In this document: piece after piece, positions 1 to 64,000 of the stretch
Numbering within the stretch: the stretch's first letter is position 1
Layout of the letters: every line of letters begins with the position of its first letter
Source of the DNA: Octopus vulgaris
Lineage: Eukaryota
Direction: 5' to 3'
DNA: 64,000 bases
NCBI GenBank assembly: GCA_951406725.2
Contig: OX597832.1
Span: 43,586,001 to 43,650,000 of the forward strand
Position numbers and translations under genes: made by a program
The notes under the pieces: generated by a model
What the model was told of the DNA's origin: nothing
Seen by the model: only the letters and a program-made list of their open reading frames with translations
The model's database searches: none

Positions 1-98
1 CAAAATTTGTCAAACAACTGACTGGAAACAACACAAGCCTTCATGCAAGACTTCAGAGACTAAAGTTGATAAAAGTTCCAATGGAAAATCAGTTAAAA
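1..98 (+). CDS. Gene A: partial MYND-finger exon (starts before the window)
   Basis: Translates KICQTTDWKQHKPSCKTSETKVDKSSNGKSVK (C-terminal half of MYND: C-Q..DW..H.xxC). Phase-1 donor A|GTTAGT at 98/99. Homologous to the downstream exons. Confidence 0.8.
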
Positions 99-168
99 GT
101 TAGTAATACAAACAAGAAATATTTCCCTTAACTAAGCCATTTTATATTTCAACTACATAAATACATAC

Positions 169-397
169 ATATTTCTTTACTGCCCACAAGGGGCTAAACA
201 CAGAGAGGACAAACAAAGACAGACAAACGGATTAAGTCGATTATATCGACCCCAGTGCGTAACTGGTGCTTAATTTATCGACCCCGAAAGGATGAAAGGC
301 AAAGTTGACCTCGGCGGAATTTGAACTCAGAACATAACGGTAGACGAAATACGGCTACACATTTCGCCCGGCGTGCTAACGTTTCTGCCAGCTCGCT
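169..397 (-). mobile_element. SINE family 2 (B-box GAGTTCAAATTCC)
   Basis: Copies at ~1290-1400, 3100-3310, 7510-7745, 8105-8335, 13681-13912, 14223-14455(+), 53905-54015, and tandem pairs inside each 1.24-kb unit. Confidence 0.85.
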
Positions 398-411
398 ACA
401 TACATGGCGAA

Positions 412-790
412 CCCCAACTTCTCAGAATTCTTCACTATACTCGTTGCCAACCTTCACCTTACTGACAGCATCCCTGTACGGGGCTTGTACAGCTCTTACT
501 AGCCACTCATCTATCCCCAGTTTCCACATTGACCACCAGATGAGAGATCGGGGGACCGTGTCAAAGGCCTTCTTCAAGTCTACAAAAGCCAGGTACAAAG
601 ATTTATCTTTGGCTAGGTATTTCTCCTGTAGTTGCCTTACCAGAAATATAGCATCAGTGGTGCTTCTACCTGGCACAAAACCAAACTGCATCTCATCTAG
701 GTTAACTCTATCCCTAATTAGTTGGGCTATGACCCTCTCTATAACTTTTATCACCTGATCCAATAATTTGATACCCCTGTAGTTACATAC
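412..790 (-). mobile_element. RTE-type non-LTR retrotransposon RT fragment
   Basis: NYRGIKLL...QFGFVPGRSTTDAIF..RQLQEK...LAFVDLKKAFD.VPR match RT subdomains 1-3. Confidence 0.88.
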
Positions 791-1029
791 ATACATTATA
801 TATGTGTGTGTGTGTAGATAAATAGATAGATGTATATGAATATAAAAACCATAAAATATCAGGAGGTATGAGAGAGGAATATCTTTATTTAACCACTTGG
901 CATCCTTAGGGTTATAGTGGTTATCCTAAATAAACACTTCATCCACAGTAACAACATTAAGACTTTTAAATAATACATGTTGTAAAAGTGTTTGATTTTT
1001 TTTCTGTTTTTCACCTTCTTCCCAAACAG

Positions 1030-1167
1030 GTCAGTGTGCCAGATGTAAAAAGTCAGATGCAGTGTTGAAAAAATGTTCTGGCTGCAACATTGTAGAATAT
1101 TGTTCAAGAGCTTGTCAAAGTGTTGACTGGACAGATCACAAGACTTCATGTAAAAGATCAGTAAAAA
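1030..1167 (+). CDS. Gene A: MYND-finger exon (138 bp, phase 1-1)
   Basis: Polypyrimidine + CAG acceptor. QCARCKKSDAVLKKCSGCNIVEYCSRACQSVDWTDHKTSCKRSVK has all 8 Zn ligands. Donor GTAAAT. Confidence 0.85.
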
Positions 1168-1783
1168 GTAAATAGTTTCTCTACTAAACCACTATATACC
1201 TTCAGTACTGTACACTAATTTATACCGTACCACATTATTTTCCGGCATATCAGTCGAATTATTCAGACCAAAATCTACTGCCAAGATAGGTATCTGTTTC
1301 TTTATTGCCCACAAGGGGCTAAACATAGAGGAGACAAACAAGGACGGACAAAGGGATTAAGTTGATTACATTGACCCCAGTGCGTAACTGGTACTTAACT
1401 GATGTTGTTGATGTTGAAATTCCAATGAAGGGGCCTTGGATCCAGGTTAGAAACTGGCTCTTACTCTATTGGCAAGAAACCTTGAAATAAAACTAAGCAT
1501 TGACATACACACACACACACACACACACATACACACAAAGAAGGGAGATGAGAGAGGTAGTGTTCTGTATAATGAAGGCATGTCAGAGACACTGCTCCCT
1601 TGTTGGCTCAACAAACTGATGAATGACTAAATTCTTCAACTGAGGGTTGCTACACAATCAACTGGCATCGACTTTGGTCGCTTATAAATAAACTCTTTTA
1701 CCCACAACAGCCACATTAACACATTTCAATTGCACACCTGGTAGAAGTGTTTCATATATTATGTTTTACGTCTGTCCAAACAG

Positions 1784-1921
1784 GTCAATGTGCCAGGTGT
1801 AAAAAGTCAGGTGCAGGGTTGAAAAAATGTTCTGGCTGCAACAGTGTAGAATATTGTTCAAGAATTTGTCAAACAACTGACTGGGAACAACACAAGACTT
1901 CATGTAAAAGATCAGTTAAAG
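1784..1921 (+). CDS. Gene A: MYND-finger exon (138 bp, phase 1-1)
   Basis: AACAG acceptor. QCARCKKSGAGLKKCSGCNSVEYCSRICQTTDWEQHKTSCKRSVK. Donor GTGAGT. Confidence 0.88.
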
Positions 1922-2163
1922 GTGAGTGTTAACAGCAGGTAAATTATTCCCCCACTAACCCATTATATACCTGCAGTACTGTACCCCAATTTATGCCTCC
2001 AATACTGCACTACGTTATTTTCTGGCATACCAGTTGAGTTATTCCAACCAAAATCTACTGCCAAGAAAGGTCGGCCTATCTATATACAAAGACATTAAAA
2101 CTTTTAAATCATACATGTGGTAGAAGTGTTCAGATATTTTCTGTTTTCCATCTCCCCCAACAG

Positions 2164-2337
2164 GTCAATGTGCCAGGTGTAAAAAGTCAGGTGTAGCACT
2201 GAAAAAATGTGTTGCTTGCAACAATGTGGAATATTGTTCCAAAGTTTGTCAAACAGCTGACTGGGAACATCACAAGAATTCATGCAAACCTGCTAATACT
2301 GAAGATGGTGAAAGTTTCAGTAAAATATCAGTCAAAG
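2164..2337 (+). CDS. Gene A: MYND-finger exon (174 bp, phase 1-1)
   Basis: CAG acceptor. QCARCKKSGVALKKCVACNNVEYCSKVCQTADWEHHKNSCKPANTEDGESFSKISVK. Donor GTGAGT. Confidence 0.88.
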
Positions 2338-2530
2338 GTGAGTGACCGAAGTAAGAAATTTGTTTTTCAACAATACCATTTTAGACTTCCACCACATAAA
2401 TATATACTCCCTTCACATAAAAATATTCCTCCATTACTTAAGATATATCACCTCTAAATAAATATATTCTTCTATTACATAAATACAAACCCCCACTACT
2501 TAAATATATACCTCCATACTTAAGTATATG

Positions 2531-2830
2531 TGGAGGCACATGGCCTAGTGGTTAGAGCAGTGGACTCATAGCCGAGGGATTGCAGGTTCGAACCTCAGAC
2601 CAGGTGATGTGTGTGTTTATGAGTGAAACACCTAAGCTCCATGTGGCTCCGGCAGAAGGTAATGGTAAACTTCTGCTGACTCTTTCACCACAACTTTCTC
2701 TCACTCTTGCATCTAGCAGCTCACCTGCAACGTACCAATGTCCCATCCAGGTGGGGAACCTGTACGTCAGTGAAACCAGGAAACCAGCCTTTATGAGCCA
2801 GGCATGGCTCAAGAAGGAACAAACAACATA
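2531..2830 (+). mobile_element. SINE family 4 (tRNA-derived head, A and B boxes)
   Basis: TGGCCTAGTGGTTAG...GGTTCGAACC head and (AAC)n tail. Related copies at ~18570-18742, 20483-20745 and 42085-42382 (-). Confidence 0.75.
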
Positions 2831-3402
2831 CATAAATATATACCCCTACAGCATAAATATATACTACCACTACACAAATATATACTCATTCATTACACAT
2901 ATACATAGAAGAGGTTTCCTTCAGTTTCTCTCCACCAAATCCATTCCTAAGGTTTTGGTCAGCTGATGACTATAGTAGAAGATGCTTACCCAAGGTGCCA
3001 TGCAGTTGGACTGAACCCAGGACCACATGATTTGGAAGCAAACTTTTTACCACACAAAAACACCCACTATAAACAAACAACTTTATATCAAAAATATTCT
3101 TGTCTACTCTAGGCACAAGCCCTAAAATTTTGGGGGGAGAGGAGCCAGTCGATTAGATCAACACTAGTACACAACTGGTACTTCATTTATCGACCCCAAA
3201 GGATGAAATGCAAAGTCGACCTCGGTAGAATTTGAACTCAGAATGTAAAGAAAGACGAAATACTGCTAAGCATTTTGCCTGGCATGCTAACATTTCTGCC
3301 AACTCTCCACCTTCTTATATTAAAATTATTGACTCTTTTAAATGGAACTCTATCACACATGTAGAAGAAATGTTTAATATTTATTCTTCATCTCCTAAAC
3401 AG

Positions 3403-3576
3403 GTCGGTGTGGAAAATGTAAAAGATCAAATGTAAAGTTATCAAAATGTACAGGCTGCGACAATATAGAATATTGTTCCAAAGTTTGTGAAATAGCTGAC
3501 TGGACAGATCACAGGAAATCGTGCCAGATTTCAGAGTCTAAAGGTAATGAAAATTCTTGTATTAACTCAGTTGAAG
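3403..3576 (+). CDS. Gene A: MYND-finger exon (174 bp, phase 1-1)
   Basis: CAG acceptor. RCGKCKRSNVKLSKCTGCDNIEYCSKVCEIADWTDHRKSCQISESK... Donor GTAAGT. Confidence 0.88.
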
Positions 3577-4377
3577 GTAAGTGAGAGAAGCAGGAAATTT
3601 ATTACTCCACCATATTGCTGTACATCTCTATTACACTGCTGTCCACCTCTCCTACATACTTGTATACCTCTACAAAACTAATATATACCTCCACTAACAC
3701 ATAATGTATCTGTGTTAATAGATATACTCTTACTCTTTTACTCTTTTACTTGTTTCAGTCATTTGACTGCGGCCATGCTGGAGCACTGCCGTTTTTAGTC
3801 TAGCAAATCGACCCCAGGACTTATTCTTTGTAAGCCCAGTACTTATTCTATCGGTCTCTTTTTGCCGAACCGCTAAGTGACGGGGACGTAACACACCAGC
3901 ATCGGTTGTCAAGCAATGCTAGGGGGACAAACACAGGCACACACATATATACATACATATATACGACAGGCTTCTTTCAGTTTCCGTCTACCAAATCCAC
4001 TCACAAGGCATTGGTCGGCCCGGGGCTATAGCAGAAGACACTTGCCCAAGATGCCACGCAGTGGAACTGAACCCGGAACCATGTGGTTGGTTAGCAAGCT
4101 ACTTACCACACAGCCACTCCTGCACATTTATTGCCCTTCAGGGAGGAGATGAACATCGTTTTAATGCTGCTATTTTCAGCAGCAATATATTTGTAAAATA
4201 TTTCATTACCATCACTCAATCAATCGATTCAGCCATTGATTTCTAATTGGTGGCCAAGTGTGTTCCTTTCATTTCTCCATAACGTTAGGTCATGCTGGGA
4301 TTGGAAGAGATCCAATTTTTGTCATAGCCATTTCATCCCTTTATCTTGTTCTGTTTCTTTCGTTTCCCAGAACCCCA

Positions 4378-4457
<80 letters not shown>

Positions 4458-4616
4458 TCTCTCTCTATCTATCTCTCAATCTATCTATCTATCTATCTTT
4501 CTCTTATTATCATCTACCTATGACCATGACTAACCGAATTCCCTTGCAAAAGTTATATGACTTTGATTATAGCATTTTGCTTTGCTTGTTTTTGAATCCC
4601 ATTCATTTCTTTTTAG

Positions 4617-4650
<34 letters not shown>

Positions 4651-6329
4651 AGTTCTTAATGTCTCCTTCTCCTTGATTGCAAGGGTCGGATAGAGTTTCC
4701 CGAAGCAGATTTTCTATGGCCAGACATATTTTCACACAATAGTGGAAACGAATAACATTTATTTACAACAGTCATGAAGACAAGCCAAGGTGACACAAAT
4801 ATGCATTTACTCATACCTACATATATATAAATAATTATTATATACATATGTGTGTATAACCAATAGGCTTCTTTCAGTTTCCATCTATGAAATCCCCCCA
4901 CAAAAGCTTTGTCAACCTGGGACTTTAGTAGAAGACTCCCAAGATGCTATGCAGTGAGACTGAACCTGAAATCATGTGATTCAGAAGCAGTCTTCTCGAC
5001 CACCCAACCATGCCTCTCTCCTATGCAACCACACCTCTCTCCTTTCATTATATTTCACTCATAATACATTTATAAGCATCTTGACCTGCTCTTAACTTCC
5101 ATGCTAAGTCTAGACAGATTCTGTGTTCCTGCATCATAAAAAATTCTTGTGGTGATTCTCTGGTTGTAAACTAGTCTTTGAAAGTTTTAGCAGCATTTAA
5201 TTTCAAAGACCAAAGTTGCCATTCCAAATACTTGCCAGCTTAAATTCTTTTTGAAGAAGCCGCAACTGAGATGTCCTTCAAAATGGCATTCCAGGAGTCT
5301 TCGCCTCCAATTATCTTTGTTAATGTCTTCAATTTCCTGTTGTGTGTCTGCCAATAACATCCATGCAACAGAGTGGTCTTTTTCCTCCTTTAGGGCATGG
5401 AACTCGCCAAAATATACCTGATACGGTCTGTTGTTCAGGATAGGTGTATTGACCAGCCAAAGCTACTCTGCATTGAGCAATGATAGAGTGGAATGTGTTC
5501 ATAAATCTCCTCTTATGTCTTATGCTATGAAACGTTTTGAGCCGTTGTGAAAGAGCCTTGGTGTACGTAGGCAGTTGTGTGTAGTTGACTTCATCCTTAG
5601 GAAAAGTCTTGACTCTATCTTAGGTAAAGGCCTGACTTTCAAGCTCATACTTATTCACCATTTAAATTTTTTGGTGGGTGTAAATCTTTGTGGGATGATG
5701 TCAGCAGCTGGGGAGCTGACCAGAACTAGGGGCTGACCGGAAGGGGTAGCAGTGACGTGTGCGCAGGTAGGGTGGCATTCACCCTTTTCAATCTCGGTCG
5801 CCAAGCGAGAGAGTCGGGTCAGCACGTTGTTAAGGTTGGGAGAAGCAGCTGCTATTTCTAGCGTTCGGGTCGGGCTGTGTTGAAGGATCCATTACCGCTG
5901 AGGGGTCTCCCTCTGAACGAAGAGAAGGTAGGTGCCTTTATTTCAAATCTCTCGCATACACCACAATCTTACTGAAGTTAGTGTAATTTTTTCTCTTTAA
6001 AAGGATTTTTCTTTAACTTTAATATTGAGTATTTCATCTCTCACTTTGAACTTTATTTCATGTTCTTTTTAATGTTCATTCTTAAACCTATTACTTTTGC
6101 ATTCTATATTAAGTCATCTTAACATCATTTGAAGTTCACCCAAATCTCTCACCTGAGTACTCTGTTGTCTGCAAATTGATTTTAAATCTCAGTTAAAAAA
6201 ATGTTTCAAGAATATTCTACAGTAGATTGGAAACAGTAAACAATAGGGGAATAGAATCTCCCTATCTTAAAACCATTTTGCAGTAGAAATTTTTTAGAAT
6301 CTTTTATGTAGTCTCATGAAAAACGTTAC

Positions 6330-6535
6330 ACGGTTCTAAGTCAGCTCCCTTGACTTTCGGAAACATTTTTTCACGCTCAGGGTTGCTGAAGCGTGGAATA
6401 AACTGCCTGCATCAGTTGTTGACTGCCATGACACTGCATCCTTTAAGGCCCTCATGCTTCCCGAAATCCGTCGAAACTACACCTGATTATATATACACTT
6501 TAGATGAGTTGTAGTGCACCTGAGCACTGTACACA

Positions 6536-6570
<35 letters not shown>
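6330..6570 (+). mobile_element. CR1/L2-like LINE 3' end with (TAT)n tail
   Basis: Encodes FRKHFFTLRVAEAWNKLPASVV, a CR1-type ORF2 C-terminus. Second copy at ~41385-41780 (-). Confidence 0.7.
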
Positions 6571-6571
<1 letters not shown>

Positions 6572-6687
6572 AGCTGCAGCATCTTATCGACTATGACAAA
6601 ATCCTTTCTCACATTAGCAACATAAACTCTTAAATAAAAGTTTGTAGGTGTGTTTGATGTTTTTGTTTTTCTTATCTCTCGAAACAG

Positions 6688-6855
6688 GTGAATGTGCCAA
6701 TTGTTCCAGGTCAATGAGAAAATGTTCAGGCTGTAACAGTGTAGAATATTGTTCTAAAGAATGTGAAAGTGCTCATTGGAAACATCACAAGACTTCGTGC
6801 AAGCCTTCAAAAGCAGAAGCTGATGACTCTTCCCCCAGTGAAAAATCAGTTAAAA
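6688..6855 (+). CDS. Gene A: MYND-finger exon (168 bp, phase 1-1)
   Basis: CAG acceptor. ECANCSRSMRKCSGCNSVEYCSKECESAHWKHHKTSCKPSK... Donor GTGAGT. Confidence 0.88.
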
Positions 6856-6878
6856 GTGAGTTACAGAAATAAGAAATA

Positions 6879-7235
6879 TCATCATCATCATCATCATCAT
6901 CATCGTTTAACGTCCGTTTTCCGCGCTAGCACGGGTTGGACGGTTCAACCGGGGTCTGGGAAGCCAGGGGCTGCACCAGGCTCCAGTCTGATCTGGAAGA
7001 GTTTCTACAGCTGGATGCCCTTCCTAACGCCAACCACTCCGCGAGTGTAGTGGGTGCTTTTTACGTGCCACCTGCACAGGTGCCAGGGGTGTCCGGCATC
7101 GGTTATGATCGGTTGGAGCTTTTAACGTGCCACCGGCACGGAAGCCAGCCAAGGCGGCGCTGGCAACGGCCACGTTCGGATCGTGCTTTTTATGTGCAAC
7201 TGGCACAGAAGCCAGTCGGGGTGGCGCTGGCAACA
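6879..7235 (-). mobile_element. SINE family 3 with (GAT)n tail (RTE-partner-like)
   Basis: Copies at ~16390-16650, 16807-17068, 25583-26080, 26880-27312, 38900-39330, 44650-44953, 47468-47772 and 49129-49570. Confidence 0.8.
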
Positions 7236-8667
7236 TCTCTCCCAACACATTATAACACCACGAAACAGTATAACGACACTACACCATAATACAGTACCTC
7301 AACACAATATAACATCTCTGTACCATAATATTCTACCGCAACACAACCTCCACTGTATCACCTTAGCATTGTATACCATCAGAGTACCACTGTATACATC
7401 CTCTACAGCACAGGACCCTATCTTTATGCCACAACAGACATACGCTACTGCACTATGCCGGGAACCCCTTCGGTCATGACTGACCACGGGATTGCACCTA
7501 GAAAGTTACCTATTTCTTTACTACCCACAAGGGGCTAAACACAGAGGGGACAAACAAGGACAGACAGACGGATTAGGTCGGTTATATCGATCCCAGTGCA
7601 TAACTGGTACTTAATTTATCGACCCCGAAAGGATGAAAGGCAAAGTCGACCTCGGCGGAATTTGAACTCAGAACGTAGCAGCTGACGAAATACCCGCTTA
7701 GCATTTCGCCCGGTGTGCTAACGTTTCTGCCAGCTCACCACCTTAACCAGCTCGACCCTCCCAGGCACAAGTCCGGGCAAGGTTGTTTATGGAAGACCAG
7801 CAGTCGCCCATGCATACCGGCCTCCCCTCTCCACGTCACCAGTGTTATCCAAGGGAAAGGCAAAGGGGCCGATACAGCTTGGCACTCGTGACGTCGCAAC
7901 TCATTTCTACAGCTGAGTGAACTGGAGCAACGTGAAATAAAGTGTCTTGCTCAAGAACACAACATGCAGCCCAATCCGGGATTCGAACTCACAACCTCAC
8001 GATCGTAAGCTCGACGCTCTAACCACTGAGCCATGTGCCTTCACTGCACTATATAACGCAACTAAATCAACACCTTAGCACATCACTGTACACTTATACT
8101 ATACCTATTTCTTTACTACCCACAAGGGGTTAAACACAGAGAGGACAAACAAGGACAGACAAATGGATTAAGTCGATTACATTGACCCCAGTGCGTAACT
8201 GGTCCTTAATTTATCGATTCTGAAAGGATGAAAGGCAAAGTCGACCTCGGTGGAATTTGAACTCAGGACGTAACGGCAGACGAAATACGGCTACGCATTT
8301 CGCCCGGCGTGCTAACGTTTCTGCCAGCTCGCCACCTATACACTTATACTATACCACTATGCACTCCTCTGCACCACTGTACACTCTACCACTTCTTGCC
8401 ATCAATTCACCTTTGCCTTATATTCCGATAATCTACATGTAAACGTGTGTGTGGTTATACTTTTACCTTTTTTCATTCATTAGACTGCAACCATGCTGTG
8501 GCACTGCCTTGAGGAATTTTTAGTCAAACTAATCAACTTGTTTTGAAACCTGGTGCTTATTCTATCAGTCTATTTTGCCAAAGTGCTAAGCTAGAGGGAC
8601 ATAAACATACCAATACTAGCTGTCAAGCAGTGGTGAGGGACAAACACAGACACGAAGACGTGCACGT

Positions 8668-8704
<37 letters not shown>

Positions 8705-8705
<1 letters not shown>

Positions 8706-9000
8706 CCTTGACTGTGTTGGAAACTTTTTGATAACTTAGCATAGGCCTCTGAACAGGTATCACCAAGCTTTTGGCAAAATTTAATGCAGATTCTCTGCTC
8801 AACTTTCTCTCTTATGGCCATTGTGATGATCACACTCTACTCACCTTCCTTCCAAGTACTGCTGTAAACAGTGAACGTGAGCTAGAATGTTAAAACTTCG
8901 TGCACATGTACAGCAGAGTTCAGAGTCAATCTCTGCCGAGTGGCTTCACTCTTCATGTTTTAGCTTCGTTACTATAGCAACGGTCTGGATACCTATTGAT

Positions 9001-9002
<2 letters not shown>
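8705..9002 (-). mobile_element. mariner transposon 5' remnant
   Basis: EKVEQRICIKFCQKLGDTCSEAYAKL resembles the N-terminal HTH of mariner transposases. The end abuts a TA run. Confidence 0.6.
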
Positions 9003-9044
<42 letters not shown>

Positions 9045-9598
9045 GTGTGTATGTATTCATGTATGTATTTATGTATATATATATATATGTGACCTCGTGT
9101 GTACCGTTGGCAATTTTTTCCTATGTCTTTCCTTCTCCTATGTTTCCGACGAAGAGCTCCGCTCGAAATGTTGAACACTCCTTCTTTCCTGAACGTCCAA
9201 TAATACTATTTTTGTTCCTAGTCCTCGCTTTTTTTATTTGTTCCACGTCCTCGCATTGTTGTGTTTTTTTGTGTTTTCTTGTTTGGATTAACTATATATA
9301 TATATATAGATGCTGGACTTCTTTCAGTTTCGGTCTACCAAGTCCACTCACATGACTTTGGTCAGCCTGAGGCTATAGAAGACACTTGCCCAAGGTGCCA
9401 TGTAGCGGAACTGAACCCAGAGCATTGTGGTTGGATGGCAAGCTTCTTAGCACATAACCACATTTATCTTATACCAGCAGGGCCTGTGAATATTTCAGAG
9501 AATTAATGGTAAACCTTGTGGTTATTTCTGAAAACTTTATTCGAAATACCTGAAAGTATAGGCTGTGGTGTGTCTGTATGGAAAGTTAGTCACTCATT

Positions 9599-9763
9599 AG
9601 GCGCAGGAGTGGCTGTGTGGTAAGTAGCTTGCTAACCAACCACATGGTTCCAGGTTCAGTCCCACTGCGTGGCATCTTGGGCAAGTGTCTTCTGCTATAG
9701 CCCCCGGGCCAACCAATGCCTTGTGAGTGGATTTGGTAGACGGAAACTGAAAGAAGCCTGTCG

Positions 9764-9804
<41 letters not shown>

Positions 9805-10010
9805 CTGTGTTTGTTCCCCTAGCATTGCTTGACAACCGATGCTGGTGTGTTTACGGTCCCCGTCACTTAGCAGTTTGGCAAAAAGAGACCGATAGAATAA
9901 GTACTGGGCTTACAAAAAGAATAAGTCCCGGGGTCGAGTTGTTCGACTAAAGGCGGTGCTCCAGCATGGCCGCAGTCAAATGACTAAAACAAGTAAAAGA
10001 GTAAAAGAGT
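9599..10010 (+). mobile_element. SINE family 1 (tRNA-like head, internal (TA)n(TG)n, AAGAGTA tail)
   Basis: GGCGCAGGAGTGGCTGTGTGGTAAG...GGTTCAGTCCC. Copies at ~3727-4103(-), 14535-14940(-), 15095-15485, 24925-25350, 43485-43858, 44967-45372, 52059-52452, 63620-64000 and a partial at 60768-60840(-). Confidence 0.85.
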
Positions 10011-10113
10011 ATCCGTTACACATTGAAAAGTGAACGAAATTGGAATAAACTCTTTACCCATAATAACTATTTCTAGCTTAAGCACATGATCTGAAATTTG
10101 TTAGAGGGGATTT

Positions 10114-12596
10114 GTCAGGTAAATAGATCCCAGGACTTGACTGGTAGTTTATTTTATCTCAACCCTGAAGGGTATGAAGGCAAAGTCAGGTAAATAGATC
10201 CCAGGACTTGACTGGTAGTTTATTTTATCTCAACCCTGAAGGGTATGAAGGCAAAGTCAGGTAAATAGATCCCAGGACTTGACTGGTAGTTTATTTTATC
10301 TCAACCCTGAAGGGTATGAAAGCAAAGTCAGGTAAATAGATCCCAGGACTTGACTGGTAGTTTATTTTATCTCAACCCTGAAGGGTATGAAGGCAAAGTC
10401 AGGTAAATAGATCCCAGGACTTGACTGGTAGTTTATTTTATCTCAACCCTGAAGGGTATGAAGGCAAAGTCAGGTAAATAGATCCCAGGACTTGACTGGT
10501 AGTTTATTTTATCTCAACCCTGAAGGGTATGAAGGCAAAGTCAGGTAAATAGATCCCAGGACTTGACTGGTAGTTTATTTTATCTCAACCCTGAAGGGTA
10601 TGAAGGCAAAGTCAGGTAAATAGATCCCAGGACTTGACTGGTAGTTTATTTTATCTCAACCCTGAAGGGTATGAAGGCAAAGTCAGGTAAATAGATCCCA
10701 GGACTTGACTGGTAGTTTATTTTATCTCAACCCTGAAGGGTATGAAGGCAAAGTCAGGTAAATAGATCCCAGGACTTGACTGGTAGTTTATTTTATCTCA
10801 ACCCTGAAGGGTATGAAGGCAAAGTCAGGTAAATAGATCCCAGGACTTGACTGGTAGTTTATTTTATCTCAACCCTGAAGGGTATGAAGGCAAAGTCAGG
10901 TAAATAGATCCCAGGACTTGACTGGTAGTTTATTTTATCTCAACCCTGAAGGGTATGAAGGCAAAGTCAGGTAAATAGATCCCAGGACTTGACTGGTAGT
11001 TTATTTTATCTCAACCCTGAAGGGTATGAAGGCAAAGTCAGGTAAATAGATCCCAGGACTTGACTGGTAGTTTATTTTATCTCAACCCTGAAGGGTATGA
11101 AGGCAAAGTCAGGTAAATAGATCCCAGGACTTGACTGGTAGTTTATTTTATCTCAACCCTGAAGGGTATGAAGGCAAAGTCAGGTAAATAGATCCCAGGA
11201 CTTGACTGGTAGTTTATTTTATCTCAACCCTGAAGGGTATGAAGGCAAAGTCAGGTAAATAGATCCCAGGACTTGACTGGTAGTTTATTTTATCTCAACC
11301 CTGAAGGGTATGAAGGCAAAGTCAGGTAAATAGATCCCAGGACTTGACTGGTAGTTTATTTTATCTCAACCCTGAAGGGTATGAAGGCAAAGTCAGGTAA
11401 ATAGATCCCAGGACTTGACTGGTAGTTTATTTTATCTCAACCCTGAAGGGTATGAAGGCAAAGTCAGGTAAATAGATCCCAGGACTTGACTGGTAGTTTA
11501 TTTTATCTCAACCCTGAAGGGTATGAAGGCAAAGTCAGGTAAATAGATCCCAGGACTTGACTGGTAGTTTATTTTATCTCAACCCTGAAGGGTATGAAGG
11601 CAAAGTCAGGTAAATAGATCCCAGGACTTGACTGGTAGTTTATTTTATCTCAACCCTGAAGGGTATGAAGGCAAAGTCAGGTAAATAGATCCCAGGACTT
11701 GACTGGTAGTTTATTTTATCTCAACCCTGAAGGGTATGAAGGCAAAGTCAGGTAAATAGATCCCAGGACTTGACTGGTAGTTTATTTTATCTCAACCCTG
11801 AAGGGTATGAAGGCAAAGTCAGGTAAATAGATCCCAGGACTTGACTGGTAGTTTATTTTATCTCAACCCTGAAGGGTATGAAGGCAAAGTCAGGTAAATA
11901 GATCCCAGGACTTGACTGGTAGTTTATTTTATCTCAACCCTGAAGGGTATGAAGGCAAAGTCAGGTAAATAGATCCCAGGACTTGACTGGTAGTTTATTT
12001 TATCTCAACCCTGAAGGGTATGAAGGCAAAGTCAGGTAAATAGATCCCAGGACTTGACTGGTAGTTTATTTTATCTCAACCCTGAAGGGTATGAAGGCAA
12101 AGTCAGGTAAATAGATCCCAGGACTTGACTGGTAGTTTATTTTATCTCAACCCTGAAGGGTATGAAGGCAAAGTCAGGTAAATAGATCCCAGGACTTGAC
12201 TGGTAGTTTATTTTATCTCAACCCTGAAGGGTATGAAGGCAAAGTCAGGTAAATAGATCCCAGGACTTGACTGGTAGTTTATTTTATCTCAACCCTGAAG
12301 GGTATGAAGGCAAAGTCAGGTAAATAGATCCCAGGACTTGACTGGTAGTTTATTTTATCTCAACCCTGAAGGGTATGAAGGCAAAGTCAGGTAAATAGAT
12401 CCCAGGACTTGACTGGTAGTTTATTTTATCTCAACCCTGAAGGGTATGAAGGCAAAGTCAGGTAAATAGATCCCAGGACTTGACTGGTAGTTTATTTTAT
12501 CTCAACCCTGAAGGGTATGAAGGCAAAGTCAGGTAAATAGATCCCAGGACTTGACTGGTAGTTTATTTTATCAACCCTGAAGGGTATGAAGGCAAA
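10114..12596. repeat. 71-bp tandem satellite, 35 copies, derived from a SINE interior
   Basis: Unit GTCAGGTAAATAGATCCCAGGACTTGACTGGTAGTTTATTTTATCTCAACCCTGAAGGGTATGAAGGCAAA. Units start at 10114, 10185 and so on. Near-identical copies; the last unit has a 2-bp deletion. Continues into SINE sequence GTCGACC...ATTTGAACTC. Confidence 0.95.
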
Positions 12597-13210
12597 GTCG
12601 ACCTGAGCAGGATTTGAACTCAAAATGTAAAAGCAAGAATAGCTATGTCAAGGTATTTTTTTCTAAAGCTCTAATGGTTCTACCGATTCACCATCCTTTC
12701 TTATAATAACTGATTCAAATTTTGGCACAAGGCCAGCAATTTTAGAGAGAGGACATTATTGGATTACACTGTATTTATTTTCAGATGCTCTGTGTTTCTT
12801 TCACTTACTTTAAATATAACAAAGAATTTAGTAAAATAACTTAGTTATAATTAAGCTAGTGTTAGGAACATAAATTGTGACTAAGGTTTGGTGGAAGATT
12901 TTAATTCAAAACTTATGAAAACAAGACATTTGTACTCAGATCCAGATCCGGTTTCAGCCAGGTTGGTAATGAAAAGGTTAAGTACTTGACTTGTACTTAC
13001 CCTATTGACTCCAAAACAATGGAAAACAAATGTGATATTGTGAGGTTTGAACTTAGAATATAAAGAACCAGAAAAACAACCAGTAAGTACTAATGATTTT
13101 GCCAGCGTGCCATCGTATCCTTAGCTATAGTAATGTTAACACTTTTAAATACAATGTCACCTATATTATAGATGTTTTTGATAGTTTCTGATTTTCATTT
13201 CTGTAAACAG

Positions 13211-13384
13211 GTCAATGTGCCAGGTGTAAAAGGTCAGATGTAGCATTGAAAAAATGTGCTGCTTGCAACAAAATAGAATATTGTTCCAAAATTTGTCAAA
13301 CAGCTGACTGGAAACATCACAAGAATTCCTGCAAAACTGCAAAGCCTAAAGATGATAAAAGTGCCGTTAAAAAATCAGTCAAAG
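13211..13384 (+). CDS. Gene A: MYND-finger exon (174 bp, phase 1-1)
   Basis: AACAG acceptor. QCARCKRSDVALKKCAACNKIEYCSKICQTADWKHHKNSCKTAK... Donor GTGAGT. Not in the ORF track. Confidence 0.88.
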
Positions 13385-14734
13385 GTGAGTGACAGATTCA
13401 ATAATAACAATAACACTATGTAAGAAATTTTTTTTTCTTTTGAGGGGTGGGGCAGTTATAAAGTGTTATTTCCTATATGCTCCTTTGTAGAAATCAAAGG
13501 AAATGACTACCATTCCCTTCACTCTTTGCTTTTGTGACCTGCACATCAAGGTTTTGAAACTGACCTATTTTCCATTACATTTCAAACAGATTCAGTGCTG
13601 AGTTGCTGAAGCAGAAATATCATTATAGCAAATATTCTGCTCAATACCACAGATTTGTTTGTCAGTTGCTTAACCTTAACCTATTTCTTTACTACCCACA
13701 TGGGGCTAAACACAGAGAGGACAAACAAAGACAGACAAACGGATTAAGTCGATTATATCGACCCCAGTGCGTAACTGGTACTTATTTAATCGACCCCAAA
13801 AGGATGAAAGGTAAAGTCGACCTCGGTGGAATTTGAACTCACAACGTAACGGCAGACGAAATACCGCTAAGTATTTCGCCCAGCGTGCTAACGTTTCTGC
13901 CAGCTCGCCGCCTCGCTTAACCTTAACCGTTTGAGCACATCCCTTAGTGGATGACAATGTGTGCATCTCTGATGGTGAGGAATAGTGAGAGAGCTTTGTA
14001 GCCATGTGTTGAGAGGGATTCTTTAGGGCTTGAGTAAATGTAAGAAAAGTAAAGTTTCAAGGAAATATTAGCTATTTTTCATACTTTCTAGGGGTCAGCA
14101 AATAGGGAATAACAGTTGCTACCCAAAGACAAAAATCGTGTTACACTGTAAGGAACAGTCTGTGGATAAATTGTCACAGTGTGTTCTAGTAAAAGGTATA
14201 TAATTATTATAACTAGGGCTTAGGGCGCCGAGCTGGCAGAGACGTTAGCACGCCGGGTGAAATGCTTAGCAGTATTTCATCTGCCGCTACGTTCTGGGTT
14301 CAAATTCCGCCGAGGTCGACTTCGACTTTCATTCTTTCGGGGTCGATTAAATAAGTACCAGTCATGCACTGGGGTCGATATAATCAACTTAATCCGTTTG
14401 TCTGTCCTTGTTTGTCCCCTCTGTGTTTAGCCCCTTGTGGGTAGTAAAGAAATTGGTATATAATTATTATAACTATAAAGGTGGAGACTTGACAGAGGTG
14501 GTAGAGTATTGGATACAATGTGTCAGGGTATACTCTTTTACTTGTTTCAGTCATTTGACTGCGGCCATGTTGGAGCACCGCCTTTAGTTGAGGAATTCGA
14601 CCCCCCCCCCCCCAGGACTTATTCTTTGTAAGCTTAGTACTTATTCTATTGGTCTCTTTTGCCGAACCACTAAATTACAGGGATGTAAACACACCAGCAT
14701 CGGTTGTCAAGTGATGTTGGGGGGGACAAACACA

Positions 14735-14775
<41 letters not shown>

Positions 14776-15905
14776 TTACATGACGGGCTTCTTTCAGTTT
14801 CCGTCTACCAAATCCACTCACAAGGCTTTGGTCGGCCCGAGGCTATAGTAGAAGACACTTGCCCAAGGTGCCACGCAGTGGTTAAGAAGTTTGCTTCAGA
14901 ACCGTGAGGTTTCAGGTTCAGTCTCACATTGGGGGAATATCTTCTTCTATATCTCTGGGCTGGCCAATGCCTTGTGAGTGAATTTGGTAGACAGAAACTG
15001 TAGGAAGCCTATGTGTATAGTTTGTATGCATGAGTGTTGACATCCTATGGTTTCACTCGAATGAAACAGTGAATTGTATTTAATATCCCTTGATAGGCGC
15101 AGGAGTGGCTGTGTGGTAAGTAGCTTGCTAACCAACCACATGGTTCTGGGTTCAGTCCCACTGCGTGGCATCTTGGGCAAGTGTCTTCTGCTATAGCCCC
15201 AGGCCGACCAATGCCTTGTGAGTGGATTTGGTAGGCGGAAACTGAAAGAAGCCCGTCGTATATATGTATATATATGTGTGTGTGTGTTTGTCCCCTTAGC
15301 TTTGCTTGACAACCGATGCTAGTTTGTTTACGTCCCCATCACTTAGCGGTTCGGCAAAAGAGACCGATAGAATAAGTACTGGGCTTACAAAGAATAAGTC
15401 CCGGGGTCGATTTGCTCGACTAAAGGCGGTGCTCCAGCATGGCCGCAGTCAAATGACTGAAACAAGCAAAAAAGAGTAAAAGAGTATCCCTTGTTGATAT
15501 TTTCATTGATCAGTCTGCACCTTTGAAGACCTGTGAAAAAAATCCCTAGTTGAGAAAAAAGTAGGGGTTGGGGACAGGGAGAGCATCTGAACATAAAATC
15601 TAGCTTCAGTATATTTCTGTCCAACCTGTGCCTACCATGGAAAAACAGACATTAAACAAATTAATTCAATCCGATAATTAACATTCAATACATGATTAAA
15701 TAACATCATCTAATTATGGTTTTGTTTTATTTTTTTGGTTTGAAGAAACAACCAAAAATATAAATTACATTTGATTTCCTATATAAGTAGACTGATATTG
15801 TTTTGTCGTTCTTATGAGATCTGTTTAAAAGAAAAATAAACCTTCGTTATATGTTGATGTATATCTTTTATTTACATACATTGGTTGGTTCCTTGATTTA
15901 TGAAG

Positions 15906-16064
15906 CTGAAAAATGTGATAACTGTGGAAAGTTAGATGAACATATAATGAAATGTGTCAAATGCAAAATTGCAAAATATTGCTCAAAATCTTGTCAAATA
16001 TCCGCATGGCCTCTTCACAAGAAATCCTGTAAATCTTCCAATAACTCGAAGGATGTTTTGAAAG
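15906..16064 (+). CDS. Gene A: last MYND-finger exon (159 bp, phase 1-1)
   Basis: AAG acceptor, in the same position as in the B and C paralogous exons. [42 protein letters not shown]... Donor GTAAGT. Confidence 0.85.
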
Positions 16065-16234
16065 GTAAGTTCTATGTTTTGAAATAAGTTTGGAATAAGC
16101 ATATAAAAACAGTGAATACCTTACATTTACTGATTTATCACACAGGAGTAGGGGCCGAAACCGGACGTGGTTCCTCCTGATGATGTCTTGAGCTAACTTG
16201 ATCCTATAAAGGAGCTGTTGTGGCAGCAGACCAC

Positions 16235-17223
16235 GAAACACGGTTGTAATTCCTCAATAGGACAATATATCTATCTTGTTTGTCTGTGCCATCTCTACTA
16301 TGTACTTAACTCTGATTTCAGCTTGAAACGGGCTATGGCTCTCATATTTTTTCTTCTTTGATTTATTCTTATTGTATAATTTCAATTTCTTCGTGCCGGT
16401 GGCATGTAAAAACACCATCCGTTCGTGGCCGTTTGCCAGCTCTGTCTGGCACCTGTGCAGGTGGCACGTAAAAAGCACCCACTACACTCACGGAGTCGTT
16501 GGCGTTAGGAAGGGCATCCAGCCGTAGAAACACTGCCAAATCTGACTGGGCCTGATGAAGCCTTCCGGCTTCACAGACCCCAGTTAAACCGTCCAACCCA
16601 TGCTAGCATGGAAAACGGACGCTAAATGATGATGATGATGATGATGATGATGAAACACGGTTGTGATTCGTCAATAGGACAATATATCTATCTTGTTTGT
16701 CTGTGCCATCTTTACTATGTACTTAACTCTGATTTCAGCTTGAAACAGGCTATGGCTCTCATATTTTTTCTTCTTTGATTTATTCTTATTGTATAATTTC
16801 AATTTCTTCGTGCCGGTGGCACGTAAAAACACCATCCGTTCGTGGCCGTTTGCCAGCTCTGTCTGGCACCTGTGCAGGTGGCACGTAAAAAGCACCCACT
16901 ACACTCACGGAGTCGTTGGCGTTAGGAAGGGCATCCAGCCGTAGAAACACTGCCAAATCTGACTGGGCCTGATGAAGCCTTCCGGCTTCACAGACCCCAG
17001 TTAAACCGTCCAACCCATGCTAGCATGGAAAACGGACGCTAAATGATGATGATGATGATGATGATGATGAAACACGGTTGTGATTCGTCAATAGGACAAT
17101 ATATCTATCTTGTTTGTCTGTGCCATCTTTACTATGTACTTAACTCTGATTTCAGCTTGAAACGGGCTATGGCTCTCATATTTTTTCTTCTTTGATTTAT
17201 TCTTATTGTATAATTTCAATTTC
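16235..17223. repeat. 417-bp tandem duplication (X-SINE-X-SINE-X)
   Basis: GAAACACGGTTGT...ATTTCAATTTCT block at ~16235, ~16652 and ~17069, separated by two near-identical (GAT)n-tailed SINE copies. Confidence 0.9.
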
Positions 17224-17239
17224 TAAATTTTTCTTTTAG

Positions 17240-17415
17240 ATCATCTCATCAAAACCATACGGTACGCACAATGGCTGTTTCCTTCATTCAAAATAATTCC
17301 TATATTCGTTGATTTTATAAAGGAAGTTGAAGCTAATCAGAAAGGAAATGTTCTTCTTGTTGCTTTCATAGTAAAAGAAGAAATTGTTTTTTATAAACCA
17401 AATTATATAATTTCA
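17240..17415 (+). CDS. Gene A: C-terminal domain exon 1 (phase 1-0)
   Basis: TTTTAG acceptor. DHLIKTIRYAQWLFPSFKIIPIFVDFIKEVEANQKGNVLLVAFIVKEEIVFYKPNYIIS. Donor GTGAGT. Aligns with 51831-52009 (N.LLV..I.KE...F.P). Confidence 0.8.
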
Positions 17416-17537
17416 GTGAGTATATTTGTAGTCTTTTATTCAATTTACCTTAACGAGTGATGTACCTAGTACTAACTAATGTATTTATATGCATATTTTT
17501 ATTTAAATAATAATAAACTTTTTTTCATTTTTTTTAG

Positions 17538-17714
17538 GATATTGATGGTTATGCGAAAATTTTGTTATTTAATTTCAATGACCAGGATCCATCTCCATAT
17601 TTTTCCTGGGAACAACTGAAACCAGAAATGTGTATTTGTATCTTGAACCCTAAAATTTGTCCAGAATATAAAGTTATTTCAATTGATTCTGCTGAGCAAA
17701 TTCGAATTATGTAA
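17538..17714 (+). CDS. Gene A: terminal exon, C-terminal domain part 2
   Basis: TTTTAG acceptor. DIDGYAKILLFNFNDQDPSPYFSWEQLKPEMCICILNPKICPEYKVISIDSAEQIRIM*. Clear paralogues at 24636-24803 and 48917-49102. Confidence 0.85.
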   Translation, partial: DIDGYAKILLFNFNDQDPSPYFSWEQLKPEMCICILNPKICPEYKVISIDSAEQIRIM

Positions 17715-17828
17715 AATATAAGAAATTAAAATTTTTATCAAGCTTTTTTTTTTTACTTACCAATGAAAAATATCTATGAAAACATCTAAAAAGAAAAAAA
17801 TTGTTTATCTCTCTGTCTCTTTCACTTA

Positions 17829-17881
<53 letters not shown>

Positions 17882-18030
17882 GCACTCACTCAGTCATTCA
17901 CTGATAAGTGTGGTTTACAAGGTGTTGTAAAATAGGATTACAACTGCAGGAAATCTTTTTAATGATATAAAGAACTTTCAAAGAAACAATGCACCTTTTT
18001 TTTTACCTCTTCTAACTGATAGCAGAAATA

Positions 18031-18771
18031 CAGGGTGTCCCAAAAAAATGTATACACACCTTAAATAATTGTAAATTTGGGGTTTGTTATAATTCAAATA
18101 ATTTTCAACATGTAAAAGAATTTACAAATATCTGATGTCCATTCTGCTCCAGACACTGCTGACAACACGAAGCCATGGAATGGCACACATCATGGAACAA
18201 TTCCCTTGGGATATTCGTACATTCATGTTCAATGGTTGCCCTCAATTGAACGACTGTTGCAGGTTTCTGTGCGTAGACTTTGTCCTTTAGGTATCCCCAT
18301 AAAAAGAAGTCTAGTGGTGTGGGGTCTGGTGAACGTGGAGGGTATTCGACAAAACCTCTCCGTCCAATCCACCTGTTTGGCAAGATCCCATCAAGAAAGG
18401 ATCTAACATCGCGATGGTAGTGTGGAGGTGCCCCATCTTGCTGGAAATAAAACTCTTCCTGTTCAAAGTCCTCTCTAATGCTTGGCATGACAGACTGTTG
18501 CAGCATGTTTGTTTGTTTTTGTTTTTGTTTTTCCAGTTTCAGCTCTTGAGCTGTGGCCATGCTGGGGCACCGCCATTGTGGTGAAAGAGTACAGCAGGAA
18601 TCACCACCCCCTGCCGGAGCCTCGTAGAGCTTTTAGGTGTTTTCGCTCAATAAACACACACAACGCCCAGTCTGAGAATCGAAACCGCGATCCTGCGACT
18701 GCGAGTCCGCTGCCCTAACCACTAGGCCATTGCGCCTCTACAATGTGTATACATTTTTTGGGGACACCCTG
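18031..18771 (-). mobile_element. Internally deleted Tc1/mariner element with TIRs and TA TSD, carrying a nested SINE
   Basis: TA|CAGGGTGTCCCAAAAAAATGTATACACA ... TGTGTATACATTTTTTGGGGACACCCTG|TA. Transposase fragment FQQDGAPPH...PPRSPDPTPLDFFLWGYLK. Confidence 0.9.
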
Positions 18772-20237
18772 TATTTGATGTCTTGCATTTAAAATATTTT
18801 TGCTGCAAATGCAATGACTATTTAAATTTGTGAAGAATTGGATGCAGTGAATGCAATAAATATTTAAATATGCAAGAATTTGGAGTTTAAAAAATTCAAT
18901 AAACTTGAGAAATTGAAATTATAGGAAATTTCTTGGAACATCTATAAAAATATTTCCAGACGGTCAATCCTTTAATAATTGCTTTCTTTTAGTACTTTTA
19001 GTAATTGTAACATAATTTATAAGCAGCTTTCTCCATTATAGCATAGATATATGCATATGTGTGTCTCTGGCTCCCATGCTGGTGGCAAAAATTCATAATT
19101 TCTCAAATTTTCTTTTTTATAGCATATAAATGTATTTATAGGGAAAAAATATTGGGAAACATCAATACATGCAAGAATGATAAAGAATGAGGAAGTTTTT
19201 GTATAAATTTTAATTAAAAGATAACCATTTTCATGAAAGTTATGAGGAGGAAAAATCAGATTGTGTGAATTTTCCGAAATCCCTCTCTCCAACCCCTCAT
19301 AAATCCCTATATACTCTGAAGCCACAACATCTAAACAGTATTTGTAGAAAATTTTGTTAAAAAAGTATAAATTTTTCTGGATGTTATGAGGCAACAAAGT
19401 CGGGGGCATATACATCTGTAGTAATGTCCTTTTATTTCTATGATTATTTTTTTCATGCTTATTTCATTCACTGTCTGCAATATTCTCTCTCTCACACACA
19501 CTGCAAAGCTTACAGATGGGCTGCTGAATTGAAATCTCTATGTTGCTTTGAGGGGAAGGTAAAACTTGACAAACTGCTGCTCCCTCTGTTGTTGGACTAC
19601 CATGATGTTTGTTTAAAAGTGAGAGATTATGACTGTGATAAAATAATAAAAGCAATATTTACTAAGCAAGTGAGCACTATTATACAAAGAAATAATTAGA
19701 TGTAAAATATAAAAAAATTATTAGAACTGGGAATCAAATGTGAATAATTGTGACATATTATATTTACAGATAAATTCCTCTATTTACATAATATCGAGGT
19801 CTCTTTCATTCTTTTGTTGTCTTACCATTTCTATCAATATATAATTATGTATATATTTATATATTGTGTATATACAGTGACAGTCTGACCTGGTTGTCAG
19901 CATGCCCAATAGCAAGTGGGCTCCCTTAGACATTTAGAGTCCATGGAAATACTTTGCCTTCAAAGAAAATATCTGAAGTGTTAGAGAAAGAATAAACATT
20001 TAAAAAAAACAAAACAAATAAAACAATTAGGTAAAGCAGTTGGTCAAACAATTCCCCAGGGAATTAATATAAAGACAGAGAAAAGGAAAAACATTCTTGG
20101 AAACAATTGTAACTGATGTATCTGAGAGTTTTTGTGTGTAAGTATGAATATATACAAAGATACATAATGAATGGATTGAGAGAAAGAAGCAGTTAGCATG
20201 ACTGAGCAACGACCTTGGATTGACCACTTGCGATTAA

Positions 20238-20458
20238 CCCTTTCGTTACTGCATCTATTTTGAGATGCTCTGTTTTTTTTTTTGGTTTTTTTTTCAATTA
20301 CTTTAAATATAACAGGATTTAGTAAAATAACTTCATTATCATTCAGCTAGTGTTAGGAGCATTAATTTTGACTAAGGTTTGGTGGAAGATTTTTATTCAA
20401 AACTTATGAAGGCAAGACATTTGTATTCAGAGCCAGAGCCGGGTTGGTAACGAAAGGG
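20238..20458. mobile_element. MITE with TTAA target site (piggyBac-like)
   Basis: TTAA|CCCTTTCGTTAC ... GTAACGAAAGGG|TTAA. A partial copy is at ~12770-12980. Confidence 0.75.
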
Positions 20459-21195
20459 TTAAAGGTGTACACACACAAGCATGCTGTTGTTGTTTGTTCC
20501 TTCTCGAGCCATGCCTAGCTCATAAGGGCCAGTTTCCTTGGCATATAGGTTCCCCACCTGGACGGGACGCCGGTCCGTCGCAGGTGAGCTGCAAGATGCA
20601 GGAGGAAAGAGTCAGCAGAAGTTCACCATTACCTTCTGCCGGAGCCGCGTGGAGCTTAGGTGTTTCGCTCATAAACACATACATTGTGCGGTCGGAGATT
20701 CGAACCCGCGATCCCGAGTCCGCTGCTCTAACCACTAGGCCACACAAGCATGCATGTATTGCCACTTGTAAACTTCGTTATTTCAGTGAGGCATCAAAAA
20801 CTTTGGTCTTTGTTTATGAAGGAGCAAGTAAGAAATTTGTTCCAAAATGTAAATTTTGAATTTAGTTTTAATTAAAAAATTAGATCTCTCAACAGCTAAA
20901 CTTTTTTTTTTTTCCAGTTTCAGAGTTATTTCATATTTGTTCAAATGTTTTTTTGTTAAATAAAAACCTTGTTCTTTCTTTTTTCCATATTTTTTTCATT
21001 TTGTATTATGTTTTTCTGAATTTTTCGGCATTTTGTACTATTCCAATTTGTAAAATACTTATATTAAAATGATCATGCTGCAAATTTCTTGTTATTTTCT
21101 CCTTATCTGTTTGAAACCATTACAGTGCAATTATTGCATCATTTGGGGAGTAAAAATTGGTCAGCATAGTTGCTGCTGATGTTAAAAGAGTTTGC

Positions 21196-21594
21196 GATCT
21201 TTTCGGTTTGAACGACAGTTTTTAACATAATTTCTAGGTAACTAAAAAATTTTAAACTTCGTATACTTATAGAATGTGTTTATAAAACATCTTTTTCTCT
21301 TGGCTTTATTGAGAAAATTCTATAGTTTGTAAGATATTTGTTGTTTTTTTCTGCAATTTCAACCAATCACTGACGTCTATTGAGGTAAAAAATACATTCT
21401 GCGCCGTATGAATATGTCCCTCGTTTAAGAAACAGATTGGGTTTATTTACATTTATGAAGAAAAAAAGATATCCTTCCCCCCACCCCTAACCCTAAAACA
21501 GATTGAAATGCAATAGATTGATACTAGGGTCATAATTATGGGTGAAAATTTCATGACACCGCTAGAAAAAACTGCCGTTCAAACCGAAAAGATC
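21196..21594. mobile_element. MITE with ~28-bp TIRs containing CCCTAA repeats
   Basis: GATCTTTTCGGTTTGAACGACAGTTTTT ... AAAAACTGCCGTTCAAACCGAAAAGATC. Inverted partial copy at ~56893-57200. Confidence 0.75.
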
Positions 21595-22529
21595 CAGAGT
21601 TTGAAACATAGTCAGGTGACAGGTACTTTTTTTTCATGAAATTTTTCCTTAACTTTGATCCGATTGTAATTGAGGTTGCTAATAAAATGAATACCTGGAT
21701 AATTTTTGGTGTTTAACAATCGATATTCTTTTCTCTGTTGGATTGGGGCAAAATGAGTAATGACCAATTTTAATAATTTCTTTGTTTTAAATGTTAAGAT
21801 TTTTGGTTTATTTGAATTTCATATGTACCGTTTTTCCATGATCCTCTTTCATGTAACCTGGATATTTTTAATTTGTGTTGCACTTCTGATGTCTATGGAT
21901 ATTGAATTTTTTGTCATGTGTAATTCTGGAGAACTGAAGAGGCAAAGTTACCTTATCTTGTCTTACTCATTTTGCCCCAACTAAATTTGCCTTTAATATG
22001 CTCTGATTTGTTTTGCTGGTGTAGTTTTTGTAAGGTGGTGAGCATTTGTAAAAAAAAAATTTTTTTCTCAAAGTCAAAAATGCAGTAAATATTACTCATT
22101 GCACTCCACAACCCCCTACTAGAAATTAGAAAAGCAGACTTTTGAAATTGCTGTTCCATATAAGTTGGAATTTCCCCACCCTTTTTTATTTTATTTTAGC
22201 ACACATTGCAAAACAAGATTCAGACAATGCAACACAGACTTTAAAAAATACTTTCACTATAATAGCAGGTTGTTATGTTGACAGAACTTATTAGTTACTA
22301 TGGTGAAAACACTCTCTGTCTGTCTATCTTTCACATGCTCTCTTGTAAAGAACAAATAAATTATGTACATTTATAAAGATGTAGAAAGTCTATCTCAGCA
22401 AAACTGAGCTCTAGAAGCACTGTGTATTCCACCCACATGTAGCATTAATTCACACACCCTACCTCATGAGAAAATAAGTAATGCATGCAGGACTGCCACA
22501 GCCATAATAATCAAGGTCCCTACTCCTAA

Positions 22530-22928
22530 TGACCTCAAATTAAGTCCTATAATAGCAGGTCTCACCTGTAAAACCCACTGCCTCAGTAACTTTTTAGATG
22601 CCTTCTTAAAACCATTCCTCAAGCATATCAAAAGCTATATAAGGGACGACCTAGATATGCTCAATCATCTCCCTAAAACAAAACAAAAACACCCTGCTAG
22701 TATCCTTCGATGTAGTCAACCTCTATTTTAATATCCTCCACAGCCTAGGAATAGAGGCAATTCAATTCTGGCTAGAGAATTACTCTAGTGAATTCACACA
22801 TCGCATCAAAAAGAATTTGTAATAGAAGGCTAAAATTCATCTTGGAGAATGACTACATTTTCTTCAAAGACAACTTCTATCAACAAAAATTGGGGAGTGC
22901 GATGGGTATGAGAATGGCCCCATCTTAT
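22530..22928 (+). mobile_element. Penelope-like element RT fragment (degenerate)
   Basis: LSPIIAG...LSNFLDAFLKPFLKHIKSYIRD...LLVSFDVVNLYFNI.H...FYQQKLGSAMGMRMAPSY match PLE RT motifs; frameshifted. Confidence 0.75.
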
Positions 22929-23737
22929 TATCAGGTTGTTGTCGAGAAGATAATGAAGCAATAACCGAATCAGCCGAAGTGGGTCTGTGAGAAAATTCCA
23001 TTATTCTATCTGCAGATGATGCGATTTGATCTATAGTGTTGGTGTCAACCATATTCGCCAATATCGTCTGTACATTGGTTGGTAAGAGGGAAAAAAATAA
23101 TTGTTTTTACGAAGAAGCTGTCCGCAGGTGTATCTGATCTGCCTAAGAAATTTTGAAGGAGTTCTATCTCCCAGGTTCTCATCCTGTAACAAAGCACGGA
23201 AACGGCTTTCTGCTGATTTAGAATTTCTGCGTAGTATTTCTGTTCTCAAAGAATCATAGGTCATGCCTTGTGGAAGATCTAAGATGATATCTTTAATGGT
23301 ATCTGCTAAAATGGCAGGAATGCCACTAATAAGCACTGTGGCTTTTGTTGAGACGGCTTGTATACCATGTGCTGTGAAGTAAGAATCAAGCTGTGCAAAC
23401 CATAGCTTAGCATCGCCAGAATAAGCTGGTATGGAAGTGTTACTCGTGATTATGCCAAAGAACAGGCGTGATAAGTGACTTTCTTATTTGACGCGTAAGA
23501 CACGAAATTGTTTCAAAACTAGAATATCTGAGGTGTTGGTAGAGTAATGTAGAAATTACATTGAAGAGTGTAGTGTGGTGCCGATTTACCATGTGTTGTG
23601 GGTTGCATATTCAAAAAGTTGGGTTTACAATTTTGTGGCGGTTATCGTGTTCTTAACGTCGGGGTTACCATTTTATAATGATGTTGATTAAGTGTCATCC
23701 TATAATTTAATAAGCATGAGAGAAAGAGGGGTCACCA
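22929..23737 (-). mobile_element. Ty3/Gypsy LTR retrotransposon gag remnant
   Basis: WFAQLDSYF..HGI...YDSLRTEILRR...LLQDENLGDRTPSKFLRQIR is typical of Gypsy gag. PBS-like TGGT(G/A)ACCCC at 23728-23737 and 23661-23670. Confidence 0.72.
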
Positions 23738-24356
23738 TCTTGTACGTAACGACAAGAAATTAAGAATTTACGAGACGTTTGTAGTAAGTTGTAACAGGAC
23801 GAGAGGTCCCCCTCACTGGATGGGTTCAGCTCGCATCCTTTACATTAAAAATATTAATCAAAGGAAAGAGTCAAGATTTCTGATTAACTTCAACAGTATA
23901 AATATTTATTTCTTGATTCGCAAAATATACGTTCTTCTTTCTGGGCTGTGAAACATGGACAGTGTACCAATGTCATGCATAGAAACTGAACCGCTTTCAT
24001 ACCCCCACCCCTTTCCCAGAAAGCTTCTTGGCATAAAGGGGCAAGACAAAACCCCAGATACTGAGATACTCATTCTAGTCTGCCTATCATCTACACCATC
24101 CTGATGTCCCAGCTTTCCAGGTCATATAGTTTGCAAGCCAGACCATCAGCTCCCAAAATAACTATTATATGGTGAACTCCAACAAGGCAAACACTTTGGA
24201 AGCACTTCGTCAGTTACGACGACGAGGGTTCCGGTTGATCCGAATCAACGGAACAGCCTGCTCGTGAAATTAACGTGTAAGTGGCTGAGCACTCCACAGA
24301 TAGATAGGTAGGTAGGTAGGTAGGTTGGTAGGTAGGTAGGTAGGTAGGTAGGTAGG

Positions 24357-24390
<34 letters not shown>

Positions 24391-24533
24391 TATAGATAGG
24401 AAGATAGATAGATAGGTAGGTAGATAGGTAGGTAGGTAGGTAGATAGATAGGTAGGTAGATAGATAGGTAGGTAGATAGATAGGTAGGTAGGTAGATAGA
24501 TAGGTAGGTAGATAGATAGATAGGTAGGTAGGT

Positions 24534-24565
<32 letters not shown>

Positions 24566-24635
24566 GTGGGGGAGAAAGAGGAGTAAAATGAATGCTTGAT
24601 AAAATAATTTATTTTAACCTCTATTTTACAAAAAC

Positions 24636-24803
24636 TCAAAATTTTTCAGCAGAATCAATTGCATAAAATTTATATTCTGGGGAAATTATGGGCTTCAGAA
24701 TACAAATATAATTCCCATATTTCAGCTGGTCCCAGGAAAAATATGGACGAGGATCAAGTTCTTTGAGATAAAATATCACACATTTCGTATAACCATTACT
24801 ATC
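24636..24803 (-). CDS. Gene B: terminal exon, C-terminal domain part 2
   Basis: DSNGYTKCVIFYLKELDPRPYFSWDQLKYGNYICILKPIISPEYKFYAIDSAEKF*. Paralogous to the terminal exons of A and C. The stop falls where A has CGA (Arg). Confidence 0.78.
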   Translation of the reverse strand, partial: DSNGYTKCVIFYLKELDPRPYFSWDQLKYGNYICILKPIISPEYKFYAIDSAEKF

Positions 24804-25090
24804 CTTAAATAAATAAAAAAAAAAAAAAGGTTTATTATCATTTAAATGAAAATATGCATGTATATACATTATTTAGTATCTAGCTTCCAACGACAGTTGT
24901 ATTCTATCCAATTCTGTCAAACACAGGAGCAGGAGTGGCTGTGTGGTAAGTAGCCTGCTTACTAACCACATGGTTCCGGGTTCAGTCCCACTGCGTGGCA
25001 TCTTGGGCAAGTGTCTTCTGCTATAGCCCCGGGCCGACCAAAGCCTTGTGAGTGGATTTGGTAGACGGAAACTGAAAGAAGCCTGTCGTA

Positions 25091-25147
<57 letters not shown>

Positions 25148-25581
25148 TTGTCCCCCTAGCATTGATTGACAACCGATGCTGGTGTGTTTACGTCCCCGTC
25201 ACTTAGCGGTTCGGCAAAAGAGACCGATAGGATAAGTACTGGGGCTTACAAAGAATAAGTCCCGGGGTCGATTTGCTCGACTAAAGGCGGTGCTCCAGCA
25301 TGGCCGCAGTCAAATGACTGAAACAAGTAAAAGAGTAAAAGAGTAAAGAGTACACAAAATACAAATTGTAGGAAAGATGATTGAATTAATTATTTTCTTT
25401 ATGAAACAACTTCAGTTTCTATGGTTTAAAAATTTTTTTACTGCGCTGCAAATATTTAAAGGACTACCATAATCATCTTTTATAGTCTGTAGCTAGATTT
25501 AAGAATAGCTACAAAATTAGTAGGTATTTTGTTAGATAATGTATAAAGCATTAAATATAGAATCTTCCAAAAATCCAAGTT

Positions 25582-25621
<40 letters not shown>

Positions 25622-26240
25622 GCTTAACGTCCGTTTTCCATGCTAGCATGGGTTGGACGGTTCAACCAGGGTCTGGGAAGCCAGGAGGCTGCACCAGGCT
25701 CCAGTCTGATCTGGCAGTGTTTCTACAGCTGGATGCCCTTCCTAACGCCAACCACTCCGTGAGTGTAGTGGGTGCTTTTTACGTGCCACCAGCACAGGTG
25801 CCAGGGTTGGCTGGCAACGGCCTTGATCAGTTGGTGCTTTTTACATGCCACCAGCACAGAAGCTAGTCAAGGCGACGCTGGCATTGGCCACATACAGATG
25901 GTGCTTTTTAGGTGCCAGGGTAGGCTGGCAACGGCCACGATCGGTTGGTGGTTTTTACGTGCCACCGACACGGAAGCCAGTCAAGGCGACGCTGGCATTG
26001 GCCACATACAGATGGTGCTTTTTAGGTGCCAGGGTAGGCTGGCAACGGCCACAATTGGTTGGTGCTTTTTACGTGCCACCAGCAGAGAACATGAATGAGT
26101 GGAGATGATAGAGAAAAAAAAATGAAATGAAATAGACAGGGAGAAAGAGTAAGATCTTTTTTTATAGAATTAAAACTATACAAATTGAATAAAATTGAAT
26201 AAAACTATAAAATTCAATAAAATAAAAGAAATCTACTCAC

Positions 26241-26382
26241 TATGATGATATAATTTTTCCTGCAGCTGAGATCTGATTCTTGTAAAATCCTAGCAATAAG
26301 AAGAGTGTTTTCTCTTCTATTCAGTTGTTGGTTTTCATTGTAAAAATTGAAAAACTACACGAAAATACTATGCCGAAATGAC
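26241..26382 (-). pseudogene. Gene B: C-terminal domain exon 1 with apparent 1-nt frameshift
   Basis: TTTCAG acceptor and GTGAGT donor. Length is 142 nt; phase 1-0 needs 143. Adding one T to the T5 run (26350-26354) gives GHFGIVFSCSFFNFYNENQQLNRRENTLLIARILQESDLSCRKNYIII, homologous to the A and C exons. Confidence 0.65.
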
Positions 26383-26594
26383 CTGAAAGAAAAATTTAGA
26401 AATTGAAAATTATAAAACAAAAATAAATTATACAAGTAAAAATATGACTGCAGAAAACCATTGAAATCAGTGGGAAGTGGAAAAAGGTTAGTCGATTACA
26501 TCAACCCTATTACTTGGCTTGTATTTATTTTATTGACCCCTGAAAGGGTGAAAAATAAAAATCAACATTAGCAGAATTTGAACTCAAAATGTAA

Positions 26595-26800
26595 AGCAAG
26601 ATGGTCACGTACTACGGATGGACGAGGAGAGATGTGTGAAGAAGTGCCACTCCCAAACAGTTGAAGGAATTCGGAGTAGAGGTAGACCCAGGAAGACATA
26701 GAATGAGGTGGCCAAGCACGACCTTCGAACGTTGGGCCCCATAGAGGCAATGACGAAAGACCGAGATCTCTGGAGATATGCTGTGACTGTGAAGACCTGA
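26595..26800 (+). mobile_element. RTE LINE 3' end fragment
   Basis: HVLRMD..RCVK...GRPRKT*.EV.KHDL...AMTKDRDLWR is an RTE ORF C-terminus. Confidence 0.65.
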
Positions 26801-28564
26801 CAAATAACGTGAGTTCATGGCTGTTTCCTACACCAGTTTTGCATAGCAGCCCCAGCCCATCCAAAGTACCTTGGATCACAGAACAACCTGCTGTGCTTAC
26901 CTTGGATCGTAGGGTGACCTGCTGTGCTTGAGGAGACCTATTGAGTCAAGTATATCAACATCAAAATAAAAATCAAATGGAAATTGTAGTTGTGATAGCT
27001 GTGCCGGTGGCATGTAAAACGCACCATCCGAACATGGCCTATGCCAGTGCCGCCTTGACTGGCTTCTATGCCGGTGGCATGTAAAAAGCACCAACCGATT
27101 GTGGCCGCTGCCAGCCTCCCCTGATACCTGTGCCGGTGGCACGCAAAAACCATCCACTACACTCTCGGAGTGGTTGATGTTAGGAAGGGCATCCAGCTGT
27201 AGAAACACTGCCGGATCAGACTGGAACCTGGTGCAGCCTCCTGGCTTCCCAGACCTCGAATCGAACCGTCCAACCCGTGCTAGCATGGAAAATGGACATC
27301 AAACGATGATGATTTGTTCAGTGTGCTGATGATTCGGCCATCTCATCATTGCAAGGCATTTTGTCAGACACTCTTGTTCCTGTCAATTGTTATTTGACAT
27401 TTCTAAATATATAAAAACCTCAAAGATACAATTTTCTGAGTTTAGAAGTCATATATTAAGTAATTATCTACATAATACATACGATATAGTGCATATAGAT
27501 GGTAAATGTACTTCATTTCCAAATTTATTCCTGTCAAATTTTATCCGTTATTTTTGTGGTTTATAGAACCTAGCTGTTCTCTCTAATGTGTTGAATTTCA
27601 CGCTAATTGAAATTCCTTATGTGTATAAATTTGCACTATATCGTATGACTAATATATAGTCTTCTTGACTAATTTTTCTTGCACGTTAGACCACTGGAAA
27701 CGTAGATTTTGATTGAATATTTTAAATTCCATTTCCCTTTGATATGATTATACATAATACATACATATATACATCATATATCCAGGCATATTCCCCAATT
27801 TTTTAGGAAGGGTAGCCACAACAAGACACACACCAGGTATTCCATTCATTTCCCAGCTCAGAATTTACAAATAGTATCGCCCAGCATTGCTCAGATTTGT
27901 AAGGGAAATAACTATAAAGCATTTTTAGAGAGTTATAGCCAAAAAAATAGCAAAAAATGCATTAAAAATGGGAAAAAAATTATGGTAAATTTTTTTTTAA
28001 ATCGTTGACTCATCGTAGACATTTTTAGAGAGTTACTTCCCTTTATTTAAAGAATATGCATTAAAATGGAAAAAAATTATGGTAAAATATTTTTTAAATC
28101 GTAGACTCATCGTAGACGCGCGCTAATACCCAGAAGGGCTCGATATGAATCACGACTATAAGATACCCGCTTTTGGTTAAACTGCATCGCAAAATGTGGG
28201 AGTAGTTAGGAATCTAAATCGGAGTAGACAGACACACAACCTTTCTTTTATATATAAAGATTAATATTACTTATCATGGCTAACCACATTGGGGAGGGGG
28301 TTGTTACTGTAGCTTTATAGCCCCAAGAGATCTTCGTCTCTAGCTGGCTCTAAACACAATATCTGTGTCTTTGGAGTATTTGCAAAGGGAGGCCATCCCT
28401 TCCTCGCAAGCCTGAGTGATACGCTCGAACTAGTTTTGGAATGTTTGTCCCTCGTCAACGGGCGGCAACCACCAGGTAGCGATGAAAGTGAAGGCTCCTT
28501 TGCAAATAGATATTCACTGTTTTAATATGCTTATTCCAAAATTATTTCAAAACACGGAACTTAC

Positions 28565-28732
28565 CTCTGCTTGTTAGATATGAATCATTTGTGTTGCTAG
28601 GAGGTTTACAGGATTTCTCGTGAAGAGGCCATGCAGATATTTGACAAGATATTGAGCAATATTTTGCAATTTTGCATTTGGTACATTTCATTAAATGTTC
28701 ATCTAACTTTCCACAGTAATCACATTTTTCAG
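28565..28732 (-). CDS. Gene B: tandem MYND exon copy 4 (168 bp, phase 1-1)
   Basis: EKCDYCGKLDEHLMKCTKCKIAKYCSISCQISAWPLHEKSCKPPS... AAG acceptor, GTAAGT donor. Confidence 0.82.
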
Positions 28733-29807
28733 CTTCATAAATCAAGGAACCAACCAATGTATGTAAATAAAAGATATACATCAACATATAACGAAGGTTT
28801 ATATAAGAACGACAAAACAATATCAGTCTACTTATATAGGAAATCAAATGTAATTTATATTTTTGGTTGTTTCTTCAAACCAAAAAATAAGACAAAACAG
28901 TAATTAGATGATGTTATTTAATCATGTATTAAATGTTAATTATTGGATTAAATTAATTTGTTTAACATCTCTGTATTTCGTCCGCTGTTACATTCTGAGT
29001 TCAAATTCCACCAAGGTCAACTTTGCCTTTCATCCTTTCGGGGTCAATTAAATAAGTACCAGTTACGCACTGGGGTTGATATAATCGACTTAATCTATTT
29101 GTCTGTCCTTGTTTGTCCTCTCTGTGTTTAGCCGCTTGTGGGTAGTAAAGAAATAGGTATTTCGTCTGCTGTTACGTTGTGAGTTCAAATTCCACCAAGG
29201 TCGACTTTGCCTTTCATCCTTTCGGGGTCGATAAATTAAGTACCAGTTACGCACTGGGGTCGATGTAATCGACTTAATCCCTTTGTCTGTCCTTGTTTGT
29301 CCCCTCTATGTTTATCCCCTTGTGGGCAATAAAGAAATAAGAAAACTGATAATCTTTAACATGGGGATGGTTCAGCTATATACATACGAAAAATAGCAAG
29401 TAACAAAGTTCTCCATTGCCAAGCTCCAAATGTTTTTGAATAGCTGTCTTCAGAACATCCTTCGGACAAGATAGCAAGACAGTCTCACAAACAAAGCCTT
29501 ATGAGAACAGATGAACCAGTAACTTATCAAACCCAGATCAAGAGATGGAGCCAGATTTAGATGCCATTCCACATTTAGTTCTGTCCATGTTCACCGAGTT
29601 AAAATACTTCTTGTGTTGATTGTACTTTTCTTTTACTTTCTGGGCTCAATGAAGTAGGTAACAGTAACATGCCATTAGTGATTCGATGGCCTGTATGATT
29701 CACCTACAAATTAGTGAACCTTGAGTCTGTGTGATAAATTAATAAATGTAAGATATTCACTGTTTTAATATGCTTATTCCAAAATTATTTCAAAACACAG
29801 AACTTAC

Positions 29808-29975
29808 CTCTGCCTGTTAGATGTGAATCATTTGAGTTGCTAGGAGGTTTACAGGATTCCTTGTGAAGAGGCCATGCGGATATTTGACAAGTTAATGAGC
29901 AATATTTTGTAATTTTACATTTGACACAGTTCATTAAATGTTCATCTAACTTTCCACAGTTATCACATTTTTCAG
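29808..29975 (-). CDS. Gene B: tandem MYND exon copy 3 (168 bp, phase 1-1)
   Basis: EKCDNCGKLDEHLMNCVKCKITKYCSLTCQISAWPLHKESCKPPS... AAG acceptor, GTAAGT donor. Confidence 0.82.
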
Positions 29976-31029
29976 CTTCATAAATCAAGGAACCAACCAA
30001 TGTATGTAAATAAAAGATATACATCAACATATAACGAAGGTTTATTTTTCTTTTAAACAGATCTCATAAGAACGACAAAACAATATCAGTCTACTTATAT
30101 AGGAAATCAAATGTAATTTATATTTTTGGTTGTTTCTTCAAACCAAAAAATAAGACAAAACAGTAATTAGATGATGTTATTTAATCATGTATTAAATGTT
30201 AATTATTGGATTAAATTAATTTGTTTAACATCTCGGTATTTCGTCCGCTGTTACATTCTGAGTTCAAATTCCACCAAGGTCAACTTTGCCTTTCATCCTT
30301 TCGGGGTCAATTAAATAAGTACCAGTTACGCACTGGGGTTGATATAATCGACTTAATCTATTTGTCTGTCCTTGTTTGTCCTTTCTGTGTTTAGCCGCTT
30401 GTGGGTAGTAAAGAAATAGGTATTTCGTCTGCCGCTACGTTCTGAGTTCAAATTCCGCCAAGGTCGACTTTGCCTTTCATCCTTTCGAGGTCGATAAATT
30501 AAGTACCAGTTACGCACTGGGGTCGATGTAATCGACTTAATACCTATGTCTGTCCTTGTTTGTCCCCTCTATGTTTAGCCCCTTGTGGGTAATAAAGAAA
30601 TAGGTACTTAATTTAATCGACCCCGAAAGGTTCTCCATTGCCAAGCTCCAAATGTTTTTGAATAGTTGTCTTCAGAACTTCCTTTGGACAAGATAGCAAG
30701 ACAGTCTCACAAACAAAGCCTTATGAGAACAGATGAACCAGTAACTTATCAAACCCAGATCAAGAGATGGAGCCAGGGTTAGATGCCATTCCACATTTAG
30801 TTCTGTCCATGTTCACCGAGTTAAAATACTTCTTGTGTTGATTGTACTTTTCTTTTACTTTCTGGGCTCAATGAAGTAGGTAACAGTAACATACCATTAG
30901 TGATTCGATGGCCTGTATGATTCACCTACAAATTAGTGAACATTGAGTCTGTGTGATAAATTAATAAATGTAAGATATTCACTGTTTTAATATGCTTATT
31001 CCAAAATTATTTCAAAACACAGAACTTAC

Positions 31030-31197
31030 CTCTGCCTGTTAGATGTGAATCATTTGAGTTGCTAGGAGGTTTACAGGATTTCTTGTGAAGAGGCCATGCA
31101 GATATTTGACAAGATTTTGAGCAATATCTTGCAATTTTGCATTTGGCACATTTCTTTAAATGTTCATCTAACTTTCCACAGTTATCACATTTTTCAG
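31030..31197 (-). CDS. Gene B: tandem MYND exon copy 2 (168 bp, phase 1-1)
   Basis: [45 protein letters not shown]... AAG acceptor, GTAAGT donor. Confidence 0.82.
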
Positions 31198-32292
31198 CTT
31201 CATAAATCAAGGAACCAACCAATGTATGTAAATAAAAGATATACATCAACATATAACGAAGGTTTATTTTTCTTTTAAACAGATCTCATAAGAACGACAA
31301 AACAATATCAGTCTACTTATATAGGAAATCAAATGTAATTTATATTTTTGGTTGTTTCTTCAAACCAAAAAATAAGACAAAACAGTAATTAGATGATGTT
31401 ATTTAATCATGTATTAAATGTTAATTATTGGATTAAATTAATTTGTTTAACATCTCTGTATTTCGTCCGCTGTTACATTCTGAGTTCAAATTCCACCGAG
31501 GTCAACATTGCTTTTCATCCTTTCGGGGTCAATTAAATAAGTACCAGTTACGCACTGGGGTTGATATAATCGACTTAATCTATTTGTCTGTCCTTGTTTG
31601 TCCTCTCTGTGTTTAGCCGCTTGTGGGTAGTAAAGAAATAGGTATTTCGTCTGCTGTTACGTTGTGAGTTCAAATTCCGCCAAGGTCGACTTTGCCTTTC
31701 ATCCTTTCGGGGTCGATAAATTAAGTACCAGTTACGCACTGGGGTCGATATAATCGACTTAATACCTATGTCTGTCCTTGTTTGTCCCCTCTATGTTTAT
31801 CCCCTTGTGGGCAATAAAGAAATAAGAAAACTGATAATCTTTAACATGGGGATGGTTCAGCTATATACATACGAAAAATAGCAAGTAACAAAGTTCTCCA
31901 TTGCCAAGCTCCAAATGTTTTTGAATAGCTGTCTTCAGAACATCCTTCGGACAAGATAGCAAGACAGTCTCACAAACAAAGCCTTATGAGAACAGATGAA
32001 CCAGTAACTTATCAAACCCAGATCAAGAGATGGAGCCAGGGTTAGATGCCATTCCACATTTAGTTCTGTCCATGTTCACCGAGTTAAAATACTTCTTGTG
32101 TTGATTGTACTTTTCTTTTACTTTCTGGGCTCAATGAAGTAGGTAACAGTAACATACCATTAGTGATTCGATGGCCTGTATGATTCACCTACAAATTAGT
32201 GAACCTTGAGTCTGTGTGATAAATTAATAAATGTAAGATATTCACTGTTTTAATATGCTTATTCCAAAATTATTTCAAAACACAGAACTTAC

Positions 32293-32445
32293 CTCTGCCT
32301 GTTAGATGTGAATCATTTGAGTTGCTAGAAGATTTACAGGATTCCTTGTGAGGAGACCAAAATATTGAGAAATATTTTGCAATTTTACATTTGTCACATT
32401 TGATTAAATGTTCATCTAACTTTCCACAGTAATCACATTTTTCAG
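32293..32445 (-). CDS. Gene B: tandem MYND exon copy 1 (degenerate, 15-bp in-frame deletion)
   Basis: EKCDYCGKLDEHLIKCDKCKIAKYFSIFWSPHKESCK... lacks Cys5/Cys6. Splice sites intact, 153 bp, phase 1-1. Confidence 0.7.
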
Positions 32446-33187
32446 CTTCATAAATCAAGGAACCAACCAATGTATGTAAATAAAAGATATACATCAACAT
32501 ATAACGAAGGTTTATTTTTATAAAAGATAGAACTCACAAAAATAAGAAAACACTCTCAGACTATTTACAAAGGAAGTCAAATATAATCTAAATTCTTGGG
32601 TTTTTTTCTTCAAATGGAACAAAAGAACAGAACAAAATGCTAATTAAATGCTGTAATTCAATCCTGTTTTGAATATCAATTAGTGGATTAAACTCCTGCT
32701 TAAATTAAACTCCTAAATGTCTGCTTTTCCATGCTAGCCATAAGTTGGAGAGAAAATGTTTAAGGCTTAAATTTTACAGTCAGGTGGTTGCCCTGTCACC
32801 AACCTGTACTGGTTTCTCAAATAGGGGTTTTCCCTGCAGGTCTTTAAAAGTGCAGAGTGACCAGTTAAAATGTCAACATGGAAAGTTAAATATTATTCAC
32901 TGTTGCACTCAAATGAAGCCTTATGTCAACATATTTGCACATTCAGACACACATACACAACAGAGTTTCTGCAATTTTTCTCTACCACATTCAGTCATAA
33001 GGCATTAGCCAATCCAAAGATACTGCAGAAGACATTCTGCAATATACATACATACATACATACATCACCATGATCACTGTGACTGACCAAACTATCAGAT
33101 GTTGCTACACATCGCTGGGCACAATGTGCTTCGCATTGTTTTAGACTTCAAATGACGCCACCTTGCTGGCTAAGTGAGCAGGCCTTA

Positions 33188-33980
33188 CATACATACATAC
33201 GTACATACATACATACATACATACATACATACATACATACATAAATACATACATACATAAATACATACATAAATACATAAATACATACATACATACATAC
33301 ATACATACATAAATACATACATACATACATAAATACATAAATACATACATAAATACATACATACATACATACATACATACATACATAAATACATACATAC
33401 ATACATACATACATAAATACATACATATATACATACATACATACATAAATACATACATAAATACATACATACATACATACATACATACATACATACATAC
33501 ATACATACATAAATACATACATACATACATACATAAATACATAAATACATACATACATACATACATAAATACATAAATACATACATATATACATACATAC
33601 ATACATAAATACATACATAAATACATACATACATACATACATACATACATAAATACATACATACATACATACATACATACATAAATACATACATACATAC
33701 ATACATACATACATACATACATAAATACATACATACATATATACATACATACATACATACATAAATACATACATACATACATACATACATACATACATAA
33801 ATACATACATAAATACATACATACATACATAAATACATACATAAATACATACATAAATACATACATACATACATACATACATACATACATACATACATAC
33901 ATACATACATACATGCATACATAAATACATACATACATACATACACACATACATAAATACATAAATACATACATACATAT
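33188..33980. repeat. (ATAC)n/(ATAA) microsatellite, ~800 bp
   Basis: Direct reading. Other large microsatellites at 4381-4500, 24300-24565, 39357-39640, 39995-40360, 43150-44250, 56630-56887 and 62715-63615. Confidence 0.95.
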
Positions 33981-34345
33981 ATATGGAACCGCATTAGCGG
34001 TCAAGGTGATGAAATATAGGTGTGTCAGTGAACAGTAAACAAGGGAAGGGGCATAAATAATATTAAGCAATGAATATCAGTTTGGGGGAAGGTGAAGGGA
34101 ATAAAAGGGGGTCGAGCAGAAGAAGGTGATAAGCGGATTTCAAAAACAAGGGAGCGGGTGGAGAGCAGCATTGTAAGAAATAGGGAGAGCAGCATTGTAA
34201 GAAATAGGGAGAGCAGCATTGTAAGAAATGATGTGAAGTATGGGAGAGAGAGAGAGTGGGGTGGGATCAGTAATAAGGGGGGGAATCAAAGGCATATGCT
34301 TTAAAAATCTCCAAATATTCAAAAGAAATCGGAAAAGCCAATTAC

Positions 34346-37300
34346 CAATATCCTCTTTGCTCTTCACCTTGACTCTCTTTTTCTTACTCTTCCTCTTCTT
34401 GCTCACTTTCTTCTTACTGTCTATTCCACCATCTTTGCCCTTATAGTCCATATTTCCAGCGTTTCCCTTGCTAGCCTTTCTGTCACTATCCTTTCTGTTG
34501 ATGTCAACTCTGTCGTCTGTCTTACAAGTGGCTCCGTCATTCTCTATATTGACATTGTTGACATTCTTACGCTTTTTTCTTCTATTTCTTTTCTTTTTAG
34601 TCTTATTGCCTACCTTGCTGTCCACCTCACAACCATCCTCATCATCTACGCTCACACTGTTCTCCTTTACTGGATCCTTTTTGATAATTCCCTCCTTGCT
34701 ATACTCATGGCCACTCCCTTTCTCATACTTCATCTCAGCATTCATTTCTGGAGCCTTACAATTGCTTTTAGCATTTCCCTTGCTAGCCTTTGTGTCACTA
34801 TCCTTTCTGTTGATGTCAACTCTTTCGTCTGTCTTACAAGTGGCTCCGTCATTCTCTATATTGACGCTGTTGACATTCTTACTCTTTTTATTCTTATTGC
34901 CTACCTTGCTGTCCCCCTCACAACCATCCCCATCATCAACGCTCACACTGTTCTCCTTCACTGGATCCTTTTTGATACTTCCCTCTTTGCTATACTCATG
35001 GCCACTCCCCTTCTCATACTTCATCTCAGCATTCATTTCTGGAGCCTTACAATTGCTTTTAGCATTTCCCTTGCTAGCCTTTGTGTCACTATCCTTTCCG
35101 TTGATGTCAACTCTGTCGTCTGTCTTACAAGTGGCTTCGTCATTCTCTATATTGACACTGTTGACATTCTTAAGCTTTTTTCTTCTATTTCTTTTCTTTT
35201 TAGTCTTATTGCCTACCTTGCTGTCCACCTCACAACCATCCTCATCATCTACACTCACACTGTTCTCCTTTACTGGATCCTTTTTGATAATTCCCTCCTT
35301 GCTATACTCATGGCCACTCCCTTTCTCATACTTCATCTCAGCATTCATTTCTGGAGCCTTACAATTGCTTTTAGCATTTCCCTTGCTAGCCTTTGTGTCA
35401 CTATCCTTTCTGTTGATGTCAACTCTTTCGTCTGTCTTACAAGTGGCTCCGTCATTCTCTATATTGACACTGTTGACATTCTTACGCTTTTTATTCTTAT
35501 TGCCCACCTTGCTGTCCCCCTCACAACCATCCCCATCATCTACGCTCACACTGTTCTCCTTTACTGGATCCTTTTTGATAATTCCCTCCTTGCTATACTC
35601 ATGGCCACTCCCTTTCTCATACTTCATCTCAGCATTCATTTCTGGAGCCTTACAATTGCTTTTAGCATTTCCCTTGCTAGCCTTTGTGTCACTATCCTTT
35701 CCGTTGATGTCAACTCTGTCGTCTGTCTTACAAGTGGCTCCGTCATTCTCTATATTGACACTGTTGACATTCTTACGCTTTTTTCTTCTATTTCTTTTCT
35801 TTTTAGTCTTATTGCCTACCTTGCTGTCCCCCTCACAACCATCCTCATCATCAACGCTCACACTGTTCTCCTTTACTGGATCCTTTTTGATAATTCCCTC
35901 CTTGCTATACTCATGGCCACTCCCTTTCTCATACTTCATCTCAGCATTCATTTCTGGAGCCTTACAATTGCTTTTAGCATTTCCCTTGCTAGCCTTTGTG
36001 TCACTATCCTTTCTGTTGATGTCAACTCTTTCGTCTGTCTTACAAGTGGCTCCGTCATTCTCTATATTGACACTGTTGACATTCTTATGCTTTTTTCTTC
36101 TATTTCTTTTCTTTTTAGTCTTATTGCCTACCTTGCTGTCCCCCTCACAACCATCCTCATCATCAACGCTCACACTGTTCTCCTTTACTGGATCCTTTTT
36201 GATAATTCCCTCCTTGCTATACTCATGGCCACTCCCCTTCTCATATTTCATCTCAGCATTCATTTCTGGAGCCTTACAATTGCTTTTAGCATTTCCCTTG
36301 CTAGCCTTTGTGTCACTATCCTTTCCGTTGATGTCAACTCTGTCGTCTGTCTTACAAGTGGCTCCGTCATTCTCTTTATTGACACTGTTGACATTCTTAC
36401 GCTTTTTTCTTCTATTTCTTTTCTTTTTATTCTTATTGCCTACCTTGCTGTCCCCCTCACAACCATCCCCATCATCAACGCTCACACTGTTCTCCTTTAC
36501 TGGGTCCTTTTTGATAATTCCCTCCTTGCTATACTCATGGCCACTCCCCTTCTCATATTTCATCTCAGCATTCATTTCTGGAGCCTTACAATTGCTTTTA
36601 GCATTTCCCTTGCTAGCTTTTGTGTCACTATCCTTTCCGTTGATATCAACTCTGTCGTCTGTCTTACTAGTGGCTCCGTCATTCTCTATATTGACGCTGT
36701 TGACATTCTTACTCTTTTTATTCTTATTGCCTACCTTGCTGTCCACCTCACAACCATCCCCATCATCAACTCTCACACTGTTCTCCTTTACTGGGTCCTT
36801 TTTGATAATTCCCTCCTTGCTATACTCATGGCCACTCCCTTTCTCATACTTCATCTCAGCATTCATTTCTGGAGCCTTACAATTGCTTTTAGCAATTCCC
36901 TTGCTAGCCTTTGTGTCACTATCCTTTCCGTTGATATCAACTCTGTTGTCTGTCTTACTAGTGGCTCCGTCATTCTCTATATTGACGCTGTTGACATTCT
37001 TACTCTTTTTATTCTTATTGCCTACCTTGCTGTCCACCTCACAACCATCCCCATCATCAACTCTCACACTGTTCTCCTTTACTGGGTCCTTTTTGATAAT
37101 TCCCTCCTTGCTATACTCATGGCCACTCCCTTTCTCATACTTCATCTCAGCATTCATTTCTGGAGCCTTACAATTGCTTTTAGCAATTCCCTTGCTAGCC
37201 TTTGTGTCACTATCCTTTCCGTTGATGTCAGCTCTGTCGTCTGTCTTACAAGTGGCTCCGTCATTCTCTATATTGACACTGTTGACATTCTTATGCTTTT

Positions 37301-37865
37301 TATTCTTATTGCCCACCTTGCTGTCCCCCTCACAACCATCCCCATCATCAACGCTCACACTGTTCTCCTTTACTGGATCCTTTTTGATAATTCCCTCCTT
37401 GCTATACTCAAGGCCACTCCCCTTCTCATACTTCATCTCAGCATTCATTTCTGGAGCCTTACAATTGCTTTTATGTGATGGCCAATCATATTTCTGGCAG
37501 TCAATTGAACAGTAGTAAGTTGTTTTGCACTTAGAACATTTCCATAAAGGAATATTAGTTCTGAAACATGTTTCACAACAGCTTCCCATTTTACCATTGG
37601 GACTGTCTTTTAAACACTCCTTTTTACTATCTGTTTTTTCATTATTTGATTTTTTTCTAACATTGGGACATGATACTTCTGATTCAGTCAATGGATTTAT
37701 TTGATTCCGTGTAGTTTGAGGAGTAAAACACACTCTGCTGTGTTCTTTTTGGTGCTTTCTTTCACAATTTTTGGAACAATAGGAAACAATTTTGCACTGT
37801 GAACATTGATAAAGAGAAGCTTTCACCTGACCACAATTTTGGCAACAATCTTCAATTTTAACCAT
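34346..37865 (-). CDS. Gene B: large exon with 2 MYND fingers + 10 tandem 97/104-aa charged repeats
   Basis: Acceptor TTTCAG (exon from 37883), ATG at 37865. MYND1 CQNC..CSQC..YCSKNC..H..EHSRVC; MYND2 CETC..CSKC..YCSIDCQKYDWPSHKSNC. Open frame through the repeats. Phase-1 donor G|GTAATT at 34346/34345, the same site as in gene C. Confidence 0.88.
34459..37471 (-). repeat. Coding minisatellite, 10 units of 291/312 bp
   Basis: CAATTGCTTT recurs at spacings 291,312,291,312,312,312,291,291,291. Protein unit KSNCKAPEMNAEMKYEKG...KASKG(N/I)A. Confidence 0.95.
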
Positions 37866-39354
37866 TTTGAATTTAATGTAAATCTGAAATATTAAAAACA
37901 AAAAAAAAAAGAAGGAATAATATTTTATAATTAAACAATTTCTTGCCTATTTGTTTTAAAATAAATAGAAAAGAAAAGCTACTGTGATGGTTAAGATTAA
38001 AAGGTACAAAACAACCAGTTATATTTATATGACAGGATATTTTTGTCTGATGAAATGAAATCACTATCTAATGTGCAATAGTATTTATGTCATCCATTTT
38101 TTTTGCTCAAACATCTGGATGTTATTTGGTTGGCTTGATGAACATATTTCATCACCTTCATCCCTGTTCTTCAAATGGTCTTTCTGATTTATACCAGGTA
38201 CACCTAAAAAGTTTAGGAGTGAGTAAAATAATTTCTCAGCTGAAAAAACATTTTAAATGTTGCTGAGGTCTCCACCTTGGTGGACTATGTAATTTTTCCA
38301 TTCTTTGCTGTTACAATCTGTGCCAGTTTTAGACACTATTCTATATTTAAATTTGGTTTTGATATCATATCAATATCTGGGTAGATGGGAAGAAAAGAAG
38401 AAAAAATATAAGCAAAGAGTGATATCGTTTTACTCTTTTTATATAAAATAGAATTTGATCAAAGGTTACAAAATCTAATTTATCAGAGGTTACATAATCT
38501 AATCAATCAACGGTTAGACAGTCTAATCTAAGATAGAGAATCCAACAACAATTTTGCTCTATATATTAATTTAAACTGTTTAATCTTTGGTTAATAAAAA
38601 AATAAGAGGTAGCCAGCTTTATTGGTAACTTAGTGTTGTATAATGAAACTCTATACTTCTCCTGGTAAAAAGTAGTAGGAAAGAGCCATTATAAATAGAC
38701 CCCAAGTTGTCAAGAGAGAGTCGAGAGTCAAAGAATTGAGAGTTGACAGTTCTAGTTGGTGTCTTATGGAGCTATCAGCAATCGCCTCCTTATAAATGGG
38801 CAACTACCACCTGAATCATCTCTTGTGAAAGGTAGAAGAGTCCAGTTTGCTGGACATTGTTGTAGAGCTGAAATCGAGGTAATTTCTACTCTTCTCTTCT
38901 GGCTGGATGGTTTGACTGAAGACTGGTGAGCCAGAGGCTGCACCAGGCTCCAGTCTGATCTGGCAAAGTTTCTACAGCTAGATGTCCTTCCTAACGCCAA
39001 CCACTCCGAGAGTGTAGTGAGTGCTTTTACGTGCCACCGGCACGGGGGCTAGTCAAGCGGTTCTCACAACGACCATGTTCAACTGTTGTTTTTCATGTGC
39101 CACCAGCAAATGTGCCAGTAAAGCAACGATCACGCTTGAATGGTGCTTTTCACGTGTCACCGGCACAGGAGCCAATCCGTGACCCTGGCAATGATCACTC
39201 TCCGATGTGCTTTTAACGTTCCACTGGCACGAGGGCCAATCAGGCGGTACTGTCATCGGCCACGTCAGCAATTTTGATTTTGATTTCACTTGCCTCTATA
39301 GGTCTTCACAAGCAAGGTTTATTGTCCAATGAATGAGGAGTATTCATAAATGGG

Positions 39355-39398
<44 letters not shown>

Positions 39399-39601
39399 GC
39401 ACACGCACACATATGTATGCACACGCACACACATGTACACGCACACACACACACACATATAATATGGGCTACACACACATACACACACACGCACGCACAC
39501 ACACACACACATATGTACACGCACACACACACACACCCATATAATATGGGCTACACACACACACACGCACACACACACGCACGCACGCACACGCACACAC
39601 A

Positions 39602-39633
<32 letters not shown>

Positions 39634-39881
39634 CACACATAATAGGAAAAAAAACACTTTCATTTTTCAAAATGTTAATCCCATCCCCAAGATTTTATAG
39701 CATTCCTACACAATTGTGCGCCCCGCTGATATTGTCTCTTCCTAACTTCTAGAAAAATGGATATTTTTCAGTCAAATTTTTCTTTACAAATATGCTTCAG
39801 ATGGTGCAAGGGATCCTCCCGATCATAAACGGAATTCTGCTTGCACACGTTTCCGTGACTTTTGAATTCGTCCGCTTCGTT

Positions 39882-39891
39882 TGCGCATGCG
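39882..39891. promoter_or_regulatory. NRF1-like motif TGCGCATGCG upstream of gene B
   Basis: Lies in the block AATTCGTCCGCTTCGTTTGCGCATGCGTA, identical upstream of gene C at 58040-58068. CpG-rich relative to the flanks. Confidence 0.45.
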
Positions 39892-39993
39892 TATATGTAT
39901 GCTACGCAAGGAGCAGACGACATTTCGAGCCAAGGACGAAGTGAGTGGCGTGAATGAGGTCGCTTGGACTGCTAGAGACAACAACAGCCAAAC

Positions 39994-40072
<79 letters not shown>

Positions 40073-40103
40073 AAGAAAGAAAGAGAGAGGGAGAGGGAGA
40101 GAG

Positions 40104-40143
<40 letters not shown>

Positions 40144-40167
40144 GGAGAGGGAGAAAGAAAGAGAGAG

Positions 40168-40199
<32 letters not shown>

Positions 40200-40237
40200 G
40201 GAGGGAGAGAGAGAAAGAAAGAAAGAAAGAAAAAGAT

Positions 40238-40272
<35 letters not shown>

Positions 40273-40287
40273 AAGAGATTGAGAGAG

Positions 40288-40358
<71 letters not shown>

Positions 40359-40853
40359 AAATACAAGCTTCTTCGTTTTCAAGCCCTCATGAAATGTATT
40401 TTAACTTATCGAAAGTAGGCGGAATAATGAAAGTACGTTTGAGGAAAACTAGTGGGTCGTATAGTGGGACGTTGTCACGAGTAACCAAGCAAGGTGACGA
40501 GTTGGCGCAATTGTTAGAGTGTTGCTATAAATACTTCGCAGTATTTCTTCAAACTCTTTACATTCTGAGTTCAAATCCCGCCGAGGTTAACTTTGCCGTC
40601 GATCTGTCCGTGGTCGATAAAAATAGGATACTTGTCAAGCACTGAGATTGACGCAGTCGATTAAAATTGTTGGCCCTGTACCTAAATTAGAAATAGTTAT
40701 ATTCTGCCATCGCCCAAATATTTTTTTAAATTTACATTTCTAATGAAGATGAGGAAAATATTGAAGTTGGAACTGCAACAAATCCTCCCAGTTTCCCTTT
40801 ACAATCTCACCCTCCACCCTATCTTATGAACAACAACCACAAAATATTAAATA

Positions 40854-41364
40854 TCTATATATATAAAACTGTAGTTGTGTGAGTGTCTGTCCCCTTCGAT
40901 TTAGATTCCTAACTACTCCCACATTTTGCGGTACAGTTTAACTAAATTCGGGTATCTTATAGTCGTAATTCATATAGAGCCGTCTGAGTATTAGCGCGCG
41001 TCTACGATGAGTCTACGATTTTAAAAATAATTTAACATAATTTTTTATTCCATTTTAATGCATAATTTTTCGTGTGTCGATGGCGGCGGAGTTGGCGTCC
41101 ATGGTCACACCTGCACCCGTTTGCTTCTCCCCTTCTTCCTCCCTCTTGAAGCTGTGGGGAAGGGAGTGTAAGGAAATCAACGTCGTAATGCGTTGTCAAG
41201 GAGACCAGCGTTCTTTTAGAACAACGACTTCAATGGCTTGAAGACACCAAAACAGAAATGGCTAAGAAAGCCCGAATTGGCATCTATAAGGGAAGTAACT
41301 CTCTAAAAATGCTTATATAGTTATTTCCCTTACAAACCCGAGCAACGCCGGGCGATACTGCTAG
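40854..41364 (+). mobile_element. Non-autonomous Helitron
   Basis: A|TC 5' end, subterminal hairpin CCCG-AGCAACGC-CGGG, CTAG|T 3' end. Related minus-strand copies at ~27870-28260, 46151-46545 and 48317-48615. Confidence 0.75.
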
Positions 41365-41384
41365 TATAATATAATATATAATGA

Positions 41385-41780
41385 AATTATTGTATACAGT
41401 GCTCAGGTGCATCACAACTTGTCAAAAGTGCGTATAAAGTATATGCAGTAATGTACAAATGTCTGGAAAGCGAACAATGTATATGAGTCAGATACATGCT
41501 TGTGTGTGTGTATGGAGGGGAGGAAATCAGGTGTAGTGTTGACAAATCTCAGGAAGCATGGAAGTTTTGAAGGATGCAGTGCTCCGACAACTAACAACTG
41601 ATGCCGGCAGTTTGTTCCATGCTTCAGCAACCCTTAGCGTCAAAAAAATGTTTCCTAAAGTCATGGGATCTGTGCTGTTTTCTGACTTTGTAAATATGTC
41701 CATGGATGTTAGACGGGTAGAGTTTGAAAAGGTGCTCAGAGTTATTGCTTGTAAGATGGTTAATAATTTTAAACGATTTA
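41385..41780 (-). mobile_element. CR1/L2-like LINE 3' fragment
   Basis: HLFKL..SNIHGHIYKVRKQH..DFRKHFF/TLRVAEAWNKLPASVV..STASFK (frameshifted). Confidence 0.72.
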
Positions 41781-43171
41781 ACCCAATCACTCGCGATCTT
41801 TAACGACAACGCAAAAAATAACAATGAAAATGAAAATGCTCGAAAGATCACAAAAATATAATTTAATTTACAACCACAAATATCCCCAGGGTAGCATTTC
41901 TCATGGAGGAAGCAGGCCTGTGTAGTTAAAGTTGTGAAGATAGAAAAGGGGACAAACTGCCAGGTTTTATTCAAATGGAGATGGTTTTAAACTTCTTAAA
42001 ACTTGTTCCACATAATGACGAAGAAAAAAAACTTTGTCATCATATTGAAAGCAACAAGGGCAGGCGTTCTTTCCTAATTTTTCTTCGCCCTTTTCTAGCC
42101 TAGCCAGGCTCATGGGCCCGGTTTCTGTGGCATGTGTGTTCCCCCCAGCTGGACGGGACGCCAGTCCATCGCAGCGTTACTCAAGAAACAGGAAGAGAGA
42201 TTGAGAGAAAGTTGTGGCGAAAGAGTACAACACGGGTCGCCACCACCCACTGCCGGAGCCTCATGGAGCTTTTAGGTATTTTCGCTCAATAAACACACAC
42301 ACAACGCCCGGTCTGGGAATCGAAACCGCGACCCTCCGACCGCGAGTCGGCTGCCCTAACCACTGGGCCATTGCGCCTCCACGTTCTTCCCAAATACTGA
42401 GAGTAAAGAACAGGTTTTGAATTTAATAACTGCTGTCCTAAAACAGACAAGTTGGCTAAAAGCACGGCGTATGAAAGTTGAAAAAATTATACCGTGATTA
42501 CTAAACAAGGAAGGGCGAAGACTTGCTACGTTGAAGACAATCTTTCGACATGGAGATTCCTTAGAAGGGCAACGTGAAATGAAGGTCTTGCTCAAGAGCA
42601 CAACACACCGTCGTCCGTTCTGAGAATCAAAAAATCACAATCTCGTGATCGTGAGTGCGACAACACCTTAATTAATCAATAGGCCACACACACACACAAC
42701 CTCGAACATTATCGTTTAACACCTATAACGCATTAAGCTGTATTAATTAGGAAATAGTTATTAAACAATTGGGTGTAACCAATACGGAAGATGGTCTTCC
42801 AGGGTAAATATAAACAAAGGTACTTACTTAATAGTTTTTGGGGGAGAAAATCGAAGTGATACTAGTGTAATAGCTGCAACAGTGGAGTGCACACAAGAAG
42901 CATAAATACTACGCCAAGTGTTTCGTCGAATAAACTTTACTTTCAGTTTCTGTTTACAATCAGCGATATGTGCACATAATCTCTGTACACACACGTTGAA
43001 GCAGCTATTTATGCATTTATGCATACATATACAATTATATATATACATATATATATATATACATACATACATACATATGAGAGGCATTACCACTATGTGG
43101 ACACTCTAATGCTAGAAGTAGATCCGTAATAGTCGTACCACTAAGAAAAAATATATATGTGTGTTTGTATG

Positions 43172-43219
<48 letters not shown>

Positions 43220-43234
43220 TATATATATATTATG

Positions 43235-43285
<51 letters not shown>

Positions 43286-44520
43286 ATGTACATACATACG
43301 TACATACATACACACATGTACATCTGCATACACACACTCACGTACACAAAAATATATGCACATGTATGTACACATGCACACATACATACGTTCATACATA
43401 CGTACATACATACATACACACATACATACATACATACACATACACACATACATACACACATACATACATTCACACATATATACAGTAGCTTGCTTACCAA
43501 CCATATGGTTCTGGGTTCAGTCCCACTGGGCAAATGTCTTCTACTATAGCCTCGGGCCCACCAATGCCTTGTGAGTGGATTTGGTAGATGGAAACTGAAA
43601 GAAGCCCGTCGTATATATGTATATACATATATATATGCGCATGTGTGTTTGTGTGTCTGTGTTTGTCCCCCTAGCATTGCTTGACAACCGATGCTGGTGT
43701 GTTTACGTCCCCGTTACTTAGCGGTTCGGCAAAAGAGAACCGATAGAATAAGTACTGGGCTTACAAAAGAATAAGTCCTGGGGTCAATTTGCTCGATTAA
43801 AGGCGGTGCTCCAGCATGGCCGCAGTCAAATGACTGAAACAAGTAAAAGAGTAAATGAGTACATACATACATACACACACACATACATATATACACGCAC
43901 ACATACATACATACATACATACATACATACATACATTTATACATGCATACACACACATACATACATATACACATACACACACACATACATACATACATAC
44001 ATACACACACGTACATACACACACACATACATACATACATACACACATACATACATACATACATACATACATACATACATACGAACATACATACACACAT
44101 ACATACACACATACATGCATACATACATACATACATGCATACACACACACATACATACATACACACATACACACAAACATACATACATACATACATACAT
44201 ACACACATACATACATACATACATACATACATACATACATACATACAAACACTAAGTATAAAGGAATTTTCATTATCTCCCCCCCCCCCACCTCATTTAA
44301 AATTTCAGGACAGATAGATAATATTGGGAATACTTCACAGTTTCGAATTCTTGCCTGTCATTTGTAATGTGAGAAACAGCAGATTGTTGACACAGAGTGA
44401 ATGACGCAGTAATATCGGCAATGAATACACACAGCCCTATATAAATTTTATCAATTTATCTTGTATATTTTAAAGAGGTGGAGGCATTATCCCACATATA
44501 TATATGTGTGTGTATGTATA

Positions 44521-44591
<71 letters not shown>

Positions 44592-45464
44592 GGTGGCACG
44601 TATATATATATATACATACGGTGGCATGTATATATATATATATACATACGGTGGCACGTAAAAAGCACCATCCGATCGTGGCCGTTTGCCAGCCTCGTCT
44701 GGCCCCCGTGCCGGTGGCACGTAAAAAGCACCATTCGACCGTGGCCGTTTGCCAGCCCCGTCTGGCACCTGTGTCAGTGGCACATAAAAGCACCCACTAC
44801 ACTCTTGGAGTGGTTGGCGTTAGGAAGGGCATCCAGCCGTAGAAACATTGCCAGATCAGACTGGGCCTGGTGCAGCCTATGGGCTTCCCAGACCCCAGTT
44901 GAACCGTCCAACCCATGTTAGCATGGAAAGCAGACGCTAAACGATGATGATGATATATATATATATAGGCACAGGAGTGGCTGTGTGGTAAGTAGCTTGT
45001 TTACCAACCACATGGTTCCGGGTTCAGTCCCACTGCATGGCACCTTGGGCAAGCGTCTTCTGCTATAGCCTCGGGCCGACCAAAGCTTTGTGAGTGGATT
45101 TGATAGACGGAAACTGAAAGAAGCCTGTCGTATATATATGTATATATATATATATATATGTATGTTTGTGTGTCTGTGTTTGTCCTCCTAGCATTGCTTG
45201 ACAACTGATGCTAGTGTGTTTTTGTCCCTGTTACTTAGCGGTTCGGCCAAAGAGCCGATAGAATAAGTACTGGGCTTTCAAAGAATAAGTCCCGGGGTTG
45301 AGTTGCTCGATTAAAGGTGGTGCTCCAGCATGGCTGCAGTCAAATGACTGACACAAGTAAAATAGTAAAGAGTAGTATATATATATATATATTGGCCTGC
45401 TCGCTTACCCAGTGGAGTGGCGTCATTTGAAGGCTAAAACAATGCGAAGCACATTGTGACCAGC

Positions 45465-45516
<52 letters not shown>

Positions 45517-45557
45517 ACCGTGATCACCGTGACTGACCAGGCCATCAGATGTTGCTG

Positions 45558-45611
<54 letters not shown>

Positions 45612-45786
45612 TATACAAACATACACCTGCACACCTGTACAAACAGGTGCAGATTTATAGGGACTCAAAGAGGGCAATTATCCTGGGCACCTTTATTCTT
45701 ATATAAATTATTACTTTAAAGGGTGCAAGAACATATTAAACGTTTTTAGGGATGCGAAGCATAAAAAAGGTTGGGGACCACTGAAC

Positions 45787-45818
<32 letters not shown>

Positions 45819-46150
45819 CAAAATAAGAAAATGGAGAAATACACCTTAAACAACAATCAACTATCAGATAATACCCAATCACATAATTTATTAACCAACT
45901 ACATATGAACATCAAGTTCAAACATAATAGTACAGAACAAAACAGTGCACATCAATGAGTAATATGATACAATAAGTACAATATGTATAAATAAATATAA
46001 ATAAATATAAATATAAATATAAACTGTATCTTACAGCTGTTTCAGCCATGTAGATATGAGTATCTCATTATGCTCATATTAGCCAGGTGTGATAAGTTAG
46101 TATGTGGTTATAAATGAGACACTTACGTAAGTGTCTCATTTATAACCCCA

Positions 46151-46545
46151 CTAGCAGTATCACCCGGCGTTGCTCGGGTTTGTTTCGATCCTTTAGAATT
46201 GGAAATTTTTAAAAGTAAAAATTTTGCATTATGTAGCTTGTCATTCTCTTTAAGGGAACATTTTTCTGGTTGAAATACGCCGAAAAATGGTGACACAGCA
46301 GTCAAAAAATCGTAAAAAATAGGGATTTTCATAGAAAAAAAAGCACCTTTTTGATGTAAATAATTTTTGGTGTTAACATGGTCCGATTTGAATTTTTTCT
46401 TCTACAAAAGGAAGAGCAAGCCTTCTTCTATTATACTCTCAATTTTGGTCAACTAGCGCCGCCGGGTCTCGGAGGAGATAGTGTTAGTTGAAGGCTACCA
46501 AACCTGCCATACACAGACAACTTCAGCTTTATATATATAGAGAGA
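46151..46545 (-). mobile_element. Non-autonomous Helitron (same termini, different interior)
   Basis: A|CTAGCAGTATCACCCGGCGTTGCTCGGG ... TATATAGAGAGA|T. Confidence 0.65.
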
Positions 46546-48316
46546 TTATGATGATGTATACCATATTGCTAACGTTGGAGTCGTAGTATTTGGCTGACTA
46601 GCCTCGCTTGTTTGTTGCTTCCACCTGCTATCACTTATTTCCAGGTGCGATGGCAGAAGATTGACAAGGTAGCGTGTTTTTCTGAGTTAAGTCAGCTATG
46701 TATTTCTTATCTTGCCAACTTCAAATTGTTTACATTGGCACCTTTGTTACTCTGAAGATAATGTCGTACGAAGATATTTTTTTTTTTCAAACTTTGCTAG
46801 ATCTGCAAAGGATTAGAAACTAAGATGTATGTCAAGTCGAGTTATTCAATTGGGCAGATTAGTTCATGAGGGTGTTCTGTTACTAAGCAACTAACAACCG
46901 TTTGTTTTGCATAGTAACGAATTTTTGTTGTAACACCTATTCAACAACAATGGTTGTGTGCATAATGGTTAATGCAGAACAAAATAAATAAATTATTTTG
47001 AATTCAATCCTTCGGCAAAAAAACCCAGTTACTATCCATCCGTCCGTCCGTCCGTCCATCCATCCACCCACCCAACCACCCATCCATCCATCCATCCATC
47101 CATCCATAAATAAATAGAATAAATAAATATATACATATACATACATACATACATACATACATGCATGTATGTATGTATACATACATGGTGGTTGTCTACT
47201 CCTTATGCACCATCTGTACCTACACCTTAGAACCATCATGGCATCTGATGTGTTTTTTTAAACCACACAATATTTTGAAAGGACACCCATATAGATTGCA
47301 TATCCGATTTGGACCACCAAGAACTGCAGTTAAATTCTGATCTTTGTGGATCGTAAAATGTCTTTTGAGGTCTCCGTTAGATTTGCAGACCTGTTAGATT
47401 TGGCATACATTGCATTGAATTTTCCATTTTCATTTATACATACGTACATACATACATACATACATACATCATCATCATCATCATCATCGTTTAGCGTCCA
47501 TTTTCCATGCTAGCATGGGTTGGACGGTTCTACTGGGGTCTGTGAAGCCAGAAGGCTTCATCAGGCCCAGTCAAATCTGGCAGTGTTTCTACGGCTGGAT
47601 GCTCTTCCTAACGCCAACCACTCCGTGAGTGTAGTGGGTGCTTTTTACGTGCCACCCGCACAGGTGCCAGACAGAGCTGGCAAACGGCCATGAATGGATG
47701 GTGCTTTTTATGTGCCACCGGCACGAGGGCCAGGCGAGGCTGGCAACGGACACGAAACGGGGCGGTGCTGGCATATATACATACATAAATACATACATAA
47801 ATACATACATACATACATACATATTACTGTTTATGCAATATGATTGGCCTGAATGTTACAGTGGGTTTCGTGCTGAATATTGCCACTAGACAACAGTGAC
47901 AATTCTTTAAAATGCTGGTCAGAAGCGCATAGCCTCCTCTTTAGCGCTCGAGGCGCATAGACCATAGATTTACTCAGCGGTAGCAAACGGGTGCAATGAA
48001 ATTTTGGAAAAAATAGGGTTTTATTTTTTGTGGGGTTTGAAGAACTAATACAAAATCAAAATCAGGAGGAAGAAGGAAGTGTTATTCTATATGGATTGGT
48101 ATTAGCCAAGGGTGAGGTGAGTAGTTTGTCTACGTATTGTTCGTATTGTTCTTTAGTTCAAAAAGGGACATGATCATGTCGACTAACGAGTTTGCGTTCA
48201 TAATTTCATTTTCCGAGTTCAGGAAAGCATCAAGAACGTGTGAATGTTTTATAATGATCCTATTCTCTGCCAAACAAAGTCTGCAGCACCTACATGTACG
48301 TAAGTTTATATCTATA

Positions 48317-48615
48317 CTAGCAGTATCGCCCGGCGTTGCTCGGATTTGTAAGGGAAATAACTATATAAGCATTTTTAGAGAGTTACTTCCCTTATATAAT
48401 AGCAAAAAAATGCATTTAAAATGGAAAAAAATTATGGTAAATTTTTTTTTAAATCGTAGACTCATCGTAGACGCGCGCTAATACCCAGAAGGGCTTGATA
48501 TAAATCACGACTATAAGATACCCGCTTTTGGTTACACTGCACCGCAAAATGTGGGAGTAGTTAGGAATCTAAATCGTAGGAGACAGACACACAACTTCAC
48601 TTTTATATATAAAGA
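48317..48615 (-). mobile_element. Non-autonomous Helitron copy
   Basis: A|CTAGCAGTATCGCCCGGCGTTGCTCGG ... TATATAAAGA|T. Similar to 27870-28260 and 40854-41364. Confidence 0.7.
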
Positions 48616-48916
48616 TATTAACTTATCACACCTGGCTAATATGAGCATAATGATGGGTTTAGTCAAACAAATCAAGGCTAGTATTTATTTTTCCAAGACT
48701 TGTACTTATTCTACCGGTCTATTTTGCTGAATGTAAACAAACCTCACCTGTTGTCAAGTGGTGACAAGGAGACAGACATAAAGGCAAGCCGATGTGCACA
48801 TGCACACATGTATATACATGCACAACAAGCTTCCGCAGAGTTTCTGCAGATGAATTAATTAAAGAAATAACAATAAATGTATGATAAAATAGATTTATTT
48901 CTTTTTGCCCAACATT

Positions 48917-49102
48917 TTATAAAACCCTAACTTCCTCAGTAGAATTAATTCTAAAACCAACTTGTCCATCAAGAAAATAATGAAACTCCGGTTCCAAGAT
49001 ACAAATATATTTCCCAACTTTCAGTTGGTCCCAGGAAAAATACGGATAAGGATCTGATTCTTGGTGATAGAATATTAGACTACATATGCCACCTTCAATA
49101 TC
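48917..49102 (-). CDS. Gene C: terminal exon, C-terminal domain part 2
   Basis: TTTGCAG acceptor. DIEGGICSLIFYHQESDPYPYFSWDQLKVGKYICILEPEFHYFLDGQVGFRINSTEEVRVL*. AATAAA on the minus strand at 48894-48899. Confidence 0.87.
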   Translation of the reverse strand, partial: DIEGGICSLIFYHQESDPYPYFSWDQLKVGKYICILEPEFHYFLDGQVGFRINSTEEVRVL

Positions 49103-51035
49103 CTGCAAAAAGAAGAAAAGTTTATTATTCATCATCATCATCGTTTAGCGTCCGCTTTCCATGCTAGCATGGGTTGGACGGTTCAACTGGAGTCTAGGAA
49201 GCCTGAAGGCTGCACCAGGCCAGTCAGATCTGGCGGTGTTTCTACAGCTGGATGCCCTTCCTAACGCCAACCACTCCGTGAGTGTAGTGGGTGCTTTTTA
49301 TGTGCCACCGACACAGGTGCCAGACGAGGCTGGTGAGAGGCCACGCTCGGATGGTGTTTTTTACGTGCCACCTGCACGGAGGCCAGGTGAGGCTGGCACA
49401 GCCACGATCAGATGGTGTTTGTTACGTGCCACCAGCACGGTGGCCAGTCGATGCGGTGCTGGCTACGGCCACGTTCGGAAGGTTCTCTTATGTGCCACTG
49501 GCACTGGTACCACAAACTACAAATTCCATTGATGTGGATCGATTTCAATTTTGATTTGATTCTTTGATTTTGATTTTGATTAATGAAAATTGAAGTCGTC
49601 GGCTAACAAAATCTTAAGCTCATCAGACAAAATCAAAAGTACCATTTCTTCTTTCTCTTTATATTCTGAGTTCAAATTACACTAAAGTCAATACTGTTTC
49701 CATCTTTTAGGGGGTAAGTCAAGTACTACAGTCAATGTACTAGTTGACTTACCTTCAAAACTGCTGGCCTTGTGCCGAAATTTGAAATTATTATAAAATG
49801 AAAATATGCGTGTAACTACATTCACACAACATCTTTTTCTCTTCATGTGTAATACCTACAGGCATCAGTGATCATAGACATTATACCAAAATCTGAAGAT
49901 TCATAATCTCTCTTGGTAAGGATACAACAGTGAATTCCTGTTGTTTTGCCAATTAAATCATAGTTCCCTCTGCTCATGTCCTTCTCCCCCAAGCTAACCC
50001 TTGAAGTGTAAGACCTACTTAACCCTTAAACATATGGGGTGATTTACATGACATCATGGTATGTGTACACATGGGTAGTGATGGAGTGGGGAGGCTTATG
50101 AGACGTATGTCCAGGGGTCCACCTCACTTCCAAGTCACAGAACCATCTTCTGCTATTTGACCTATAACTGGAGATCTTGACAGGGAATACTACTGTAAGC
50201 CAGCACAGACTTGGAAGTGGCGGCAACTAAAGGGGCATTTCCATACTCCCCAAAACCCTTGAAATCATGAGCTGGAGCCTCACCACACAATGCAGTTTTA
50301 TTTCTTGCCCTGGACAACATATCATCCAATAATAGTTGTTTGATATCCCTCACATCTGATCCTGTTAATCACAATGTGTGTGGGTGTATGTATATATATA
50401 TATATATATAATATATATAAATTAGAGAAAAACCACTATTATGTAATTCAAACAATGATAGGCATAAACCAAATCATAAAGAAAAAATAAAATATATTAT
50501 ATAACATATAACTAGATCACAAAAAGTATATATATATATATAATGAAAGAACTTGCTGTGGACAAGGCTGCGTGGCACTCAATTGGACACTAAACTCTGC
50601 TTGAAGTGTAAGACCCTTTTAACCCTTAAACATTGGGGGTGGTTTACATGACATCTGGGTATGTCCACACACAGTGTCCAATCAAGTAGCCCAAATGTTG
50701 GTATGAGTACTGGCACTGCAAACACATTTTGGGCCACTGTTTTACTGAATGCGGAGAGCTCTGAGGTCCAAATTTTTTTATTCTATTACATAATTTTACA
50801 AGTGTTTTGTAGATATTCCATAAGAACTTTACTGCTTTATCATTATTATATAAATATGTGTAATAATACATAACAACAGTATTACTATACTGATACTGCA
50901 AAAATATCAACTCATCAAGTTTATGTATAAAATCCATTTGCTGGATGAACTTGCATCTCAAGAATATATCCCCTTTGTCCAAGATATTCTTATCATTTCA
51001 ACTGCATATCATAGTTAAAACCCAAGTAGAATTTA

Positions 51036-51666
51036 TGTATTCCACTGAATTTAGGTATATAATCCTTCAAACAGACGGTTAGTAGCGACACCTGTTGGGT
51101 TCGGCTGCTCTGCATTGATAAAGGGCAAATACCCTGAAACTAGTCTGCAGATGCCTGACCAGCAAGGGGAAGCAGCTGACCTCCCCTGTTCGAAGGTTAT
51201 AATGGACACAGGTCCGTGTGTCACATAGCTAGCTAGAGGTGATGGCCTCTTGGAGCTAATCAACGGCAGCATTCATCCTATATTTCTGGACTGCCATATT
51301 AGCTTGGCGATAACTATTAATATCCAGTACCACTGCCGTAGTCTCCTTTAGAGAGACTTAGAAATTTTAATATTTCTATTTTTGAAAACCAGTGGATGTA
51401 TTCCACTGAATTTAGGTATATAATACTTCAAACAGACGGTTAGTAGCGACACCTGCTGGGTTCGGCTGCTCTGCATTTATAAGTGGCAAATACCCTGAAA
51501 CTAGTCTGCAGATGCCTGACCAGCAAGGGGGAGCAGCTGACCTCCCCTGTTCAAAGGTTATAATGGACACAGGTCCGTGTGTCACATAGCTAGCTAGAAG
51601 TGATGGCCTCTTGGAGCTAATCAACGGCAGCATTCGTCCTATATTTGTGGACTGCCATATTAGCTT
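51036..51666. repeat. Direct duplication of ~270 bp (period 361)
   Basis: TGTATTCCACTGAATTTAGG...GCCATATTAGCTT at ~51036-51306 and ~51397-51666. Twin ORFs in the track. Confidence 0.85.
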
Positions 51667-51830
51667 ATATATAATTATATATATATATGCATAGACACAT
51701 ATGCATACACTTGTGTATCATGCCTACCACTGCAGCTGTTAAATATGTTACCCTCACTCAGTAGGGGCTGTTATTTGCTTGTATATATAACCATACTTAG
51801 AGAAACAATGAAAGGAGAGAATATACTTAC

Positions 51831-52009
51831 TTGGACGAAAAAAGAAGGCCTAAAGATGTGGGATCCTTCTTTTAAAATGTAAGTAACAAGAAGTTTATTT
51901 CTTTCGAAACGATAAACCGGATGTCTTATTAAAACCTCACAAAACCTTGTAGTTTTATAATGGTAGGGAAACCTCCTTTCTGCTTCATGTACTGCTTTCT
52001 GGAAATTAT
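51831..52009 (-). CDS. Gene C: C-terminal domain exon 1 (phase 1-0)
   Basis: TTTTAG acceptor. DNFQKAVHEAERRFPYHYKTTRFCEVLIRHPVYRFERNKLLVTYILKEGSHIFRPSFFVQ. Donor GTAAGT. 179 nt keeps the frame. Confidence 0.83.
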
Positions 52010-53066
52010 CTAAAATAAAGTTTAGAAATTGAAATTATATGACAGAAAGAAAGAATATAGGCGCAAGAGTGGCTGTGTGGTAAGTAGCTTGTCAACCAAC
52101 CACATGGTTCCAGGTTCAGTCCCACTGCGGAGCACCTTGGGCAAGTGTCTTCTACTATAGCCTCGGGCCGACCAAAGCCTTGTGAGTGGATTTGGTAGAC
52201 AGAAACTGAAAGAAGCCCGTCGTATCTATGTATATATATATATATGTGTGTGTGTTTGTCCCCCCTAGCATTGCTTGACAACCGATGCTGGTGTGTTTAC
52301 GTCCCCGTTACTTAGCAGTTCGGCAAAAGAGACCGATAGAATAAGTACTGGGCTTACAAAAGAATAAGTCCCGGGGTCAAGTTGCTTGATTAAAGGTGGT
52401 GCTCCAGTATGGCCGCAGTCAAATGACTGAAACAAGTAAAAGAGTAAAGAGTAATAAATTATGCTAGAAAATGACTGTAGATATAAGCAATTCTCTTTCA
52501 GATTTAGTATCTAAATAGACAGGTGCAGGTGTGGCTGTGTGGTTAACATGTGTTCTTTGGAATCAAGTGGTCTTGGGTTCTGTTTGTTGCACTGCACGGC
52601 ATAAAGGACAAATATCTTCTACTATTACCTCAGACTGAAAGGGTGGACAGAATATGATGGAAGCTTACTATATATGTGTGTATGTACACATGGAAGAGAC
52701 TGTAGCAGCACAAGCAGTCAGTGCCATATTGGATAAGATCTCACGGCAGCCATTGCCACCTCTGAGACTGGAGCGAGACCTCACGTGCATCCATTTGCCA
52801 TGCGCGAGATCACAACCAGGCTCGTGATGGCAAACTGTATATAAGGGCAAAACAGAAACAGATTCAGTCCTTTTCTTTCTACCTCTTTGCAGCAGCGCTT
52901 GCTGAGCGCACTCCATTGGCTGGGCCTGTCTGTATGCTGTACCTCCAGAGGCAATGTACCTGCACTAACGGAGCTACTACACAACGCACACAGCTAAAGA
53001 TGGTTGCTGAGAGCAGCACCCTTCACCTATCCTGTGAAACCGGTAAATAAAACCAGTTGTAAATTG

Positions 53067-53452
53067 CATTTGTACTTGAAGTCATCTCTCTTCACCTGCC
53101 GGAGCCTGAACCACACGAAGAACAAAAAGAGATAATGAAGGAAGGCGATATTCTCCCAATATCATTTGTACTTGAAGTCATCTCTCTTCGCCTGCCGGAG
53201 CCTGAACCACACGAAGAACAAAAAGAGATAATGAAGGAAGGCGATATTCTCCCGATATCATTTGTACTTGAAGTCATCTCTCTTCGCCTGCCAGAGCCTG
53301 AACCACACGAAGAACAAAAAGAGATAATGAAGGAAGGCGATATTCTCCCGATATCATTTGTACTTGAAGTCATCTCTCTTCGCCTGCCGGAGCCTGAACC
53401 ACATGAAGAACAAAAAGAGATAATGAAGGAAGGCGATATTCTCCCGATATCA
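53067..53452. repeat. 96-bp tandem repeat x4 in a gene C intron
   Basis: Unit CATTTGTACTTGAAGTCATCTCTCTTCGCCTGCCGGAGCC...CCCGATAT with period 96. Confidence 0.9.
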
Positions 53453-53507
53453 TAAACCTTACCATCCATTATAAGACCAACCGAGGCTTTAAAAACTTAG
53501 AACTTAC

Positions 53508-53675
53508 CTATGAGTCTTGAAGATTCGGTATTTGCATTGTTAGAAGATATACACAATTTCTTGTGAAGAGGCCATGCAGATCTTTGACAAGATTTTGAGC
53601 AATATCTTGCATTCAAGCATTGACTACATCTCTTTAACTGTTCGTAAAAATTACCACAACTGTCACATATTCCAC
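53508..53675 (-). CDS. Gene C: MYND exon (168 bp, phase 1-1)
   Basis: AAG acceptor. [55 protein letters not shown]. Donor GTAAGT. Not in the ORF track. Confidence 0.88.
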
Positions 53676-54354
53676 CTTTGTAATTGAATTATTAAATACA
53701 TGTAAAGAAAAGAAATATATCAACATATAAATTGTATTTAAAAAAGCTGATTTAAAAACAGGAAAACAAAGACAAAATATTTACATAGAAAATGAAGTGA
53801 GGCTACATATTTCGCACAGCCTACTCGGCATCACTAAGTCGACAGTGACTTATTTGGCATCAGGTATTTCACTGTTTTCACTTGTGCAAACACACTATCT
53901 TTAAGAAGGATGAAAGGTAAAGTCGACCTTGGCGGAATTTGAACTCAGAACGTTGCGATGGGTGAAATACTGCCAAGCATTTTGTCCAGCATGCTAACGA
54001 TTCTGTCAGCTCACTGAGGGGAGTGATAAATGGCTAGGGATAGGGAGTATAGGTGACTCAGTGCATGGTAAACAAGGGAAGGGGCATAAATAATATTAAG
54101 CAATGAATATCAGTTTGGAGGAAGGTGAAGGGAATAAAAGGGGGTCGAGCAGAAGAAGGTGATAAGCGGATTTCAAATACAAGGGAGCGGGTGGAGAGCA
54201 GCATTGTAAGAAATAGGGAGAGCAGCATTGTAAGAAATGATGTGAAGTATGGGAGAGAGAGAGAGTGGGGTGGGATCAGTGACAAGGATGGAAGTCAAAG
54301 GCATATGCTTTAAAAATCTCCAAATATTCAAAAGAAATCGTAAAAGCCAATTAC

Positions 54355-55234
54355 CAGTATTTTTGGCACTAGTTCTTGCATCACTTTTCTCCCCAGTTTT
54401 TACCGTTCCAGTCTTCTTAATATCTTCTTTGCTCTTCACCTCGACTCTCTTTTTCTGACTCTTCCCCTTCATGCTGGCTTCCTTCTCACTGTCTCTTCCA
54501 CCATCTTTGCCCTTATGGTTCATATTTCCAGCGTTTCCTTTGCTAGCCTTTGTGTCACTATCCTTTCTGTTGATGTCAACTCTGTCGTCTGTCTTACAAG
54601 TGGCTCCGTCATTCTCTATATTGACATTGTTGACATTCTTACACTTTTTTCTTCTATTTCTTTTCTTTTTATTCTTATTGCCTACCTTGCTGTCCACCTC
54701 ACAACCATCCCCATCATCAACGCTCACACTGTTCTCCTTTACTGGATCCTTTTTGATAATTCCCTCCTTGCTATACTCAAGGCCACTCCCCTTCTCATAT
54801 TTCATCTCAGCATTCATTTCTGGAGCCTTACAATTGCTTTTATGTGATGGCCAATCATATTTCTGGCAGTCAATTGAACAGTAGTAAGTTGTTTTGCACT
54901 TAGAACATTTCCATAAAGGAATATTAGTTCTGAAACATGTTTCACAAAAGTTTTCTGTTTCACCGTTGGAACTGTCTTTTAAACACTCCTTTTTACTATC
55001 TGTTTTTTCATTATTTGATTTTTTTCTAACATTGGGACATGATACTTCTGATTCAGTCAATGGATTTATTTGATTCCATGTAGTTTGAGGAGTAAAACAC
55101 ACTCTGCTGTGTTCTTTTTTGTGCTTTCTTTCACAGCTTTTGGAACAATAGGAAACAACTTTGCACTGAGAACATTGATAAAGAGAAGCTTTCACCTGAC
55201 CACAATTTTGGCAACAATCTTCAATTTTAACCAT
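54355..55234 (-). CDS. Gene C: exon with 2 MYND fingers + one 104-aa charged linker unit
   Basis: Acceptor TTTCAG (exon from 55252), ATG at 55234. Near-identical to the start of gene B. Phase-1 donor G|GTAATT. Confidence 0.88.
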
Positions 55235-56383
55235 TTTGAATTTAATGAAAATCTGAAATATCAGAAACAGAAAAAAAGAAGGAATAATATTTTATAATTT
55301 AACAATTTCTAGCCAATCTGTTTTAAAATAAGCAGAAAAGAAAATTTACTGTGATGGTTAAGATTAAAAGATATAAAACAACCAGCTACATTTATAGGAA
55401 GCGATATTTTTGTCTGATGGAATGAAATCACTATCTAATGTGCAATAGTATTTATGTCATCCATTTTTTTTGCTCAAACATCTGGATGTTATTTGGTTGG
55501 CTTGATGAACATATTTCATCACCTTCATCCCTGTTCTTCAGATGGTCTTTCTGATTTAAACCAGGTACACCTAAAAAGTTTAGGAGTGAGTTAAATAATT
55601 TCTCAGCTGAAAATCTTTAAATCTTGCTGAGGTCTTTTCCCCGCTTTCTCTGATGTTATAATCTCTGCCATTTAGACACAATTCTATATTTAAATTTGGT
55701 TTTAATATATCAATATCTGGGCAAGTGGGAAGAAAATTAGAAAAAAGTTGAGTAAAAGTGATAAAATTTTACTTTCTTTTTATATATAAAATAGAATTTG
55801 ATCAAAGGTTACACAATCTAACTTATCAGAGATTACATGATCTAATCAATTAGAAGTTAGACAACGTAATGTAATCTCATATAAGCTGTAGAAAATCTAA
55901 CAAAAGTCTTTTTTTATATATGTTAATTTAAACTGTTTAAGCTTTGATTACAAAAACTAAGTGGTACCCAGCTTAATTGATAACTTACTTTCACGAAAAG
56001 AAATATTATATCACAGAGTGAAAGAAAGAAAATCATGTATTACTCTGACGAAAAACCTTTTCCAGTGAAATATATTACAAGTTAGAAAACATTAGCCTTT
56101 GTCCAAGCAAGCAAGGAAGACAACTCAAAGCATTTCTGCTTATAAGGCATCGTCAGTGGAAGTATTGTGTTGGCTATTAATTGCTGCCGTCATAGTAATT
56201 AGCTTACTATATATTTTTATCTTTTCACTTTTTACTTGCCTCAGTCATTGGACTGTAGCCATGCTGAGGACTGCTCCAAAGTTTTTTTTTAGACCCAATA
56301 CTTATTCAATTGGTTCTTTGGTTAAGGTTACACGGGACATGAAAAAAACCACCACCACCTATCATACATATATGTGTATATAT

Positions 56384-56424
<41 letters not shown>

Positions 56425-56652
56425 ATCCAAACATGAAAACACAAAGAGAAAACACAACAATGCGAGGACATGGAACAAGTATAGTGTTATTGGACGCTCA
56501 AGAAAGGAAAGAAAGAAGGAGGGTTTAATGTTTGGAGCGGAGCTCTTCGTCAGAAACATAGGAAAAGGAAAGATCCAAGGAAGTGAAGACGGAGGAAAAA
56601 AAACCGCCAACATTACACATGCGGTATATATATGTATATACACATACACAAG

Positions 56653-56698
<46 letters not shown>

Positions 56699-56726
56699 CA
56701 AACATACATATATATATATATAATAT

Positions 56727-56805
<79 letters not shown>

Positions 56806-56822
56806 AACATACAAATATATAT

Positions 56823-56861
<39 letters not shown>

Positions 56862-58056
56862 TATATAATGTGTACATATATATATATCACTGGGATCTTT
56901 TCAGTTTGACCGGCAGTTTTTTCTAGCGGTGTCATATAATATTGTCACCCATAATTATGGCCCTAGTATCGATCTATTGCATTTCAATCTGTTTTAGGGT
57001 TAGGGTTAGGGTTAGGGGTGGGGGGAAGGGTATCTTTTTTTCTTCACAAATGTAAATAAACCTAATCTGTTTCTTAAACGAGGGACATATTCATACGGCA
57101 CAGAATGTTTTCAGCTCAATAGACGTCATTGATTGGTTGAAATTGCAGAAATTGAAGAAAAAAAACAATAAATATCTTACAAACTATAGAATTTTCTCAA
57201 TTGATTTTTTTTTGTCTAATGTAGAAGTTGACGTTCCGTGCGTGTGTGTGTGTGTCTCGCACACCCCCCATCAAACACACGCACACACACAAACTCTCTC
57301 TCTCTCACACACACACATCAAATCTTCCGATTCAGGCCATCAAACGATCCCATTTAGCCCCCAACCGCATATGTAAAACGATAAAAAAATTTTTTATGGA
57401 AATCGACGATTATCTTCATAAATGTAAATAAACACACGTGCTTTGTAGTGTTCTTGTAACGAAAGATCGCCCGAGGAAGTTACTCTTTGAAGTCCCCGTG
57501 TGTGTGTTTGATGGGGTGTGGGAGACAGACAGTATGTTGTGTAAGTGAAGTGCTTCTGTTAGTGTGTGCGAAGAGACAGAGAGAGTAATGTGTGAAAGAG
57601 AGAGATAACTGAAATTTTTTACTCGGTGTATGTGTATACGTATGTCTGCATGTATGTGTGTGTGTATGTATCTATGTGTGTGTGTGTATGTATGTGTGTG
57701 TGTATGTATGTGTGTATGTATGTATGTATGTATGGCCGATTCAGTGTTTACATTTTTTACGGAAATCGACGGAAACGTGTGCTACGACAAGCGAAACATC
57801 GCCACTTCCTCGTCATAAAATCGCTTCCTCTTAGTCTCTTTCGCTCTCATTACTTATGTAAAAAAATAAAAGTTTTTTACGGAAATCGACGGAAACTTGT
57901 GCTACGACAAGCGAAACATCGCCTTTTTTTTTTAATTCTAATATTTTTTTTATATTCTAATATTTTTTAAAACATTCTAATAATATTCAATGCCTCTTCA
58001 CTCTCATATTCTGCTCTCCACACTTCTCTACGACTTATAAATTCGTCCGCTTCGTT

Positions 58057-58066
58057 TGCGCATGCG
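58057..58066. promoter_or_regulatory. NRF1-like motif TGCGCATGCG upstream of gene C
   Basis: Paralogous to 39882-39891. Matches the NRF1/ewg consensus YGCGCAYGCGCR over 10 nt. Confidence 0.45.
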
Positions 58067-59056
58067 TAGAATGTATGTTAAACAATGAGCAGACGACACT
58101 TCGAGCTGAAGACGAAGGTGGTTGGCGTCAATGAGATCGCTTGAACTGCTAGAAATAACAACCAAATCTCTATCAACCCACTTCCGACATCTTACCTTGC
58201 AATCCTTAAATTTTCAGCGATGAAGATTATGATTCTCTAAAGAAAATAAAATCAACTACTTTTCATTCTCCTTTTCCATTTTTTTAAGAACTTTTTTCGA
58301 AAAGTTATTCATCCCCAAACTTTCCCTAACTTTTTCAAAATGTCTGACAGTCAACCTCACCTCATCTACAATTTTTTAATACTTTCCAGGGTCTCTACGT
58401 TTTCAACAACAAAAATTACGATTCTAGAAGAATAAAATAAAATAAATTCAAAATTTTACTTCTTCCTCCTACAATTTTCCTTGTCTTAACACGTTTAAAT
58501 CACCCTCACCCCTGGGTTGACACTGAGCCTTATATGACCAAAGACAAACCCATTATGATCTTTGGTTTTCCAGCCATTACGTACTGCATTACTACTTTAT
58601 TCAATGGATTCTTACGAAGAAAGAAAACGTATACTTCTTCGTTTTCAACGCCTCATAAAATGTATCTAATCTTATCGAAAGTAGGCGGGATAATGAAAGT
58701 ACTTTAACACAAGATGGCCAACATGAAGTTATTAAAAATCATTCGACCTTTGAAATAAATGGTCTGCAATATTCTCACCCTTTATATTTTGAGTTCAAAT
58801 CCCGCCGAGGGCGATAAAATAGAATACACGTAGTGAGACCTGTGCAGTCGATTGAAATTGTTGGCCTAAAGCAGTTATCTGCCATCAACCAAATATTTTG
58901 GATCCATTCTGTTTTGTGAACAACAACCACAGAATGTTCCCCGGTTTAACCCAATCACTCACTCACCATCTTTAACAACAATGAACATGCAATTGCTTTA
59001 ATGATAATAATAATAATAATATAATTTATAACCACAAATATGTCCAGGGTAGTATT

Positions 59057-59106
<50 letters not shown>

Positions 59107-59396
59107 CAAAATGTGACCTCGTGAGTACCACCGGCGATTTTTTTCCCTCTGTCTTCCCTTCTCGGGATCTTTCCTTCTCCTATGTTTCCGACGAAGAGCT
59201 CCAATAATACTTTATTTGTTCCACGTCCTTGCGTTGTTGTTTTTTTTTTTTTGTTTTCTTGTTTGGATTAACTTTATATATATATATATGTGTGTGTGTA
59301 TGTATGTATTTATGTGTGTGTATGTATGTATGTATGTGTGTGTATGTATGTATGTAATTATAATTATACTCGTAATTATAAAATATTGTGTGTATG

Positions 59397-59432
<36 letters not shown>

Positions 59433-59503
59433 CATACATCGCGCACACACTACAGTATGTATGTATGTATGTATGTATGTATGTATGTATGTATGTATGT
59501 ATG

Positions 59504-59555
<52 letters not shown>

Positions 59556-59564
59556 CATACACAC

Positions 59565-60472
59565 AATATTTTATAATTACGAGTATAATTATAATTAGGG
59601 TTCAGCAAAGATTTGCTTTACCACATACCGAAGTTTAGAAATAGCAGCCAAAGAACCTTAGCTATTTCTTCTACTGTAAGAAGAGACTCCCGTGCAAAAA
59701 CAAAATACTTGAAACAACCCACGCAGACAGAGAGGAAAAATAACGAAAATCACTCAGTATTTTAGCCATCTCACTATGGCTAACCACTAAGGGTGGGTGT
59801 TACTGTAGCTTTTGGGCCCATAGGAGAACTTCGTCTCCAGCTGGCTTTAGGCACACTTTCTGTGCCCTTATGGTATTTGCAAAGGGAGGTCATCCCTCTC
59901 TCGTAAACCTTAGTGACACGCACGGACTGCAGTTTCGAGGTAGTTGCCTGTCTTCGACGTACGGCAGTCACCGGTTTACGATGAAAGGGAGACCTGTTTG
60001 CAAATACTTATAGGTTTTTCTAGTAACTTCCGTCACTGATTTCGAAAAACTGTCTGCAAGCAATAATAAATCTCTGAACGAGATGTAAACAGTAACCTAG
60101 AAACTTTACGAGAGAGGGATGACCTCCCTTCGCAAATACCATAAGGGCACAGAAAGTGTGCCTAAAGCCAGCTGGAGACGATGACCTCCTGGGGCTAAAA
60201 AGCTACAGTAACATCCACCCTTAGTGGTTAGCCATAGTGAGATGGCTATTATACTTTACGTTGTCGAGCAGTTACTATTTACATCTCGTTCAGAGATTTA
60301 TTATCACTCTGTATTTGATTTTCAAGTATTTTGTTTTTGTCCGGGAGTCCCTTCTTATAGTAGAAGAAATAGCTAAGGTTCTTTGGCTGCTATTTCTAAA
60401 CATCGGTATGTGGTAAAGCAAATCTTTGCTGAACCCCACTAATTATAATTATACTCGTAATTATAAAATATT
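59565..60472. mobile_element. Foldback-type element with long inverted arms
   Basis: 59565-59715 is the reverse complement of ~60320-60472, and 59764-59905 of ~60108-60248. Confidence 0.7.
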
Positions 60473-60571
60473 AAGTTTACCAAAAAATGGTCCTTTTTCA
60501 CGCCGAATTCTACTTGGTGAAATTATTGATTACTAGTTAAATAATTAATTTTACCCTTTATTATTATTGAT

Positions 60572-60630
<59 letters not shown>

Positions 60631-60841
60631 TAATAACGAGTGAATGAGAATAACAACGAAGGGTCAAAAACGCGTAAAAATATTTGAAAATGAAAGAAAA
60701 ATGAACCCAAAACATTAAAAGTTATTGAAAGTGGGCTGAAATAAACACTACGTAGTGTAGTACTACTACGCAGTGGGACTGAACCAGGAACCATGTGGTT
60801 GGTAAGCAAGCTACTTACCACATACTCACTCCTGCGCCTAT

Positions 60842-60856
60842 AAAAAAAAAAAAAAA
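60842..60856 (-). terminator. Pol III poly-T terminator of the tRNA-Val
   Basis: T15 run on the minus strand 6 nt downstream of the tRNA 3' end. Confidence 0.6.
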
Positions 60857-60862
60857 CTAAGC

Positions 60863-60935
60863 AGGTTCCGGCGAGGTTCGAACTCGCGGCCTTCTGCGTG
60901 TAAAGCAGACGTGATAACCACTACACCACGAAACC
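60863..60935 (-). tRNA. tRNA-Val (anticodon TAC)
   Basis: Minus strand GGTTTCGTGGTGTAGTGGTTATCACGTCTGCTTTACACGCAGAAGGCCGCGAGTTCGAACCTCGCCGGAACC folds as a cloverleaf: 7-bp acceptor, anticodon stem TCTGC/GCAGA with loop TTTACAC, T-arm GCGAG-TTCGAAC-CTCGC. Confidence 0.9.
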
Positions 60936-61299
60936 ACTCGACGGGTGACGTGAATTTTTCGAAAGTCTTCTCTTCACTTCAAGATTTTCCACCCACAAAT
61001 TACTTTATTACTTTATAGTCATAATGTGTGCGTTTCGAAGGTATTTATATAAAATTTCGTTGAAAAAAACTCATTTGCCTAAAAGTTATGAGGGAAAAAC
61101 TCGGATTTTGCGAATTATTCAAAGTCCTCTCTCCACCCCCTTGGAAAAGATTTTTCCCCACAAATTTCTTTATAATCGTAATCTATGATGTTTGAAAGGT
61201 GTTTATATAAAATTTCGGCGATCTTTCCTTTCAGCTCGACATAATGTAAATGGGTTGTGCGTGCGTGCTTGTTCCTCTGTGTGTGTGTGTGTGAGAGAG

Positions 61300-61349
<50 letters not shown>

Positions 61350-61360
61350 TGAGAGAGAGA

Positions 61361-61393
<33 letters not shown>

Positions 61394-62552
61394 TCTGTTT
61401 GTTCCTCTGTGTGCTATTTCTACATTCCACAACATATAAATACAAAAAGAACCCACACACATACACACACACACACAAACAAGAACAAGCACGCACACAC
61501 ACACACATACACACACGCACGCACAAACAAGAACGCACACACACACACACACACACACACGCAACCATTAGCTTTCTCTTCCCAACTGACGACAGACAAG
61601 AAAACAAGTAAGTGGTCACGGAAATGACCGGATTCAATATTTACATTATTCCGAGTTAAAACGAAAGATCGCCAAAATTTCATTAAAAGATCCTAACCAT
61701 TTCCCCCTAAAAGTTACGAAGGAAAAAGTCGGACCTTCTGAATTTCCCTAAAGTCCTCCCCCCCCACACACACACACTAAGATCGTTGTCGCAAATTTTT
61801 GTTTTCATATTCTCTTTTACAGTCTTGTTTTTTTTTGTTTAATTTAATGGCCGAGAGTTAAAATAAAGGCGATCTTTCGTCTCTAGTAGACCTTTCCGTC
61901 GATTTCCGTAAAAACAAATTTTTTTTTTACATATGGGCTTGCGGGAACGTTTGAAGTAATATACATACATATACACACACACATACATATACACATACAC
62001 CGAGTAAAAAATTTCAGTTATCTCTTTCTTTCACACATTACTCTCTCTCTGTCTCTTCACACACACTAGCAGAAGCACTTCACTTACACAACATACTGTC
62101 TGTCTGCCACACCCCATCAAACACACACGCACACACGCACACACACACGCACACACACACATGTACATCAATGCTTCCCATGCACGGTAACTTCAAAAGA
62201 ACTTCCCTCGTCATAAAATCGCTTTCTGTTAGTCTCTTTCGGGATCATTACTTCAAAAGTTCCCGCAAGCCCATATGTAAAAAAAAAGATTTTTTTACGG
62301 AAATCGACGGAAAGGTCTACTAGAGACGAAAGATTGCCAAAATAAATATTAACCAAATATGCTTACTTGGAGAGAGTTTTGGTGGAAATCGAAGAGATAG
62401 TAGGCCGCGACAGCTGGAGTTTATCGAAATGAATTGCATTTAAATAGTATATTTTACGTAGTGTTTCGTTGAATAACCACTTTCACTTTCGTTTACTGAA
62501 AGTATTATCTACATACATATATGGTCAAAATGACATTTGCGCATACATACAT

Positions 62553-62588
<36 letters not shown>

Positions 62589-62738
62589 TTACACACACAC
62601 GTCCACCTATACGGTTTTCCTACAAATGTGGGCAAAGGTAAAGCACGTGCGCACCACCCGTTTCCGATGTTTTGTGGGGTTCCAAACTCTTTTCAGAGTT
62701 ATATCTATCTATGTATCTCTCTCTCTCTCTCTCTCTCT

Positions 62739-62799
<61 letters not shown>

Positions 62800-62809
62800 A
62801 ATATATATA

Positions 62810-62857
<48 letters not shown>

Positions 62858-62921
62858 AATATATATACACAAATATATATATGTACATATATATATATAT
62901 ATATATACACAAATATATATA

Positions 62922-63058
<137 letters not shown>

Positions 63059-63091
63059 CACAAATATATATATGTACATATATATATGTAC

Positions 63092-63140
<49 letters not shown>

Positions 63141-63332
63141 ATACATCAATAGGGTGGCGAATATTCGTTATAAATATAACCACCAGTGGCCTAGCATGTA
63201 TAAAATGTCAATAGACAACATATTCGTATTTCAAAATAGAAAATTACCCTTTAACAGGTAATTTTTACATGCTAGAAATAGCAGCCAAACACGGACAAAA
63301 ACCACAATTTTATAGCGATTGCTATAAAATAC

Positions 63333-63372
<40 letters not shown>

Positions 63373-63411
63373 GTACATATATATATGTACATATATATAT
63401 TTGTGTATATA

Positions 63412-63475
<64 letters not shown>

Positions 63476-63507
63476 AAATTAAAGAATGGAGAAACATACT
63501 TAAATCA

Positions 63508-63617
<110 letters not shown>

Positions 63618-64000
63618 AATAGGCGCAGGAGTGGCTGTGTGGTAAGTAGCTTGTTTACCAACCACATGGTTCCGGGTTCAGCCCCACTGCATGGCACCTT
63701 GGGCAAGTGTCTTTTACTATAGCCTCGGGCCGACCAAAGCCTTGTGAGTGGATTTGGTAGACGGAAACTGAAAGAAGCCCGTCGTATATATGTATATATA
63801 TGTGTGTGTGTATATTTGTGTGCCTGTGTTTGTCCCCCTAGCATTGCTTGACAACCGATGTTGGTGTGTTTATGTCCCCGTTACTTAGCGGTGCGGCAAA
63901 AGAGACCGATAGAATAAGTACTGGGCTTACAAAGAATAAGTGCCGGGGTCGAGTTGCTCGATTAAAGGCGGTGCTCCAGCATGGCCGCAGTCAAATGACT

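Follow-up and report, generated by a model that had tools for sequence, protein, structure and literature searches.

MYND fingers normally occur singly and are conserved. In the parts of the published accounts on which we draw (PMC3555993, PMC4742278), ETO, DEAF-1 and BS69/ZMYND11 each carry a single conserved MYND finger, and the C4-C2HC spacing and the pocket of Tyr, Gln and Trp known from them are also present in three of the octopus finger exons described here (c1-c3); the octopus proteins differ from them in having 3-11 fingers each and in that 75% of the positions have an omega >=1. Unnamed eukaryotic proteins with MYND and OB-like domains resemble the octopus proteins in their order, MYND followed by a beta-rich domain of ~120 aa, but the octopus genes have long MYND arrays, and in the gene that is the subject of this study, gene B, the domain is frameshifted. 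For PRDM9, the cited report outlines C2H2 DNA-binding fingers that are encoded in one exon, with an omega of ~10-14 at the contact positions and a species-specific turnover (PMC2779102). Measured against that outline, the octopus array has in common the tandem fingers, concerted evolution and the small number of variable positions; however, its fingers are of the MYND type, lie one per exon, have an omega that is not significantly above 1 and have cores that are common to two species. A divergence peak that persists under gene conversion is known from exon 5 of the primate L/M opsins and from RHCE/RHD, and is covered by the Innan model, as far as these are set out in the cited source (PMC3924837). 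There, as appears to be the case here, the introns and exon ends of the paralogs are homogenised while a coding island groups by ortholog across species, which in octopus holds for the finger core at the protein level. The octopus case differs from that outline in that the repeated units belong, as exons, to a single gene and to a neighbour in inverted orientation and in that the island is ~75 bp long. A mechanism in which selection opposes conversion is already known in kind, and the c1-c4 exons offer a compact natural test of one against the other within a single gene.

The window, i.e., the whole stretch of 64,000 bp of Octopus vulgaris DNA that was analysed, contains gene B, one of seven genes of an apparently undescribed octopus family with a MYND array and a predicted OB-like domain (Table 1). 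The family was not found described in the literature that was searched, although supplementary tables of octopus domain expansions could list it. The last C-terminal-domain exon was found at seven places in the stretches that were examined, this 150-kb cluster holds at least 31 of the at least 43 zf-MYND matches of the genome, and the seventh family gene, on the same contig, has at least three further zf-MYND matches. The exons of gene A (plus strand) matched the Octopus vulgaris protein P0001 at up to 100%. All three of the proteins that were scanned gave zf-MYND only, unaccompanied by a SET, Tudor, PHD or bromo domain. The C-terminal domain (~120 aa) is similar to nameless domains that accompany MYND in molluscs, diatoms and fungi (ESM Atlas clusters); its Atlas model reached a TM of 0.68 to a mollusc MYND cluster and 0.53-0.57, under the Atlas bar, to the OB folds of MCM10 and TTC5, and our own model had a low confidence (pLDDT 55) and no match in Foldseek against the PDB. 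The prediction that the domain is OB-like comes from the Atlas matches and was not borne out by our own model. Taken as a family, these genes point to a cephalopod gene-family expansion.

In gene B, the C-terminal domain is frameshifted, whereas gene A's copy is intact; the length of the out-of-frame exon was determined by a hand count on the sequence. The reading frame of exon 1 is uninterrupted over 1173 codons. Its 10 coding repeats of 291/312 bp (34458-37473) lie inside this single open exon, and the final ones match the Octopus sinensis protein P0002; a paralog at 55291-54176 has one unit only. For the last 19 residues of P0002, no place was found in the window, where the best of the weak matches had an E of 29 near 26374, and a search of Rfam over 24000-38500 gave 0 matches. 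All of the c1-c4 exons share an AG acceptor and a GT donor and are of phase 1 at both ends, as read from the sequence (predicted splicing).

Table 1. Features of gene B and its paralogs in the window (positions counted from the first base of the window)
Feature	Position	Strand	Description
Gene A inverted paralogous segment	15652..16122	+	contains the gene's last MYND exon at 15906-16064; exchanges DNA with c1-c4 by conversion
Gene A C-terminal-domain exons	17240..17714	+	two, intact; predicted OB-like; reference for the loss in gene B
Gene B last exon	24636..24803	-	codes for the C-terminal domain's second half; frame remains open; 53% identity with the gene A exon
Gene B first C-terminal-domain exon	26241..26382	-	142 nt (gene A: 176 nt); frame lost, with a stop following 20 codons
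MYND exon c1	28565..28732	-	168 nt; intact; absent from the O. sinensis model P0002
Three tandem-unit introns	28733..32292	-	1.05-1.10 kb each; a pair of the 184-bp dispersed repeat in each
MYND exon c2	29808..29975	-	168 nt; intact; most derived core
MYND exon c3	31030..31197	-	168 nt; intact; most like the older paralogs
MYND exon c4	32293..32445	-	153 nt; degenerate: Cys to Phe and a 15-nt in-frame deletion
Gene B exon 1	34346..37865	-	ATG at 37865; 3520 nt; phase-1 donor; two MYND fingers, then 10 charged repeats of 97/104 aa
Gene C	48917-55234	-	paralog; 2 + 1 MYND fingers; C-terminal domain intact

The original prediction, which was made from the sequence alone, held that c1-c4 are four young duplicates with an exon-restricted and mostly nonsynonymous divergence. 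Our recount agreed with the 11 differences that had been reported between c2 and c3 (nine nonsynonymous and two synonymous), and every variable residue state that had been listed was seen again. The differences all lie at exon positions 43-117, which corresponds to the ~75 bp in which they were said to cluster, and the ~250 bp of upstream intron that was described as near-identical has 0/254 differences between c2 and c3; among c1-c3, there are no substitutions in the 234-254 bp adjoining each acceptor. However, the c2/c3 intron overall holds 16 differences in 1023 columns, mostly in the repeat pair and with a 72-column indel junction omitted from the count, or 19 in 1041 when a pairwise aligner was used (Fisher p 0.0014 vs the exon), and the divergence is therefore exon-enriched rather than exon-restricted. 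The description as young duplicates fails for c4, which differs from c1-c3 at 28/100 of the intron sites at -199..-100. This exon has lost two zinc ligands and 15 nt, a lesion that is also carried by O. sinensis, and its zf-MYND (PF01753) score of 20.9 bits is below the cut-off of 22.7, while c1, c2 and c3, in which the C4-C2HC spacing and all eight zinc ligands are present, score 42.9, 42.5 and 46.4 bits, respectively. The preponderance of nonsynonymous changes stands as a count but does not exceed chance: because 76-80% of the sites are nonsynonymous, a ratio of 9:2 is the neutral expectation (pN/pS 1.15-1.41, p 0.49-0.61), and the argument for selection from this ratio is invalid. Pairwise dN/dS was dropped as evidence of selection, being without power. 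Under a uniform null for clustering, the maximum of 11 differences in 75 bp was matched in 0/20000 permutations (p 5e-5), a value that is given no weight because the local introns are over-dispersed. It should also be borne in mind that the divergence of these exon copies was chosen for study for its extreme look.

Gene conversion is evident among the copies and with gene A. The inverted paralog sits 13 kb away, in a gene that faces gene B, and its segment is 87-92% identical to the c1-c3 units. Compared with c2 and c3, it matches at 99/99 and 97/100 of the sites in the upstream intron, and 14/39 of the sites differ in the tail of the exon; further upstream, it differs from c4 at 27/100 sites. 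Moreover, all four gametes were present in 12 of the 28 pairs that are formed by eight informative exon sites in five copies. Five of the 11 c2/c3 differences, i.e., both of the synonymous ones and three nonsynonymous, recur in c4 or in the exon of gene A; the remaining six are private and every one of them is nonsynonymous. Since conversion acts among the copies, the identity of their introns is no simple sign of youth. Conversion explains this identity at least in part, an outcome that the original prediction had itself named as telling against it. An unseen donor copy was considered and rejected, as a DNA search of the genome gave only the eight known exon loci (nine matches); short homologous fragments were not found in other assemblies. 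The last finger of gene C differs from c3 at one position in ~50 nt of the second half of the core, and it is possibly a further donor or the ancestral state for c3. In O. sinensis, isoform P0006 lengthens the gene A exon by seven residues upstream (window 15884-15906), and some of the invariant intron end may therefore be under splicing constraint. The 184-bp dispersed repeat, which we take to be probably an octopus SINE, is found at 28973-29339 and in many other places, in tandem pairs within each unit; of the 22 changes in the introns of c1-c3, 15 fall in this repeat.

The likeliest reading of the locus, to which we would assign a probability of roughly 0.55, is that selection holds the cores of c1-c3 apart while conversion acts. 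According to this proposal, the four tandem MYND-finger copies would exchange DNA with each other and with the inverted paralog via conversion, which would have homogenised the introns and exon ends, while selection would keep the c1-c3 cores distinct so that the fingers differ somewhat in the proteins that they bind. Amino-acid changes that came in an early burst, once the exon had been duplicated, may have been favoured and later shielded from overwriting, and the gene B protein, minus the predicted OB-like domain, could act as a multi-finger adaptor for proline-rich motifs. The observed basis of this proposal is the tandem units, the intact splice sites, the mosaic variants, an excess of amino-acid changes relative to those in the introns, the untouched ligands and the position-matched O. 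sinensis cores. Among c1-c3, there are 15 nonsynonymous changes in ~128 sites vs 22 changes in ~1003 sites of the intron (p 3e-6, or p 0.004 when set against its most variable part), and two synonymous changes in 37 sites (p 0.21 vs the intron). The 11 codons for ligand and pocket residues are spared by all of the 15 (p 0.03; p 0.01 for the core alone), and the zinc ligands are unchanged in c1-c3, unlike in c4. The private changes in c1-c3 are nonsynonymous in a ratio of 12:0 (p 0.048 for a post hoc partition), or 11:0 (p ~0.06, by hand) with site 52 taken as imported. In a simulation of neutral two-copy conversion (eight settings of 1500 runs each, conditioned on 21-33 differences), no more than 0.8% of the runs gave a peak of 11 differences in 75 bp within the exon, and no more than 7% gave one anywhere.

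The codon models gave less. The dN/dS of the intact copies was never significantly above 1 (M0 omega 1.6-2.5, p 0.11-0.44 across four fits), and M2a was preferred over M1a with the broken c4 (p 0.035 and 0.047) but not without it (p 0.11 and 0.43); such models presume a single tree, an assumption that conversion breaks. Codon 17, which has four states, was selected in all of the M2a fits. Across 34 fingers of the family, with branch lengths fixed up to scale, conversion ignored and c4 and two shorter fingers left out, 25% of the sites were fixed, 64% neutral and 10% had an omega of 2.3 (M2a over M1a, p 0.008). That most positions of the array, the ligands aside, change at least as fast as under neutrality suggests that the partners have diversified. 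At the same time, because 64% of the finger positions fit an omega of 1, a 9:2 mix is to be expected for older variation that was imported by conversion. The exon-1 repeats of gene B (97 codons) have a nonsynonymous to synonymous ratio of 20:12 (omega ~0.53, p 0.06), which does not contrast significantly with the 15:2 of the fingers (Fisher p 0.096); a strong purifying look in their first 48 codons (4:7) was dropped in favour of the full count. Selection on the cores, as originally proposed, is likely, but it does not follow from dN/dS, the basis that was offered for it.

Comparison with O. sinensis, for which one annotated protein was used at the protein level, gives these differences an age. 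P0002 holds three exons that correspond to c4, c3 and c2 in the same order, and their cores (residues 13-29) show 1, 1 and 0 differences, respectively, from those exons vs 3-7 from the other gene B copies; the residues at 5, 39 and 43-44, which lie beyond the core, have changed places among the copies. The position-matched cores indicate that the core differences predate the split of the species and have since then been neither altered nor overwritten. As judged from these proteins, the cores appear to show stasis since the split rather than fast turnover. The species group is given as <2.5 My old with 0.0036 substitutions/site/My in the part of the source on which we rely (10.1101/573493). 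The divergence between species that is expected from these values (~1.8%) is close to that of the c2/c3 intron (1.6%), and hence the copies need not greatly predate the species and there was little time in which stasis could be tested.

The prediction had placed the variable sites on the binding surface. The contact positions of the DEAF-1/ETO and BS69 MYND fingers, to the extent that they are reported in the cited sources (PMC3555993, PMC4742278), were mapped by Cys spacing to codons 13, 14, 15, 17, 24, 30, 31, 34 and 43. Three of the eight codons that changed between c2 and c3 (14, 15 and 17, which lie on the peptide-pairing beta1 strand of those sources) are on this surface, which takes up 9/33 positions; some of the changes do lie there, but without enrichment (p 0.37). 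The residues Y24, Q30 and W34, mapped in the same manner and corresponding to the pocket of MYND fingers that bind PXLXP/PPPLI, are unchanged across c1-c3, and these fingers would therefore likely still bind proline-rich motifs, with an altered preference for the flanking residues.

The main competitor of selection on the cores, which we consider less probable by a clear distance, is that a truncated and weakly constrained gene was subject to patchy conversion among five paralogs, which by chance left a core island of old and new variants. A dN/dS compatible with 1 and the five of 11 differences that are common to older paralogs are what this account expects, and so is the last exon, in which gene B vs gene A has a pN of 0.25 and a pS of 0.215; the frameshifted C-terminal exon and the dead c4 are compatible with gene B losing constraint. 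It also gains from genes A and E. In the introns next to their shared exons, there are up to 10 differences per 75 bp over a background of 2.7%, which means that patchy divergence occurs without selection. However, neutrality sits poorly with the unchanged ligand and pocket codons of c1-c3, with private changes that are entirely nonsynonymous, with the rarity of the simulated peak within the exon and with an exon 1 that has stayed open along its whole length; nor does it account for a tail that is likely disordered and yet identical in c2 and c3, whereas the folded core differs. If this neutral account is true, the locus is a cautionary example of conversion mimicking positive selection.

Genes A and E are arranged head-to-head and share a 6.8-kb inverted segment of 95% identity (window 1000-7736 (+) and G000:C19:43540875-43547689 (-)) with five MYND exons. 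Four of these exons are near-identical, with two nonsynonymous and two synonymous changes in 203 codons, and the remaining one has a nonsynonymous to synonymous ratio of 8:0, of which finger 8 itself makes up 6:0. The five changed codons of this finger include positions 14, 17 and 27, which are multi-state in gene B (p 0.002 for this overlap, post hoc; p 0.15 with all ten variable positions). This second duplicate pair speaks in favour of selection on the cores.

The original prediction pointed to arms-race genes. In a reading of this kind, which we regard as unlikely, an arms race would be ongoing: the fingers would have as their targets the fast-changing proteins of a virus, parasite or transposon, and conversion would reshuffle the cores into new specificities, in a manner like MHC or PRDM9. 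An arms race would predict turnover, yet the c2 and c3 cores differ from those of O. sinensis by 0 and 1 residue, and the known contact surface, within the sources named above, is without enrichment. The four states of codon 17 in every M2a fit, the family-wide M2a result and the concentration of the MYND matches of the genome in one cluster argue in its favour, as does the binding of viral PXLXP motifs by BS69, a mammalian MYND protein, as described in the cited source (PMC4742278). Additionally, the last finger and finger 8 of gene A differ between the species by five and six residues, respectively, vs 0-2 in the eight other fingers that were comparable, another one being garbled in the O. 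sinensis model. Conversion from paralogs can also explain these changes: the last finger is c3-like in one species and c2-like in the other, and finger 8 of O. sinensis is of the gene E type save one residue. As far as the sequences can tell, the change in the last finger would fit an exchange between genes A and B, and it leaves room for faster evolution. More doubtful still is an extended version in which the MYND-array cluster would be a diversifying recognition repertoire against foreign or selfish proteins, with each finger on a symmetric exon of its own, duplication, reshuffling by conversion across inverted genes that face each other, an OB-like domain that binds nucleic acids and gene B as a decoy or sensor without that domain. 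An assembly artefact, by which alleles or collapsed copies were placed in tandem and thus gave identical introns, could account for the lack of an O. sinensis counterpart of c1 but is very improbable, as the independently annotated O. sinensis keeps the c4, c3, c2 order with its diagnostic residues and the three introns are set apart by differences at 22 sites as well as by indels.

The window also contains repeats and mobile-element remnants. In an intron of gene A (10114-12599), a 71-bp unit is present 35 times with an identity of 99%, and directly past the last MYND exon of gene C (53067-53453), there are four 96-bp repeats at 98% identity that are open on both strands. Open frames at 425-925, 18108-18632 and 23034-23483, all on the minus strand, are presumably reverse-transcriptase, DDE-transposase and gag-like fragments, judging by their look.
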